A stretch of 64,000 nt of DNA from a virus, in the IMG/VR virus record IMGVR_UViG_3300042691_015010, positions 6,002 through 70,001 of that record. One strand, written 5' to 3'. The notes beneath the pieces are model-generated. The model saw nothing but the letters and a program-made list of their open reading frames with translations. It was not told the origin of the DNA and searched no databases. This document shows positions 1 to 64,000 of the stretch, in pieces; position 1 is the stretch's first letter, and each line of letters opens with the position of its first letter. The position numbers and the translations under genes were made by a program.

Positions 1-2
1 GT

Positions 3-122
3 TGTGTACTAAAGAAAACAGATAAATCGGATGGTTGGTGGACAGATTATCTAGATTATCTTACAGGTGGTGAGTTTAAGCAGAAAGTAAAAGAAGCATT
101 TGGTTCTATTGCAGACAATTGA
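3..122 (+). CDS. 3' end of a hypothetical protein (truncated by window edge)
   Basis: Open frame CVLKKTDKSDGWWTDYLDYLTGGEFKQKVKEAFGSIADN ending TGA at 120-122, just before the next gene's GGAG RBS. Confidence 0.6.
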   Translation, partial: CVLKKTDKSDGWWTDYLDYLTGGEFKQKVKEAFGSIADN

Positions 123-136
123 TTAGGAGATATATT

Positions 137-430
137 ATGACGAACGTTTTTAGTGGTGAATTGAAAGAAGTAAAAAAAGGTCGTAAATGGTTGATCGGTT
201 TACTTGAAAGTGAAGTTGTTGAAGTGGAATTCACAAAGAAAGATGGCACAAATCGTGTGATGCGTTGTACATTACAGGAAGATTATTTGCCTGAAGTAGA
301 AGAAGCAATTCTAATTGAAAAAGACAAATGGAAAAAAGACTCTATTGCGGTCTTTGATATTGAGAAAGAAGGTTGGCGTTCATTTCGTTGGGATTCTATC
401 AAAACGGTGAAGTTTACTCTTGGAGATTAA
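137..430 (+). CDS. Sm-like/WYL_2-type SH3-fold protein common in T4-like phages
   Basis: AGGAGA RBS then ATG at 137; motifs VEFTKKDGTNRVMRCTL and VFDIEKEGWRSFRWDSI. Confidence 0.7.
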   Translation: MTNVFSGELKEVKKGRKWLIGLLESEVVEVEFTKKDGTNRVMRCTLQEDYLPEVEEAILIEKDKWKKDSIAVFDIEKEGWRSFRWDSIKTVKFTLGD

Positions 431-431
431 T

Positions 432-722
432 ATGCCTAAGTATATTGTAGAACAGATTTCCGTACATCGTAATGTATATGTTGTGGAAGCAGAGAATGAA
501 GTAGAAGCAAAGAAAATTGCATCCGTTGCTGATGACAATTGGCAAGCATGGCTCGGTCATCTTGATGTTGATGTAAACGAATATTCAGATGAACGAATTG
601 CTTATTTCAAACACAAAGATTACTTCTGGGATGGTGTATCATACAAAGATGAGAATGGCTATCTTGCATATATACATCCGTCGGGTGAAAGAATAGAACG
701 TAGAGAAATTCCCATCAAATAA
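432..722 (+). CDS. hypothetical protein
   Basis: GGAG RBS then ATG at 432; ORF in track. Confidence 0.7.
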   Translation: MPKYIVEQISVHRNVYVVEAENEVEAKKIASVADDNWQAWLGHLDVDVNEYSDERIAYFKHKDYFWDGVSYKDENGYLAYIHPSGERIERREIPIK

Positions 723-728
723 GTCAAT

Positions 729-805
729 GCGGGCATAGTGTTCAACGGTTAGCACGTGAGCCTTCCAAGCTTGAAGTAGGAGTTCGAATCTCCCTGCCCG
801 CTCCA
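729..805 (+). tRNA. tRNA-Gly (anticodon TCC), CCA encoded
   Basis: GCGGGCA...TGCCCGC acceptor stem + TCCA; anticodon arm TGAGC-CT-TCC-AA-GCTTG; T-loop GTTCGAATC. Confidence 0.95.
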
Positions 806-815
806 AAGGATTATT

Positions 816-1007
816 ATGAAATCGTGGACACTAGAAGTAAAACAAATAGAAGATGGCGATTACATATTAGAATTCAATGATGAGATTCTGGCCGAGACTG
901 GCTGGAAAGAAGGTGATAATCTCACATGGATAGACAACGGTGATGGTTCTTGGACGCTAAAAAAATTAGACGAGAATCATGAAAATACTGAGCAGAATCA
1001 AGAGTAG
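816..1007 (+). CDS. AbrB/MazE/SpoVT-like small DNA-binding protein
   Basis: AAGGA RBS; pattern DGDYILEFNDEILAETGWKEGDNLTW resembles the swapped-hairpin fold. Confidence 0.65.
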   Translation: MKSWTLEVKQIEDGDYILEFNDEILAETGWKEGDNLTWIDNGDGSWTLKKLDENHENTEQNQE

Positions 1008-1034
1008 TTTTTATTATATAATATAGGAGACATT

Positions 1035-1466
1035 ATGAGTTTAAAAGGTACAAAAACAGCGGAGTGCTTGAAAGAGGCTTTTGCTGGTGAATCAATGGCA
1101 AATCGTCGTTATCTGTATTTCGCAAATCAATGTGATATTTCAGGTGAAAACGAATTAGCATCATTGTTCCGTTCTACTGCTGAAGGTGAAACTGGTCACG
1201 CACATGGTCATATGGAATATTTGATTGAAGGTGGTGCAGGTGAACCCGGCACAGGTATGCCAGCAAAAACTGGTAAAGAAATGCTTGAAGCAGCAATCAG
1301 TGGTGAAACACATGAATACTCTGACATGTATCCTGGCATGGCAAAGATTGCACGTGAAGAAGGTTTTGATGAAGTTGCAGATTGGTTTGAAACATTAGCC
1401 AAAGCAGAACGCTCACATGCTAATCGTTATCAAAAAGCATTAGACAAACATCTTTCTGAACAATAA
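1035..1466 (+). CDS. short rubrerythrin (ferritin-like di-iron protein, no rubredoxin domain)
   Basis: [46 protein letters not shown] di-iron ExxH motifs; no C-terminal CxxC pairs. Confidence 0.92.
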
Positions 1467-1475
1467 GGGGAAACT

Positions 1476-1550
1476 ATGAAGTGGACTACACCTGCTGCAC
1501 AAGATATGCGTTTTGGTTTTGAAATCACAATGTATATTGCAAATCGTTAA
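1476..1550 (+). CDS. pqqA: coenzyme PQQ precursor peptide PqqA (24 aa; not in ORF track)
   Basis: AAGGGG RBS; translates MKWTTPAAQDMRFGFEITMYIANR with W-x-x-P, R-x-GFE and the E-x-x-x-Y cross-linking pair. Confidence 0.95.
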   Translation: MKWTTPAAQDMRFGFEITMYIANR

Positions 1551-1553
1551 AAC

Positions 1554-1579
1554 AAAAGCGGCTACCAAGCCGCTTTTTT
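1554..1579. terminator. bidirectional rho-independent terminator
   Basis: AAAAGCGGC-TACCAA-GCCGCTTTTTT between convergent genes. Confidence 0.85.
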
Positions 1580-1747
1580 GTTCCACTTTGCTTTTATTCT
1601 AAACTCGGAATCGTTTTTCATATTCTTCAAAGCAGCATTTACTTGTACTGCCAATTTACAATCTTTGGTAACAAGAATTAGATTATTACCTTTGTTGGTG
1701 TAAACGTAATATGTTTCTTCATCTTCAATATATTCAACGTACATCAT
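1562..1747 (-). CDS. hypothetical protein
   Basis: 61-aa ORF coupled (ATGA overlap) to upstream minus-strand gene. Confidence 0.6.
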   Translation of the reverse strand: MMYVEYIEDEETYYVYTNKGNNLILVTKDCKLAVQVNAALKNMKNDSEFRIKAKWNKKAAW

Positions 1748-2538
1748 TTTGGTATCTCACAGTCAATCCATTTTAGATTTTGGTAGTATTGATATCCCCA
1801 AGTACCTTTTGGTAATAGACAGCGACCCATTTCAGGATAAACTTCAATACGGATTTGTACGATAGCCCATATCAACCAAGAAACGTAAGCAATAAGAATT
1901 GTTGATATACTGTATTTCCAAATATTACATTTGATATGATTTATTCTACGGAGTTTTCTTTCTCTTGATATTCTTGCTTGTCTTTCTTGGCGCTGCATTT
2001 GTTCAGCAATAAGAACAGATTGTCGTTTGCCCATTTCTTTCATCATTGCTTCAACCTCAGTCCACAATGCACCTAATTCTGGAGGACTTTGATAAACCAT
2101 AATCTCACGAAGTTCTGTACTCATTTGCTGAAGTTGTTTTTTCATTAGAACACGATTCAATGCTCTTTTACCAAGACTGTCGTTTCCTGTATAAACTTCG
2201 GTATTACTGCGGCGCTCTTCTTCTTCAAAAACAGCCATACATTTGTAATAGTTATCAAAATATGTACCTAACTGATCACCAATTTGTTGGTAGATGTTGA
2301 CCGTTTCACCATCTTTTTTGTTGAGTTCAATGATGCGGTTCTTTTCCGCAATGTACTGATTACGTTCGGCTGTGGTAGGAGGATGATCTTTGTGTTTCTT
2401 GTTGAATTGGTCGTCCAGGTCCTTGAGAACATCTTTGATGTCCCCCGCAGCACCTTTGATATCTTTGTAAAGTTTACAGCCTTCTTTGACCAGTTTGACT
2501 GCCCCGTTGGCTAGGGCAAAGAGAGTAATCGGATCCAT
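1744..2538 (-). CDS. hypothetical coiled-coil protein with C-terminal transmembrane helix
   Basis: AAAGGA RBS on minus strand; helical charged core, hydrophobic segment YSISTILIAYVSWLIWAIV. Confidence 0.8.
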   Translation of the reverse strand: MDPITLFALANGAVKLVKEGCKLYKDIKGAAGDIKDVLKDLDDQFNKKHKDHPPTTAERNQYIAEKNRIIELNKKDGETVNIYQQIGDQLGTYFDNYYKCMAVFEEEERRSNTEVYTGNDSLGKRALNRVLMKKQLQQMSTELREIMVYQSPPELGALWTEVEAMMKEMGKRQSVLIAEQMQRQERQARISRERKLRRINHIKCNIWKYSISTILIAYVSWLIWAIVQIRIEVYPEMGRCLLPKGTWGYQYYQNLKWIDCEIPK

Positions 2539-2594
2539 TATCCTTTATGCAACATTTCCTATAAGAAACATGAAAACGTTCAAAAAAGACAATC

Positions 2595-2624
2595 TTGACA
2601 ATCACCCACTATTTATGCTACAAT
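2595..2624 (+). promoter_or_regulatory. sigma70-type early promoter
   Basis: TTGACA-N18-TACAAT with extended TG, upstream of gene at 2659. Confidence 0.75.
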
Positions 2625-2658
2625 GTGTTTTGGTGAATAAATACATCATGGAGATGTT

Positions 2659-3726
2659 ATGAGTAGAACAATTGACGTAAAGGCACTATTATCAAATAAC
2701 AAAGAACCCAAGTTTTCGGGTGAATTGTCACAATCGCAACTGACTCAGGCGCTGAGTTGGTATGCTCAAAATCGTGATAGCAAAGATGCAACAAAATACG
2801 CTACCGATTACTTCAAAAAGAAACTCAAAATCCCGGCTCCAGACGGTCTGAAATCCCAGCCCAGTACATTCGGGTTCATCTGTAGAATCGTGAGCACTGG
2901 AGGGGTCCTAAACGCTTCCAACACTACTTGGTTCAATGAAACAATCGACAAACTCAAACAAGCAACATCAGTTGCCAAACCGACAACCACAAATATCGTA
3001 TCAATTCAGGATCACATTAAGCGGAAAGCATCCGACTGTATCGGAGAACTGGAAGGTCAAATTGACGAATTGATAACAACAGAGTTCAAAGCAAATGTTT
3101 CACCTTATGCAACAATGACTGGCATGGAAGTCAAGGGTGCACATACCAAATTTGTAATTGAACATTTCAAAACACGCCGTGCAGAATATGATGATGTTTT
3201 GACAACCACTGATGCTGATATCAAAGAAGCATATTCAAACTTTACGAAAACACAATTGAAAAAACTTGTTGCATATTGTGATCAGGTAATTGTTGATAGC
3301 ATGAAACTTGCTGGTGATGCGGTGAAGTCACGCAAGCCACGCAAACGCAAGGCAAAATCGGCCGATCAAGTTGTTGCTAAAATGAACTACGCAAAAGATT
3401 TTGCCGAATTGAAACTTGTGTCTATTGATCCTAAAACAATCATCGGTGCATCTTCATTGTGGGTGTATAATACCAAAACACGTAAACTTGGTGTTTATCA
3501 TGCACTTGATGCTGTTGGTCTTGGTATCAAAGGTTCTACGATACAAAACTTTGCCGAGAGTAAGTCAATCAGCAAAACGCTGCGTAAGCCAGCAGTTACT
3601 TTACCAGAAGTATTGAAAGCTGGTAAAGTTGCACTCCGAAACATACTAAACGACATTCGTGCCGCAGAAACACAGTTGACAGGCCGAATCAATAATGATA
3701 CAATTTTATTGAGAACAGTAAAATGA
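2659..3726 (+). CDS. conserved hypothetical protein of T4-like phages
   Basis: 355-aa ORF with GGAG RBS; C-terminal LWVYNTKTRKLGVY...KTLRKP...LTGRIN pattern; coupled to rnh. Confidence 0.8.
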   Translation: MSRTIDVKALLSNNKEPKFSGELSQSQLTQALSWYAQNRDSKDATKYATDYFKKKLKIPAPDGLKSQPSTFGFICRIVSTGGVLNASNTTWFNETIDKLKQATSVAKPTTTNIVSIQDHIKRKASDCIGELEGQIDELITTEFKANVSPYATMTGMEVKGAHTKFVIEHFKTRRAEYDDVLTTTDADIKEAYSNFTKTQLKKLVAYCDQVIVDSMKLAGDAVKSRKPRKRKAKSADQVVAKMNYAKDFAELKLVSIDPKTIIGASSLWVYNTKTRKLGVYHALDAVGLGIKGSTIQNFAESKSISKTLRKPAVTLPEVLKAGKVALRNILNDIRAAETQLTGRINNDTILLRTVK

Positions 3727-4571
3727 TAATCTTTGACTACAATCAAGTAGCCATCTCTACATTGATGGAACAGATCGGTTCATCTAAAAAACCGGTTGAA
3801 GAAGCATTGGTACGACACATGATACTCAATGTTATCCGAACATATGTAAAGAAATTCAAGGCTACACATGGACCAGAAGTGGTAATTGCATGTGACAATC
3901 GCAATTACTGGCGCCGTGAAGTATTTCCACAATACAAAGCATCACGTAGAAAAGCACGTGAGTCCTCTGGTCATGACTGGAACTCCATCTTTGAATGTCT
4001 ACACAAAATCAAAGAAGAACTAAAAGAACATTCACCATACAAAGTGGTTGATGTTGATACCGCAGAAGCAGATGATATTATTGCCACTTTGACGATACGC
4101 AATTCGGCGCATCAAAAGATAATGATTCTATCATCCGACAAAGACTTTGCACAGTTGCAAAAGTTTGCCAATGTTGAGCAGTATTCGCCAATACTAAAGA
4201 AGTTCATCAAAGAACCTCTGCCAGCGGTGCAATTGAAACAGATGATTATTCGTGGTGACAAGGGCGACGGCATACCAAACATCCTATCTGCTGATGATAG
4301 CATTATCAATGGTATTCGTCAAAAGCCTATCACTGAAGCCAAAATCATAAACTGGCTCAATCAAGCACCAGAAGAGTTCTGTGAAGGTGAAATGCTGCGT
4401 AATTACAAACGCAATGAAATGATGATTGATCTGACCAAAGTGCCAGAAACACTCCAGCAATCCATCATAGATACATATGATAGTGCTACTGGTCACACCA
4501 AACAGCATTTCATGAATTACATGATTGCAAATAAACTGAAAAACTTGATTGAAGTCATTGACGAATTTTAG
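3723..4571 (+). CDS. rnh: T4-type RNase H / 5'-3' exonuclease
   Basis: IIFDYNQV, WRREVFPQYKASR, EADDIIA, ILSSDKDFAQLQ, GDKGDGIPNI. Confidence 0.95.
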   Translation: MIIFDYNQVAISTLMEQIGSSKKPVEEALVRHMILNVIRTYVKKFKATHGPEVVIACDNRNYWRREVFPQYKASRRKARESSGHDWNSIFECLHKIKEELKEHSPYKVVDVDTAEADDIIATLTIRNSAHQKIMILSSDKDFAQLQKFANVEQYSPILKKFIKEPLPAVQLKQMIIRGDKGDGIPNILSADDSIINGIRQKPITEAKIINWLNQAPEEFCEGEMLRNYKRNEMMIDLTKVPETLQQSIIDTYDSATGHTKQHFMNYMIANKLKNLIEVIDEF

Positions 4572-4583
4572 AAATGGAAAACT

Positions 4584-5015
4584 ATGAGTTCTGAGAAACT
4601 ATACTCCGAAATATTTGAAGAGTTTGAAAAAACAACAACAAAACAGGAACGAATAAACCTTCTTCGTCGTGAAGGCGATGAACGCTTTCGTTTCTTTCTA
4701 CAATTAGCATTCAATCCTGCAATTGAGTTTGATATTGTGTTACCACACATGTATCGTCCAGCAAAAGAACCAGCTGGGTTGAACTTTGCTTATCTTGATA
4801 CCGAGATGCCTAAGATGTATCGGTTTATCAAGAATCATCCAATGCGTCCACCAGAGTTTACCGCAGATAAGACTACGCAGATTATTTTGGTTATATTAGA
4901 ATCACTGCACCGTGATGAGTCTGCGCTTTTTCTGAAAATACTAAAAAAAGAATTCAAAGTAAAAAATCTTACACACAATTTAGTCAAAGAAGCATTTCCT
5001 GATTTAGTGATATGA
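4584..5015 (+). CDS. conserved hypothetical protein (T4-like, usually downstream of rnh)
   Basis: ILESLHRDESALF...LVKEAFPDL pattern. Confidence 0.75.
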   Translation: MSSEKLYSEIFEEFEKTTTKQERINLLRREGDERFRFFLQLAFNPAIEFDIVLPHMYRPAKEPAGLNFAYLDTEMPKMYRFIKNHPMRPPEFTADKTTQIILVILESLHRDESALFLKILKKEFKVKNLTHNLVKEAFPDLVI

Positions 5016-5509
5016 GAATAGTCGTTGTCTCTGGTGGTTTTGATCCCATTCATTCAGGTCATCTTGCAATGCTGCGTGAAGCAGCGGGCATGGGCGACAA
5101 ACTAATCGTTGGTGTAAACTCCGACATCTGGCTCACACGCAAGAAAGGCAAACCGTTCATGAACATACATGAACGCAAGGCTATTCTGCAAGCAATTCGT
5201 TGGGTAGATGAAGTGTTGGAGTTTGACGATTCTGATGGTACTGCATGTGAATTACTTGAACGAGTAATATCATATTATACAACACGAATATATGAAAGTC
5301 ATGAGTTTATTTTCGCAAACGGCGGAGATAGAACTGAAGAAAACAATGCCGAAGCAAATGTACCTGGATGGCAATTTGCTTATGGTGTTGGTGGTAGTGA
5401 TAAAAGGAATTCATCATCTTGGTTATTGAGGAGCTGGAATGAAAGTAGCGATAGTGACACCGACCATAGGTTCAGATTATTTGGAGAAGTGCGTAGAGTC
5501 AATCCGTAA
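5012..5509 (+). CDS. cytidylyltransferase-like nucleotidyltransferase (TagD/RfaE-like)
   Basis: VVSGGFDPIHSGH (HxGH), LIVGVNSD, FANGGDR, SSS motifs. Confidence 0.9.
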   Translation: MRIVVVSGGFDPIHSGHLAMLREAAGMGDKLIVGVNSDIWLTRKKGKPFMNIHERKAILQAIRWVDEVLEFDDSDGTACELLERVISYYTTRIYESHEFIFANGGDRTEENNAEANVPGWQFAYGVGGSDKRNSSSWLLRSWNESSDSDTDHRFRLFGEVRRVNP

Positions 5510-6197
5510 TCAAACTTATGAAAATCTAACACATTATATTTTTGTTGATGGTGACGAATATACAGACAAAGTTATAGAAGTCACAAAAAATATTTCTGAT
5601 GAAAAAATAAAAGGAGTATTTCTTGAAGAGAATGTTGGCAAAGGTTGGTACGGGCATCGTGTATATGCTGCATGTGGTTTTCTTGTCAATGCTGATGTTG
5701 TATGTTATCTTGACGAAGATAATTGGTTTGAACCTAATCATGTTGAGAAACTTGTGGAGAGAATCCAAAAAGGTGCTGATTGGGCATACTCACTGAGAAA
5801 GATTGTTGATAAAGAAGGTAATTATGTTTGTGATGATAACTGTGAATCATTAGGCCAATGGCCAATCTATTTCAATCCCGATGCATATCATATTGATACT
5901 TCATCATTCATGGTGAAGGCTGATATTGCCCGTAAACTTGGTGCAGCATGGTATGGACAGTGGGGTGCAGATCGCCAGTTCTTCAATGCACTGAAGCAAT
6001 ATTTTCCAAACTTTGCATGTTCAAAACAGTATTCGTTGAACTATCGGTTAGATGGTAATCCTAATTCTGTGAATGCAGAGTTCTTTGATAAAGGTAATGC
6101 AGAAAACGCCAAACAATATCCAGATGGCTTTCCTTGGCAAAAGCAATACTCTGAAGAGTATATTGTAGGTCCTGGTATAACAATAGTGAGTGGATAA
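5439..6197 (+). CDS. glycosyltransferase family 2
   Basis: VAIVTPT, ESIRNQTYEN, FVDG, YLDEDNW (DxD). Confidence 0.88.
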   Translation: MKVAIVTPTIGSDYLEKCVESIRNQTYENLTHYIFVDGDEYTDKVIEVTKNISDEKIKGVFLEENVGKGWYGHRVYAACGFLVNADVVCYLDEDNWFEPNHVEKLVERIQKGADWAYSLRKIVDKEGNYVCDDNCESLGQWPIYFNPDAYHIDTSSFMVKADIARKLGAAWYGQWGADRQFFNALKQYFPNFACSKQYSLNYRLDGNPNSVNAEFFDKGNAENAKQYPDGFPWQKQYSEEYIVGPGITIVSG

Positions 6198-6397
6198 TGT
6201 CAGAAACACATAAGAGAACGATTGTTCGTGCAATCAGTTGGCGTATCGTAGCAACATTAGTTACAGCAGCATTTACAGGACTGTCTGGTGCTATTATCAT
6301 CAATATTTGGATGACTGTTGCACATTACATTCACGAAAGAGCATGGTTGAAATTGAATTGGGGAAAAATAAATGAAAGTGCAGAACACGGAGATTGA
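6197..6397 (+). CDS. DUF2061-like small membrane protein
   Basis: ETHKRTIVRAISWRIVAT...YIHERAW pattern. Confidence 0.75.
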   Translation: MSETHKRTIVRAISWRIVATLVTAAFTGLSGAIIINIWMTVAHYIHERAWLKLNWGKINESAEHGD

Positions 6398-6869
6398 AGG
6401 ACTAAAAGTTATTCAACCGATAGTGTATGAAGATTATCGTGGCACAAACTTTGAATCATACAACAAGTTTACCTATCATCATGATGACATCACACACTCA
6501 TTTGTAGTAGATAGCATTTCAACATCACGCAAGCATGTTCTTCGTGGTATTCATGGTGATGACAAAACCACAAAGCTAGTTTCATGTTTATATGGTACAA
6601 TTTTTGTTGTGGTAGTTGATACTAGATATCCGTCAAGAACTTTTAGGGTGTATGAAACATTTACTTTGTCTGATAGAAACAAACATCAATTGTTGATTCC
6701 ACCTGGGTGTGGTAATGCTCACTTAGTTATGTCTGACGAGTGTGTATTCAGTTACAAACTTGATCAATATTATGATCGTGATTCACAGTTTACAATCAAG
6801 TGGAATGATCCGATGTATAACATTCCTTGGCCTATAAAAAATCCTATTTTGTCAGAAAGAGATAGATGA
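6372..6869 (+). CDS. rmlC: dTDP-4-dehydrorhamnose 3,5-epimerase-like cupin
   Basis: EDYRG, VLRGIH, KLVSCLYG, LLIPPGCGNAH, WNDP...WP...PILSERD. Confidence 0.9.
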   Translation: MKVQNTEIEGLKVIQPIVYEDYRGTNFESYNKFTYHHDDITHSFVVDSISTSRKHVLRGIHGDDKTTKLVSCLYGTIFVVVVDTRYPSRTFRVYETFTLSDRNKHQLLIPPGCGNAHLVMSDECVFSYKLDQYYDRDSQFTIKWNDPMYNIPWPIKNPILSERDR

Positions 6870-7840
6870 GAACAGCACTTGTTACTGGTGGTGCAGGTTA
6901 TCTTGGATCACACTTAGCAAAAGCACTGAAGCAAGCAGGATATTACACATTTTGTTTTGATTTGAAACTCCCAGAAAATAGAAAGTATTGGGACAATCAA
7001 ATCATGGGTGATATTCGTAGTCGTGAAGATTTAGATGAAGTATTTGAAAAGTTTGGTCGAATACATAAACAAAAGTTTGATGTAGTATTTCATCTTGCCG
7101 GACTCATTGAAGTTGGCGAATCTGTCAACGAGCCTGAAGAATATTGGCAAACAAACGTAGGTGGCACTTGCAATCTACTTACCACAATGAAATCATATAA
7201 TGTTAGGAATATTGTTTACTCTTCTACTGCTGGGCTTTATCGTTCGACTGGGACGGACCTATCAGAAAAAGATCAAATAGCAGAAAACAATCCGTATGCA
7301 AACAGCAAACATGCTGCGGAATGTGCAATCCGTAATTCAACTATGAATTATGTTATCTTTAGATTTTTCAATCTTGCTGGTGCTGATCCAGAATGTGAGA
7401 TGGGTGAATGCCATGATCCAGAAACACACTTGATTCCGGCAATGTTTGAAAATCTAAATAACTTTGTTATCAATGGTGATGGATACAGAACTGTTGATGG
7501 AACTTGTGTTCGTGATTATGTGCACGTATCGGATGTTGCTGATGCACATATTCTAGCCGACAACTATTTACAAACACGATTATCAAACCAACCAAGATTA
7601 TTCAATCTAGGCACTGGAAAAGGTCACACTATTTTACAAGTGATTGACGCTGCTGAAAAAGAATTGAAAGTCAAAGTAGACTATTCTTTTGGTCCAAGAA
7701 GAGAGGGTGATCCTCCACGATTGGTCGCAATTCCAGACCTTGCCAAAACATTTCTAAACTTCAAACCTAAACATAATTTGACATCTATTTTGAGAACGGC
7801 ATATAATTGGTATGAGCACCGAAACAGAAATACAATTTGA
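6866..7840 (+). CDS. galE: UDP-glucose 4-epimerase
   Basis: LVTGGAGYLGSH, VGESV, YANSK (YxxxK), RFFNLAGA, ETHLIP, DGTCVRDYVHVSD, RREGDP. Confidence 0.92.
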   Translation: MRTALVTGGAGYLGSHLAKALKQAGYYTFCFDLKLPENRKYWDNQIMGDIRSREDLDEVFEKFGRIHKQKFDVVFHLAGLIEVGESVNEPEEYWQTNVGGTCNLLTTMKSYNVRNIVYSSTAGLYRSTGTDLSEKDQIAENNPYANSKHAAECAIRNSTMNYVIFRFFNLAGADPECEMGECHDPETHLIPAMFENLNNFVINGDGYRTVDGTCVRDYVHVSDVADAHILADNYLQTRLSNQPRLFNLGTGKGHTILQVIDAAEKELKVKVDYSFGPRREGDPPRLVAIPDLAKTFLNFKPKHNLTSILRTAYNWYEHRNRNTI

Positions 7841-8342
7841 TCATTATGCACATTTTCTTTCGGGTAATATTGATCCGATGAACATTGAGGCTGCTTCACG
7901 ATGGTTACTATATGCCAAGTTCAACAAGATAGAAAAACCATTGACACTTCACATAAACTCCGAGGGTGGTGATCTAGGTGATGCCATTGGTCTTGTTGAT
8001 CTGATGCGTGGACTTGGTGTCACTGTCCGTACACTTGGCTATGGTAATGTGTTGAGTGCTGGCTTTATGATATTTGCTGCTGGCCAAAAAGGTTACAGAG
8101 CCATAGGCAAAAACACAACAATCATGATTCATCAATTCAATGACGGATTTGATGGCAAGTATCACGACATGAAAGCATATGCCAAAGAGTGTGACAGATA
8201 CAACAAAAAGATGGAACAGATATTGTCCGAGTGTTCCAATCTTACAGTCAAGGATGTGAGAACGAAACTTCTAAAGTCAACTGATGTCTGGTTGTCGGCC
8301 GAAGAGTTATTAGAGTATGGTATTGCTGATATTATCTTTTAG
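7812..8342 (+). CDS. clpP: ClpP-family protease subunit
   Basis: LHINSEGG, NVLSAG (Ser), IMIHQ (His), TDVWLSAEE (Asp), YGIADII. Confidence 0.88.
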   Translation: MSTETEIQFDHYAHFLSGNIDPMNIEAASRWLLYAKFNKIEKPLTLHINSEGGDLGDAIGLVDLMRGLGVTVRTLGYGNVLSAGFMIFAAGQKGYRAIGKNTTIMIHQFNDGFDGKYHDMKAYAKECDRYNKKMEQILSECSNLTVKDVRTKLLKSTDVWLSAEELLEYGIADIIF

Positions 8343-8353
8343 GAGTAATAAAT

Positions 8354-8530
8354 ATGTTGTCGGGCGGTAAAAAGTTCCAGAAGCCAAAAAAGACCAAATT
8401 TCACAAAAACCATGAGAGCGATGAGTATCGTAATTTGAAGCATCAAAAACATCATGATAAGACGATGTATCGCCTGTTAAAACAGGAAAACGATTATGTC
8501 TTACAAGGACGAACTGAAGAAACAAATTGA
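8354..8530 (+). CDS. small basic hypothetical protein (58 aa, not in track)
   Basis: AGGAG RBS; MLSGGKKFQKPKKTKFHKNHESDEYRNLKHQKHHDK... Confidence 0.65.
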   Translation: MLSGGKKFQKPKKTKFHKNHESDEYRNLKHQKHHDKTMYRLLKQENDYVLQGRTEETN

Positions 8531-8657
8531 GCAAATTGAAACATCCCTAGACGTAGACAAAATACGCCTTCAGCAACTCTACCGTGAGTTGGCTGATGTA
8601 CAACTGAAAGAAAGAATTGGTGAGCAGCCTGTAAGCACACAATTACTGCAAGGGTAA
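8496..8657 (+). CDS. small coiled-coil hypothetical protein (53 aa, not in track)
   Basis: AGGA RBS; MSYKDELKKQIEQIETSLDVDKIRLQQLYRELADVQLKERIGEQPVSTQLLQG. Confidence 0.65.
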   Translation: MSYKDELKKQIEQIETSLDVDKIRLQQLYRELADVQLKERIGEQPVSTQLLQG

Positions 8658-8662
8658 TTGGA

Positions 8663-9592
8663 ATGCCACCTATTCTTGGATCATTTGGATTAGCTTCAAT
8701 TAATTCATATGGTTTTCTAAATCTGCGTTCTTCCGGTCCGACCATCAACATACAATATCTCATAGTTGGTGGTGGTTCGTGTGGTGGAGTTTCTGGTGGT
8801 GCTCACGTTGCTGGTGGTGGTGGCGCTGGCGGCGCAAATAGAGGTTTCGATTTCTTTTCAATAGGTGTACCCATTACTGTAAGCATAGGTGGTGGAGCAG
8901 CAGCACCTCTTTCAACAACTTCACCAGACTGGCAAGTTGTTAATGGAGGTAACTCATTCATTCAAGGTGGTGGTAAAGCAAGAATCAATGGGTATGGTGG
9001 TGGTTATGGTGGAGGATACACTGGAGGACCTACTTCTGGTAGTTCGGGTGGTTCTGGTGGTGGTGGAGGTCCGAATGATTCTGGTAGTCCATCTCTTTAC
9101 CCAACTCAAGGCAATGCTGGCGGCGCAGGACAAAATCCTGGAAGTGCTATTCAAGGCTTAGGCGGCGGTGGCGGTGGTGCCGGTGTTGCTGGTGGGCAAG
9201 GTCCTGGTGGAAATGGATACACTTGGCTTGATGGTGTTGTGTATGCTGGTGGTGGAGGTGGTGGAGCAGGATCGACTAGAAGTATTCAGCCGGGCGGCAC
9301 TGGTGGTGGAGGCAATGGGGCCATATATCCTGGAACCGGCACTGGTGCTGTTGGTGCTCCTGGTGGAACTAATACTGGTGGTGGTGGAGGTGGTGCTTCT
9401 TCTCAGCCAGGCGGTGGCCTTACTGGTGGTGGTGCTGGAGGATCTGGTGTAGTTCTTTTTGCACAACTTCTATCTCCGCCGGATGGTACGCCTAATGCTC
9501 CAGCAACAACTACAGGATCTCCGACGATAACAACAAATGCGACATATAGGTTTTACAAATTCACTGGCGCAGGAACAATAACCTTCATATAA
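8663..9592 (+). CDS. glycine-rich (polyglycine-II type) putative adhesin, one module
   Basis: YLIVGGG...GGGGAGG...YAGGGGGG...NTGGGGGG...GGSGVV module; ends YRFYKFTGAGTITF. Confidence 0.8.
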   Translation: MPPILGSFGLASINSYGFLNLRSSGPTINIQYLIVGGGSCGGVSGGAHVAGGGGAGGANRGFDFFSIGVPITVSIGGGAAAPLSTTSPDWQVVNGGNSFIQGGGKARINGYGGGYGGGYTGGPTSGSSGGSGGGGGPNDSGSPSLYPTQGNAGGAGQNPGSAIQGLGGGGGGAGVAGGQGPGGNGYTWLDGVVYAGGGGGGAGSTRSIQPGGTGGGGNGAIYPGTGTGAVGAPGGTNTGGGGGGASSQPGGGLTGGGAGGSGVVLFAQLLSPPDGTPNAPATTTGSPTITTNATYRFYKFTGAGTITFI

Positions 9593-9614
9593 AGTTATCA
9601 CCTTCTTTTATTTG

Positions 9615-9622
9615 TATAAATA
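9615..9622 (+). promoter_or_regulatory. T4-type late promoter
   Basis: exact TATAAATA upstream of RBS of gene at 9642. Confidence 0.8.
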
Positions 9623-9641
9623 AAGCAAATAGGAGATAAAA

Positions 9642-10262
9642 ATGCCTTTAACTAGAATAACTACGGGCGGTATAAGCGACTCAAATGTTACTGGGCCTAA
9701 AATTGGTACTGGTGCTATTAGTTCCAACAATTTTGCCGGTGGTGGTATTACGTCAAATGTGTTGTCACAGAATTTGACACTATCTGTTGCACGTGTATCT
9801 GAAGCATTAAACATCAATAGTACAGTAATTGGTGATAAATCAGCAAGTGGAACAAACGTAAACATTGATGTTGTAAACACTACTGTATATTATTTTTCTT
9901 CAAATACCACTGGTAACGTAACATTCAATCTTCGTGGCAATAATGTAAATACTTTTGATTCACAAGTTCAGGTCGGTAGCACTGTTTCTGTTGTTATCAC
10001 TCTTCGCCACAATACAGCAGCGGGTCGTGCTTGCACAAATGTAATGATTGATGGTGGCTTGATTACAACAACAAAAGCAAATCCAGATTCGCCAACAAGT
10101 AATTTAATTTTCTATGCAGGAAATACTGCTCCTGCATTTGATTCTTTAAGTGCATATCCCGCAACGACTTTAGAAACCAACGTGATTGGTATCAATATCT
10201 TCAAAAAGGCAGCAAACTCATATTTTGTTTTATATTCTAATACATTATTTGGGTTGACATAA
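9642..10262 (+). CDS. putative virion fibre/adaptor protein
   Basis: late promoter; MPLTRI start, VTGPKIGTGAI repeat, C-terminal beta domain VYYFSSNTTGNVTFNLRG. Confidence 0.75.
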   Translation: MPLTRITTGGISDSNVTGPKIGTGAISSNNFAGGGITSNVLSQNLTLSVARVSEALNINSTVIGDKSASGTNVNIDVVNTTVYYFSSNTTGNVTFNLRGNNVNTFDSQVQVGSTVSVVITLRHNTAAGRACTNVMIDGGLITTTKANPDSPTSNLIFYAGNTAPAFDSLSAYPATTLETNVIGINIFKKAANSYFVLYSNTLFGLT

Positions 10263-13200
10263 TGCCACTTTTAGCAACAATTGGTAATGGTTCATTTTTA
10301 TCATATGGTCTTGTAAAACGACCGACCTTATTTTACGAACAAATATTAATATTCAAAGGTTCGAGCACTTGGACTGTACCCGAGAATATCAATTCAATTG
10401 AATATCTTGTTGTCGCTGGCGGTGGTGGTGGTGGTGGATCAAGAGCCGGTAGTCACAACGCAGGTGGTGGTGGGGCAGGTGGTTTACTGACGGGTACCGC
10501 TACAGTAACATCCTGTACAACATTGTCTATTGTTGTTGGTGGTGGTGGATCTGGAACGATGGATGGTTTTGGTGCTACATCTGGTGCAGGTTCTTCAATT
10601 ACTTCTCCCTCACTCTCTTTCACGACTACAGGCGGTGGTGCTGGTGGTGGTGTAGAAAATAATCCTGCTGGTGGTGGTAATGGTGCTGCTGGTGGTTCTG
10701 GTGGAGGTGGTTCGGGGCCATTTAATACAGGAGGCACAGGAACGCCGGGTCAAGGAAATAATGGTGGTAATTTGGCCGGTGGCGGTGGTGGTGCTGGTGG
10801 CGCTGGTGGTACTCCTGCTGGTGGCATTGGTGTTTATTCTGCTATTACTGGAACCACTGTAGGTTATGCTGGTGGAGGTGGTAGTATTAATGCTGCTGCT
10901 AATGATTTTGGTGGTGGTAGAGGTGGTACAGTTGCAGTTACTACTACAAATGGAACACAATTTACTGGTGGTGGTGGAGGTGGTGCCGACTCTGGTGGCC
11001 CAACGCAAGGTGCTGCCGGTGGTTCGGGTGTTGTAGTCATAAAATATCTGACTACTAGTTTTACTGCTGGAACAGTTGTTAGAGTATTCAATGATTCAGG
11101 ATCATATGTCGTACCAACTGGAGTTAATAGAATTAACTATCTTGTTGTCGCTGGTGGCGGTGCTGGCGGATTCGGTCCATCAGGAGCAACAAATGGTGGC
11201 GGTGGCGGCGCTGGTGGCTTCGTATTATCTTATGGTGTTCCAGTTACACCTGGCGGCACATACGCAGTGACGGTTGGTGCTGGTGGTGCTGGTGGTCCTA
11301 GTGCTGGAGTTCAAGGAACTAATTCAACTTTAGTCGGACCTGGTGTATCAGTCACAGCATATGGTGGTGGTGGCGGCGCTCAAAATGGTAATGGTGGTAA
11401 TGGTGGTTCGGGTGGTGGAGCAAGCACAGGCTTTGCCGGACCTGCTTTAGTTGGTGGCTCGGGTGTATACTCCGGTAGCCCATATGTAAGTGCACCAGCA
11501 CAAGGTAATGATGGTGGAAACGGCCGTCCAGCAAGTGCTGGTGGCGGCGGTGGCGCTGGTGGTAGAGGTCGCAATAGCACAGATTTACGTGATAGATTAT
11601 TCTCTGGTGGATTTGGAGTTTGGTCAACAATATCTGGCGCTAATACTGGATACGCTGGTGGTGGCGCTGCTGGCGATTCTGGTTTTGGAGCATTCCAGTG
11701 GGGTGGTGCTAATACTTCAGCTACAGCAAACAATAATACTGGTGGTGGTGGCGGTGGTTCGGCTGGAAGTGCTGTTACCGGAAGTGGTGGTTCGGGTGTT
11801 GTCGTAATCAGTTATGATGTAGGTTCAATACTTCCATATCCAACAGTAAATCCTAATTCTGGATATCAAACATTTACTTCATCGGGTACATTTACAGTGC
11901 CAACTGGAATTACTTTACTTGATTTATTTGGTGTTGGCGGTGGCGGCGGTGGTGGTTCATCTAGAGGAAATCCAGCACCATCAGGAACGCAAGATTTTAC
12001 AGCAAGTGGAACATGGACTGTTCCTGCTGGTGTTAATTATGTAGATTATTTGGTAGTTGGTGGTGGTGGATGTGGTGGTATTTCTGGTGGTTCACACCTT
12101 GCCGGTGGTGGTGGTGCTGGAGGTGTAGTAACTGGAACAAGATTGGCTGTAACACCAGGAGCATCAATATCAGTTAGTGTTGGTGGTGGCGCTGCTGCTC
12201 CAGTTGGTACAGGATCACCTAATTGGCAAAGAGCACGAGGAACAGATTCTTCGTTTTCATTTCCAGGTACAAGTGTCACTGCATATGGCGGTGGTCATGG
12301 CGGCGGTGCTACAAGTGGTGCTGATGAGGGACAATCTGGTGGATCGGGTGGTGGTGGTGGAACAGGTCAACCCGGTGGTCCTGGCACACTGGGTCAAGGA
12401 AATAATGGTGGTTCTGGACTTAATCCACAAAGCACAGGATATGGTGGCGGTGGTGGTGGAGCTGGTGCTGCTGGATCAAATTCACCTGTCGTTGGTAAAG
12501 GCGGTGATGGTATAACTTGGAATAGTTACACTGTTGGTGGTGGTGGAGGTGGTGGTGTTTCAACTCAACCAGTCGCTCCCGGTGGATCTGGAGGTGGTGG
12601 TGCTGGTGGAAAATTCCCTGCAACTTCTGCAAGTAATGGTGGAACGAACACTGGCGGCGGTGGTGGTGGAGCATCAAGCACACCCGGAGGTGATTTGTTA
12701 GGTGGTGGTGCTGGTGGTTCCGGTCGTGTTATATTTAAGTGGACGAATGGATTAGTTTATAAAGGCGGTGGTGGAGGTGCAGGAGGATATAGAATTCAGT
12801 CTAATTTTCCAGTAACACCCGGAGCAACATTTACTGTTACTGTAGGCCCTGGCGGTGCCTCAGATACACAAGGTACATTAACTTCTGTTACCGGTCCGAG
12901 TCTTGCTTTTACTGCTGATGGTGGTGGTAAAGGCGGTAGTGGTGCTGTCGGCGGCAGTGGTGGTGCTGGTGGAGGTGGTTCTGAAACTTTTGCTGGAGGT
13001 CCTGCGTCAACTGGCGATGTAATTGGTTTTGCTGGCGGCGCTGGTTCACCAACCACTCCGGGAACCGCAGGTGGTGGTGGCGGTGGTGGAAGTGTAGGGG
13101 GAACACCTGCAACTGGTATAGGTGGAATTGGAATAACAAGCTCATTCATAGGAACAACAAATGTATATGCCGGTGGTGGTGCGGGTGGAACTCCAGCATC

Positions 13201-13402
13201 TTATCCTGCCGGTGCTGGTGGCGCTTCATATGGTGGCGGTTTACCTAGCACAACAGGCAATGGTGTATCGGGCACACCAAACACCGGTGGAGGTGGTGGT
13301 GGTGCACCATCATTCCCGGCAAGCGGTGGAACTGGTGGTTCTGGTATAATTGCATTTAGATGGTGGGCACAAGGTGGTTTTCCTGTAACACCACAAAGAT
13401 AA
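10262..13402 (+). CDS. glycine-rich putative adhesin, four modules (one nested)
   Basis: Repeated F..S..WTVP.G...YLVVAGGG...GGSG.V.I modules. Confidence 0.85.
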   Translation: MPLLATIGNGSFLSYGLVKRPTLFYEQILIFKGSSTWTVPENINSIEYLVVAGGGGGGGSRAGSHNAGGGGAGGLLTGTATVTSCTTLSIVVGGGGSGTMDGFGATSGAGSSITSPSLSFTTTGGGAGGGVENNPAGGGNGAAGGSGGGGSGPFNTGGTGTPGQGNNGGNLAGGGGGAGGAGGTPAGGIGVYSAITGTTVGYAGGGGSINAAANDFGGGRGGTVAVTTTNGTQFTGGGGGGADSGGPTQGAAGGSGVVVIKYLTTSFTAGTVVRVFNDSGSYVVPTGVNRINYLVVAGGGAGGFGPSGATNGGGGGAGGFVLSYGVPVTPGGTYAVTVGAGGAGGPSAGVQGTNSTLVGPGVSVTAYGGGGGAQNGNGGNGGSGGGASTGFAGPALVGGSGVYSGSPYVSAPAQGNDGGNGRPASAGGGGGAGGRGRNSTDLRDRLFSGGFGVWSTISGANTGYAGGGAAGDSGFGAFQWGGANTSATANNNTGGGGGGSAGSAVTGSGGSGVVVISYDVGSILPYPTVNPNSGYQTFTSSGTFTVPTGITLLDLFGVGGGGGGGSSRGNPAPSGTQDFTASGTWTVPAGVNYVDYLVVGGGGCGGISGGSHLAGGGGAGGVVTGTRLAVTPGASISVSVGGGAAAPVGTGSPNWQRARGTDSSFSFPGTSVTAYGGGHGGGATSGADEGQSGGSGGGGGTGQPGGPGTLGQGNNGGSGLNPQSTGYGGGGGGAGAAGSNSPVVGKGGDGITWNSYTVGGGGGGGVSTQPVAPGGSGGGGAGGKFPATSASNGGTNTGGGGGGASSTPGGDLLGGGAGGSGRVIFKWTNGLVYKGGGGGAGGYRIQSNFPVTPGATFTVTVGPGGASDTQGTLTSVTGPSLAFTADGGGKGGSGAVGGSGGAGGGGSETFAGGPASTGDVIGFAGGAGSPTTPGTAGGGGGGGSVGGTPATGIGGIGITSSFIGTTNVYAGGGAGGTPASYPAGAGGASYGGGLPSTTGNGVSGTPNTGGGGGGAPSFPASGGTGGSGIIAFRWWAQGGFPVTPQR

Positions 13403-13437
13403 ACATAAATGTAATAGATTTATCATAAAAACAACAC

Positions 13438-13466
13438 TTGACAAAGGTAGACTTCTCTAGTATAAT
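13438..13466 (+). promoter_or_regulatory. sigma70-type early promoter
   Basis: consensus TTGACA-N17-TATAAT. Confidence 0.9.
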
Positions 13467-13475
13467 GGTTATACT

Positions 13476-13832
13476 ATGAAAAGTCTGCCTGATGTCGGTT
13501 CAACAATTTCCGTAAATTGTCAATATTACACTGGTCCTGCCGAGTTCACTGGCGTGGTCGTCAATCCTTACCGTTGGCTCAATGACGGTGAGTTCTGTTT
13601 ACAAACTGGCAATCCAGCATTTCCGGTGTCAGTTATCAATTTGAAAAATGTTGTTGATTTGAAAATACTCAAAGGTTCAACAACAAACATCCGCAAGTTC
13701 AAAGTCGCAGGTTCAAAAGGTGAATACATTGTAACATTGTCGGGAACGCATTATTCTTGTTCCTGCATTGGTTTCAAGTACCACAGCAAATGCAAGCATA
13801 TCACATCGGTAAAGAATAAGATTACCACTTGA
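13476..13832 (+). CDS. SWIM zinc-finger protein
   Basis: GSKGEYIV...CSCIGFKYHSKCKHI (CxC-x7-CxH). Confidence 0.85.
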   Translation: MKSLPDVGSTISVNCQYYTGPAEFTGVVVNPYRWLNDGEFCLQTGNPAFPVSVINLKNVVDLKILKGSTTNIRKFKVAGSKGEYIVTLSGTHYSCSCIGFKYHSKCKHITSVKNKITT

Positions 13833-13857
13833 CAATTATTTCAACCCTTGCTATAAT
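13829..13857 (+). promoter_or_regulatory. sigma70-type early promoter
   Basis: consensus TTGACA-N17-TATAAT with extended TG. Confidence 0.9.
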
Positions 13858-13866
13858 GGTATTGTT

Positions 13867-14259
13867 ATGATGATCAGAATCTACTCAAAGTCAAAAAAGA
13901 AGAAGTTGACGAAGAAGCAATTGCAAGAACAGCAAGACTTCGTGGCTTCAATCAACAAGATTCCGCTGCCGTCTGGTGGTCGGTTCCCTGCTGCTGCGCC
14001 AAAGAAAGTAAAAGCAAAGCCTGTGTTCTCCTACACGCCTCCACGTGAGACTGTACGTGCACCATCTTTGCCAGACACACACAAGGGTGCACTGACTAAA
14101 ACTGGTATCATGAAAGACTATCACAAACTCTCATCTTCCGACCGTGAGATTGTGAATGATGTTGCATCTTGTACGGCTCCATTACACAAAGGTAATTACG
14201 TTTACGTTACCGAAGGTATGAATCCTGCAAGTCTTGGTCGGAAAAACGAGGTATTGTAA
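13867..14259 (+). CDS. basic early hypothetical protein
   Basis: Lys-rich N-terminus; C-terminal APLHKGNYVYV motif. Confidence 0.75.
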   Translation: MMIRIYSKSKKKKLTKKQLQEQQDFVASINKIPLPSGGRFPAAAPKKVKAKPVFSYTPPRETVRAPSLPDTHKGALTKTGIMKDYHKLSSSDREIVNDVASCTAPLHKGNYVYVTEGMNPASLGRKNEVL

Positions 14260-14262
14260 TGC

Positions 14263-14291
14263 TTGACAATCTTGCCAAGTCATGCTATACT
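14263..14291 (+). promoter_or_regulatory. sigma70-type early promoter
   Basis: TTGACA-N17-TATACT with extended TG. Confidence 0.85.
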
Positions 14292-14322
14292 ATTATTTCT
14301 ATTGTTATTATGGAGTTTTGTT

Positions 14323-14751
14323 ATGAGTAATAAATCTGTTGCATATTGGGCAAATCGTAAGGGTAATAAATCCGGTAAGCCCGTTCGTTGGGAACGTCTG
14401 CTGATGGTTCTTGGCAATGGTGGTGTTGTATCTCTCAAAGAAATTGCAGATACAATGCAGTACAAAGCCATGAATCGTATCAGTGCTGAGATTGTTACAC
14501 TGAAATACAACGGTGGTATCGTGAAAGCACACAAAGACGGTCGTACCGTTGTTGGTTACGAACTTGTCAACTTCAAAGAAATGGTTGACACCAAACTCAC
14601 ACCACGTGGTTTCTCTGTGACACCTATCGTCGGTCGTGATGCTGGTCTGACCAAACTTGCTGATCTTGCTGCTAAACCAGCTAAGGCTGTAAAAGCACCT
14701 AAGGTCAAAGCTCCAGTGGTTGAAGATGAGGTAACCGAAATCACTGAGTAA
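14323..14751 (+). CDS. early hypothetical protein, possible winged-helix DNA binder with Lys/Ala/Pro tail
   Basis: GGAG RBS then ATG at 14323 (the track's TTG start at 14263 is the promoter -35 box). Confidence 0.75.
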   Translation: MSNKSVAYWANRKGNKSGKPVRWERLLMVLGNGGVVSLKEIADTMQYKAMNRISAEIVTLKYNGGIVKAHKDGRTVVGYELVNFKEMVDTKLTPRGFSVTPIVGRDAGLTKLADLAAKPAKAVKAPKVKAPVVEDEVTEITE

Positions 14752-14759
14752 ATCGTTTC

Positions 14760-14803
14760 GGAGAGCGGACTGTCGGGATGACGAGGCTGCTCTCCTCTTT
14801 TTA
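14760..14803 (+). terminator. probable rho-independent terminator
   Basis: GGAGAGCGG...CTGCTCTCC stem followed by TCTTTTTT. Confidence 0.6.
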
Positions 14804-14814
14804 TAAGGTGAATT

Positions 14815-15051
14815 ATGTCTAAACTTTCAGAATGGTTTGCTGCCAAGTATCTTCAGATTGAGGCGCAAGCCATCAAGTCTATTGATACGGCAAACTTTTA
14901 TAGTGATCTATTTACAGAACGTCAAAAGTTCTATATGATAGCAACTGTCATGGCTTTGTTTGCTATGACTGGTGCATATGGTGCCGTGCAGTTTATCGGC
15001 TTTATTTACATTATGTCTAAATTGACTCCTGAGGATGAAAATGAAAACTAA
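14815..15051 (+). CDS. small membrane hypothetical protein
   Basis: AAGGTG RBS; hydrophobic C-terminal half. Confidence 0.7.
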   Translation: MSKLSEWFAAKYLQIEAQAIKSIDTANFYSDLFTERQKFYMIATVMALFAMTGAYGAVQFIGFIYIMSKLTPEDENEN

Positions 15052-15313
15052 GTTTCTTTTTCTTGTACCATTACTTGCGCTGACTGCTTGTGTATCAGCA
15101 CCAGCACACAAAGACCCTGTGCATAATCCACAAGGTCTAAACTCTGATGAACTTATCAAAACACAAATAGCAAAACTTGAAGCCATGCAACGTGAAATGG
15201 AACGTCGGGAAAACGATCTGAAGTTTCAACACATGAAAGAATTGCATTCAATGCAGTTACAACAAAAAGCACCACACACAGTAAATACCAACTGTAAGTT
15301 TTTCTGTTTCTAA
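15041..15313 (+). CDS. putative lipoprotein
   Basis: GAGGA RBS; MKTKFLFLVPLLALTA-C lipobox followed by coiled coil. Confidence 0.7.
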   Translation: MKTKFLFLVPLLALTACVSAPAHKDPVHNPQGLNSDELIKTQIAKLEAMQREMERRENDLKFQHMKELHSMQLQQKAPHTVNTNCKFFCF

Positions 15314-15894
15314 TGAATATCTTTTACCTAGACCACGATGTACGCAAGTGTGCAGAAATGCATAACGACAAACACGTGGTTAAAATGATCCTTGAATATG
15401 CTCAATTACTCTCTACTGCTCATCGGATTCTTGATGGTATTGTTGAGCCTGGTTTATCTAAAACTGGACGAAAGAAAACAATTTATCGTTTGCCTGACGA
15501 GCGTGATAGTGTATTGTATGGTGCTACTCACGTATCTCATCCATCTGCTGTTTGGGTAAGGCAGTCCGACAGAAATTATATTTGGTTGGCGAATCTTCTG
15601 ATTGCTTTGTGTGAAGAATATACCTATCGTTATGGTAAAACACATAAAATCGAACGTGACGGTTTGTGTTATGTGCTGCTGAAAAATGTTCCGAATAACA
15701 TTCCAATCAAAACTTTCACCGAACCAACGCCAGCAATGCCTGATGATGTGAAAGTTCCTAAAGCAGGACCACGTGGAATGTTACATTATGACTCTCTTGC
15801 TTCATATCGGAATTACTATATAAAGAATAAGACACATCTTGCCAAGTGGAAGAATCGATCGATTCCTATTTGGTATACTGAAAATATTACTTGA
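15313..15894 (+). CDS. pyrimidine-dimer DNA glycosylase-like (DenV/PDG-related) protein
   Basis: MNIFYLD...DKHVVKMILEYAQLLSTAHR...THVSHPSAVWVR...YRNYY. Confidence 0.75.
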   Translation: MNIFYLDHDVRKCAEMHNDKHVVKMILEYAQLLSTAHRILDGIVEPGLSKTGRKKTIYRLPDERDSVLYGATHVSHPSAVWVRQSDRNYIWLANLLIALCEEYTYRYGKTHKIERDGLCYVLLKNVPNNIPIKTFTEPTPAMPDDVKVPKAGPRGMLHYDSLASYRNYYIKNKTHLAKWKNRSIPIWYTENIT

Positions 15895-16199
15895 TGCCTA
15901 CATACGATTTTTTAAACACTGAAACCGGTGAAACATTTGAGAAACTTATAAGCCTTTCAGGCAAAGATGAATATCTCAAAGAGAATCCGCACATCCAACA
16001 AGTTCATTTAGGCGCCATGCATATTGTCAGTGGCGTATCAATTACTGGTAAAGTACCAGATGGTTTCAAAGAAGTCCTAGCAAAAGTTTCCGAGAATCAC
16101 AAACAATCCTCTGTGGCAAATCGTCACGGCAAAAAAGGAATCAAAGAAGCACAAACACAGAGGCTTGTTGATAAGCATTTAGGTAAGTTTGGGCAGTAA
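15894..16199 (+). CDS. FmdB-like regulatory protein lacking the zinc cysteines
   Basis: MPTYDFLNTETGETFE...YLKENPHI...DGFKEVLAK; TGATG coupling. Confidence 0.7.
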   Translation: MPTYDFLNTETGETFEKLISLSGKDEYLKENPHIQQVHLGAMHIVSGVSITGKVPDGFKEVLAKVSENHKQSSVANRHGKKGIKEAQTQRLVDKHLGKFGQ

Positions 16200-16232
16200 C
16201 TTTGTTATGCTAACTTTGTATCAGGAGAGAGC

Positions 16233-16406
16233 ATGTCAAAAAAATCTTTGCAGAAAAAAGTAGCATTACTGAATGAATATATTACAAAAGAACTAGAACG
16301 TGAAATACAAACTGAAATTACTCAGTTGGAAAAAGAACATGTCACTGCAAAGAACGAAAAGAAGTTTATAAGACCATATTTTAGTAGAAATCATTACTTT
16401 ACATAA
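16233..16406 (+). CDS. small hypothetical protein (57 aa, not in track)
   Basis: AGGAGA RBS; MSKKSLQKKVALLNEYITKELEREIQ...; TAATG overlap with next gene. Confidence 0.65.
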   Translation: MSKKSLQKKVALLNEYITKELEREIQTEITQLEKEHVTAKNEKKFIRPYFSRNHYFT

Positions 16407-17071
16407 TGCGAATATTTGAACACGAAAAGATACCACAACTCCAGTTCGATCTGACAGCCGAAAGCACCGATGTTGGTAGACTGTATACTACACCAGAAGG
16501 TAAAAAGTATAAGTCTATCACTACGGTGCTTTCTAATCACAACAAACAAGCTATCTACGAATGGCGTCAGGCTGTAGGTGAAGAACACGCTAATAAAGTA
16601 TCACGCCGTGCGGCAGATCGTGGCACAAAGGTGCACAAGATTTGTGAAGATTATTTGAAGAATGAAATACCAGAACTAAAGATGCAAATGATGATGCCAG
16701 ACTTGAAGGAATTATTCTTCAAGATCAAGCCTCACATTGATGAAAATATTGGTAAGATTTATGCACAAGAGCAAGCACTGTACTCCGACAAGTACCGAAT
16801 TGCTGGTCGTGTAGACTTGATTGCTGAGTGGAATGGTAGATTGTCAGTCATTGACTATAAGACATCTACAAAGCAGAAAGATGAAGAGAATATCCAGAAC
16901 TACTTTATGCAATGTACAGCATATGCACTGATGTTTGCCGAACGAACTGGCATATGGATTGATGATATTGTGGTGCTGATTGCTACAGAAGAAGGACCGG
17001 CACAGGTGTTTGAACGCCAGATCCACGATTATCGGCAACCTCTGATTGAGTATATTGATAAATATGCTTGA
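16406..17071 (+). CDS. PD-(D/E)XK exonuclease (Cas4/RecB-like, T4-like phage type)
   Basis: YKSITTVLS, RGTKVH, AGRVDLIA, IDYKTS, YFMQCTAYA. Confidence 0.9.
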   Translation: MRIFEHEKIPQLQFDLTAESTDVGRLYTTPEGKKYKSITTVLSNHNKQAIYEWRQAVGEEHANKVSRRAADRGTKVHKICEDYLKNEIPELKMQMMMPDLKELFFKIKPHIDENIGKIYAQEQALYSDKYRIAGRVDLIAEWNGRLSVIDYKTSTKQKDEENIQNYFMQCTAYALMFAERTGIWIDDIVVLIATEEGPAQVFERQIHDYRQPLIEYIDKYA

Positions 17072-17096
17072 CATATTGGAGGCATCATGCTATCAT
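17068..17096 (+). promoter_or_regulatory. possible sigma70 promoter overlapping the start of the 17087 gene
   Basis: TTGACA-N17-TATCAT with extended TG. Confidence 0.5.
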
Positions 17097-17632
17097 TCAA
17101 ACAACACGTACAATTAGATGAAGGCAATCCACTTGCTAGGCTATACAAACATGCACAAGAAGGACGCCATTATGCTGTATTATCTGCACAAAGAGGTCCC
17201 GATGAGGCAACACCAGAAGAAAATAAGAAACGCCACGAAGAACTAAAGAAGAAATTGACTGCTCAAGGTTATGCTCATAAAGAAGTAGAAGGACATTGGG
17301 AAGGCACAAAAGAGAAGTCTATCATGGTTCATGCTAAAGGAACTGGCGCAGAACATGGTAAACAATTGTATAGTGACATGAAAAAGCATGGATCAGACTA
17401 CAATCAAGATTCCATTTACTATCATGATCACAATGGCGGTAAAGTTCATGGAACAAATGAAACAGGTTGGCCGGGTAAAGGAAAAACACAACCAGTTGGA
17501 CAAATGAGATACAATAGACCAGATTCAGCATATCAAACTGAAACAAAACCTAAATCTGACAAACCTTTGAAACCCGGTAGAACAAGTAAAGGTTCAGCTA
17601 AGTTTACTACGAAATCAAAATATGGTGGATAA
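17087..17632 (+). CDS. hypothetical protein, probable internal head protein
   Basis: N-terminus MLSFKQHVQLDE resembles the T4 capsid-targeting sequence; core VLSAQR...ENKKRHEELKKKL...YNQDSI. Confidence 0.7.
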   Translation: MLSFKQHVQLDEGNPLARLYKHAQEGRHYAVLSAQRGPDEATPEENKKRHEELKKKLTAQGYAHKEVEGHWEGTKEKSIMVHAKGTGAEHGKQLYSDMKKHGSDYNQDSIYYHDHNGGKVHGTNETGWPGKGKTQPVGQMRYNRPDSAYQTETKPKSDKPLKPGRTSKGSAKFTTKSKYGG

Positions 17633-17634
17633 TT

Positions 17635-17826
17635 ATGCATGAAGTGGCAAGAAAATTAGCAGAGAAATCTGGATATAATGTGAAGTACACTGAGACACAA
17701 CATAATGGTCATATCATGAGAAATCTTTTGGATACATATGCCCGTAATGTTGCACGTGAATGTGCTGCTTTAGTTGATACGGAAGAAGATAAGCAGAAGA
17801 TACTAAATCATTTTGATATCAAATAG
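17635..17826 (+). CDS. hypothetical protein
   Basis: GGTGGA RBS; VARECAALV...ILNHF. Confidence 0.7.
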   Translation: MHEVARKLAEKSGYNVKYTETQHNGHIMRNLLDTYARNVARECAALVDTEEDKQKILNHFDIK

Positions 17827-17829
17827 AAT

Positions 17830-18131
17830 TGTTGTAACTCCTTCAAAGTGAAGGCATTCTGGACGGCGGTTCAATTCCGCCCAGCTCCACCAGAAACACA
17901 TAGTTGTCCTAGATGAAAGAAACCTCTGAGGGCTCTAGCGGGGATTGTGTGTTTCTGATGGGGCTGACCTGGTTTCGACAGGGTGAGATAGTGGAGAAGG
18001 CAACACAGTAGGCGATGACTGTAAATCAAGCAAATCTATAAATGCAAATGACGCATTTTACGGTGAGGATCGCCTAGCGGCGTAACTTACATGGGGTCTG
18101 AGGGAGTGTACCTTATTACCAAAACACTCCC
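17830..18131 (+). ncRNA. ssrA: circularly permuted (two-piece) tmRNA; outer boundaries approximate
   Basis: T-arm + CAGCTCC-A-CCA ends at 17892 and precedes the 5' strand GGGGCTGA..GGTTTCGAC starting at 17960; G3.U70 alanine determinant; tag frame 18044-18085 ANDAFYGEDRLAA*. Confidence 0.93.
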
Positions 18132-18148
18132 ACCAATTTTATTATATT

Positions 18149-18811
18149 ATGCGTGTACATATTTCTAATTATCGTGATCACTGGATTTCTCCATACACAA
18201 TATTGGAGAAAATATTTTTCTGGCGTGAGATTGATTATGATGAACCATTGATTGAAAAATGGTCAGATCGTCTTGTACCTATCAGCCAAGCAATTCAAAA
18301 GTTTCTTGACTTTGTTCGTCCACGTGTAATTGATGTGAAGATTGACTATTGGGATACATGGTCAATGGATCATACATTGGCACCTATTATTCTTCCGATG
18401 CTCAAACAACTCCGTGATACCAAACATGGTTCACCTATGATTGATATGGAAGATGTGCCCGAATACATGAGAACAACAAGCACTGAAGATTATGATTCAC
18501 AAAAAACATTTGATTTTTATGAAGAGAATGTTCCAGATGGATACGATTTACACAAACGTTGGGAATGGGTACTGAACGAAATGATTTTTGCCTTTGAACA
18601 TTTAGTAGATGAATCATGGGAAGAAAAATATTACTCTGGTGTAATTGATACGAAGTTCGTTACCGACCCAAATAATCCAAAAATATCAACAATGGAAGAT
18701 GGTCCTAATCACACATACAAATGTGATTATGAAGGTATGTTCAAAGTATACGAACGTATGGACAACGGATTCCGTCTATTCGGCAAATATTTCCGTAACC
18801 TCTGGGACTAA
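18149..18811 (+). CDS. conserved hypothetical protein
   Basis: VKIDYWDTWSMDHTLAPIILPMLKQL...GFRLFGKYFRNLWD. Confidence 0.8.
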   Translation: MRVHISNYRDHWISPYTILEKIFFWREIDYDEPLIEKWSDRLVPISQAIQKFLDFVRPRVIDVKIDYWDTWSMDHTLAPIILPMLKQLRDTKHGSPMIDMEDVPEYMRTTSTEDYDSQKTFDFYEENVPDGYDLHKRWEWVLNEMIFAFEHLVDESWEEKYYSGVIDTKFVTDPNNPKISTMEDGPNHTYKCDYEGMFKVYERMDNGFRLFGKYFRNLWD

Positions 18812-18817
18812 AAGATA

Positions 18818-18878
18818 CTAAATAAGTATACTGGCACTACACACACAATCGCCAGTAAACACACACAGGAGTAAACAC
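18818..18878 (+). promoter_or_regulatory. late-type promoter plus structured, CA-repeat-rich leader
   Basis: CTAAATA, then hairpin TACTGGC/GCCAGTA with ACACACAC loop and further ACAC runs around AGGAG. Confidence 0.55.
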
Positions 18879-19151
18879 ATGAGTAATCTAACACCGTTTG
18901 AGATTCGTCTTGAACTTCTTAAAATGGCCAAAGAACTTCTATTGGAAGATTATAATTCCAGTAAAGAACGGCTAGTCAATGAATGGCAAGTGAAGGTAGA
19001 GTCCGCTAAACTAAACGGACAAGCAATACCAGATCATCCTGCCTTTCCAACTTATCCCTCAGAAACAGATATCATCACTAAGGCAGCAGCCTTGAATGGT
19101 TTCGTTTCAAATATTTCAGCAGAAAAAACACAGAGCAAAAAATCTGCCTGA
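18879..19151 (+). CDS. conserved hypothetical protein
   Basis: AGGAG RBS; TPFEIRLELLKMAKE...YPSETDIITKAAALNGFVS. Confidence 0.8.
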   Translation: MSNLTPFEIRLELLKMAKELLLEDYNSSKERLVNEWQVKVESAKLNGQAIPDHPAFPTYPSETDIITKAAALNGFVSNISAEKTQSKKSA

Positions 19152-19199
19152 CGGGAACGGAGGTGCGTTGATGCACCTCTCTAACTTATAGGAGAAATT

Positions 19200-19751
19200 A
19201 TGCGTTACATAACACTATTACTTTGTAGTATCTTTGCAGTATTTGTATTATACGTAGGACATGCAGCAGCAAATATTCGTGTGCCAGTTACACCGCATGT
19301 ACAACTGGAAGATTTATCGCCTCATGCACGTGCAGAGGTAGAATGCCTTGCACAGAACATGTATTTTGAAGCAGGTAAAGAACCAAAACTTGGACAACTT
19401 GCCGTAGCATTTGTCACACACAATAGAATGCAATCAGGTATGTTTCCTGATTCTTATTGTGGCGTAGTAAAACAAAAAGCGGAAGGTGTATGTCAGTTTT
19501 CATGGTACTGCGACAAGAGAGCAAAAGGTATGATTGATCGCAACATCTTGACAACAGAGAGCAATCCAGTGTATAATAATCTTACTGACTTGGCATTGCG
19601 CTTTTACCTATACACTGAAACATTCAAAGATCCAACAAAGGGTGCATTGTTCTTTCATGCTGACTATGTGAAGCCAACATGGAGTAACATAAAACACACG
19701 GTACAAATAGGTAGGCACATTTTTTATAACAAGGTAAAAAGAAGCACATGA
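19200..19751 (+). CDS. SleB-like cell wall hydrolase (Hydrolase_2) with N-terminal signal/TM
   Basis: CLAQNMYFEA, AVAFVTHNR, CQFSWYCD, GALFFHADYVKPTW, IGRHIFY. Confidence 0.92.
   Translation: MRYITLLLCSIFAVFVLYVGHAAANIRVPVTPHVQLEDLSPHARAEVECLAQNMYFEAGKEPKLGQLAVAFVTHNRMQSGMFPDSYCGVVKQKAEGVCQFSWYCDKRAKGMIDRNILTTESNPVYNNLTDLALRFYLYTETFKDPTKGALFFHADYVKPTWSNIKHTVQIGRHIFYNKVKRST
19548..19577 (+). promoter_or_regulatory. possible internal sigma70 promoter
   Basis: TTGACA-N18-TATAAT inside the hydrolase gene. Confidence 0.5.
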
Positions 19752-19780
19752 GTATACTAAACAAAAAGGAGAAGGTGAAT

Positions 19781-19999
19781 ATGGAAAAGGGATTGAGTAG
19801 TGTAACCACGATAGCAATTACTGTGGTTTTACTTTCAATCGTTACTGCGGTATGTTTGTATGGTCTGAACGACAGAAAACTTATGGCAGCAAATATTGAA
19901 AACGCTATCGCAAAGGGCATTGATCCGCTGACAGTTAGGTGTTCATATGCCAAGAGTGATGATATTGTTTGTATAGCACACGCTGCAAATCGTAAATAA
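19781..19999 (+). CDS. small single-TM protein
   Basis: AAGGTG RBS before ATG 19781; N-terminal TM, periplasmic Cys pair. Confidence 0.7.
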   Translation: MEKGLSSVTTIAITVVLLSIVTAVCLYGLNDRKLMAANIENAIAKGIDPLTVRCSYAKSDDIVCIAHAANRK

Positions 20000-20013
20000 T
20001 AGGAGATTATATA

Positions 20014-20565
20014 ATGAGTTATGATGATTACAATGAGAACCACAATTTTACTTTTCGTTTTGATTCAAATGATGGTGAACGACATTTAGAAATGAACTGT
20101 AATGAATTATATCTTGGAGACATCTTTGCACGATTCAAAGAGTTTCTACAAGGATGTGGATATGAAATTCATGGTGATATTGAAGTTGTAGAATACAATT
20201 CACAAGAAAATAAATTGATGCGGAATGTTCCAATTGAACCGCCATATAACTATAACGAATATGATGGTTATCGTTTGACTGAACCACCTGAGCATGAGCC
20301 AACATATCAAGCCAAGTTTGATTTCAGTAACATACCAAATAATAACTGGTTGTTTGGCACTGAACAAATCCGTGCTTTGACTACTGCTGACTTTGCATCA
20401 TTGACTGTAACTGATTTGTCTACGATGACTTCAAAATCATATAGTGACTGGACAAACATCAATCAGTATCCTACGATGGCACCTTTGACAACTGAACAGA
20501 TTGAATCGTTCTCTTTCAAAACTGAAATGCCAGGTACACTTGGTAGTGCAAAAGTAAAGTTCTAA
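20014..20565 (+). CDS. acidic hypothetical protein
   Basis: AGGAG RBS; FKEFLQGCGY motif. Confidence 0.75.
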   Translation: MSYDDYNENHNFTFRFDSNDGERHLEMNCNELYLGDIFARFKEFLQGCGYEIHGDIEVVEYNSQENKLMRNVPIEPPYNYNEYDGYRLTEPPEHEPTYQAKFDFSNIPNNNWLFGTEQIRALTTADFASLTVTDLSTMTSKSYSDWTNINQYPTMAPLTTEQIESFSFKTEMPGTLGSAKVKF

Positions 20566-20789
20566 TGCCTACTAAAGATGAAATGATGAAGTTCTCTTTG
20601 CAAATTGAGAAGATGGTAGCCAGTACAGATTACACATATCTTGAGGCTATTGCTGAACATTGCAAAGAGACTGGTTTGGAACTTGAGGTTGCTGCTACGC
20701 TCATCACACCAAATCTAAAATCAAAAATCCACGAACAAGCAGAACGATTGAATATGTTGAAAGTGAAAGGTAATCGTTTACCGATATGA
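20565..20789 (+). CDS. gp33: late transcription coactivator
   Basis: FSLQIE...YLEAIAEHC...LITPNLKSKIHEQAERLNML; synteny 33-59-32. Confidence 0.88.
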   Translation: MPTKDEMMKFSLQIEKMVASTDYTYLEAIAEHCKETGLELEVAATLITPNLKSKIHEQAERLNMLKVKGNRLPI

Positions 20790-21394
20790 CAGGTTATGAA
20801 GCATTTTGTTTATACTCTTCTCTCAAACTTCACTTCAATTCCGATTCTTACGATTACTTTAGATATCATGGTAAAGTAAGCACCAGTATTGATGCGTTTG
20901 AAAATAGAAAAGACAAGTACCATTTCTATAAATTGAGTCGTAGATTTTCTAATGATGAACAAGGTCGTGACTTTATTGTTGCGAACCTTGTCCATGATTC
21001 CAATGTTTGGATTGGACATCTACTAACAAATGAAGCAGATATTGAATATCGCAAACGCCAGAAAGTTATTCAGTCGTTGACTTACATCTTTACCAATGAA
21101 ATTGAATCGTTGATGAGTCATAACAATCCAAATGACTTGTTGATGATACAAGATGATTATCCAAAGTTGTTGATGATGCTTCTACATGATGAGATATCAT
21201 TGGAGACTGTCTGCATATTGAATCAGTTGATGAACTTTGTGCCTATGTGGGACAAGAAAATTGCTGACACTATACACTATCCAAACATCAGTCGCAAGAT
21301 AAAGAAATATACACCATTTATAAAGTTTGAACCTACAAAATATAAACTTATACTAAAGAAAGAATACGATGCGAATACAGAAAATATATCTTGA
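20786..21394 (+). CDS. gp59: helicase loader
   Basis: YSSLKLHF...YDYFRYHGK...RKDKYHFYKLSR...ISLET...KYTPF. Confidence 0.9.
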   Translation: MTGYEAFCLYSSLKLHFNSDSYDYFRYHGKVSTSIDAFENRKDKYHFYKLSRRFSNDEQGRDFIVANLVHDSNVWIGHLLTNEADIEYRKRQKVIQSLTYIFTNEIESLMSHNNPNDLLMIQDDYPKLLMMLLHDEISLETVCILNQLMNFVPMWDKKIADTIHYPNISRKIKKYTPFIKFEPTKYKLILKKEYDANTENIS

Positions 21395-21911
21395 TCTTGA
21401 TGGTGTTCTGTGTGATTTCTATAAACGATATAAAGAAGTATTCAATATAGATTTACTTGCAAAACGACCACACGGTGAAAAGATTACACTTGAATGGAAT
21501 AAGTTTGTTGAAGGTAAAAACTTTGAATCACTTGATTGGCATCCAGGTGGTCTAGAATTATTGAAGTATATCATTTCATTGGATATACCTGTAGAGATTC
21601 TTTCTTCTTCTGGTGGACATAGACACCATGATGAAGTAAAACGGCAGAAAAAGGTTTGGCTAAAAAGACATCACATTGACTTCACAGCCAATATCGTACC
21701 TGGTCGGAAACTGAAAGCAAACTATGCCAAGCCAGACATTATACTAATTGATGATACCGAAGATGTCATTGATGATTTCAACATGGCTGGTGGTATTGGC
21801 ATACTTCACACAGATTCGGCTAAAACGATAAAAATCGTGCAGTCCATACTTGACGACACATATATACATGTATATAATGAATCATGTGGACAAGATGCAC
21901 ATACAATCTAA
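21369..21911 (+). CDS. HAD-family 5'(3')-deoxyribonucleotidase-like protein
   Basis: IYLDLDGVLCDF, ILSS, KKVWL, ILIDD. Confidence 0.85.
   Translation: MRIQKIYLDLDGVLCDFYKRYKEVFNIDLLAKRPHGEKITLEWNKFVEGKNFESLDWHPGGLELLKYIISLDIPVEILSSSGGHRHHDEVKRQKKVWLKRHHIDFTANIVPGRKLKANYAKPDIILIDDTEDVIDDFNMAGGIGILHTDSAKTIKIVQSILDDTYIHVYNESCGQDAHTI
21850..21878 (+). promoter_or_regulatory. sigma70-type promoter for gp32
   Basis: TTGACG-N17-TATAAT about 60 nt upstream of gp32. Confidence 0.75.
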
Positions 21912-21935
21912 TAAACTTTTTATACGAGGTAATAC

Positions 21936-22805
21936 ATGTCCGACTTTTCAAGTCTCAAGCGTAATCGCAACTCTTTTGATAAGCTAACAAAAGCGATTGA
22001 ATCAATCAATACCAATACAGAAGGTGGCGGCTCTAAAGGTGATGATCGTTTCTGGTCACCTGAAGTAGACAAAGCTGGCAACGGTATGGCAGTAATTCGT
22101 TTTCTTCCAGGTCCTGCTGCTGATGGTGATGATGCACTTCCTTGGGTTCGTGTCTTTGACCACGGCTTTCAAGGTCCAGGTGGTTGGTATATTGAAAACT
22201 CTTTGACTACCATCAATCAAAAAGATCCAGTATCAGAACACAATTCAATTTTGTGGAACTCTGGTATTGAAGCAAACAAAGAAATTGCACGTAAACAGAA
22301 ACGCCGTCTCCATTACATTGCTAATGTTCTAATTGTTTCTGACCCTAAACATCCAGAGAACGAAGGTCAAGTTCGTCTGTACAAGTTTGGTAAGAAAATC
22401 TTTGATAAGATTACTGAAGCAATGAATCCACAATTTGAAGATGAAAAGGCAATCAATCCTTTTGACTTCTGGGAAGGTGCTAACTTCAAAATCAAGATTC
22501 GTCAAGTTGAAGGCTATCGTAACTATGACAAGTCTGAGTTTGAATCTGCTACTGCACTGTTTGATGGTGATGATGCTAAACTTGAAGCATTATGGAAAAA
22601 AGAATATTCACTAAAAGATTTTCTTGATCCAAAACACTTCAAGCCATATGATGTATTGAAAGCAAAACTTGACAAGGTGCTTGGTCTAGATGGTGCTGCT
22701 CCTGTTGCTAAAACAAAAGCAATTGATGATGGCTTTGTACCAAAGACTTCACCTGATTTAGATGATGATGAACTAGACTACTTCAAGTCTTTAGCAGAGG
22801 ACTGA
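21936..22805 (+). CDS. gp32: single-stranded DNA-binding protein
   Basis: DKAGNGMAVIRFLP, HGFQGPGGWYIENSLTT, YKFGKKIFDKI, YRNYDKSEF, acidic C-tail. Confidence 0.96.
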   Translation: MSDFSSLKRNRNSFDKLTKAIESINTNTEGGGSKGDDRFWSPEVDKAGNGMAVIRFLPGPAADGDDALPWVRVFDHGFQGPGGWYIENSLTTINQKDPVSEHNSILWNSGIEANKEIARKQKRRLHYIANVLIVSDPKHPENEGQVRLYKFGKKIFDKITEAMNPQFEDEKAINPFDFWEGANFKIKIRQVEGYRNYDKSEFESATALFDGDDAKLEALWKKEYSLKDFLDPKHFKPYDVLKAKLDKVLGLDGAAPVAKTKAIDDGFVPKTSPDLDDDELDYFKSLAED

Positions 22806-22830
22806 CCTCCTTTATCTGGGTCCTTTGCGG

Positions 22831-22853
22831 CGGCACCTTCGGGTGCCGTTTTT
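22831..22853 (+). terminator. rho-independent terminator with cUUCGg tetraloop
   Basis: CGGCACC-TTCG-GGTGCCG-TTTTT. Confidence 0.9.
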
Positions 22854-25056
22854 ATTTTCCTACTATTAGTTTTTCTGTCATCATTACAGTAACATCAGGA
22901 TTATATGCGCTGCCTGTTACTGCTGAAGAAAGTCCTGGTGGCATGTTATTGTTTACTGTCTGTGAACTATCAACAAATGTAGGATTACTCATGAACTCTC
23001 TAGTAATATCTCTAAGCATATCAGCTAAAGTTGTAGAACCTTTCATTAGCTGGCCACCCATCATTTTATCTAATGCTGTAATTTGATCTGCCGCTAAAGA
23101 TGCAACTGAATCTGATGCAGATGGTTTTGGTGCTTGATTTGATGCTGTTCTAGAAGGAGTTGGTGGTGCTGATGCTGTCTGTGTATCACCGCCTATGTTT
23201 CCACCTCTAAGTGCTGTTTGCATTTGATTTGTTGTGATCAAAGATTTATTTCCTGCTTTATCGCCAGCATAATATGATGATCCTGTATATGGATTTTCAA
23301 TTGACGCAAATTCTTTTGATAACTCAAATTGTTGTCTTACTGGATCCGATCCCGCATCTTTCATTCTCTTATTGATCAGTTCCATTGCCAATTTATCCTG
23401 AACGACAGGACTGAATTGATCTTCGGGTTTTACAACTTTTCTTGCAACCAATCCTGCAAGTGTTGTTGGAATAATTTGATATCTACCAGCAGCAAAAATT
23501 TCTTTTCTTGACTGCATTTGCATGACTTGTCCTACAGTCAATTTTGAAAGACCTGGATAACCTCCTGGCATATCACCAGCTTTGCCTTTATTGGCAGCAT
23601 CATAACCCATCTTACCGCCTTCTTTTGCACCAATCATATCAAGTAGATTTGCTCCAGATAATGGTCCAGCTGGAGAAGGAGCCGATGATGCTCCTGTAGT
23701 TGCTGCCATTTTTTGATTCACTCGTTCACCATATTGAGTTGCCAAATTCTCTGTGCTGAACTCATTTAGTGCAGTTTGAAAATTACTCGTTCTAGATTTT
23801 TTCTCTTCTATTTTTTTATCTAATGCTCCTATTGATTCATTTAGTTTTTTCTCATATTCTTTATCGGAAACACTTTCATAACCCTCAAAATCAGTTTGTA
23901 CATTTCTTGTTTTATTTTTTCTAAATTCTTCCAAATCTTTAAGTTTGGCTTGTTTTTGTTTTTCCAAAGTATCTAAATCATATTCACCTGTTGCCGCACC
24001 TACTGCACCAGCAATTGCTGTAATGGCTGCACCAGGTAAAGTTAGTAATGTTCTAGGACCCATTATACCGATTGCCATCAAGGCATATATTTTACCTTTG
24101 TTTTCTTCAAAGAAGTTTTTGAAATATCCGCCAAAATCTTTCAACACAGCAGCACCAAATTTCATTAGTGTTTCTGCTGCAACTTCTAATGCTGATGTTA
24201 TTCTAATTGTGACTTCTTTGAATTGTTCTTTTACATCATTGATAAATTTACTCAGTTTATTTCCTGAAACATCATCAACGTCTTTGAATATTCCAGAAAG
24301 AGCGCCTTGAATTGATTCTAATGTTCCATTTATACCTTTTCCTAATGCAGAGAAATCTGCATTTTTGAATATTTGATAGAGAACGAATCCACTGGCCGCT
24401 GCAAGAATTACACCAAATATTCCCATGCCACCTAATGCACTGCTTAGTATACCAAATATTCCTGATGCTGCACCGCCAAGTAAACTTCCAATTCCACCAA
24501 GAATAGAACCGATTACACTACCAACACCACCAACTACACTACCAAGAACACTTCCAATACCACCAAATGCACCACCTAACATTCCCATAATATTGAATCC
24601 ACCACCACCAGCAGACTTGCCTAAGCCAGGCAAACCTTTTTTAGCACCGCCATATTTTGATTCATATGCTGTTTCTCTTTCTCTTGCTTTGTCAAAATAT
24701 TTTGCCGGTGTTCCGCCCCAAATGCGAACCATCTGTGACATATTTCTTGCGATAGATGGTAATGCCATAGAGTTTCTTGCACTGATTCTTGCATCACGGG
24801 CTATGGAACTCAATGCAGTTGGTGAACCGCCCACTTGTTGTGAGACTAAAGATGATGGTGATTTACCTGATACAGGTGATGCTTGATATCCTTTCAGACC
24901 AGGAAACAAAGAAGTCATTAGTCCACCTTTGCTAAACAAAGCATTTCGTGGATCATACTTCTGCATGTTCATTTGATTGTACGCACCAGATAAAGATGTA
25001 ACTACACTTTTACCTGATTGTCTTTGTGCTCTAACTAAATCTGAAAATGATGCCAT
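22852..25056 (-). CDS. tape-measure/baseplate hub-like protein (gp29 position) with lysozyme-fold muramidase domain
   Basis: Follows gp26/gp51; amphipathic Gly-rich repeats (GSVLGSVVGGVGSVIGSILGGIG); domain LLDMIGAKEGG...AAGRYQIIPTTL...FSPVVQDKLA. Confidence 0.7.
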   Translation of the reverse strand: MASFSDLVRAQRQSGKSVVTSLSGAYNQMNMQKYDPRNALFSKGGLMTSLFPGLKGYQASPVSGKSPSSLVSQQVGGSPTALSSIARDARISARNSMALPSIARNMSQMVRIWGGTPAKYFDKARERETAYESKYGGAKKGLPGLGKSAGGGGFNIMGMLGGAFGGIGSVLGSVVGGVGSVIGSILGGIGSLLGGAASGIFGILSSALGGMGIFGVILAAASGFVLYQIFKNADFSALGKGINGTLESIQGALSGIFKDVDDVSGNKLSKFINDVKEQFKEVTIRITSALEVAAETLMKFGAAVLKDFGGYFKNFFEENKGKIYALMAIGIMGPRTLLTLPGAAITAIAGAVGAATGEYDLDTLEKQKQAKLKDLEEFRKNKTRNVQTDFEGYESVSDKEYEKKLNESIGALDKKIEEKKSRTSNFQTALNEFSTENLATQYGERVNQKMAATTGASSAPSPAGPLSGANLLDMIGAKEGGKMGYDAANKGKAGDMPGGYPGLSKLTVGQVMQMQSRKEIFAAGRYQIIPTTLAGLVARKVVKPEDQFSPVVQDKLAMELINKRMKDAGSDPVRQQFELSKEFASIENPYTGSSYYAGDKAGNKSLITTNQMQTALRGGNIGGDTQTASAPPTPSRTASNQAPKPSASDSVASLAADQITALDKMMGGQLMKGSTTLADMLRDITREFMSNPTFVDSSQTVNNNMPPGLSSAVTGSAYNPDVTVMMTEKLIVGK

Positions 25057-25058
25057 TT

Positions 25059-25199
25059 TTATCTCTTATTGGAAATCTTTTCTTGTTGTAATTTTTCGTT
25101 TTCTTCTTTGATGAAGTTGACTAACATAGTCACATAAACACCTTTTTCCCATGGCAACATATTTTCAATATCATGTAGATTATATTTGTGATGCTGCAT
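25059..25199 (-). CDS. gp51: baseplate hub assembly protein (not in track; frame open upstream to the gp26 3' end)
   Basis: MQHHKYNLHDIENMLPWEKGVYVTMLVNFIKEENEKLQQEKISNKR; upstream in-frame YDNLKNYFETNFAL. Confidence 0.85.
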   Translation of the reverse strand: MQHHKYNLHDIENMLPWEKGVYVTMLVNFIKEENEKLQQEKISNKR

Positions 25200-25249
25200 C
25201 AATGCAAAATTGGTTTCAAAATAATTTTTCAAATTATCATAACAAACGG

Positions 25250-25984
25250 TTATACGAAAAAACTTTGTAAACCTTCTATACTAATTCTTTCTTCGTATCC
25301 ACATTTAGAGCAATGAAAGTCTACATCTTTTTTGATCTTAGGCATTGTCTCAAAGAACTCTTGAATCTTACCAAACTGGTCTCTGGTCAAGTTTTCAATA
25401 AACTCCATTAGTTCTTTCTTTGGCACGTCTTTAGAATAGAAAATAGTTTCTTCGGTATATACGCCATCAATACATGCCACAAGAATGTTCATGAGTTTGT
25501 CTACCTCTGAACCATCTTGTTTCTGTGCTTCTTCTACCATTTTGAATGATGGATACTTGATCAAGATACCCATCTTGTCACTTAGTTCAATCTTGTCTAT
25601 TTTCTTTTCATGAACTTCTGGATGAATCTCTAGTAAGTTCATCTCAAGTTTGACGATGTTTCCACATTCTTTCTCTTCACCGTCTTTTGTAACTTTATTA
25701 TTGCAACGATAAGGTAATTCTACAACTTCATTGACTGAACGGGCACGAAGATTTAGAAACAGAAATTCAATATCTGTAATTGGTAAATCTTCTATATCTA
25801 AATCATCTAAACAACAGTTTGTTAGTATTTGTTTGACTGCTAATAGAACCGAATCTGCTTCTTCTGATTCCATTGCCATCAAAAGAATCTTTTCTTCTTT
25901 GACCAAGAATGGTCTAAATCTAATTGTTTTATTTGTCAACGGTAAAGTCAATTCATAAATTGGTACATCTATTTTAGGTAACAT
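25250..25984 (-). CDS. gp26: baseplate hub subunit / assembly chaperone
   Basis: MLPKIDVPIYELTLP, FRPFLVKEEKILLMA, LRARSVNE, FFETMPK, CSKCG, IEGLQSFF. Confidence 0.92.
   Translation of the reverse strand: MLPKIDVPIYELTLPLTNKTIRFRPFLVKEEKILLMAMESEEADSVLLAVKQILTNCCLDDLDIEDLPITDIEFLFLNLRARSVNEVVELPYRCNNKVTKDGEEKECGNIVKLEMNLLEIHPEVHEKKIDKIELSDKMGILIKYPSFKMVEEAQKQDGSEVDKLMNILVACIDGVYTEETIFYSKDVPKKELMEFIENLTRDQFGKIQEFFETMPKIKKDVDFHCSKCGYEERISIEGLQSFFV
25256..25262 (-). promoter_or_regulatory. candidate -1 ribosomal frameshift heptamer T-TTT-TTC
   Basis: Minus strand AGT TTT TTC GTA TAA; the -1 frame is stop-free into gp51. Confidence 0.65.
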
Positions 25985-26001
25985 AATGTCCTCACGTTAA
26001 A

Positions 26002-26739
26002 TTAAAATGATAATAATCTGGCAGCTCCTGTTCCAAGTATGGAAGTTATCGCAGAACCAAAATTATATTTTCCTTCGTAAATCGTTTCATATCTTTGATA
26101 AGCAAATTGAACAGTCACTCTATGAAATCCTTCTTCTGCCCAACTTAGTGGCTGAGCAGCAACACTGATTGGAAAAGCATCAATGAGATTTACTGCATAG
26201 ATTTGCTTGATAGTATCGTCAAATTGTGTTATAGTAATTTGCGTCATGTATCCAGAACTTCCTCTACCATCTCCTTTTGGAAAACGCAAGTTGTTTGTAT
26301 CTGTTGGCATAATAGATTCTAGCCATTTGTCAAATAACTTGCGTTCATAGAATTCATTCGTACATAAAAATGTAAAAGATGTTTCTTGATATTGAGTTTG
26401 ATATGGCACTTTGAATGTAGGACCATAAATCTTAACATCTTCAGTTTGTATTGTTTTACCTGGTAGTTCAGCAGTTTCACATTGAAGTGCAAGATAACGA
26501 GTCATTCCAGGATTAGCACTTTTTTTGGCGTCACCTTTTTGTCCTATGGCTTCACCTATAGCATCCGATATATCTGAGAATGCTGAATTAGGTAGATTCA
26601 ATATTTTTTCAATAATAGAATTATTGACAGAGTTACCAACATATCCAGGTATTGGCAGTATAACTTCATAGCGGCAAGGACGTGCTAAGCCATCTTTGCC
26701 TTTGATGTTTGATAAAAATAGATTTGGTGAAAACGACAT
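26002..26739 (-). CDS. tail tube-like / baseplate-tube initiator (gp54/gp19 family)
   Basis: Start MSFSPN via TAATG overlap with gp2; GLARPCRYEV, CETAELPG, LIDAFPISV, VTVQFAY. Confidence 0.8.
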   Translation of the reverse strand: MSFSPNLFLSNIKGKDGLARPCRYEVILPIPGYVGNSVNNSIIEKILNLPNSAFSDISDAIGEAIGQKGDAKKSANPGMTRYLALQCETAELPGKTIQTEDVKIYGPTFKVPYQTQYQETSFTFLCTNEFYERKLFDKWLESIMPTDTNNLRFPKGDGRGSSGYMTQITITQFDDTIKQIYAVNLIDAFPISVAAQPLSWAEEGFHRVTVQFAYQRYETIYEGKYNFGSAITSILGTGAARLLSF

Positions 26740-27320
26740 TAAAATTTGTCCTCTGAGTCTGACCAGACTTTGCTGGTACTTGCTTTGGCAAATGATTCTA
26801 CTGGTAACATGACGGCAATGTCCCATTCATCTGCGGTAATCTCAAGAAAACGAGATTGCACATGACTAGACAAGTATCGTTTGATACATGGTGTAGCCTC
26901 ATAGATTTTAGATGCTCGTTTCAAAAAATCATAACTGATTCTGAATCTGGTACCTTCATCATAATTACGATCCGTTAGAATCGTACTCAATTTGTCTAGA
27001 AGAATGATTCGTCGCTTTGGGTGAATGTAATGTAAATTCAACCCTAAAAACCCGTCTGAGTATCGTTCTATTGGAATTACCAATGGGAACCTGTCGTAAT
27101 ATGGCAACGAATCTTTCGTCTTTGGATCATAATAATAAAAGTACATACGACCTATGATAGACTGATTTTTTAGTCGTTCCCTATCACGCATCAAATCACC
27201 CTTAGTGGGTCTAAGTGCTGGAACTTTGGACTTTAGCCACGCTCTTGCTTGCTGAGTGCGTGGAACATATCCTGTCTTAGCAAGGGATTCCTTAATTCTA
27301 TCTATTAGTCGTTTCGCCAT
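26739..27320 (-). CDS. gp2: DNA end protector protein
   Basis: GRMYFYYYDPKTKDSLPYYDRFPLV, FLGLNLHY, CIKRYL, VWSDS. Confidence 0.93.
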   Translation of the reverse strand: MAKRLIDRIKESLAKTGYVPRTQQARAWLKSKVPALRPTKGDLMRDRERLKNQSIIGRMYFYYYDPKTKDSLPYYDRFPLVIPIERYSDGFLGLNLHYIHPKRRIILLDKLSTILTDRNYDEGTRFRISYDFLKRASKIYEATPCIKRYLSSHVQSRFLEITADEWDIAVMLPVESFAKASTSKVWSDSEDKF

Positions 27321-27327
27321 CTTTTAT

Positions 27328-27762
27328 TTATCTTATACCTAGATGCTTTTCTGTGAGAATCTGGAACTGCCAGCCATGATCTTTACAGAACTCCGTTGCT
27401 GCATGCCACTTGGCTTTGTTCACCTCATACGTAATGGCTTCATGTAGAAAAGTCTTTGTCTTACGTGTTTGTGTTGGTGGACGAGTTTGTTTATCTGGCT
27501 TGACTTCTATCACATAGGTCATAACTGTACCATCTGCTTTACGCATTTTAGCAACGAAGTCGGGAAAGTATCTGTGTTTTCTTTTGTCCACTGGACTGAT
27601 GTAGGGTATGACCAACTCCTCAGAACCCCACCAAATAACGTTTGGATTCTGGTCTAAATAATTCATTACCTTTATTTCCCACGTGGACCTATAGATGATA
27701 TTATTGGGATCACCTTTATATTTCTGTGGGTTTTTCGGTCTAAATCTACCTTTGTTTGACAT
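27328..27762 (-). CDS. gp4: head completion nuclease
   Basis: PKNPQKYKGD, YRSTWE, WGSEE, HRYFPDF, IEVKP, NKAKW, ILTE. Confidence 0.95.
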   Translation of the reverse strand: MSNKGRFRPKNPQKYKGDPNNIIYRSTWEIKVMNYLDQNPNVIWWGSEELVIPYISPVDKRKHRYFPDFVAKMRKADGTVMTYVIEVKPDKQTRPPTQTRKTKTFLHEAITYEVNKAKWHAATEFCKDHGWQFQILTEKHLGIR

Positions 27763-27767
27763 AAATA
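27760..27767 (+). promoter_or_regulatory. late promoter for the baseplate operon
   Basis: CATAAATA overlapping the gp4 start codon, upstream of gp48. Confidence 0.65.
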
Positions 27768-27794
27768 CTATCTAGTCAACAAATAGGAATCTCC

Positions 27795-29138
27795 ATGGCA
27801 TTTTTCGGTCTCTCAGACATTCGTTTCAATCATGATGATAAGCGTACTTTTGGACCACTTTCAGCCCTTGATGCTGTAGATAGCAAGTTCAAGAAAAACT
27901 CTTTAAAGTATCCTTTAGATGTGGGCAGTGCAGACAAAGGTCACTACATGATATTCTTTGTTCGTCAGCAAAAGAATACTCAATTTTCAGTTGAGTATCG
28001 TGGTGGTCAAGTATTTGATAAAGGCGCTGAAGAAAATATTCAAGATCGTTTGTCTAAAGGAATGTCTGTATCAAACAGCATATCTTCAAGTAAAATTAAA
28101 AACTCTTTTGCCGAAAAAATTAATAGAGGTGTTGAGAATCTAATTTCAACTGGCACCAAAGGTTTGATAAGTCGTGGTGGTGCTATTGGAAAAATTGGTT
28201 CTGGTATTGAGAATTGGGTAAATACAAATAATCCACCTCAAGTATCTCTAGGTGGCGAACAGAAAGCAAATGATAACATTACAAAGTCTGTAAAAAAGAT
28301 AACAGACAAATCACCTTTTGGCTTTATGAACAGCACACAATTGACAACAGATTCAATTGCTCTGTACATGCCAGATACAATTCAGTTTGATAGTCGCCAG
28401 TCATATGATGGCCTTTCTCCAGGTAAAGAACTATTAGGACAAGCACTTGTGGCATTACCAGGTTTGGTAGACACTTATAAAAATGGTGGCGGCAGAGCAG
28501 CATTGGAAGCAATCAAGAAAACTGGTGCTTTACAAACATTAGGTGAAAGAGTTATTGGTGGAATAACTGGCGCACAAGACACAACTCGTTTAGGTGTGTT
28601 TGGTGTAACTGGTCGTGTTGTAAATCCTATGTTAGAATTGATCTATAACTCACCAGACTTTCGTTCATTTCAGTTTGAGTTTTTCTTTTGGCCACGTGAT
28701 GAAGCAGAAGCATTAGAAGTTCAAAAAATTATTGATCGTTTTAGATTTCATCAAGCACCGGAACTTGAGAAAATCTCAGGTAAACAATCTGGTCTTTTGA
28801 TACCACCTTCAGAGTTTGATATTCAGTTCTACTATGCAGGTCGTCAAAATCCAAATATACCTCCAATCGCATCTTGTGTTCTTGAAAGCATACAAGTAAA
28901 TTATGCACCACGTGGTTGGGCAGCGTATGAAGTGCCAGGTGAAAACAATCCAGATATAGGTCGTACAGGTATGCCAGTTGGTATTCAAATGTCTCTTCAG
29001 TTTAGAGAAACAACCTATCTTACCAAAGAAGATTTTGATTCTGCTATTGGCGCACAGAATCCTTTTTCAACACCAGCCACAACTGGTGCTACTACACATT
29101 CAGTTCCTAGTTATAACAACGTAGGCGTACCGAGATAA
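27795..29138 (+). CDS. gp48: baseplate tail-tube cap
   Basis: LKYPLD, IALYMPD, NPMLELIYNSPDFRSFQFEF, PSEFDI, CVLESIQVNY, LQFRE. Confidence 0.88.
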   Translation: MAFFGLSDIRFNHDDKRTFGPLSALDAVDSKFKKNSLKYPLDVGSADKGHYMIFFVRQQKNTQFSVEYRGGQVFDKGAEENIQDRLSKGMSVSNSISSSKIKNSFAEKINRGVENLISTGTKGLISRGGAIGKIGSGIENWVNTNNPPQVSLGGEQKANDNITKSVKKITDKSPFGFMNSTQLTTDSIALYMPDTIQFDSRQSYDGLSPGKELLGQALVALPGLVDTYKNGGGRAALEAIKKTGALQTLGERVIGGITGAQDTTRLGVFGVTGRVVNPMLELIYNSPDFRSFQFEFFFWPRDEAEALEVQKIIDRFRFHQAPELEKISGKQSGLLIPPSEFDIQFYYAGRQNPNIPPIASCVLESIQVNYAPRGWAAYEVPGENNPDIGRTGMPVGIQMSLQFRETTYLTKEDFDSAIGAQNPFSTPATTGATTHSVPSYNNVGVPR

Positions 29139-29798
29139 ATGGCCAACTATTTTAATTTTTTTCCATCAACATTTTATAGTGTTGATTCAAATAATGATGG
29201 TTTAGATGTAGTAACAAACATCACAACTCGTTTTGCTTTTGAGCAAACGTTAAAAGAAAACTCTAATATTTTTTATCCATATGAGATAAAAGATTCTGAT
29301 ACACCAGAAACAATAGCTTACAAAATATATGGTAGTTCAGAACGTCATTGGATTGTTTTAAACTTCAATAATATAATTGATCCACAATATGATTGGCCAT
29401 TATCATATCCTAATTTTATTCAATACGTTAATGACAAGTATGCAGCCAATGGAGCCGCAAACACCACAGTTCAAACAGGTCTAACTTGGGCACAAAGTCA
29501 GAATAATATTCATTCTTATTATCAAGTTAATACAAGAACTTCAACAGCGATAACTGCCGATAGTAAAACGATAAAAGAAAGAATCCGCATCACAGCAGAT
29601 GTTTATACCAATCTTATTGTTGGAACAACGCCATACACTTTGAATAATGGAACAATTATAAATGAAACTGTAAGTAAAGAGAAATTGACTTATTATGACT
29701 ATGAAATGGAAGTGAATGAAGCCAAAAGAAAAATTAAATTATTAAAACCTGAGTTTGTATCTGATGTATTTGATGAGTTTAAAGAGATAGTTAAGTAA
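29139..29798 (+). CDS. gp53: baseplate wedge subunit
   Basis: YFNFFP, DTPETIAYKIYG, HWIVL, DWPL, YEMEVNEAKRKIKLLKP. Confidence 0.9.
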   Translation: MANYFNFFPSTFYSVDSNNDGLDVVTNITTRFAFEQTLKENSNIFYPYEIKDSDTPETIAYKIYGSSERHWIVLNFNNIIDPQYDWPLSYPNFIQYVNDKYAANGAANTTVQTGLTWAQSQNNIHSYYQVNTRTSTAITADSKTIKERIRITADVYTNLIVGTTPYTLNNGTIINETVSKEKLTYYDYEMEVNEAKRKIKLLKPEFVSDVFDEFKEIVK

Positions 29799-31123
29799 TG
29801 TCTATTGAACTAAAAGATTCCACACAGTTTAAAGTAAAGCAGATTTCCATCATGACCAAAGGTGGAGCCATTGATGTTGCTCCTCTATATGATGAAATAA
29901 ACATATATGATTCTTTGTTTATACCAATGATGTCTGGAAACATATTGATAACTGACACCATTGGTCTATCAAAAGAACTCAACTTTGATGGTTCAGAAGT
30001 TATTTACTTTAATATAGAGAAGAGTTCAAACTTTATTCCATTTACCAAATCATTTAGAATATACAAGCAAACCGATCGTAGAAACGTCAATCAATCCACT
30101 GAGAAATATGTTTTACATTTTATTGCCGATGAGTTTGTATTTTCAAGTCAGCAGAGAGTAAATCAAAGTTATCAAATGCCGTATTCAGAAATTGCAAAGA
30201 AGATTCTTTCAACGTATTTGAAGTTAGAAAACAATGAAAGAGGCATCATTGAGAATACATCTGGAATAAAAAAAGTAGTTGTACCGAACTTACATCCGAT
30301 GGAAGCAATAGAATGGTGTGCCAGACGATCAGTGGACAGTAGAAATGCGCCAAGTTTTGTTTTCTTTTCCAACATAATTGGTTACAACTACGTTTCTTTA
30401 TCAAGTCTTTTGAAAAAAGATTCTATTTTAAGAATCAACTTTGATCCAAAAAACTTATCTAAAAATGACTCTCTTGATGAGATGAGTAGTGCTAGAGGTT
30501 ATGAATTAATTTTACAAAACGATTCTATTGATAAGATTCGTAGTGGTGTGAATGCCGGCAAGTTTATTGGTTTTGATCCAATTACTGGAAGTTTTAGTGA
30601 AAAGAATATTACGTTTGCTGATCATTACAAAACAATGGATCATTTGAATAAAAATCCTAATCAGACAACTATTTACAACAAAGACAATACAACAAATATA
30701 ACAGCAATTGATTCACGTAAAGTGTTAAGTATTTTTGGTGCAAATAGAAAAAAGAGTTCGTACATAAAGAAGAAAGATCCAGAATCTATTTCAAAAGTGG
30801 AAGATTATGAGAACTTTGCTTTTCAAAGACGAGCAATTTTCAAGAATCTAATTGCTAAGAGAATGAAAGTTATTATGCCAGGAAACTTCCAATTAACATC
30901 TGGCTTCAACGTGGATGTTTTGACATCTGGCTTCAATCGTAAAAATAAAGGTTCACAAAATGAGGATGTTTCTTTGAATGGTAAATATTTAATAGTAGCG
31001 GCAAGGCACACATTGACAAATAATAAGCATGAAACTTTGATTGAGATTGCAACTGATTCTACAAACGATCTTCAAGTTTATACAAGCAATCCGCAACAAA
31101 ATGAGTTGTTGAAGGAATCATAA
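29798..31123 (+). CDS. baseplate hub protein (gp27-like position)
   Basis: Between gp53 and gp5; INIYDSLF.PMMSGNI, LNGKYLIVAARH. Confidence 0.75.
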   Translation: MSIELKDSTQFKVKQISIMTKGGAIDVAPLYDEINIYDSLFIPMMSGNILITDTIGLSKELNFDGSEVIYFNIEKSSNFIPFTKSFRIYKQTDRRNVNQSTEKYVLHFIADEFVFSSQQRVNQSYQMPYSEIAKKILSTYLKLENNERGIIENTSGIKKVVVPNLHPMEAIEWCARRSVDSRNAPSFVFFSNIIGYNYVSLSSLLKKDSILRINFDPKNLSKNDSLDEMSSARGYELILQNDSIDKIRSGVNAGKFIGFDPITGSFSEKNITFADHYKTMDHLNKNPNQTTIYNKDNTTNITAIDSRKVLSIFGANRKKSSYIKKKDPESISKVEDYENFAFQRRAIFKNLIAKRMKVIMPGNFQLTSGFNVDVLTSGFNRKNKGSQNEDVSLNGKYLIVAARHTLTNNKHETLIEIATDSTNDLQVYTSNPQQNELLKES

Positions 31124-31935
31124 TGAGTGATGCTGCATACGATTTTGCGGGTAAAGGTAATTTTGTTTGGTGGGTTGGTGTTGTTGAAGATAGACAAGAT
31201 CCATTAAAGTTGGGTCGTTGTCGTGTTCGTTGTATTGGTTGGCATTCTCAAAATAAAATGCAACTACCAACGAACATGTTACCGTGGGCTGTGCCTAGCA
31301 TACCAATAAACATGTCAAATGTTTACACACCTAAAGAAGGTGATATGGTATTTGGCTTTTTTGTTGATGATGAAAATGCACAAGAACCTGTAATGATGGG
31401 TATGTTTCCTAGTATACCATTAGAAGCGGGCAATCCACAAAGAGCATTTCAAGATCCAAGAACAAGCACAGAACTTGCTGCTGCGCCAGTAAAACCTTAT
31501 GAGTCAGCAACAAACTATCCACGTAAACTGGATGAACCAACAACATCTAGATTAGCACGAAACGATTCAGATTATCCATCAGAGATTGTAGCGGCAAAGA
31601 AAGCAAAACGAGCAAGTAAAGTTGAGCCTGCGTCTTACTATGCTGCAAAGTATCCATACAACAATGTGTATGAATCTGAATCAGGTCATGCATTAGAGTT
31701 TGATGATACAAAAGGTGCAGAGCGTGTTCATGTATATCATCGTTCGGGATCATATACTGAATGGGCACCAGACGGTTCACGTTCAGAAAGAATACAAAAA
31801 GATAAGTTTGAAGTTGTTGTTGGTAATGAGAAAGTATACATCAAAGGTGATGTTCAAATATATGTTGATGGTAATTATAGACTTGATGTAACTGGTGATA
31901 TTATAATCAATGGTAAAACAATTAATCTAAACTAA
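31123..31935 (+). CDS. gp5: short baseplate spike protein (OB-fold + beta-helix, no lysozyme domain)
   Basis: WWVGVVEDRQDPLKLGRCRVRC, YPYNNVYESESGH..EFDDT. Confidence 0.9.
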   Translation: MSDAAYDFAGKGNFVWWVGVVEDRQDPLKLGRCRVRCIGWHSQNKMQLPTNMLPWAVPSIPINMSNVYTPKEGDMVFGFFVDDENAQEPVMMGMFPSIPLEAGNPQRAFQDPRTSTELAAAPVKPYESATNYPRKLDEPTTSRLARNDSDYPSEIVAAKKAKRASKVEPASYYAAKYPYNNVYESESGHALEFDDTKGAERVHVYHRSGSYTEWAPDGSRSERIQKDKFEVVVGNEKVYIKGDVQIYVDGNYRLDVTGDIIINGKTINLN

Positions 31936-31936
31936 T

Positions 31937-32242
31937 ATGCCAGCAGTTTCAAGAAAAAGTGGAACAGATTCTATATCTACAGGTCACGGATGTGATACCA
32001 CAACTGTCACGGATCAAGGTTCTTCTGATGTATTTGTGAATAGTATCGGTGCCGTTCGTGCTGGTGATTTATGTCAAGTTCACTTAATACCGTCTGGTGA
32101 TAGTTGTGTGCCACATACAGTGTCTTTGACTTCATATTCTAGCACAGTATTTGTCAATGGAAAAGGCGTTGGAAGAGTCGGTGATGCATATTCTGGACAC
32201 ACACTGACTTCTGGTTCTGGTAATGTTTTTGCTGGAGGTTGA
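31937..32242 (+). CDS. PAAR spike-tip protein (gp5.4-like)
   Basis: MPAVSR, GSSDVFVN, GRVGD, GSGNVFAG. Confidence 0.92.
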   Translation: MPAVSRKSGTDSISTGHGCDTTTVTDQGSSDVFVNSIGAVRAGDLCQVHLIPSGDSCVPHTVSLTSYSSTVFVNGKGVGRVGDAYSGHTLTSGSGNVFAGG

Positions 32243-32253
32243 ATAAATACAAA

Positions 32254-32676
32254 ATGGCAACCACAATAACATCAAGAAATCCAGCAATATCATCTGAAAG
32301 AATATTCAGAGATTTGGATTTAAACTTTAATTCACATCCTGTAAAAAAAGATGTGTCTAAGCATATCAACGAATATGCAATTATAAACTCAGTTAAGAAT
32401 CTAGTTTCTACCAACTTCTATGAACGTCCATTTCGTCCAGAAATTGGTTCTGGTGTTAGAAGTCTTTTATTTGAAAACGTTGATCCGTTGGTGGCAGCAC
32501 AATTAGAAAGAGCGTTATGGGAAACAATTGGTAATTATGAACCTAGAGTTTCCGTAACTAATATAAGAGCACAAGCATCACCAGACGACAACTTATATGC
32601 GGTGACACTAACTTTTATGATTGTAAATAATCCAAATCCAATTACCATTGATTTCTTCTTAGAGAGAATTAGATAA
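32254..32676 (+). CDS. gp25: baseplate wedge subunit
   Basis: DLDLNF..HP, TNFYERPFRPEIGS, NYEPRV; late-promoter-like AATAAATA at 32242-32249. Confidence 0.93.
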   Translation: MATTITSRNPAISSERIFRDLDLNFNSHPVKKDVSKHINEYAIINSVKNLVSTNFYERPFRPEIGSGVRSLLFENVDPLVAAQLERALWETIGNYEPRVSVTNIRAQASPDDNLYAVTLTFMIVNNPNPITIDFFLERIR

Positions 32677-32678
32677 AA

Positions 32679-34739
32679 ATGGCAGATCGTTTAAGAATAA
32701 CCGAGCTTGACTTTGATACGATCAAGCAAAATCTAAAAACATTTTTAAATCAGCAATCAGAGTTTACTGACTATGACTTTGAAGGTTCTGGTCTATCCGT
32801 TCTATTAGATATTCTTGCTTATAATACACATTATCAGGCATATTATCTGAATATGGTGGCAAATGAAGCATTTATGGATACTGCATTGCTTCGTGAATCT
32901 GTAATATCACATGCTAAAACATTAGGCTATGTTCCTTATTCACGTAAAGCACCACGTGCTGTAATCAATTTTACTGCAAATACCAATTCAAATACATCAT
33001 CTACTTTAACTCTACCAAAAGGATTTAGATTCTTATCAAACGATATTGATGGTATAAGTTATTCGTTTGTAACACTAGCTGAAACAAAAGTAACAAAATC
33101 AAATACAAGTTTTTCTTTTGTGAATCTTCCAATTTATGAAGGACAGTTGGTAACATATTCATATAATCACAATCAAGCCACAAATCCAAAACAGATTTTT
33201 ACTTTGCCAGATGATAGTGTAGATACTACAACTATTTCAATAACAGTTCAGCCTTCATCAACAAACACAGAGATTTCCGTATATTCTTTGGCCACAGACG
33301 CAAGTAATACAAATACTCAATCTGAAGTTTTTTACTTACAAGAGGGCAAAGCACAACAATATCAAATCTATTTTGGCGACAACGTGATTGGCAAGAAACT
33401 TCCTGATGGAGCGATTGTTAATATCAGTTATTTGGTAACAAATGGTGATGCGTCAAATAAAGCAAACAACTTTGTTGCCACTGGAACAGTTACAGATTCT
33501 TTGAATAATACATTATCAAACTTTGTTATTGATCCTGTATCAGAGGCGGCTGGTGGTTCAGATCGTGAATCAGTGGACAATATTAAGTTTGCTGCGCCAT
33601 TACAATTTACAACTCAGAATCGTCTGGTGACGTTTAAAGATTATGAGACATACATTCAAAAGAGTTATCCTGCTATAACGTCTGTATCTGTTTGGGGCGG
33701 TGAAGATGAAACGCCACCAACTTTTGGCACTGTGTATGTTGCACTAAGACCAAAAGAAAATTACTATTTGTCGGACACAGAGAAGCAAAGAATCATTGAT
33801 GAGATTATCAAGCCTAAAGCGGTGGTTGCAGTGCAAACAATCATTCGTGATCCAGAATATCTGTATCTTTTGATTTCCGCTGATGTAAGTTACGATAAAA
33901 ATAAAACTACACTTACGGAAGAACAACTAAAGACAGCAATCAGAAATGCCATTTTACAATACAAAACAACTTATCTTGACAAGTTCTCTGGCAAGTTTGT
34001 AGAGTCAAGAGTTCAAGATGCAATTGATGCTGTAGATAGAAATGCTATTTTAGGCAGCACAATTGTTACACGTGTACAGAAAAGAATTACACCTGATGTG
34101 ACAGCAGCAGTTCCATATACGATTGATTTTGGTGTACCACTCCGTAGAGGCACAATTGGTAATAAACTTGAATCAACATTCTTTACCGTTGCTGATGCTG
34201 AAGGTATAGATCGTTCAGTGCAATTTGATGAAATACCACAATCATTTTCTGGTATTAGTGCAGTCAAAGTAATCAATCCTGGTCAGGGATACATTAGTCA
34301 ACCAACAGTGACGATTGAGGGTGATGGTGAAGGTGCAAACGCTGTTGCTGTAATCGTGAATGGAGCAATTCAAAGTATTGATGTGACGAATCGTGGTATT
34401 GATTACACACGTGCTACTGTTACTATTTCTGGTGGAGGTGGTTATGGAGCATCTGCTACGGCAGTTATTGATGGTCGTGTTGGTACTATTCGTACTGTAT
34501 ATTATGATGCTAGAGCACAGCGTCAAATTGTAGATGATAATGCTGGTGAGATTGATTATGATACCGGAGTCGTGAAGATTTCAAACATTCTAATTAAAGA
34601 TGTTGATTCTGTTGATGGCGATATTCGTCTTTCAATTGAGTCAGAAAAAGGTATACTAAGTACAATCAAAAATAACATCATCACGATTGATGAGAATGAT
34701 CCAACATCTATTAGTACAACTCTACAAGCAGCAAAATGA
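32679..34739 (+). CDS. gp6: baseplate wedge subunit
   Basis: ELDFDTIK, DYDFEGSGLSVLLDILAYNTHY, QNRLVTFKDY, VWGGED. Confidence 0.95.
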   Translation: MADRLRITELDFDTIKQNLKTFLNQQSEFTDYDFEGSGLSVLLDILAYNTHYQAYYLNMVANEAFMDTALLRESVISHAKTLGYVPYSRKAPRAVINFTANTNSNTSSTLTLPKGFRFLSNDIDGISYSFVTLAETKVTKSNTSFSFVNLPIYEGQLVTYSYNHNQATNPKQIFTLPDDSVDTTTISITVQPSSTNTEISVYSLATDASNTNTQSEVFYLQEGKAQQYQIYFGDNVIGKKLPDGAIVNISYLVTNGDASNKANNFVATGTVTDSLNNTLSNFVIDPVSEAAGGSDRESVDNIKFAAPLQFTTQNRLVTFKDYETYIQKSYPAITSVSVWGGEDETPPTFGTVYVALRPKENYYLSDTEKQRIIDEIIKPKAVVAVQTIIRDPEYLYLLISADVSYDKNKTTLTEEQLKTAIRNAILQYKTTYLDKFSGKFVESRVQDAIDAVDRNAILGSTIVTRVQKRITPDVTAAVPYTIDFGVPLRRGTIGNKLESTFFTVADAEGIDRSVQFDEIPQSFSGISAVKVINPGQGYISQPTVTIEGDGEGANAVAVIVNGAIQSIDVTNRGIDYTRATVTISGGGGYGASATAVIDGRVGTIRTVYYDARAQRQIVDDNAGEIDYDTGVVKISNILIKDVDSVDGDIRLSIESEKGILSTIKNNIITIDENDPTSISTTLQAAK

Positions 34740-37700
34740 CTACTGATTTAAAAACGTCTATACTTGTAAACGGACAGGTACCTGAATATGTACGTGACGA
34801 ATATCCAAAGTTCGTAGCGTTTCTACAAGCATACTATGAGTTTCTGGAACAAAAACAAGGATCAGAAATCAATGATTTGGCAACTGTAGCCAAGAATCTA
34901 CGTACAATCAAAGATGTTGATGAATCAATTGATAGTTTTGAGCAGAGTTTTTATAACACATACGGTGCTTTAATACCTGCTGATGTTCAGGCGAACAAGG
35001 CACTTCTCTTCAAGCATCTTGTTGAACTCTATAGAACAAAGGGTGCAGAAAATTCCTTTAAGTTATTATTTCAATTGGTGTTTGGTGAAGATTTAGAAGT
35101 TCTTTTACCTAAAAATAATGTACTGAAACCATCAGCAAGTAAGTGGACAGTTGATAACAAACTTCGTATTAATACTGACGTTTTCTCTTTATACAGTGGT
35201 AATGGCACACAAAAAACGTTTGTTCTTCCACAACAATTTGATGTGGACCAGGTATCCGTTTCTATTGATGGTATAACTAAAGAAAATCTTGTAGATTATG
35301 TTATCAACAAAGAATATCGTAAATTAATTTTTAACACTGCTCCTACAAATGGCGCAACTATAAGAGTCAATTTTTCTGATTTTGATTTTAAACTATTTGT
35401 AAATCGTAAAGTTACAGGATTGTCATCAGGCGCTAGTGCTATTATTGAGGATGCCAATCGTAGAATTATTTCAGACACATTCAATCTAGGTTTGCCAGTT
35501 GAACTTTTGGTTAATGCTAAATCTCGTAGAGGAACATTCTTAAACGGTGAGACAGTATCAATTCCAATTTTAGATGCAAATGACGAACTAATTGAAGTTC
35601 GTGCTTCATCATTCTCTGTAATTAAAAGATTTACCGTTGTTAATAGTGGAAGTGGATATGTTGTAGGCGATAAAGTTACTGTATTTGGCGGAAACTCTTC
35701 TGTAAATGCCATAGGAACTGTTTCAGAGATTTTCTCTGGAACATTATCTTCCATAGTATCGTTGGTAGGTGGTGCCGTATTTACAAACACATCTCCTATT
35801 GTTCCATCAGGAAATGGAATTTATGCTATTGAGGCATTCGTTGATGGTATTGATGTTAGTGGTACAAAGTCAGCAAACAATTTTTTAGTATCAACCGACA
35901 TTATAGGTTCATTTAATGGTAGTATTCATGCAGCGAACACTGTAATTAGTTGCACAAACTATGGATTCGTAAACGCAAATATACCTACTGGTGAAAATGC
36001 AAGCACTAGACTTATTGATGCTTTATCTTTTGATCGTTTAACTGTTGGACCAATTACCAATGTAAAAATTCTTATTACTGGTGTTCCATTAGATGTTCCA
36101 GTTTCTCTGGATGCATTTGGCGCCTTGTATGGACCAAACACAAATTATAGAACCGTAAAAAGTTTAGGCTCAATCGGTTCTTTTAAAATTAATGATGGTG
36201 GAAATGGATATAAAGTTGGTGATGAAATAGTTTTTGGTCAGAATCCAATTATGACTTTTGGCCAAGGCGGCGCTGCTGTTGTTGGTAGCGTCAACGCTAT
36301 TGGTTCTATTGTAAGAGTCGATGTTGCAAATGCCCGAGTTTCTGGCACAGTGTCTTTATCTGGTGCACCGCCCTCTTCCTCTTTGCAAGGAACTGGCACT
36401 TCATTTACAAATGAATTAAAAGTTGGAGATATAATTGATGTTAATGGTGAGTCTAGAATGGTTGCAACCATTACATCAGACACAGTTCTATCTGTTAAAG
36501 ATATAGACGGCATTTCCTCTAATCCATTTAATAAAGCACACTCAAATCAAAAACTTGGGGTATTTAATTATTATCCTAAAGGTGGTCATGGATACATTCA
36601 AAACAATTTTCCGACTGTAACTGTTTCTTCTCCAACAGGCGTTGGTGCAAATATACAAATCGCTTCTATTGCTTCAGATGGTGAACAGTTGCAACCTTCA
36701 GGTAATGGTGTTATTGGTTCTATTGTTACAGTTGATGTTGTTGATCCAGGATCAGGATATGAATTTATTCCCGTTAGTGTGATTGAAAGTGCTACCGGAG
36801 TTGGCGCTAAAGTTAGAGCAGAAGTTGAACAATCTTATGTTACCACAGAGGGAAGATGGACAACATCTGATTCTATTATTTCTTCAATGGAAAGAAAGAT
36901 TCAGGGTCAAGATTATTATGTTGACTACTCTTATGTCTTATCATCAAAAGTTGAGTTTTTTAAATACAAGAAAATATTAAAAGAACTTCTACATCCTGTT
37001 GGAATGGTAGATTATTCCGAATACAAAAAGTCGCAAGTAATTGAAGGCGAAGATATTCTTGTTAAAAAGAAAAACATCACTACAGATGAGCAGTTTAGAA
37101 CAATTGGCGGCCGAGTTAATGTTGGAAATGGTAGTATTATAGTTACTGGAATTAATACAAAGTTCAACACGGCAGCTTATTTAGGAATTATAGAACCAGT
37201 AAGTCGATTGACAAAAATTGCAGTTAATGGTGAAATTAGAACTGTTAATACAATTTTGAGTAATACGATAATGTTAACCATTGGTGAGGTTGCGAATGTT
37301 GCGGTTGCGAACTCTGGAAACGGATATGTAAACGGTAATTTAGTTTTCTCAAATGGTGGTGGCACTATAACAGGTCTTTCAATTAGACCAGGATACAATG
37401 GTTCTGGATATTCAAACGGCATCATCGTGTTTAAGAATGTTGAAGAAGGTATAGTTGCAATTGCGAACGCTGAAGTTTACCCATCAAATGGCGCTCTAAG
37501 AAGAGTTTCTCTTACTTCTGGAGGATTATATTCTGATAAACCTATTGCAGAACCTTTTACAGATCCACATCTAGTATTCTATTCAAACACTGTAACAGTA
37601 ACAAATCTTGGTAGAGGATATACAAAAGGTAAACTTATACCAATTGGTGGGGCGCCTGTAAGAGAAACACAGATATCTTTTGATGTGTATTCTAGTAATG

Positions 37701-40087
37701 GCTCAGTTAATTCAAGTTCTATTACTGTAAGTGATTCTGGATTGTATGAGTCAAATGTTGTTCTGTTCCCAAATACAACACCAAACTCTGTTGTTCATAC
37801 AATGTCAATTGTCAATAATGGATTAGGACATTCAAACGGTACAATCGTATTCAATGATCTTGGCATTGCTACAATCACAGCAAACGCAGGTGCAGTTGGT
37901 GTAAACAGTTGGATTAACTTCAGTAATAACATTGGTATAATTGGTTCAAGCAATTTGATTGCTGCAAATGCCCGTGTGTTTGTTAATACAACCGGACACA
38001 TTATGAATGTCACGATGTATGCAAACGGCGTGTACTTTAATCCACCTACAATCTCAAATGTTTACACAAGTCTAATCTATGCTGAAAATACAGCATCAAT
38101 AGCAACATCATCTTATACTAATGCAGTCTTTACAATCGCAACATTAAGATACTCAAATCAACCTACTGTAGTGACTGCCGAAGTTTATCCATCAAATGGT
38201 TCGATCCGTAGTGTGACTATAAAGGATAAAGGTTTATACGCCAATTCTTTAAGAGTAACTTCAATTACAGCAAACGATGGTTCTGTTGCCGTAAATAGTT
38301 GGATAAATCTTGATGGATATCTAGGATACAATACATCATCAAATTCAGTCAATGCACGTATCTTTGTCAATACAACGGGTCATATTGAGAATGTGACGAT
38401 ATATGCAAATGGATTCTATCGTAGTATTCCAGAGGTTTCAAATGTTTATACAAATCTGATATACTATGAAAATGTGGCACCTATTTCCACTGCTTCATAT
38501 ACAAATGCAGTCTTTACAATTACTACCGCAGATCGTCCAACTACTATTGGACAGTTGATTGGTGTGCCGAATACATGGCCAATTTCTGTTACTGGTGTGG
38601 GTCCTAATGTTTCTGTAAATCCTGCGATAACATTTAATGGTGCATCTCATCAAAATGGATTCGTTATATTCTCTGGTGGTAATCCTATTGTCAATGCTAA
38701 TGCGACGATTGAAGTTTATGGATCAAATGGGGTAATTCGTAGAATTACTGTTACGGAGCCGGGACTTTACAAAACCGCCCCAACAGCAACGCCAAACAGC
38801 GTTCCCGTATCCATCACGCAAGTTCTACCACTTCTACCAAGTTTTGGTGGTACAGGATATGCTAATGGATTCTTGAAGATTGTTGGTGGTGGTGCGAATA
38901 CACCTGCAAATGTTGAAGTATTCTCTAATACTGCGGGTGCTATTACCAGAGTTCAAATAAATAGAATTGGTTTGTATGCAAATGGTGACAATATTAGTTT
39001 GACTCCAGGTATTCATACTATCACAGCAAATGCTGGTGCTGTTGCGGTAAACAGTTGGATTTCATTCCCAATTGGTACGCCTGATGCGTCTGTTAATATA
39101 GCAAATGCCCGTGTATATGTAAACACAACTGGACACATTGTAAACGTGTCTCTGTTTGCAAATGGTATTTACACTGTAACACCTAATATTTCAAATGTCT
39201 ACACTGACTTGAGATATTATGAAAATACTGCTGCTATCTCAACTTTGTCATATACAAATGCAGTGTTTTCTATTGTAATGGGTCCTGTTGTTCACACCTA
39301 CACTGGTGTAACATCAAATGGAAACGGCACACAGTTTGCACTGTCATATAATGCAAACACAAGTAATCTTGCCAATTTGATTGTTTCGACAACGGCAAAT
39401 GGTTTACATACTGGTAATGTAGTATTTACAGCAAACAGTAATGTCTTGACTAATGCGGTGTTTACGACTGCTGGTGTAGCAAATACACAGACGATTGCAA
39501 TTATTGATGTTGGCTTTGTTGAGACAAATACAGCAGCAGTTGGCACAGTAGAAGTTTATCCTTCTAACGGATCAATTCGTAAAGTAACAGTTACTAGCAA
39601 CGGTGCATATTATTATCCACCTACGATTACACCTAAACATGTTGGTGGAGTTGCTAATGTTACTGTAAATACAGGTGCTATTGGCGTTAATAGTTGGATT
39701 AATTTCTCTGGTGATACAAACGGCCCAGCAAATGTGACGAATGCCCGTGTATTTGTAAACACCACAGGTCATATTATGAATGTATCTGTGTATGCTAACG
39801 GCATTTATAATGTATTCTCAGCACCATCGATTTCAAATACATACACAAGTTTAATATATTTTGAGAACACATCACCAATATCTACAGGTTCTTATACAAA
39901 TGCAGTGTTTACAATCGAAAGAGTTGGTGGAGCATTTAGTAATGCAGAGTTAACTACAATTGCTGGTGCGTTTACACAAACTGCGAATTTACAAACAGCA
40001 ATATTCTCTTATCAACCAAAACTCGTTTATACTGAAGGTGGTGATGAGATAGAAACTGAAGATGGTATTATCTTTACAACCGATTAG
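34736..40087 (+). CDS. gp7: baseplate wedge initiator-like protein with large repeat-rich C-terminal extension
   Basis: QVPEYVRDEYPKFVAFLQAYYEFLE, YRTKGAENSFKLLF, QDYYVDYSY...LLHPVG; between gp6 and gp8. Confidence 0.8.
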   Translation: MTTDLKTSILVNGQVPEYVRDEYPKFVAFLQAYYEFLEQKQGSEINDLATVAKNLRTIKDVDESIDSFEQSFYNTYGALIPADVQANKALLFKHLVELYRTKGAENSFKLLFQLVFGEDLEVLLPKNNVLKPSASKWTVDNKLRINTDVFSLYSGNGTQKTFVLPQQFDVDQVSVSIDGITKENLVDYVINKEYRKLIFNTAPTNGATIRVNFSDFDFKLFVNRKVTGLSSGASAIIEDANRRIISDTFNLGLPVELLVNAKSRRGTFLNGETVSIPILDANDELIEVRASSFSVIKRFTVVNSGSGYVVGDKVTVFGGNSSVNAIGTVSEIFSGTLSSIVSLVGGAVFTNTSPIVPSGNGIYAIEAFVDGIDVSGTKSANNFLVSTDIIGSFNGSIHAANTVISCTNYGFVNANIPTGENASTRLIDALSFDRLTVGPITNVKILITGVPLDVPVSLDAFGALYGPNTNYRTVKSLGSIGSFKINDGGNGYKVGDEIVFGQNPIMTFGQGGAAVVGSVNAIGSIVRVDVANARVSGTVSLSGAPPSSSLQGTGTSFTNELKVGDIIDVNGESRMVATITSDTVLSVKDIDGISSNPFNKAHSNQKLGVFNYYPKGGHGYIQNNFPTVTVSSPTGVGANIQIASIASDGEQLQPSGNGVIGSIVTVDVVDPGSGYEFIPVSVIESATGVGAKVRAEVEQSYVTTEGRWTTSDSIISSMERKIQGQDYYVDYSYVLSSKVEFFKYKKILKELLHPVGMVDYSEYKKSQVIEGEDILVKKKNITTDEQFRTIGGRVNVGNGSIIVTGINTKFNTAAYLGIIEPVSRLTKIAVNGEIRTVNTILSNTIMLTIGEVANVAVANSGNGYVNGNLVFSNGGGTITGLSIRPGYNGSGYSNGIIVFKNVEEGIVAIANAEVYPSNGALRRVSLTSGGLYSDKPIAEPFTDPHLVFYSNTVTVTNLGRGYTKGKLIPIGGAPVRETQISFDVYSSNGSVNSSSITVSDSGLYESNVVLFPNTTPNSVVHTMSIVNNGLGHSNGTIVFNDLGIATITANAGAVGVNSWINFSNNIGIIGSSNLIAANARVFVNTTGHIMNVTMYANGVYFNPPTISNVYTSLIYAENTASIATSSYTNAVFTIATLRYSNQPTVVTAEVYPSNGSIRSVTIKDKGLYANSLRVTSITANDGSVAVNSWINLDGYLGYNTSSNSVNARIFVNTTGHIENVTIYANGFYRSIPEVSNVYTNLIYYENVAPISTASYTNAVFTITTADRPTTIGQLIGVPNTWPISVTGVGPNVSVNPAITFNGASHQNGFVIFSGGNPIVNANATIEVYGSNGVIRRITVTEPGLYKTAPTATPNSVPVSITQVLPLLPSFGGTGYANGFLKIVGGGANTPANVEVFSNTAGAITRVQINRIGLYANGDNISLTPGIHTITANAGAVAVNSWISFPIGTPDASVNIANARVYVNTTGHIVNVSLFANGIYTVTPNISNVYTDLRYYENTAAISTLSYTNAVFSIVMGPVVHTYTGVTSNGNGTQFALSYNANTSNLANLIVSTTANGLHTGNVVFTANSNVLTNAVFTTAGVANTQTIAIIDVGFVETNTAAVGTVEVYPSNGSIRKVTVTSNGAYYYPPTITPKHVGGVANVTVNTGAIGVNSWINFSGDTNGPANVTNARVFVNTTGHIMNVSVYANGIYNVFSAPSISNTYTSLIYFENTSPISTGSYTNAVFTIERVGGAFSNAELTTIAGAFTQTANLQTAIFSYQPKLVYTEGGDEIETEDGIIFTTD

Positions 40088-40095
40088 GCTTTCAA

Positions 40096-41001
40096 ATGAC
40101 AACAGTTAAATTATCAGAACTAACCGAACTAACAACACCGTCATCAAACACGGAAAAGACATTTTTATTGGTAACGGATACACAAACTGGATTGGCAGTT
40201 TCTAGAAAAATGTCCGTAAAAACATTAGATACACTAATGGATGTGACTCAAGGACAGGCAAACTTGGCATTTAATCATTCTAATAGTGGATTTAATCAAG
40301 CTAACGCTGCGTTTATTCGTGCGAACAATTCTCTAAGTGCCAATAGTGGAGGCATAGTAACAGGTGATGTTTCAATTACTGGCAATTTGACTGTAACTGG
40401 TATAACGACTTACACCAACACACAAACTGTTTTAATTGCAGATAATATTCTTACTTTAAATGCAGCGATTGATCAATCATCAGCACCATCTTTAAATGCT
40501 GGACTAGAAATTGATAGAGGTAGTTCTGCAAATGTTTATGTTTTGTGGAATGAAGCTGATGATAAATGGACATTTACAGAAGATGGCACAAACTATGATA
40601 ATATTGGTAGTGCATCTTCTGCTTCTTATGCCAATGCAGCATTTATACATGCTAACTCTGCATTTATACAAGTTAATTCCGCATTTGATGCTGTCAATGC
40701 AGCAGCAGGAGTGGATATAACACAAAATAATAGTATTACGGCTGCGTTTAATCAAACTAATTCTGCTTTTGATATTGCTTTCTCTACTTCAATTTATGCC
40801 AATGGCGCTTTTGCTGCCGCTAACAGTGCTTCAATTTATGCTAATGGTGCTTTTGCAGCAGCAAACACTGCTGAGCCATATACCGCAGCAAACTTATCAA
40901 CATCATTGTGGGCAACATCTCCACCCGCAACTTTACAAGCCGCAATTGAGAGACTTGCAAATGTAGTGATAGTGTTAAATGGATATACTCCAATACCATA
41001 A
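40096..41001 (+). CDS. fibre-like structural protein, paralogous to the 61186 fibre
   Basis: VKLSELTEL start; IADNILTLN...AGLEIDRG...WNE domain; ANxAF heptads. Confidence 0.75.
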   Translation: MTTVKLSELTELTTPSSNTEKTFLLVTDTQTGLAVSRKMSVKTLDTLMDVTQGQANLAFNHSNSGFNQANAAFIRANNSLSANSGGIVTGDVSITGNLTVTGITTYTNTQTVLIADNILTLNAAIDQSSAPSLNAGLEIDRGSSANVYVLWNEADDKWTFTEDGTNYDNIGSASSASYANAAFIHANSAFIQVNSAFDAVNAAAGVDITQNNSITAAFNQTNSAFDIAFSTSIYANGAFAAANSASIYANGAFAAANTAEPYTAANLSTSLWATSPPATLQAAIERLANVVIVLNGYTPIP

Positions 41002-41015
41002 TAAATAAAAAAATT

Positions 41016-42803
41016 ATGCCATCAGTAACTTCTAAAAAATTAGCTTATATTGCTGCGGTTCAATTCAAAGAATCGTTCTATGAACCTGCTCCAGAAATTG
41101 GATATGTTTTTATAGGCAATCACCTTGCATATTTGAATGAAACAAATCCACCAACAATTGCTGATACAATTTTTGATGAAAAGACAGCATGGGATAACAT
41201 GTATGCCGCTAAAAAAATATCAGGCAATGATGTGGAACTGGTGATACCTAGATTAAATTGGACATCGGGTACATATTACAAACAATACGACGATTTGATT
41301 TCATTAGAAAGTCTTGCGACATCTGATGAACAAATTGTTTTTTCCGTAACTGCTAACTCAGGTTCTTATGGTGTAAACAGTTTCGTCACTTTCTCTAGCA
41401 CAAGCAGCAATACTTCTGCCAATGCCAGAATTTATGTTCATTCTAATGGTGCTATTCAGAACGTTGTTGTTGTTTCAAATGGTGTGTATAGTCGAGGTGA
41501 TACAGTAACAGCAACTCCAAATACTGGTAATGCTTCTTTAACTGTCACATTAAATCCAACAAGCGTTAAACCGATGTATGTAATGACATCGGAAAGAAAC
41601 GTCTATAAGTGTCTGTCAAATAATAATTCAATACCTTCAACTGTAGAACCACGTGGTGATTATACTTCTTCCAACGGTAATATTGCTACGTCTGATGGCT
41701 ACATTTGGAAGTATATGTTCAATGTTAAACCTTCAAACAGATTCTTAACTGATGAATGGATTCCTGTTCCAACATCTATAAATCAATTAGATTATGGTTC
41801 AAGTGCTCTTGATATCATTGATGGTGAATTAACAACTATTGTTGTGACAAACAAAGGCAATGGTTATTATGAAAATGATATTCGTATTATTGATGCTTTT
41901 ACAGAAGGATGCACAGTTTTAACGTTGGCAAATACAACAAATGTTGCCGCAAATATGTCGATATCTGGAACAGGAATTACTGTAGGTTCTTATGTGCAGA
42001 GTGTGGGTATCGTTCTAGGACAACCACAACTTACACTATCTACTGGAACATCTGGTTCTGGTGGAGGAAACACGGCAGCAAATTCAGCTCAACTTACAAC
42101 TAGAATATTCATTGAGGGTGACGGAACTTCAACTGTTGCTGCTGCCACAATCAACACTGTTGGAAATGTGGATAAAATTTCAGTGACAACTATTGGAACT
42201 GATTACTCACGTGCTAACGTATTCATCTTTGGAACTGGTTCAAATGCTGCTGCAAGAGCAATTTTGGACATGAAATATGGTCATGCAAACAACCCGGCCA
42301 GAGAATTAATGGCTAATAGTGTTATGGTTTGCAGCAGAATTGGTGAAATTGACACCACTGAGGGTGGTAAAATACCAGCAAATACAACGTTTAGACAATA
42401 TGGAATCTTTGTAAATCCGCATAAATATGGTGATGCCAATGTAGTCACTTCGGCGAATGCAAGTGATGTGATTTCACAAACAAGAACACTAACTTTAGTT
42501 CCTGGCGGAAGTTATTCTTTAGATGAATTTGTCTATCAGGGAACCAGTGCAAATAATGCAGTGTCTTATGGTTTTGTTTTAGATCAAACTTCAAACGAAA
42601 TAAAAATTACAAATGTAAAAGGAACTTTCCAAACTGGTGTTCCTGTTATTGGTGCTAATTCAGGTGTAAGTCGATTGGTAGTTAGCACACAAGATCCTGA
42701 GTTTGAGCCGTATAGTGGAGATATGTTATACATCGAAAATGATATTTCCACAAGAAGATTTGATGGTCAAGCAGAAAACATAAGACTTATTGTTAGATTT
42801 TAG
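41016..42803 (+). CDS. gp8: baseplate wedge subunit
   Basis: VIPRLNWTSG..Y..YDD, VYKCLSNN, DGYIWKYMF, YSGDMLYIEN. Confidence 0.9.
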   Translation: MPSVTSKKLAYIAAVQFKESFYEPAPEIGYVFIGNHLAYLNETNPPTIADTIFDEKTAWDNMYAAKKISGNDVELVIPRLNWTSGTYYKQYDDLISLESLATSDEQIVFSVTANSGSYGVNSFVTFSSTSSNTSANARIYVHSNGAIQNVVVVSNGVYSRGDTVTATPNTGNASLTVTLNPTSVKPMYVMTSERNVYKCLSNNNSIPSTVEPRGDYTSSNGNIATSDGYIWKYMFNVKPSNRFLTDEWIPVPTSINQLDYGSSALDIIDGELTTIVVTNKGNGYYENDIRIIDAFTEGCTVLTLANTTNVAANMSISGTGITVGSYVQSVGIVLGQPQLTLSTGTSGSGGGNTAANSAQLTTRIFIEGDGTSTVAAATINTVGNVDKISVTTIGTDYSRANVFIFGTGSNAAARAILDMKYGHANNPARELMANSVMVCSRIGEIDTTEGGKIPANTTFRQYGIFVNPHKYGDANVVTSANASDVISQTRTLTLVPGGSYSLDEFVYQGTSANNAVSYGFVLDQTSNEIKITNVKGTFQTGVPVIGANSGVSRLVVSTQDPEFEPYSGDMLYIENDISTRRFDGQAENIRLIVRF

Positions 42804-42813
42804 AGGTTATTAA

Positions 42814-45800
42814 ATGCCATTAACTACGAATTTTAATGTTGATCCATATTACGATGATTTTGACGGTCAGAAAAACTATTATCGTACTTTGTTTAAGCCT
42901 GGACAGGCAGTTCAAAGTCGTGAATTAACACAAATTCAAACCAATTTACAAGATCAAATTAAAAAATTTGGTGATCACATTTTTAAAACCGGTTCTATAG
43001 TTACTGGTGGTCAAATTACAATTCAGAACTGTAATTATCTTAACATCACATCTACATTTTCTGGCGCAGATATTTCAGCAAATAATTTTAATGAAAAGGT
43101 TATTGTTAATGCTGCAAATACAAAAAGGGCATATGTTTTAAAGTCTTACGGTTCGAATGAAGCAAGAGGCGAACCGATTACTTTTATTATTACTCAATCA
43201 TATGGTGATCCTTTTACAGAAAATGAAACAATTTATACAGCAAATAGTGATCCGACTGCAATTACCTATTATGCAAACACAGCAAATGTAAGTGCGTATG
43301 GCAACTCAAAAGCATTTTCAGTAGCATCTGGCGTTTTCTACTATGATGGTTTCTTTGTAGAGAATCAGCCCCAGTCTATTGCAGTCAGTAAATATTCAGC
43401 AAACGGCAATGCTCTCATTGGTTTTGTTGTATCTGAAGATATTGTGGATTATACAGAAGATACTACTCTTCTTGATCCTGCACAGAGCGCATCAAACTTC
43501 CAAGCACCAGGTGCAGATCGTTATAGAATACAACTTACACTAGACAATCGTGCGTTAGACAGCAATGATCTTACGCAGTTTATTGAACTTGCACAATTTT
43601 CTGATGGTGCACCACAAAAAGTTATACAGACACCAATCTATGGTCCTATCGTAGATGAACTTGCTCGTCGTACATATGACGAATCTGGTGATTATGTTAT
43701 TGACAATTTTCAAATTGCATTAGCAGACAGCACAGCAAACTCTGCATTCGCAAATGTTATTTTGGGAGCAGGTAAAGCATACATCAGAGGTTATGATTAT
43801 AAAACAGGCGCACCAACTGTAATTTCAATACCAAAACCCAGAGAAAAAGCAACTGTGATCAATCAGAGAATCACATCTGATTATGGTTACTTTTTATATG
43901 CTAACGATTACTTTGGAAACTTTGCTACAAATCAGTATGATAATGTAGCACTTCTTTCAATCAACACAGGTCAGATTCCATACAGCGTAAGTGGTGTTGT
44001 CAACACAAACATTCTTGCAAATTCTACAATTGGTACAGCAAGAGTAAAATTAGCAAAGTTTTATGCCGCATCGGGTAATACACAAGACAGTAATAATTAT
44101 ATTTACAAAATATATGTTACTGATGTTAATACTCTTTCCATTGGCGCTAACAGTGGTTATGGCACAAATGCAAATACTGGTGCATCACGTTCAATCGTAT
44201 ATCTACCAACAAATTATTCTGCAAATAATGATGCATACAAAGGTATGACAATCAGAATGGTTGGTGGTACAGTTGATCCTTCTGATAACACACCTAGAGT
44301 GATTATTGATTATACTGTTACTGGTGCTTCATTAAATGCGACAGTTGATCCTCCATTCTCTACAGTTCCTACAATTAACTGGAGATTTATACTTGACACC
44401 TCATTAGAAGGTGTTGAATCGTTAGTTAGAGTAAATTCTACATTTCATAGAGTTTCTTCTGCAAACATCAGCCCAATGTCTAAAAATCAGTCAGTTGGTG
44501 CATCTTCAATATCATTCAATCAACCGTTGTTTCAACCAGTTTCTATTCAAGAGAGAAGAAAAGAACCTCTATTGATTAAAGTTGGTGAGAGTAATGTTGC
44601 TGATAACTCAATCTCAGATTTTGCTTATTCATATCAAAAGTTGTATCAAGGTGTCACATTTACTGGCACAGTTTCATCTGCATTGTCTTATGGCACAGGT
44701 GAATCACTACAGTCGGCACCAACAGAATCATCACGCAGACAATACTATAGAGTCGTTGTATCCGAGCCAAGTTCTAGCCCATACTATAGAGGACAAACAA
44801 TACCGTCCGATAGAGTCAGTGTAGACACAACGGCAAGAACAGTTACCGTATCACAAGCAGTAACAGGTATGGTCGTAAACGTGTTTGCGACAATCAATTC
44901 GTCTATTCCAACATCAAAGACTAAGACTTACATCAAGGCAAATACAACTCTGGTTGATCCTGCTGGTGGTAGGGCAAACAATATTTTTGGCAATAACGCT
45001 GTGTATCTGGCTTCACTTGATGGCCAAACAATTATTTCCGAAACATTCTTGGAGAAAAGAGCAGGTCGTCAACAAACATTGTTTGCCGCAGACTTACACT
45101 CAATTAATGCTATTCTTGATTTTGCTGGTACAACAATTAGCACTGCTAACTATGATGCGGGTGCATATATCAATGTAACATCACGTTATAGTTTTGATAC
45201 CGGTCAGAAAGATTCTTATTATGATTGGGGTTCAATCACGTTGAAACCCGGCCAAAATGCACCAAGAGGTCCTCTACTTGTTCGTTACAATAGATTTAGA
45301 TCAACTGGTTCTGGATACTTTGATGTAGATTCATACACTCGTCTTGGTTCGCAAGAAAACGGCGGATCAGGCTTAGATTATGGTGCAATACCAAACTTTG
45401 TATCACAAGATGGATTCATCTATAAGTTATCTGATTATCTTGACTTTAGACCAGTTCGTAGAGATGCAAATTCTCTAGGTCAAACAGACAGATACACCGC
45501 AAACAACTTTGTGTTGGATGCTGATGAGGCGAATATTGGTACAAAGATTTCTGAACCTGATTTAGATATTATTACCGATTACGCATATTATTTGCCAAGA
45601 ATTGACAGAGTTGTGCTAACAAAAGATCGTGCATTCCAGGTCATACAAGGTGTGTCAAGCATAAATCCTGTTACTCCAATTGAACCAGATGATGCGATGA
45701 CTTTGTATGTTCTGAAATATCCTCCATATCTGTATAACACTTACTCAACTCAAATTGATATCTTCAACAATCGTAGATATACAATGAGAGATATTGCAAA

Positions 45801-48800
45801 ACTGGATAAGCGTATTCAGAATCTTGAAATCTATACGTCATTGTCTATTGCCGAACTTGCTGCACTCAACAAAAATGATCGTACTATCAGAGATGCAAAC
45901 GGATTAAATCGTCCTAAAAATGGTATTTTTGTAGATTCGTTCTCTGATCAAACAAGTTCAGACATTACGAATCCAGGATTTACGGCAGCAATTGATATTC
46001 TTTCAAGAGTTTGCCGAGGTTCATACAACATTGCTTCAACAAGATTAGTTTCTAGTGGCACTGTTAGTGACACGAATGTTGAAATTAATGGTCCTGTATT
46101 GATGCTTGCTTCGTCAAACACAACATTTATTCAACAAAGTAAAGCATCAAAAGCAATCAATGTAAATCCATTTAATGTTATCAATTATCTGGGTACAGTT
46201 AAACTTGATCCTCCATCTGATGTTTGGAAAACAGATGATCGTTTGGAAGCACAAAACATCGATTTAACTGGTGGCAATGCCGCACGTGATGCGTGGTCAT
46301 CAATTCAAAGCACAACATGGGGTGCATGGAATACACAGTGGACTTCTAGCCTTCAAGTTAGTGCTTCGGTTACTGATGTTGATCAAACTCAAAGAAGAAC
46401 TACAGTTGATAGAGCAACACGACAAGAAGCAACTGGAAGAGGCACTGGAGCCGCAATTGTAGAAGATACAACTACAACAACAACTGTAACTGCTTCACTT
46501 TCACAAAGACTACAAGCATCACGCACAGGTATTCTTGCTCAAATTGTGCCGCAACAACTTACAAGATCGTTTGGTGATCGTGTAATTGATTTAACTGTTG
46601 TTCATTACATGAGACAGAAGAATATTCTGGTAATTGCTGAAAAGTTTAAACCATTTTCATCGTTACACGCATTCTTTGACACTACCAAAATTGATAATTA
46701 CATAGCGGTTCTTAACAGCCTTGAATTTACAAATAATAATTTGGAGTACAGCACACCACTTTCAAATCAAGAAACAGTAAGTCTATACGCTGCGACATCA
46801 AACACAGCATTAAGACCAACTGATACATTGATTGGTGTTGCTGGTATGGTTCATACAGCAAACGATAGAGGTTATCTCGTAAGTTTACCAACAGCATTTA
46901 ATACATTCGGTTCATGGTCACAATTACTCACAAATGGCATTTGGGTAGTTGGTAATAGATCAGGTAAAACATATCGTGCTGATAAATGGTATCATCGTGT
47001 AGGCAGAGCAAGAGGTGGTTCATCAGTATCATCTACAGTAAAAATTATTTCATTGGCAAATAATGTATTTGGTGCAGAGAACACTGGCGATTTTGTTGGA
47101 CAAACACTTTACATTCTTCGTAACACTGGTGCTGGTCAATCTGGCACAATTACCGCATATGATTTAGCAACAGGTAACGCAACAGTAAGCGGTTTGACTA
47201 CAACTCCAGATACAACATCTGATTACTCTATTGGTTTACTTGAGACAGATGCATCAGGTTCATGTGCTGGTGTCTTTAACTGCCCAGACGGTGTATTCAG
47301 AACAGGTGAAAAACTGTTCCGTCTGATTGATGATGAAGTAGGCAACTTAGAAAACTCACGCACTAATGGTGATACAACTTTCTATGCATCTGGTATTGTA
47401 CAGACTAAACAAGAAACTTCAATCACTGTATTCACGCCTACGGTAACTCGTAGACAAGTAACAGAAGGTTTTGTTGCAACGACACGTGCATCTGCCTCAG
47501 ATACTTCAACTTCAACTACAACTGAGTTTGTTCGTTATATTGACCCACTTGCACAAACATTCTTGATTAATGGTGCTCAATATCCACAAGGTGTTGTTAT
47601 TGATTCTATTCGTGTTTGTTTCAAAACAAAAGACACAACTGAGTCAGTAACATGTCAGATTCGTCCTGTTGTGAATGGATACCCATCGGCAACTGAAATT
47701 TATCCATACGCAGAAAAAGTATTGACTCCTGATAAAGTTAATATTTCTCTGACACCAAGCATAACAGACTCGGCAAAGTATACTGAATTTAAGTTTGATA
47801 TTCCTGTTCTATTGTTGCCAGGTGAACATTCATTTGTTCTTCTGTCTAACAGTACAGGTTATGAAGCATTTATTGCTGGTATCAACGATACTGATCTTGT
47901 AACTGGTGCAAGAATCTCTGAGCAGCCATATACAGGTTCTCTGTTCTTGTCACAGAATGGTGCAGTATGGACAGCAGATCAACAAAATGATATAATGTTT
48001 GCTATTCAAAAACGAGTATTTACTAATGACATAGGTTATGGCTACTTAGAAGCAGACATGACGGAATACTCCGCAAATGTTGTGTATGATGTTTTACAAG
48101 TCATGTCAACAGACGTTGTAATTGCAAACACTGCAATTTCTTACGAGTTTATTTCAGAGAAACAATCCGGTGGCCAGCACACATTATTATCAATTGTTCC
48201 TAATCTTGATTATGAAGTAGATGTTGATAACAATGGAAGAAGAATACTGAATACTCTAACTGGTAACAGCACGTTCCAATTACGAGTGATAATGTCATCA
48301 ACAAATCGTGATATCTCTCCAATGATTGATATCAATCGTCTGAATCTGCTGACAATTGAAAATAAGATTAACAATCTACCATTGCAGAACACAGGATTCC
48401 AAGTTACAAACGGAGGCTCGGGATATACTGGCAATGCTAAAGTAACAATTAGCACTGGTGGTGATGGAACTGCAAATGCATATGCAAACGTAGTTGGTGG
48501 TGTTGTTGATAAGATTGTTCTAGATAATCCAGGTAATCTATACATTACTTCACCAACAATTACAATTTCTGGTAGTGGCGGAACTGGTGCTACTGCTGTA
48601 TATAATGCTGAAGATAAAGCAACTGGTGGTAATGGTGATGTTCGTTACATTACCAAGAAAGTGCCTCTTGCGACAGGCTTTGATGCAGGTGATCTTCGTG
48701 TATATCTAGATTTGTATCGTCCACCCGGCTCAGGTATTTTAGTCTGGTACAAAGTATTATCTGAGTCTGATCCTAGCAGATTTGATGATAATAACTGGTT

Positions 48801-49083
48801 GCTAATGACAGAGTTGTCAGACACTAAAAACGTTTTCTCTGCAAGTAGAAATGATTATTTTGAGGCAGTGTTTGCACCGGGTGAAGCAAACTCTGGTGTA
48901 CCTGCAAACAAGATAAGATATACATCTGTATCTGGAACAGGACCACACAAAGACTTTTCTGTATTCCAAATCAAAGTTGTACTATATGGTTCAAGCACTG
49001 TCTCTGTACCTAAGTTTGGTCAGATTCGTGTGATTGCATTGCCAGAAACAACATTGGTTGGAACAATTATACCTAATACATAA
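42814..49083 (+). CDS. large virion structural protein (DUF4815/VrlC-like)
   Basis: NVDPYYDDFD, FKPGQAVQSRELTQIQ, APGADRY, LARRTYDESGDY, DPLAQTF. Confidence 0.88.
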   Translation: MPLTTNFNVDPYYDDFDGQKNYYRTLFKPGQAVQSRELTQIQTNLQDQIKKFGDHIFKTGSIVTGGQITIQNCNYLNITSTFSGADISANNFNEKVIVNAANTKRAYVLKSYGSNEARGEPITFIITQSYGDPFTENETIYTANSDPTAITYYANTANVSAYGNSKAFSVASGVFYYDGFFVENQPQSIAVSKYSANGNALIGFVVSEDIVDYTEDTTLLDPAQSASNFQAPGADRYRIQLTLDNRALDSNDLTQFIELAQFSDGAPQKVIQTPIYGPIVDELARRTYDESGDYVIDNFQIALADSTANSAFANVILGAGKAYIRGYDYKTGAPTVISIPKPREKATVINQRITSDYGYFLYANDYFGNFATNQYDNVALLSINTGQIPYSVSGVVNTNILANSTIGTARVKLAKFYAASGNTQDSNNYIYKIYVTDVNTLSIGANSGYGTNANTGASRSIVYLPTNYSANNDAYKGMTIRMVGGTVDPSDNTPRVIIDYTVTGASLNATVDPPFSTVPTINWRFILDTSLEGVESLVRVNSTFHRVSSANISPMSKNQSVGASSISFNQPLFQPVSIQERRKEPLLIKVGESNVADNSISDFAYSYQKLYQGVTFTGTVSSALSYGTGESLQSAPTESSRRQYYRVVVSEPSSSPYYRGQTIPSDRVSVDTTARTVTVSQAVTGMVVNVFATINSSIPTSKTKTYIKANTTLVDPAGGRANNIFGNNAVYLASLDGQTIISETFLEKRAGRQQTLFAADLHSINAILDFAGTTISTANYDAGAYINVTSRYSFDTGQKDSYYDWGSITLKPGQNAPRGPLLVRYNRFRSTGSGYFDVDSYTRLGSQENGGSGLDYGAIPNFVSQDGFIYKLSDYLDFRPVRRDANSLGQTDRYTANNFVLDADEANIGTKISEPDLDIITDYAYYLPRIDRVVLTKDRAFQVIQGVSSINPVTPIEPDDAMTLYVLKYPPYLYNTYSTQIDIFNNRRYTMRDIAKLDKRIQNLEIYTSLSIAELAALNKNDRTIRDANGLNRPKNGIFVDSFSDQTSSDITNPGFTAAIDILSRVCRGSYNIASTRLVSSGTVSDTNVEINGPVLMLASSNTTFIQQSKASKAINVNPFNVINYLGTVKLDPPSDVWKTDDRLEAQNIDLTGGNAARDAWSSIQSTTWGAWNTQWTSSLQVSASVTDVDQTQRRTTVDRATRQEATGRGTGAAIVEDTTTTTTVTASLSQRLQASRTGILAQIVPQQLTRSFGDRVIDLTVVHYMRQKNILVIAEKFKPFSSLHAFFDTTKIDNYIAVLNSLEFTNNNLEYSTPLSNQETVSLYAATSNTALRPTDTLIGVAGMVHTANDRGYLVSLPTAFNTFGSWSQLLTNGIWVVGNRSGKTYRADKWYHRVGRARGGSSVSSTVKIISLANNVFGAENTGDFVGQTLYILRNTGAGQSGTITAYDLATGNATVSGLTTTPDTTSDYSIGLLETDASGSCAGVFNCPDGVFRTGEKLFRLIDDEVGNLENSRTNGDTTFYASGIVQTKQETSITVFTPTVTRRQVTEGFVATTRASASDTSTSTTTEFVRYIDPLAQTFLINGAQYPQGVVIDSIRVCFKTKDTTESVTCQIRPVVNGYPSATEIYPYAEKVLTPDKVNISLTPSITDSAKYTEFKFDIPVLLLPGEHSFVLLSNSTGYEAFIAGINDTDLVTGARISEQPYTGSLFLSQNGAVWTADQQNDIMFAIQKRVFTNDIGYGYLEADMTEYSANVVYDVLQVMSTDVVIANTAISYEFISEKQSGGQHTLLSIVPNLDYEVDVDNNGRRILNTLTGNSTFQLRVIMSSTNRDISPMIDINRLNLLTIENKINNLPLQNTGFQVTNGGSGYTGNAKVTISTGGDGTANAYANVVGGVVDKIVLDNPGNLYITSPTITISGSGGTGATAVYNAEDKATGGNGDVRYITKKVPLATGFDAGDLRVYLDLYRPPGSGILVWYKVLSESDPSRFDDNNWLLMTELSDTKNVFSASRNDYFEAVFAPGEANSGVPANKIRYTSVSGTGPHKDFSVFQIKVVLYGSSTVSVPKFGQIRVIALPETTLVGTIIPNT

Positions 49084-49084
49084 T

Positions 49085-49324
49085 ATGACATATGTTCGAA
49101 TAGAATCTCATAAGCACCTCTATCGTGATTTAGATAGTGGTGCTATATTGAATACTGATATAGAAGAGCTAAAGTCATACTATGCTCAGGTTGAAATTAA
49201 GAATAGAGAGATGGAAGAAAAATTAAAATTAGAAAACAAAGTAAACAAGTTGGAAGATGATATTGGAGAAATTAAAATGCTTCTTCGTAACTTGCTAGAG
49301 ATGAGAAAACCAGATGGCAATTAA
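49085..49324 (+). CDS. small coiled-coil hypothetical protein
   Basis: ATG at 49085; LYRDLDSGAILNTD...EIKMLL. Confidence 0.8.
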   Translation: MTYVRIESHKHLYRDLDSGAILNTDIEELKSYYAQVEIKNREMEEKLKLENKVNKLEDDIGEIKMLLRNLLEMRKPDGN

Positions 49325-50228
49325 TCAACTATCCACTGCAAATACATTTCAAGAGTGGTTGACCACGACTTCGTTGTTGGTAGCAACGGCTAATTCTCTT
49401 ACAGATAATACCAACGGTGGATTCATAGCAAACTCTTCCATCTTTGTTCAAGGTTCTAGTGCATCATTAAATGTTCGAACACTTGCAAATATCAATACTT
49501 TGCAGGCTAACACAGGTAACATAGCAAACATTTCATTGATTTCTGGAAGTGTTGTAGGTAATGGTAATCTGACCTTTAGTGGCGCCACGATCAGTAACCT
49601 TACTTTTGGAAACGTTGTTGTTACTGGTAATGTTCAAACTGTTAATGTAACAAATACCTTGCGTGTTGGTGGTGATGCCTTAATTTCAGGCAATCTGACA
49701 ATTACTGGAAACACAACTCTTGACAACATTGGTTTCAATGATTTAAGTATATCAGGCAATGCGTCGATAGGCAATAACTTAGTAGTAACTCAGAATATTG
49801 CAGTAGCCAATGTAACAAGAACTTTGAATGTCGGTAGTAGCATCACTGCACCATTAGCAAATATTGCTAATATCAATCTATCATTCAGTTCATTGTCTGT
49901 TCCAGGCAACTTAACAGTAACAGGCACGACTTCCAATATTACTCGAAACTTGGTGGTTGGTGGTAATATTGCGATGGCAAATATTACTTCGAATGCATAT
50001 ATTGGTGGTGATGCATTCATTTATGGTAATCTGACAATTTCCGGCAACACAACACTTGATTCAATTGGATTCAATGATTTGGATGTGGCTGGTCGTATAA
50101 CTGCACCAAATTTAAGTGTCACAAATGCTAACGTCACGATTCTTTCTGGTCAAGCAAATACAGCAATTTACAGCACAATTGTGGCAGCAATCGACTCTTC
50201 AATCGCATTTTCGATTGCTTTAGGTTAA
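49314..50228 (+). CDS. beta-helical fibre/structural protein
   Basis: STANTFQEW start; GNLTI repeats; duplicated GGDA.I.GNLTI.GNTTLD.IGFNDL; ends SIAFSIALG. Confidence 0.8.
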   Translation: MAINQLSTANTFQEWLTTTSLLVATANSLTDNTNGGFIANSSIFVQGSSASLNVRTLANINTLQANTGNIANISLISGSVVGNGNLTFSGATISNLTFGNVVVTGNVQTVNVTNTLRVGGDALISGNLTITGNTTLDNIGFNDLSISGNASIGNNLVVTQNIAVANVTRTLNVGSSITAPLANIANINLSFSSLSVPGNLTVTGTTSNITRNLVVGGNIAMANITSNAYIGGDAFIYGNLTISGNTTLDSIGFNDLDVAGRITAPNLSVTNANVTILSGQANTAIYSTIVAAIDSSIAFSIALG

Positions 50229-50254
50229 ATAAATAGACAAAAACAGAGGTTTTA

Positions 50255-50587
50255 ATGGCTAATACTTTTAAAAATTCAACTTTGAAATCAGTTGGAACAT
50301 CGGTGCAAAATGTTTACGCTGCCGGCGCTGGTGTTCAATCTACGGTAATTGGAATGACAATTGCTAACATGGTTACTACTCCAATTTCAGTAAGCGTTAG
50401 CCTAAGTGGTGGAACTATTACAGGAAATGTTTTTCTGATTAAAGATGCCACAGTTGCTCCTGGTGGCGCATTGGTGCCTATTGGTGGTGATCAAAAGGTA
50501 GTTCTTGAGGCTGGAAATTATTTACAGGTAAATACTTCAGTCGCATCTTCGGCTGATGTAGTTCTTTCAGTTCTGGAGATCAATTAA
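50255..50587 (+). CDS. small virion adaptor protein (MANTFK type)
   Basis: 110-aa beta-rich; GMTIAN, KVVLEAG, VLSVLEI. Confidence 0.8.
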   Translation: MANTFKNSTLKSVGTSVQNVYAAGAGVQSTVIGMTIANMVTTPISVSVSLSGGTITGNVFLIKDATVAPGGALVPIGGDQKVVLEAGNYLQVNTSVASSADVVLSVLEIN

Positions 50588-51009
50588 TGGCATACATAGG
50601 AAACACTCCTGAAGTAAGTTTTTACACTTTAGGTGTGGAGAAATTTAGCGGCACTGGTGCTTGTACGGAGTTCACTCTTGGTAGAACCATCAGTGATGCT
50701 AATACAATTGCCGTAACAGTTGGTGGTGTGTCACAAATACCAGGTGACTCATATTCTGTTGCTGCTGGTGTCATTACATTTACAGAAGCACCTGAAGCAT
50801 TTGCAAATAATATTGTTATTACCTATCTTGCGACGAGTGTTTACACTCAATATATACCAGGTCAATTTGCGCCGGGTTCTGTAACACAAACTGCACTTGC
50901 TACGAGTGCTGTTAATAATGAAAAAATTGCAAACAATTCAATTACAGGTGAGAAAATAAGCACACCAGCCGACATTTTTGATGATTCGTTCTTATTTGGC
51001 GGAATGTAA
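50587..51009 (+). CDS. small virion protein (MAYIGN type)
   Basis: FSGTG..TEFTL, GVSQIPG..YSV, ITFTEAP; ends SFLFGGM. Confidence 0.8.
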   Translation: MAYIGNTPEVSFYTLGVEKFSGTGACTEFTLGRTISDANTIAVTVGGVSQIPGDSYSVAAGVITFTEAPEAFANNIVITYLATSVYTQYIPGQFAPGSVTQTALATSAVNNEKIANNSITGEKISTPADIFDDSFLFGGM

Positions 51010-51028
51010 ACAAAAGGAAAAATAACAA

Positions 51029-51367
51029 ATGGCAAGAGCATATAAAATTTTAGGTCAATCAAATCCATCAGCAAATGTATTGACTACATTATACACTGTA
51101 CCTGCTGGTAATTCAGCAATCATTTCATCAATTACCATTGCTAATCTTGATGAAAATGCCGCTAATGGTGCTGCATTTAGAATTGCTGCAAACATTTCTG
51201 GTGTTGCTGTTGCTAATACAAATTATATTGCATATGGTGTAAATGTGCCAGGTCGTGATGCAATTACATTGACGCTTGGTGTGACACTAAACGCAGGATC
51301 AATTGTTTCAGTCAACGCTAATAGTTCATTACTTTCTTTTTCAGCATTTGGCACTGAAATTTACTAA
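51029..51367 (+). CDS. small virion adaptor protein (YKILGQ type)
   Basis: YKILGQSNP, LYTVPAG, LGVTL, SFSAFGTEI. Confidence 0.8.
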   Translation: MARAYKILGQSNPSANVLTTLYTVPAGNSAIISSITIANLDENAANGAAFRIAANISGVAVANTNYIAYGVNVPGRDAITLTLGVTLNAGSIVSVNANSSLLSFSAFGTEIY

Positions 51368-51379
51368 TTGGAATTTTAA

Positions 51380-53749
51380 ATGGCTCTGAATAGAATCTCC
51401 GTAAGTAGAGTATCACTTAAACGAATGACTGTACCAGGTTTTGGTGCGGCTGTTACTCCCGTTACTCCTCCTGCACCAAATGTTGGTGTGCAAGTGTTTA
51501 CAGAAACTTCTGCATGGGTAGCACCACCTGGTGTAACATCAGTGGAATATCTTGTTGTTGCAGGTGGAGGTGGTGGTGGTGGAACTGATGGTGCTGGTGG
51601 TGGTGCTGGTGGATATAGAACGGGCGCTGGACTCAATGTAACAGCAAATCAAACATACACAATTGTTGTTGGTTCAGGTGGTTCAGGCGCACCTGGCGGT
51701 TCGGGTGGAAAAGGTGGCAATGGTTCAAATTCTGGAATTTGGAGTACAGGTGCGACACCTTTCTCAGCATTGTGGTCAATTGGTGGTGGAGGTGGTGGTA
51801 CTAATGGAGGTGGATTAAGAGAAGGTAATTCAGGAGGCTCTGGTGGTGGTGCTGGATATGCACCAGCTGCAACAAATGGTGGTTTAGGTACACCAGGACA
51901 AGGATTTAACGGTGGCAATTATCCAGCGCCAACCGCAGTTGGTGGTGCTGGTGGAGGTGGTGCCGGTGCTGCTGGTGGAGATACAGGAGCCACAAGAGCA
52001 GGTAATGGTGCTATAGGATTATTTTCATCTATAACTGGTGCAAATGTTGGTTATGCTGGTGGTGGAGGAGGTGGTACTCCTGGAAGTTTAGGTGCACAGG
52101 GAGTAGGAGCATTTTCGTTTGGTGGTGCAAATGGTTCAGTAGTTAATGTTACAGGTGTGGCGGGGAACAATAACACTGGTGGCGGTGGCGGTGGTGGCGG
52201 TGGTGGTTTTCCTGCTTTACCGCCAGGAGGTGCCGGTGGTTCTGGTATTGTCGTACTCAAATACACATTTGGTGATTCAACTAATCAAACATTCGTCTTT
52301 GCAAACACTGGTCAGTTTGTAGTGCCTGATGGCATCACAACAATTGATTATTTGTTGATTGGAGGTGGTGGAGGTGGTGGTGGCACCGGCGCAGGTATCG
52401 GTGGAGGTGGTGGTGGTGCTGGTGGTTATCTTGCTGGGACAGGATATCCTGTAGGACCAAATCAATTATATACAATTCAAGTTGGTGCTGGTGGTTCAGG
52501 AGGAAGTGGACAAGTTCAAGGTTCAAATGGTGTAAATACATTTATTTCCGCTGGAAATACTGCTAATGCTGCCATATTATCTGCAATTGGTGGAGGTGGT
52601 GGAGGTGGTGGTAATGGTTCACCAACAAATAACGGATTTGCTGGTGGTTCTGGCGGCGGAGCAAGTAATGGTAATGCTGGCGCAGGAACACCAGGACAAG
52701 GAAACAATGGAGGTTCAACCGATAGTGGCGCTCCAGCTTATAGACTTTCTGGCGGCGGCGGTGCTGGTGCTGCTGGTGTTTCTGGTGCATCCACAGGCAA
52801 CGGTGGCGCTGGATCATCTTCCACTATAACAGGCTCATCTGTTACATATGCGGGTGGTGGCGGCGGTGGAAACAACACTGGTCCTGCATCTTCTGGAGGA
52901 ACTGGTGGAGGTGGTGCTGGTAATGGTGGCACTGGATCAAATAATTTAGGTGGTGGTGGTGGAGGTGCTGCTAATGGAGGCACTGGTGGTAGAGGCGGCT
53001 CTGGATTTGCCGTAATCAAAATCTCCGCTGTTCAAAATAAGATAGCAGTATTCTCTAACACTGCAACATGGAATGTGCCGTTAGGTGTAACTTCAGTGGA
53101 CTATTTGGTGGTGGCTGGTGGTGGCGGTGGCGGTTATGCTTACGGTGGTGGCGGTGGCGCTGGCGGATTTAGAACAGGCACGGGATTTGCAGTTACTCCC
53201 GGTGTAAGTTATACAGTAACAATCGGAGCGGGAGGAGCGGCAAGCGCATCAAGAGGTGGAAATTCAACTTTTTCCACTATCACATCTAACGGTGGTGGAT
53301 TTGGTAATGCTAATCAAGACGGTAGTCCAGGTGGATCCGGTGCTGGCGGTAGTTATAACAGTGGTGGCGGTGCTGGTTCAGGCAACATTCCATCAACTTC
53401 TCCTAGTCAGGGAAATAATGGAGCAGGTGTTCAAGGCAATGGTGGTGGCGGCGGTGGTGGTGCTTCTCAAGCAGGACAAGGTAGAAATGGTGGCAATGGT
53501 ACTGCTTCTTCAATTACTGGAGTGAATGTTACATACGCCGGTGGCGGTGGTGGTGGTGCAGCGACTCCGGGTACAGCATTTTCTACTGGCGGCACTGGAG
53601 GTGGTGGATCTGGAGGAATTAACAACGCATCTCCTGGCGCTGTAAACACAGGGGGTGGCGGTGGCGGTGGTGGTGCCGGCGGCCCCGGTGGACCTTACAC
53701 AGATGGCGCCGCTGGTGGTTCTGGTGTCGTCGTTCTCAAATGGACTTAA
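51380..53749 (+). CDS. glycine-rich putative adhesin, three modules
   Basis: Three F..T..W..P.G....YL.V.GGG...GGSG.V..K modules. Confidence 0.85.
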   Translation: MALNRISVSRVSLKRMTVPGFGAAVTPVTPPAPNVGVQVFTETSAWVAPPGVTSVEYLVVAGGGGGGGTDGAGGGAGGYRTGAGLNVTANQTYTIVVGSGGSGAPGGSGGKGGNGSNSGIWSTGATPFSALWSIGGGGGGTNGGGLREGNSGGSGGGAGYAPAATNGGLGTPGQGFNGGNYPAPTAVGGAGGGGAGAAGGDTGATRAGNGAIGLFSSITGANVGYAGGGGGGTPGSLGAQGVGAFSFGGANGSVVNVTGVAGNNNTGGGGGGGGGGFPALPPGGAGGSGIVVLKYTFGDSTNQTFVFANTGQFVVPDGITTIDYLLIGGGGGGGGTGAGIGGGGGGAGGYLAGTGYPVGPNQLYTIQVGAGGSGGSGQVQGSNGVNTFISAGNTANAAILSAIGGGGGGGGNGSPTNNGFAGGSGGGASNGNAGAGTPGQGNNGGSTDSGAPAYRLSGGGGAGAAGVSGASTGNGGAGSSSTITGSSVTYAGGGGGGNNTGPASSGGTGGGGAGNGGTGSNNLGGGGGGAANGGTGGRGGSGFAVIKISAVQNKIAVFSNTATWNVPLGVTSVDYLVVAGGGGGGYAYGGGGGAGGFRTGTGFAVTPGVSYTVTIGAGGAASASRGGNSTFSTITSNGGGFGNANQDGSPGGSGAGGSYNSGGGAGSGNIPSTSPSQGNNGAGVQGNGGGGGGGASQAGQGRNGGNGTASSITGVNVTYAGGGGGGAATPGTAFSTGGTGGGGSGGINNASPGAVNTGGGGGGGGAGGPGGPYTDGAAGGSGVVVLKWT

Positions 53750-53756
53750 AACACAG

Positions 53757-53764
53757 TATAAATA
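53757..53764 (+). promoter_or_regulatory. T4-type late promoter
   Basis: exact TATAAATA upstream of 53787. Confidence 0.8.
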
Positions 53765-53786
53765 TTTTTATTTTAAAGGTGATTGA

Positions 53787-54203
53787 ATGAATACTGAACA
53801 AATTTCTTATGCACAATACTTAATTGGTAACAATAATAAACTTGTGTGTGGTATCGATACTGCGATTAAAGCACTTCGACCACACGCAAGATATGATATG
53901 TCTGCATCAGGTGGACACTTTGAATTCACTCGTTGGGAAGATGAATCAGGTTCTAAGCCACCAACAAAAGAAGAAATTTTTGAAGAATTAGAATATCAGA
54001 ATAAATTTATCGACTACTGGCAGCATTTTTTAGATCGTGCTGCAAATTATCCTGATATTGTAGTTTTAATTAATCTACTATATGAAGCAATAGACAATGG
54101 TGAAATACCAGGCAAAGGCAGTGGCTTCTACAATGCTATCAAAGAAGTCAATGACAAGTTTCCAAAGCCAGAAGGTGAACCTCCTAGCAAAGAAATTAAA
54201 TAA
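53787..54203 (+). CDS. putative tail fibre assembly/XkdW-like protein
   Basis: AIKALRP.A, W...KPPTKEEI, RAANYPDI, IKEVNDKFPKP. Confidence 0.65.
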   Translation: MNTEQISYAQYLIGNNNKLVCGIDTAIKALRPHARYDMSASGGHFEFTRWEDESGSKPPTKEEIFEELEYQNKFIDYWQHFLDRAANYPDIVVLINLLYEAIDNGEIPGKGSGFYNAIKEVNDKFPKPEGEPPSKEIK

Positions 54204-54218
54204 AATTTAAGGAATTAA

Positions 54219-54614
54219 ATGTCGTATATTGGAAATCAAGTAACTTCAGTCCCGTTTACAGCTGATGTTTTCAGTGGTACGGGTAGTGCCACATCTTTCG
54301 GACCAATGATACGAATTCCTGCTGCAATTGCCTCTATAGCAGTTTTTGTGGACGGTTCATACAAAACACCAGGCATTGATTATACATTAAATGTGGATTA
54401 CATTGTCTTTACAACGCCACCGGCACTAGGCACAAATAATATTGTTGCACATCATTTAGGTAATGGTGTCATGGCAACACAAGTACCCGCAGATGGTTCA
54501 GTTACCGCACCAAAGATAGCAGATGGGTCTATAACACCAATAAAATTTTCATCAGCAGCAAATTCACAAATTCAAAGTTCGGGCATTGTAGGCTCGATCA
54601 TATTCGGAGGTTAA
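54219..54614 (+). CDS. small virion protein (MSYIGN type)
   Basis: Paralog of 50587; DGSVTAPKIADGSI repeat; ends SIIFGG. Confidence 0.8.
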   Translation: MSYIGNQVTSVPFTADVFSGTGSATSFGPMIRIPAAIASIAVFVDGSYKTPGIDYTLNVDYIVFTTPPALGTNNIVAHHLGNGVMATQVPADGSVTAPKIADGSITPIKFSSAANSQIQSSGIVGSIIFGG

Positions 54615-54617
54615 TAA

Positions 54618-55001
54618 ATGGCAGCGCCAAACATTGTTAGCGTAACAGATATTAGAGGTAAAAGTAATGTTGCCAACGTTACAACAGTTTCATCGTCAGT
54701 CATTGTCAATGCTGTCAATTCAGGTAAAGTGTTTAAGATTAACACACTGATTGTGTCCAATGTTGACGGAACAAACGCTGGCAATGTTTCAGTAGAATTG
54801 TTTAAATTTGGCGCACAAAATACAAGTACGGGTTTAGGTAATGCAACATATGCTATTGCAAATACTGTCACTGTCCCCGCCAAATCATCATTAGACATTC
54901 TTGCAAAATCACTTTACTTAGAAGAAGGTGACCAAATCAAAGTTAAAGGTGATGCAAACAATCGTCTACATTTCATTTCATCATTTGAAGAGATTAGCTA
55001 A
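54618..55001 (+). CDS. small virion adaptor protein (MAAPNIV type)
   Basis: SGKVFKIN, SNVDGTN, TVPAKSSL, YLEEGD, SFEEIS. Confidence 0.8.
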   Translation: MAAPNIVSVTDIRGKSNVANVTTVSSSVIVNAVNSGKVFKINTLIVSNVDGTNAGNVSVELFKFGAQNTSTGLGNATYAIANTVTVPAKSSLDILAKSLYLEEGDQIKVKGDANNRLHFISSFEEIS

Positions 55002-57502
55002 TGCCATTAGGTTTAAATGGTGGTATCATTGGTCTTGTAAATGCATCAACTAGAACAGGTGGTGCCACTGGAATTTGGACATTAGGTGAAGCAGGAATAA
55101 ATTCTTTGGCAGGTTTATGGCCAGATGATTTTTCTTTTGTAAATGCTTTCACATCTTCTACTGGATGGTCTCCTGATTCTGATATTACTAGCGTAGACTA
55201 TGTAATTATTGCTGGTGGAGGTGGCGGTGGTGCTAGATCCGGTGGTGGTGGTGGAGCTGGTGGTTTTCTTGCTGGTTCAGGTCTTTCAGTTTCTTCAAGT
55301 GTCAATTATAGCTTAGTTGTCGGTTCTGGTGGTGCAGGAGGACTTGTTCCGGGTGCAACATTTGTTGGCGATAATGGCTCAAATGGCTCTAATTCGGGTA
55401 TTTTTGCTTCTTCTCCTTTCCCTGCAATATGGGCAACAGGTGGAGGTGGTGGTGCAGGTTCGGATGACAAAAGAGGTTATGCTGGCGGTTCGGGTGGCGG
55501 TGATGGACGAATTGGATCGCCACAAACTAATCTTCCTGGCGCACCGGGAACATCTGGTCAAGGAAATAGGGGCGGTGCTAGTGGAAGAATTTTTGCTCCC
55601 GGAGAAGCAGATTTATCTGGTGGAGGAGGTGGTGCTGGAGGCGCTGGTAATGGCGGACCATCAACACCAAATGCAAATGGTGGTATAGGACTAGCTGCTA
55701 CAATTACAGGTTCGCCAAAAAGATATGCAGGCGGAGGTGGTGGTTCAATTAATACTTCATTAAATACTTTTGGTCCTCCTTATTTTTATTTTGGACAAGA
55801 TGGCGGTGGAAATGGAACAATAAATCCATCATCAGCCACAGGTACTAATGCAGAAGTATCAACAGGCAGTGGTGGCGGAGGCGGCGGATTATCTGGATCC
55901 GATCCTGGTTATAGAGGCGGATCAGGTGGTTCGGGTATTATTTTTGTTCGTACAAGAAAAACGCCAGCCACAAACGCAGTATTCAAATTCTCTAATACAT
56001 CACAATGGATTGTTCCTGATGGCATAACAACGATTGATTATTTGATAGTTGGTGGCGGTGGTGCCGGCGGTGCATATAATGGAGGTGGCGGAGGTGCTGG
56101 TGGTCTTTTACAAGGAATAGGTTATCCAGTAGGTCCCGGACAATTATATACTATTCAAGTCGGTGCTGGTGGTGCAAATTCCGCTAGTCAAGCAAAAGGT
56201 GCTAATGGAACAAATACTGTATTAGCCGCAGGTAACACAGCAAATGCTGGAATTTTAATTGCTTTAGGTGGCGGTGGAGGTGGTGCTGAAGTGTCTCCTT
56301 CATTAGGAAACGCCGGCAATAGAGGTAATTATGGAGGTTCTGGTGGTGGTGGAAGTACCGGTTCTGCTGGTGGTCCAGGAACGCCCGGACAAGGCAACAA
56401 TGGCGGCACTTCAACAAATTATGGTGGTTCTGGTGGTGGTGGGGCTGGCGCAGCTGGTAATTCTTCTTCTTCAGATACATTCTCCACTGGTGGCAAAGGA
56501 TTAGTTTCTTCAATTACTGGAGTGAATGTTACATACGCTGCTGGTGGCGGTGGAGCTTCTTTTTCTTCATCTCCATATACAGGTGTGAATGGAGCAGGAA
56601 CATCCGTTGCAGCAAATAATTCTGGCTATGGTGGTCAAGGATCGGAACCGAGAAGAAACATCTTAGGATCACAGGGTGGTTCAGGTGTTGCTATTATTAA
56701 AATTTCACCTGTTCAAAATAAAGTTGCAGTGTTCTCTAACACAGCAACATGGACTGTACCAACAGGTGTGACATCACTTGAATATCTCATCGTTGGTGGT
56801 GGAGGTGCTGGTGGAATAACATTTGGTGGTGGTGGTGGTGGCGGTGGATTTAGAACAAGTCCTTCTTATCCAGTTACGTCGGGTGGGTCATTGACTGTTG
56901 TTGTTGGTGGAGGTGGTTCATATAATTGGCCGGGTGGCGCAAGCACAAATGGTTCTAATTCAGGAATTTACACGACAACGGGTTCTGTTTGGTCGTCCGG
57001 TGGGGGTGCAGGAGGAACAAATCCTCATTATGCTGGTCCAACAAGTGCTGGAAACAATGGTAAAAATGGTGCATCCGGTGGTTCAGGTGGGGGTGGTTGT
57101 GGGAGTGATAATAACTCGATTGGTAATGGCACAGGTGGATTGGGAAATATTCCCAACGTAAGTCCCGCTCAAGGAACCGGTGGTGGAAATGGTGCAGGAG
57201 GGGGTGCAAATCAAGGTGCTGGCGGTGGTGGTGGTGGCGCTTCTGCAAATGGACAATCATCACCAAGTGGAACTCAAGGTGGTAACGGTGGCGCTGGAGC
57301 TTATTCAACAATATCCGGCTCAAACACCGCATACGCTGGAGGTGGTGGTGGGGCAGTTCGTGATGACCAAGGCGCAACTCTTACTGTAGGTGGCGTTGGA
57401 GGTGGAGGTAATTTGGGTAAAAGTGGAATAGCTTTCACAGGTGGCGGTGGGGGTGTTGGGGCATCAGGAGGTTCGGGTATTGTTATTCTAAAATGGACGT
57501 AA
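55001..57502 (+). CDS. glycine-rich putative adhesin, three modules
   Basis: NGGIIG...GIWTL...GLWP N-terminal motif, then three Gly modules. Confidence 0.85.
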   Translation: MPLGLNGGIIGLVNASTRTGGATGIWTLGEAGINSLAGLWPDDFSFVNAFTSSTGWSPDSDITSVDYVIIAGGGGGGARSGGGGGAGGFLAGSGLSVSSSVNYSLVVGSGGAGGLVPGATFVGDNGSNGSNSGIFASSPFPAIWATGGGGGAGSDDKRGYAGGSGGGDGRIGSPQTNLPGAPGTSGQGNRGGASGRIFAPGEADLSGGGGGAGGAGNGGPSTPNANGGIGLAATITGSPKRYAGGGGGSINTSLNTFGPPYFYFGQDGGGNGTINPSSATGTNAEVSTGSGGGGGGLSGSDPGYRGGSGGSGIIFVRTRKTPATNAVFKFSNTSQWIVPDGITTIDYLIVGGGGAGGAYNGGGGGAGGLLQGIGYPVGPGQLYTIQVGAGGANSASQAKGANGTNTVLAAGNTANAGILIALGGGGGGAEVSPSLGNAGNRGNYGGSGGGGSTGSAGGPGTPGQGNNGGTSTNYGGSGGGGAGAAGNSSSSDTFSTGGKGLVSSITGVNVTYAAGGGGASFSSSPYTGVNGAGTSVAANNSGYGGQGSEPRRNILGSQGGSGVAIIKISPVQNKVAVFSNTATWTVPTGVTSLEYLIVGGGGAGGITFGGGGGGGGFRTSPSYPVTSGGSLTVVVGGGGSYNWPGGASTNGSNSGIYTTTGSVWSSGGGAGGTNPHYAGPTSAGNNGKNGASGGSGGGGCGSDNNSIGNGTGGLGNIPNVSPAQGTGGGNGAGGGANQGAGGGGGGASANGQSSPSGTQGGNGGAGAYSTISGSNTAYAGGGGGAVRDDQGATLTVGGVGGGGNLGKSGIAFTGGGGGVGASGGSGIVILKWT

Positions 57503-57505
57503 GAA

Positions 57506-60094
57506 ATGGCAAAAAGATTTAATGGTGGAATAATAGGATTACTGAACACCTCTAAGTTTGGGGGTGATGTTACTGGTTTATGGACGCAAAATGAAGTTTT
57601 TTTGAATAAACTCTCTGGATTGTGGCCGGACATCGAATATAATGAGACTAGAATCTTTACAGAAAGTACAACATGGATAGCACCGCCTGGAGTTAATTCT
57701 GTAGAATATCTTTTTGTTGCCGGTGGTGGTGGATCAACTTCTTATGGAGGTGGTGGCGGTGCTGGTGGATTTTTAACAGGTTCGGGGTTAAATTTAACTT
57801 CTGGAGTTTCTTACACAGTTGCGGTTGGCGCAGGTGGCAGTGCTTTATCAAATGGCAGTAATAGTTCAATTTCTGCTTCTGGTGTATTTTTAGCTAATGC
57901 TGTTGGTGGTGGCGCCGGCGGTGGTTGGTACCCAGGACCCGGTGTTGATAGGAATTATGGTGCTTCTGGTGGTTCTGGTGGTGGCGCTAGAGGAATAAAC
58001 ACAACACCCGGTATACCTGCAACCAATCCTCAATTGGGAGGTTTAGGTACACCTGGACAAGGTAATAATGGCGGTTCTGCTCCAGCGACACCTGCATATG
58101 AATCTGGTGCTGGCGGTGGCGGAGCTGGGGCTGTTGGCACTAATGCAACGAATGGTGGAGCTGCTGGCTCAGGCGGAAATGGATTGACATCGACATTATC
58201 TGGAACAAGCACAACATATTCTGGTGGAGGTGGTGGTGGATTTTGGGGTACGCCTGCTGGTCCTCGTGGTGTTGGTGGAACTGGCGGTGGAGGTGCTGGT
58301 GGACCAACAGGTTCTCCATCAACAAGTGTTGGAACATCTGGCACTGTAAACACTGGAGGTGGTGGAGGTGGAGGTTCTGGACCGGGTGCCGGCGGTGCCG
58401 GTGGTTCTGGAATAATCATATTAAAGTACAATTATCGATACACATCAAACAATTTATATGTTTTTGCGAACAGCGGACAGTTTATAGTTCCTAATGGAAT
58501 AACTGCTGTTGATTATGTTGTCGTTGGTGGTGGCGGTGGCGGTGGTGCTTCACAACTCAGCGATTCCACAGGCGGTGGTGGTGCTGGTGGATTTAGACAA
58601 GGAACAGAACTTAGAGTGCTTCCAGGTGAAAGATATACAATTGTAGTTGGTTCGGGTGGAACCTCAACTCCTGGCGCAGGAGGAACATCATCAAATGGAA
58701 CTAATTCAGGTTTTTTTACCGCAAATTCAAATACTCCGATTTGGTCAACGGGTGGTGGTAAAGGTGGTGCAACCATCACGGGAACAGATGGTGAAAATGG
58801 ATATGGTGGTGGATCAGGTGGTGGTGGAAGTTGTCCCGGCCAGCCAACAGTAAGAGTTGGTGGTCTTGGTAACTTGGGTGGATATAATCCACTCGAAGGT
58901 TACTCAGGAGGCGCTGCTTATGCTCAAGCAACCCCATTCCCTGCTGCACAAAGAGCAGGTGGTGGTGGAGGTGGTGCTGGTGGACCTGGTGGAGCAGGAA
59001 CACTTGGAACTGGTGGAACAAGTGGTCCGGGCATTTCTACTGCCATTACTGGAGTATCCACATCTCTTGCTGCCGGTGGTGCTGGTGCTGGTGGAACTAC
59101 ATCAGGAACGGCGATTGCTCCTGGTGGTCCTAAAGGAGGAAATGCTGACACCAATACTGGTGGTGGAGGAGGTGCTAACGGTGGAAGAGGGGCATCTGGA
59201 ATCGTTATTTTAAAAGCATCTTCTAGACAATACAAGTACGCTATATTTAATAGTTCAAACACTTGGACTGTACCTAGCGGTGTTAACTACGTAGATTATT
59301 TCTTTGTAGCTGGTGGAGGTGGTGGTGGCGCAAACGGCGGAACACCGAATGGAAATGGTGCTGGTGGTGGCGGTGCTGGTGGTGTTAGAACAGGCTCTAG
59401 ACTTCAAGTAACTCCAGGAACAACATATACTGTTCAAGTTGGTGGTGGTGGTAGTAAAGCGCCAAATGATTCTTCATCTGCCGGCTCTAATGGAACTAAC
59501 TCTGGAATTTACGCTACAGGCACATCTCCATTCCCAGGTTTTTGGGCAACTGGAGGTGGTGGTGGTGGATGGACTGGAGGTGGCCTTTCAGGTGGTTCGG
59601 GTGGTGGCGGTGGCAATGGACCCTTTGGTGCAGGCGGATTAGGTAATTTGGGTGGATATAATCCGTCTGAGGGAAATAATGGTGGCGCTGCACTAGCAGG
59701 AAATCCTCTTGGAGGTGGCGGAGCTGGTGGCGGTGGCGGTGCTGGTTCAGTAGGTTTACCTAATCCAGTTAACTCAACTACAGCCGGTGCTGGTGGTACA
59801 GGTATATTCTCTTCAATTACTGGTTCAAATACTGGTTATGCTGGTGGAGGCGGTGGCGGCGCATTTGGATATGGACCAACTGCACCTTCTCCATTTCCTG
59901 CAGGAGCAGTTGGAACAGGAGGATCAGGTTTAGGTGGAAATGGTGGTTATGGTCCATCAGCAGCATTTGTTCAAGCCACAAATGCAGCAGCAAATACAGG
60001 TTCAGGCGGTGGTGGTGCTGGTGGATATTTTGGTGGTGGTGGTTTCAGTGCTGGTTCCGGTAGTGGTGGAATTGTCGTTCTAAGATGGACATAA
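57506..60094 (+). CDS. glycine-rich putative adhesin, three modules
   Basis: NGGIIG...GLWTQ...GLWP N-terminal motif, then three Gly modules. Confidence 0.85.
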   Translation: MAKRFNGGIIGLLNTSKFGGDVTGLWTQNEVFLNKLSGLWPDIEYNETRIFTESTTWIAPPGVNSVEYLFVAGGGGSTSYGGGGGAGGFLTGSGLNLTSGVSYTVAVGAGGSALSNGSNSSISASGVFLANAVGGGAGGGWYPGPGVDRNYGASGGSGGGARGINTTPGIPATNPQLGGLGTPGQGNNGGSAPATPAYESGAGGGGAGAVGTNATNGGAAGSGGNGLTSTLSGTSTTYSGGGGGGFWGTPAGPRGVGGTGGGGAGGPTGSPSTSVGTSGTVNTGGGGGGGSGPGAGGAGGSGIIILKYNYRYTSNNLYVFANSGQFIVPNGITAVDYVVVGGGGGGGASQLSDSTGGGGAGGFRQGTELRVLPGERYTIVVGSGGTSTPGAGGTSSNGTNSGFFTANSNTPIWSTGGGKGGATITGTDGENGYGGGSGGGGSCPGQPTVRVGGLGNLGGYNPLEGYSGGAAYAQATPFPAAQRAGGGGGGAGGPGGAGTLGTGGTSGPGISTAITGVSTSLAAGGAGAGGTTSGTAIAPGGPKGGNADTNTGGGGGANGGRGASGIVILKASSRQYKYAIFNSSNTWTVPSGVNYVDYFFVAGGGGGGANGGTPNGNGAGGGGAGGVRTGSRLQVTPGTTYTVQVGGGGSKAPNDSSSAGSNGTNSGIYATGTSPFPGFWATGGGGGGWTGGGLSGGSGGGGGNGPFGAGGLGNLGGYNPSEGNNGGAALAGNPLGGGGAGGGGGAGSVGLPNPVNSTTAGAGGTGIFSSITGSNTGYAGGGGGGAFGYGPTAPSPFPAGAVGTGGSGLGGNGGYGPSAAFVQATNAAANTGSGGGGAGGYFGGGGFSAGSGSGGIVVLRWT

Positions 60095-60101
60095 ATAAGT
60101 T

Positions 60102-60109
60102 TATAAATA
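60102..60109 (+). promoter_or_regulatory. T4-type late promoter
   Basis: exact TATAAATA (second CATAAATA at 60090). Confidence 0.8.
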
Positions 60110-60144
60110 CAAAGTAATATTTTTAACAAAGGGAGTTTTTACAA

Positions 60145-60528
60145 ATGGCACATTTTGCACAACTTGATGAAAACAACGTAGTAACACAAGTCATTGTTGT
60201 GAGTAACAATGAACTACTTGACGCTAGTGGCGTTGAGCGTGAAGAAATGGGTATTGGTTTTTGCCAAAGATTGTTTGGTGGCAATTGGAAACAAACATCA
60301 TACAATCACAACTTCCGCAAGCGTTACGCAGGCATTGGATACTCATACAATGCAGAACTAGATGCATTCGTTCCACCTAAACCATTTGCTTCATGGGTTC
60401 TAAACAATACAGAAGCAAATTGGGAAGCACCTGTTGCAATGCCAGCAGATGCAGGACAAGGTGATCCACCTAAGATGTATACATGGAATGAAGAAACAAC
60501 TTCATGGGATGAAGTAGTACCTGCATAA
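60145..60528 (+). CDS. conserved small protein accompanying Gly-rich adhesins (possible chaperone/cap)
   Basis: MAHFAQLDENNVVTQVIVV, WKQTSYN, RYAGIGY, WEAPVAMP. Confidence 0.8.
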   Translation: MAHFAQLDENNVVTQVIVVSNNELLDASGVEREEMGIGFCQRLFGGNWKQTSYNHNFRKRYAGIGYSYNAELDAFVPPKPFASWVLNNTEANWEAPVAMPADAGQGDPPKMYTWNEETTSWDEVVPA

Positions 60529-60544
60529 TAGTTTTCATCACAAC

Positions 60545-60569
60545 AACCCCGCTTCGGCGGGGTTTTTTT
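60545..60569 (+). terminator. rho-independent terminator with cUUCGg tetraloop
   Basis: AACCCCGC-TTCG-GCGGGGTT-TTTTT. Confidence 0.92.
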
Positions 60570-60615
60570 ATACACTACCGAGATTGACTAAATACACGAT
60601 TAGAAGGAGACAATC

Positions 60616-60951
60616 TTGGCTGCGTATTCAGAAATTACAATAGAGCAAGGCGCAAATCTTACATCAACAATTAGTGTAACTGATGTTCAAGGTGATGCAG
60701 TCAATCTCACAACATATTCTGCATCTTCTCAAATACGTAAATCATACTATTCATCTTCAGCAAACACTCTTACATCAACAATCACTGGTAATGCTAACGG
60801 TCAAATTACACTGTCAATGACCGCAGCAAATACAGCAGCATTAACACCAGGCCGTTATGTGTTTGATCTTATTATTACAAACTCATTAGATAATTCCGTG
60901 ACACGTGTAATAGAAGGCACCGCAATTGTTCTCCCATCTGTTACGAGGTAA
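60616..60951 (+). CDS. conserved virion structural protein (TTG start)
   Basis: CTAAATA at 60588, AAGGAGA RBS; IEQGA, QIRKSYYS, GRYVFD, RVIEG. Confidence 0.8.
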   Translation: MAAYSEITIEQGANLTSTISVTDVQGDAVNLTTYSASSQIRKSYYSSSANTLTSTITGNANGQITLSMTAANTAALTPGRYVFDLIITNSLDNSVTRVIEGTAIVLPSVTR

Positions 60952-60954
60952 TTC

Positions 60955-61176
60955 ATGCCAGATTTAGGTAAAGTTACGGTATTTCAACCGAACAGAACAA
61001 CAATTACATCACCGAACTATAAACCAAAACCTAATGTTGCATTAGAAGAAATCAATAATGTGTTTACGAATGGTGTACAAGATGGATTTTCTCTTGTTTA
61101 TAGTTCAGCAAACAATCGTTACGAAATGAAAATTGCTACCACTGTCTTGGACAACCTAGACGGTGGAACATTCTAA
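60955..61176 (+). CDS. small structural protein
   Basis: GAGG RBS; ends LDGGTF. Confidence 0.7.
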   Translation: MPDLGKVTVFQPNRTTITSPNYKPKPNVALEEINNVFTNGVQDGFSLVYSSANNRYEMKIATTVLDNLDGGTF

Positions 61177-61185
61177 GAATTACAA

Positions 61186-64000
61186 ATGGCAAATACACCA
61201 ATTCAAATAAAAAGATCGCTAACTACCGACACACCACCGTCGTTGAATATTGGCGAACCGGCGTATTCGTATAACAGTAATACGCTTTTTATAGGTTCAA
61301 GAACAAGTGACGGTGCTATTCCTATTGGTGGTTGGGAAACGTATATTCGTGGCATCTCATCATATGAAAAACTGAATGTAGCATACGATCATGCAAACTC
61401 GGCATATGTTCGTGCAAACAACGCACTGAATGCAAACGTTGGTGGTCTGATTACGGGTGATGTTACGATTCAAGGTAATTTGAGTATCGTTGGTGGTTCA
61501 ATTGGTGCTAATGTACCTATTGTATTGATTGGTGATAACATCATCACATTGAATGCTGCTATCAATCAGTCGGGTACACCGACAATGAATGCTGGTATTG
61601 AGATTGATCGTGGTATAGAAGCAAATGTTTATTTACTGTGGAATGAAGTTGATAACAAGTGGCAATTTACAAATGATGGTATATCATTTGATGACTTAGG
61701 TGGTTCTGCTCCTGCATCATATGCTAACTCAGCATTCATAAAAGCAAACTCTGCGTTTCTACATGCCAACTATTCGTTCAATCATGCGAATAGTGGATTC
61801 ATTCAAGCAAATTCCGCATTCTTACACGCTAACTATGCATTTGCAAATGCTAATGCTGGTTTTGCAAAGGCAAATGCGGCGTACATTCATGCCAATTCAG
61901 GATTCATTCAAGCCAACTCATCGTTCTTTCATGTAAATGCTGCTTATCTACACGCAAATGCGGCATACACAAGTCAGAATACAAGTGGTATTAGAGCAAA
62001 CTCTGCGTTTGATCAAGCAAATGCTGCATTCTTACATGCTAATTCAGCATTTACATATCAAAATGCTTCCGCTAATTATGCAAACAGTGGTTTCATTCAA
62101 GCAAACTCTGCGTTCTTACATGCTAACTATGCATTTGCAAATGCCAATGCTGGTTTTGCTGCTGCTAACGCTGCATACATTCAAGCAAACTCTGGATTCA
62201 TAAAAACAAACTCAGCATTTGATCATGCGAATGCATCTTTTGCAAATGCTAATGGTGCTTTTGCTGCTGCTAATGCCGCTTATATTCAAGCAAACTCTGC
62301 ATTCATACATGCAAACAGCGGCTTCATAAAAACAAACTCAGCATTTGATCATGCGAATGCGGCCTTTGCGAATGCCAATGGTGCATTTGCTAAAGCCAAT
62401 GCGGCCTTTGCGAATGCCAACGGTGCATTTGCTGCTGCCAATGCTGCTTACATTCAAGCAAACTCAGGATTCATTCAGTCCAACGCCGCATTCAATCATG
62501 CCAATGCAGGATTCATTCGTGCAAACAATTCACTCAATGCAAACGTTGGTGGTAATGTTACAGGTGAAGTTGTCATTGTTGGTAATCTCACATCAAACAC
62601 ACTAACAACAACAGGTTCAAATGGTAGCATTACGGGTGCTAATGCTATATTCTCAAATTATTTTTTTGGAGCAAATGGCACAGTAGATTTATATGTCTAC
62701 ACATCATATGCCTTTGCAAATGCTAATGGTGCTTTTGCTGCTGCTAACGCTGCTTTTGCAAATGCTAACGGTGCTTTTGCTGCTGCTAACGCCGCATACA
62801 TTCAGGCTAACAGTGCATTTATAAAAACAAATGCCGCTTTTGATCACGCCAACGCTGCATATATTTCTCAAAATGCAACTGGTCAATATGCAAATGCGGC
62901 ATTCATTCATGCGAATAGTGCTTTCATTCAGACTAATTCTGCATTTGACCATGCCAACGCTGCATACATTTCTCAGAACGCTACTGGTCAATATGCAAAT
63001 GCCGCATTCATACATGCAAATTCAAGTTTCATAAAAACAAATGCATCATTTGACCATGCTAATGCTGCGTATTTGTCACAAAACGCCACAGGTCAATATG
63101 CGAATGCAGCATTTATTCGTGCCAACAATTCGTTAAATGCAAATCTTGGTGGCACAGTTACCGCTAACGTTGTAATTGCAGCCAATCTAACAACACAAAA
63201 TGTATTTGTTGGTTCGTATATTGATCTAAACACATCATCTTCTGTACCACCAAGAAATGAAGGTCGTATTTTCTACGACAATGATCAGAAAGCATTATCA
63301 TATAATAATGAATCTGATAATACAATTCAACTTGGCCAAGAAACAGTAATTCGTGTATGGAATAATTCTGGCACTACAATTGCTAGAGGTAAAGTTGCTC
63401 GTATAGGTGGTGACGCATCAGCAAATGGATTTCCTGCTGTTGCACTTGCTGCTGCTAATCTTGCTGAGAACGCTGAAGTCATTGGTGTTACTTCGACTTC
63501 AATTGCAAACAATGATTATGGTTATGTAACCATACATGGTAAAATCAGAGGACTGAATACCTCCTTGTTGACTGCTGGTCAAGAGTTGTTTTTGTCTGAT
63601 ACACCAGGTGAATATCAAACAACTCCTCCAGTGCCGCCAAGTATACCAATGGCAGTTGGTTATGTTACTCTGTCAGATGTAACAGACGGTTCTATTCTTG
63701 TCTATTCACATTTGATGGAAGGCAAGAATAAAACAAATGGTGCTATTCTATTTGGTCGTAACGGTGCAATTGATCAAGACCCAACTAAACTGTATTGGGA
63801 TTATGTCAACGACCGTTTAGGTATTGACACAGACAATCCTCAAGCAAACCTACATGTTGCTGGTGATGGTTTGTTCACGGGTAATCTGACTATTGCAGGC
63901 AATCTGGTAATTAGTAATGCTCAAACAATCACTACAGACCAATTGTTTGTTGGTGGTAACAATGTAATTCTGAGTGCCAATGTTACTGGTACACCAACAC
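61186..64000 (+). CDS. long tail fibre protein, truncated by window end (absent from track)
   Basis: MANTPIQIKRSLTTDTPPSLNIGEPAYSY (major-tropism-determinant N-terminal-like), then AGIEIDRG domain and long ANxAF heptad stalk; no stop seen before 64000. Confidence 0.88.
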   Translation, partial: MANTPIQIKRSLTTDTPPSLNIGEPAYSYNSNTLFIGSRTSDGAIPIGGWETYIRGISSYEKLNVAYDHANSAYVRANNALNANVGGLITGDVTIQGNLSIVGGSIGANVPIVLIGDNIITLNAAINQSGTPTMNAGIEIDRGIEANVYLLWNEVDNKWQFTNDGISFDDLGGSAPASYANSAFIKANSAFLHANYSFNHANSGFIQANSAFLHANYAFANANAGFAKANAAYIHANSGFIQANSSFFHVNAAYLHANAAYTSQNTSGIRANSAFDQANAAFLHANSAFTYQNASANYANSGFIQANSAFLHANYAFANANAGFAAANAAYIQANSGFIKTNSAFDHANASFANANGAFAAANAAYIQANSAFIHANSGFIKTNSAFDHANAAFANANGAFAKANAAFANANGAFAAANAAYIQANSGFIQSNAAFNHANAGFIRANNSLNANVGGNVTGEVVIVGNLTSNTLTTTGSNGSITGANAIFSNYFFGANGTVDLYVYTSYAFANANGAFAAANAAFANANGAFAAANAAYIQANSAFIKTNAAFDHANAAYISQNATGQYANAAFIHANSAFIQTNSAFDHANAAYISQNATGQYANAAFIHANSSFIKTNASFDHANAAYLSQNATGQYANAAFIRANNSLNANLGGTVTANVVIAANLTTQNVFVGSYIDLNTSSSVPPRNEGRIFYDNDQKALSYNNESDNTIQLGQETVIRVWNNSGTTIARGKVARIGGDASANGFPAVALAAANLAENAEVIGVTSTSIANNDYGYVTIHGKIRGLNTSLLTAGQELFLSDTPGEYQTTPPVPPSIPMAVGYVTLSDVTDGSILVYSHLMEGKNKTNGAILFGRNGAIDQDPTKLYWDYVNDRLGIDTDNPQANLHVAGDGLFTGNLTIAGNLVISNAQTITTDQLFVGGNNVILSANVTGTPT
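61720..63130 (+). repeat. degenerate 21-nt (heptad) coding repeats with higher-order 105-nt units
   Basis: A-N-x-A-F/Y-x-x repeats; DHANAAY(I/L)SQNATGQYANAAFI units start at 62842, 62947, 63052. Confidence 0.85.

Follow-up and report, generated by a model that had tools for sequence, protein, structure and literature searches.

The window analyzed here, a 64,000-base stretch of viral DNA, spans bases 6002–70001 of a 70,001-base IMG/VR virus record (G000) with a CheckV completeness of ~43%. It contains a same-strand block of small genes that opens with a tRNA-Gly gene (anticodon TCC, positions 729–805, + strand; found by ARAGORN, with an Rfam tRNA score of 33.8 bits against a gathering score of 29) and closes at the predicted terminator behind pqqA. 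Between these boundaries, all on the + strand, lie a 63-aa ORF of unknown function assigned to phrog_661 (816–1007, E = 3.7e-12), a rubrerythrin gene encoding 143 aa (1035–1466; Pfam PF02915, E = 2.1e-25; PDB 9onm/4di0, E about 5e-63) and pqqA itself (1476–1550), a 24-codon gene for the PQQ precursor peptide, assigned by Pfam and NCBIfam PqqA matches together with a reading of the sequence. The rubrerythrin stop codon occupies positions 1464–1466, with the pqqA start 9 nt beyond. A convergent 61-codon ORF taken from the ORF list (1562–1747, − strand) ends within the hairpin at 1551–1582. The pqqA ORF of phage Melnitz-1 also adjoins a tRNA, in that case tRNA-Leu.

The pqqA ORF runs from an ATG at 1476 to a TAA at 1548–1550 on the + strand and is translated as MKWTTPAAQDMRFGFEITMYIANR. 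A Shine-Dalgarno-like AAGGGG read from the sequence (1465–1470, + strand) lies 5 nt upstream of the ATG. Directly 3′ of the stop codon, between pqqA and the convergent ORF, is the hairpin at 1551–1582, which has a GCGGCU/AGCCGC core, an A-run before it and a U-run after it, and a calculated folding energy of −15 kcal/mol; none of 200 shuffled sequences folded equally well (z = −4.08). Flanked by both runs, it is possibly a bidirectional terminator. It was not among the output of a simple terminator scan, probably because the flanking A/U runs lengthen the stem. An earlier note on this DNA had described a 24-codon ORF with its own ribosome-binding site and a downstream terminator, and all three elements are found here.

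The same note had read the ORF as an unannotated pqqA and proposed a PqqA HMM search as a check. Pfam PF08042 (PqqA) matched the peptide with 38.9 bits (cut-off 21.1, E = 7.8e-10) over profile positions 1–19 of 19, and the NCBIfam equivalog TIGR02107 with 39.1 bits (cut-off 20, E = 4.8e-10) over positions 1–21 of 21. Both curated cut-offs are surpassed approximately two-fold, and the PF08042 match, judged by its score, is not due to chance. The E-x-x-x-Y pair that the note had pointed out is present as Glu16 and Tyr20 (E16-I-T-M-Y20). Ahead of this core stands a W-x-x-P leader (Trp3, Pro6), which we take to be the part of PqqA bound by PqqD, and the length of 24 residues fits the ~20–40 of PqqA peptides. 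By its predicted product, the window ORF is a real member of the PqqA family.

A PHROG scan of 47 ORFs identified an RNase H-type exonuclease, a gp32-type SSB and a helicase loader, along with baseplate hub and wedge proteins, a tail tube and head-closure proteins; this set of replication, baseplate and tail genes marks the virus as a T4-like myophage. Neither the pqqA peptide nor the rubrerythrin has a PHROG family. Of phage baseplate wedge proteins, that of Melnitz, a phage of OM43, resembles the window protein most (39.5% identity along 74% of the query), followed by those of the Pelagibacter phages HTVC008M and Mosig and then by those of cyanophages. Megablast of window positions 1000–4600 against GenBank phages gave no match, and near-identical DNA (≥99% likeness) was found in the freshwater and drinking-water metagenome runs X6 and X7, as 32 and 66 contig pieces from two studies. 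The T4 late-type promoter motif TATAAATA occurs at three sites in the window, fewer than the shuffled-sequence mean, and at none within 8 kb of pqqA; no sigma-70-like site was found on the + strand between positions 700 and 1476. Elsewhere in the window, PHROG matches outline a sugar-nucleotide/glycosylation cluster (5012–7840, + strand) with a heptose-phosphate adenylyltransferase-like cytidylyltransferase, a GtrB-like glycosyltransferase, a dTDP-4-dehydrorhamnose 3,5-epimerase and a nucleotide-sugar epimerase. Around the structural region, the + strand also encodes five large, scattered paralogous proteins (8663–9592, 10262–13402, 51380–53749, 55001–57502 and 57506–60094) that match phrog_2295, a family without assigned function (lowest E = 2e-121); they may be fibre or decoration proteins.

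The occurrence of pqqA in other viruses was surveyed with a degenerate DNA motif of its 10-codon core, applied to IMG/VR and to bacterial sequences; the matches are arbitrary samples, and their numbers are minimum values. In each of the two collections at least 120 contigs matched, and every viral match among those listed falls within a full-length PqqA-like ORF. Using tblastn, we also compared the peptide with 50,697 GenBank phage records, of which 12 matched: four of Melnitz (75% identity), one each of P19250A, Venkman, MEP301, MEP401 and MEP402, one uncultured spring podovirus and two contigs named 'Acinetobacter phage MD-2021a'. The nine records of cultured phages all belong to phages infecting Methylophilales/Methylophilaceae, and none of the methylophage copies inspected lacks the ATG, the ribosome site or the core EMRFGFEVTMY. 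On these counts, stand-alone pqqA genes, as predicted from their ORFs, are common in viruses. The pqqA ORF is wholly unannotated in the records of P19250A, MEP301, Venkman and MEP402. In Melnitz-1 (MZ577095.1), an antisense 'hypothetical protein' (74848–74943, − strand; 3967–4062 in locus L001) is annotated over the pqqA ORF (74882–74953, + strand). The gene is shorter than usual gene-calling limits, so AMG surveys based on called proteins will undercount it. We left the two 'Acinetobacter phage MD-2021a' matches out of the phage count, since the presence of ppk and an entire pqqABCDE operon on them suggests bacterial DNA. One of them (L004, CAKLQF020000010.1, 105204–111275) holds ppk, a 5′-nucleotidase gene and the complete operon, and resembles a bacterial chromosome.

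In the known pathway, PqqA is delivered by PqqD to PqqE, a radical-SAM enzyme that joins its Glu and Tyr, and a protease, PqqB and PqqC complete PQQ. This route from PqqA, PqqD and PqqE to the cofactor is reportedly the one laid out by Barr et al. in 2016 and by Zhu & Klinman in 2020. A six-frame profile search of the whole 70,001-base record gave 0 matches to TIGR02109, TIGR02111, TIGR02108, PF05402 and PF04055, and the profile searches detected neither pqqB–E nor a radical-SAM domain or PQQ alcohol dehydrogenase there; the lack of pqqBCDE noticed earlier in the window thus holds across the entire record. Because this record is incomplete, four other pqqA-bearing phage records were searched, namely G001 (148 kb), G002 (166 kb), G004 (356 kb, 96% complete) and the complete genome of Melnitz-1 (141,552 bases). 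None contained pqqB–E or a PQQ alcohol dehydrogenase over the cut-off, with only generic radical-SAM-level matches in G002 and G004 (17 and 22 bits, respectively; cut-off 381). As a positive control, pqqC and pqqE both exceeded the cut-off in 8/8 bacterial genomes carrying the window type of pqqA, a result that has weight because the built-in control genomes never gave a pqqC match.

The neighborhoods of the listed loci follow the same pattern. With Acinetobacter PqqB–E as tblastn queries, pqqB–E were found in the stored flanks of 0/120 viral pqqA loci among the matches listed; the same queries placed pqqB, C, D and E in the flanks of 39, 36, 32 and 30, respectively, of the 120 listed bacterial loci. 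Where the stored sequence extends 3 kb or more in both directions from a listed locus, pqqB–E lie beside pqqA in 0/30 viral and 6/15 bacterial cases. No PQQ dehydrogenase was found in the flanks of the 120 listed viral loci. A position at the head of an operon is typical, not universal, for PqqA, and the window gene does not occupy one. This does not exclude membership in the family, because 81/120 listed bacterial motif loci likewise have no pqqB–E in the stored flank and orphan copies are documented.

A record that covers ~43% of the genome could nonetheless hide pqqB–E in its unseen part, and one alternative places there, in the remaining ~57%, the whole pathway or modifying enzymes of the phage's own, whose substrate pqqA would encode. 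Besides the CheckV value, published material gives this reading some footing: a passage of a 2026 survey (PMC13188868) lists viral pqqA, pqqE and pqqD, and part of the report by Coutinho et al. (PMC7678222) describes radical-SAM genes in a related viral population. The complete Melnitz-1 and the 96% complete G004, although different phages, argue against it through their lack of pqqB, C, D and E over the cut-off, as do the merely generic matches of G002 and G004, the empty flanks of all 120 listed viral loci and the lack of a radical-SAM domain in the 70-kb record. We therefore regard a hidden phage-borne pathway as improbable.

Selection on the gene was examined in 121 viral sequences (the 120 listed loci and the window), which comprise 110 unique nucleotide versions. 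Across these 110, pN/pS is 0.17 over 22 codons, a value biased low because the motif scan selects intact cores, and 0.31 when only the 12 codons that the search motif leaves free are counted. Trp and Pro, which that motif does not cover either, are invariant in 110/110 unique sequences, with Pro encoded by all four of its codons, and the stop position is identical in all 110. The Glu and Tyr of E-x-x-x-Y fall inside the search motif, so their conservation among the viral copies is fixed by the scan. The sense frame is open in 109/109 unique sequences and the antisense frame −1 in 102/109; an open frame alone therefore does not pick the coding strand, which, on present predictions, is settled by the family match and the substitution pattern. 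Judged by that pattern, the viral pqqA copies are under purifying selection. The gene thus shows the features by which an AMG is recognized, being a host-derived metabolic gene that is carried on bona fide phages and conserved among them.

The gene directly upstream of pqqA encodes a single-domain rubrerythrin of the erythrin/sulerythrin type, with no rubredoxin domain (sulerythrin 1j30, E = 8e-53). Its best phage match is in Pelagibacter phage Mosig (63.6% identity), and rubrerythrin is rare among phages, occurring in 9/50,697 GenBank phage records. An upstream same-strand rubrerythrin within 0.5–2.3 kb of pqqA was found, besides the window, in 3 of the 120 other listed viral loci, against 0/120 bacterial loci. 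In L057, which belongs to G001, the rubrerythrin (93–518) is 77% identical to that of the window and lies about 0.5 kb from pqqA with one small ORF between; in L099 (3686–4129) and L106 (2517–2945) it is 34% and 36% identical and about 1.1 and 2.3 kb away, respectively, in each case on the same strand as pqqA. Apart from the rubrerythrin–pqqA pair, G001 and G000 have only two small ORFs in common over the 16 kb compared. The two genes may form a co-selected pair or share a common hotspot for accessory genes.

Two contigs of relatives of the phage bear on the variability of this block. A contig from run X20 has a joint (1466>1554) that appears to skip exactly the pqqA ORF (87 bases), with 24 letters on the shorter side and 90% likeness, and a contig from run X7 has a joint (992>1469) that appears to skip exactly the rubrerythrin gene (476 bases), with 29 letters on the shorter side and 90% likeness. 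The joints weakly hint that pqqA and rubrerythrin are cassettes gained or lost separately. If the 1466>1554 joint is real, pqqA is dispensable.

Such variants, which may be without pqqA or rubrerythrin, and the position of pqqA within a block of small accessory genes beside a tRNA would suit a neutral passenger, that is, a scrap of host DNA that ended up in a variable region and has no function under selection in the phage. A passenger of this kind is hard to reconcile with the relationships of the gene: among the loci listed, the nearest nucleotide relatives of the window pqqA are viral (63/69 nt in L049, L010 and L067), whereas the best bacterial match reaches 54/69 (L194). Since viral copies are nearest in nucleotides, pqqA has been inherited among phages and was not freshly captured. 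The purifying selection described above, with start, ribosome site and stop intact across 110 unique viral sequences from unrelated phage types, further counts against it, and we give this explanation very little credence.

At the peptide level, the closest bacterial sequences among the matches listed share 21–22 of 24 residues with the window peptide and come from MAGs labelled Rhodoferax, Albidiferax, Polaromonas, 'beta proteobacterium' and Burkholderiales. PqqA of L196 and L194, from a Rhodoferax MAG and a Burkholderiales MAG, differs from the window peptide at 2 of 24 positions and heads pqqABCDE, as these nearest copies do wherever enough flank is stored (L196, L194, L214 and L181). Methylophilaceae PqqA shares 16–17 of 24 residues with it among the matches listed. 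PQQ alcohol/methanol dehydrogenases exceeded the cut-off in 4/5 bacterial genomes with the window type of PqqA. Together with the restriction of the nine cultured-phage records to Methylophilales, the betaproteobacterial affinity of the nearest PqqAs supports the earlier suggestion of a PQQ-making betaproteobacterial host; the peptide comparison points to a PQQ-making betaproteobacterium and to nothing narrower. In particular, we did not accept the peptide type as firm evidence of a Comamonadaceae host, given that Melnitz, whose host is OM43, has a divergent MKW...YIMTR peptide resembling that of the window and that other viral copies are intermediate.

A permuted (two-piece) tmRNA at window positions 17760–18141 (+ strand; Rfam beta_tmRNA 146.5 bits against a gathering score of 84, tmRNA_permuted 151.6 bits against 47), with the ARAGORN tag peptide ANDAFYGEDRLAA, was considered as a host marker. 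beta_tmRNA exceeded the cut-off in 0/8 candidate host-like PQQ-making betaproteobacterial genomes and in 3/151 genomes sampled at order level, one of those three with pqqC. According to part of the Melnitz report (PMC9004378), the two-piece tmRNA is a trait of Melnitz-like phages, present in 17/47 related contigs, and resembles SAR11 versions. On these grounds it was dropped as a marker.

The termini of the peptide admit a different reading, in which it acts as a decoy or regulator that occupies host PqqD/PqqE or another partner and lowers or retimes PQQ synthesis, or in which it is diverted to another product. The copies of T4-like phages (the window, Melnitz, L049 and L057) deviate at both ends from typical Methylophilaceae PqqA (MKW... 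and ...YI[AM][NT]R), and such differences could mean altered processing. All family-invariant residues are nevertheless kept, including the W, the P, the RFGFE core, E-x-x-x-Y and the spacing of the stop, and in a decoy the loss of Glu or Tyr would be expected. Moreover, the window peptide is 22/24 identical to operon-linked bacterial PqqAs, and the peptide of phage P19250A is 23/23 identical to the copy in Ca. Methylopumilus universalis, a genome of that phage's host group. A decoy or regulatory function is in our view highly unlikely.

Set against these alternatives, we consider it quite probable that the window ORF is a functional phage pqqA AMG that feeds host PQQ synthesis and so keeps dehydrogenases loaded until lysis. 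The sequences show that the peptide belongs to the PqqA family, that the gene stands alone and recurs in phages, and that it is under purifying selection; expression, acceptance by the host enzymes and benefit to the phage are inferred. The gene would share a transcript with the rubrerythrin gene ahead of it and be the final cistron in front of the terminator. Host PqqD would bind the 24-residue peptide, the host radical-SAM enzyme PqqE would cross-link Glu16 and Tyr20, and the host protease, PqqB and PqqC would convert the cross-linked peptide to PQQ. PQQ biosynthesis consumes one PqqA peptide per cofactor; because a peptide is destroyed for each PQQ made and the enzymes are reusable, PqqA is the only consumable of the pathway. 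Under T4-like host shut-off, a 75-base gene alone would therefore suffice for the phage. PQQ-dependent methanol/alcohol dehydrogenases would then stay loaded, and energy would flow until lysis after host expression declines.

The literature on PQQ production bears on precursor supply in both directions. As far as the sections of PMC9851590 at hand go, methylotrophs keep several orphan pqqA copies, high pqqA expression goes with high PQQ synthesis, and purified PqqA was converted to PQQ by a cell extract (work cited therein). In Acetobacter, overexpression of pqqAB raised PQQ by 29%, according to an excerpt of PMC7936290. The same sections of PMC9851590 also describe limited PQQ gains from pathway overexpression and name PqqB and PqqC as possibly limiting, which speaks against a simple rate-limiting role of PqqA supply, a role that is not established. 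If the AMG reading is right, the phage props up a host pathway with a minimal cargo, the sacrificial 24-residue substrate only and none of the enzymes. XoxF/MxaF-type PQQ-dependent dehydrogenases drive methanol/alcohol oxidation in abundant freshwater and marine Betaproteobacteria, so phages that govern the supply of the cofactor could redirect carbon in the cells they infect.

PqqC releases H2O2, and the clusters of PqqE are oxygen-labile. A bolder proposal, which we hold to be possible though doubtful, is that rubrerythrin and pqqA form a dedicated two-gene phage operon for oxic PQQ biogenesis, in which the erythrin would remove the H2O2 of PqqC or shield the PqqE clusters and the peptide would supply the substrate. 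The MKW...YIANR/YIMTR lineage of T4-like and jumbo phages would then have diverged from host copies and would carry the strategy past Methylophilaceae into further PQQ-making Betaproteobacteria of fresh water, Comamonadaceae for example. The proposal arises because rubrerythrin stands near pqqA in a few viral loci and in none of the listed bacterial ones and because operon PqqAs of the Comamonadaceae type are the nearest to the window peptide.

Precursor supply by a virus has been proposed before: Coutinho et al. (2020; Microbiome 8:163, PMC7678222), in the portion available, reported viral PqqA in viruses of Lake Baikal methylotrophs and gave it the same role. The window gene is thus a further case of an already published viral pqqA, and the concept is already in print. 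As in the Baikal VP_266 phages, pqqA is carried by an uncultured freshwater phage and read as an AMG, in their case for PQQ-dependent methanol oxidation. As described in that portion of the paper, a methanol dehydrogenase gene accompanies pqqA in the Baikal representative, unlike in the window phage, for which none was found in the 70-kb record, and unlike in the 120 listed viral flanks. The pairing of pqqA with rubrerythrin is a further difference from VP_266, drawn from the paper's description, the Baikal contigs not having been identified among the loci. The available part of the 2026 survey places pqqA among viral phosphorus-cycling genes (PMC13188868). Among the titles listed in full-text searches for phage or viral pqqA there was no other relevant report, and a term search of the Melnitz and MEP401/402 papers (PMC9004378 and PMC10580990) returned no mention of a phage pqqA.

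Orphan pqqA genes of methylotrophs offer a bacterial parallel. Hyphomicrobium denitrificans FJNU-6 has five pqqA copies, and Methylovorus MP688 is another orphan-pqqA example (Ge et al. 2015), both according to the sections of PMC9851590 at hand. Like these, the window gene is an extra copy away from pqqBCDE that would raise precursor supply. The methylotroph copies are chromosomal and host-regulated, whereas the window copy lies on a lytic-type T4-like genome.

Among cultured phages, Melnitz, Venkman, MEP301, MEP401/402 and P19250A share with the window phage a stand-alone 23–24-codon ORF with its own ribosome site, and Melnitz, whose peptide is 75% identical, is the nearest cultured relative by the baseplate wedge protein. 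Unlike that of the window phage, the hosts of these phages are known (OM43 or LD28; strain H5P1 of OM43 for Melnitz and LD28 IMCC19250 for P19250A). PQQ is already present at 1 nM in the published OM43 medium, where it could hide an effect of the phage gene. The gene neighborhoods also differ: in Melnitz, pqqA lies beside tRNA-Leu under an antisense annotation, and in the window it follows rubrerythrin. A more distant analogy is offered by cyanophage psbA, which encodes D1; there the phage carries the fast-consumed part of an energy-harvesting system of the host, and the host supplies the rest. The window pqqA may be likened to it in being only the fast-consumed component. The protein and the pathway are unrelated, however: D1 is a turnover-prone structural subunit, and the pqqA peptide would be a sacrificial biosynthetic substrate.
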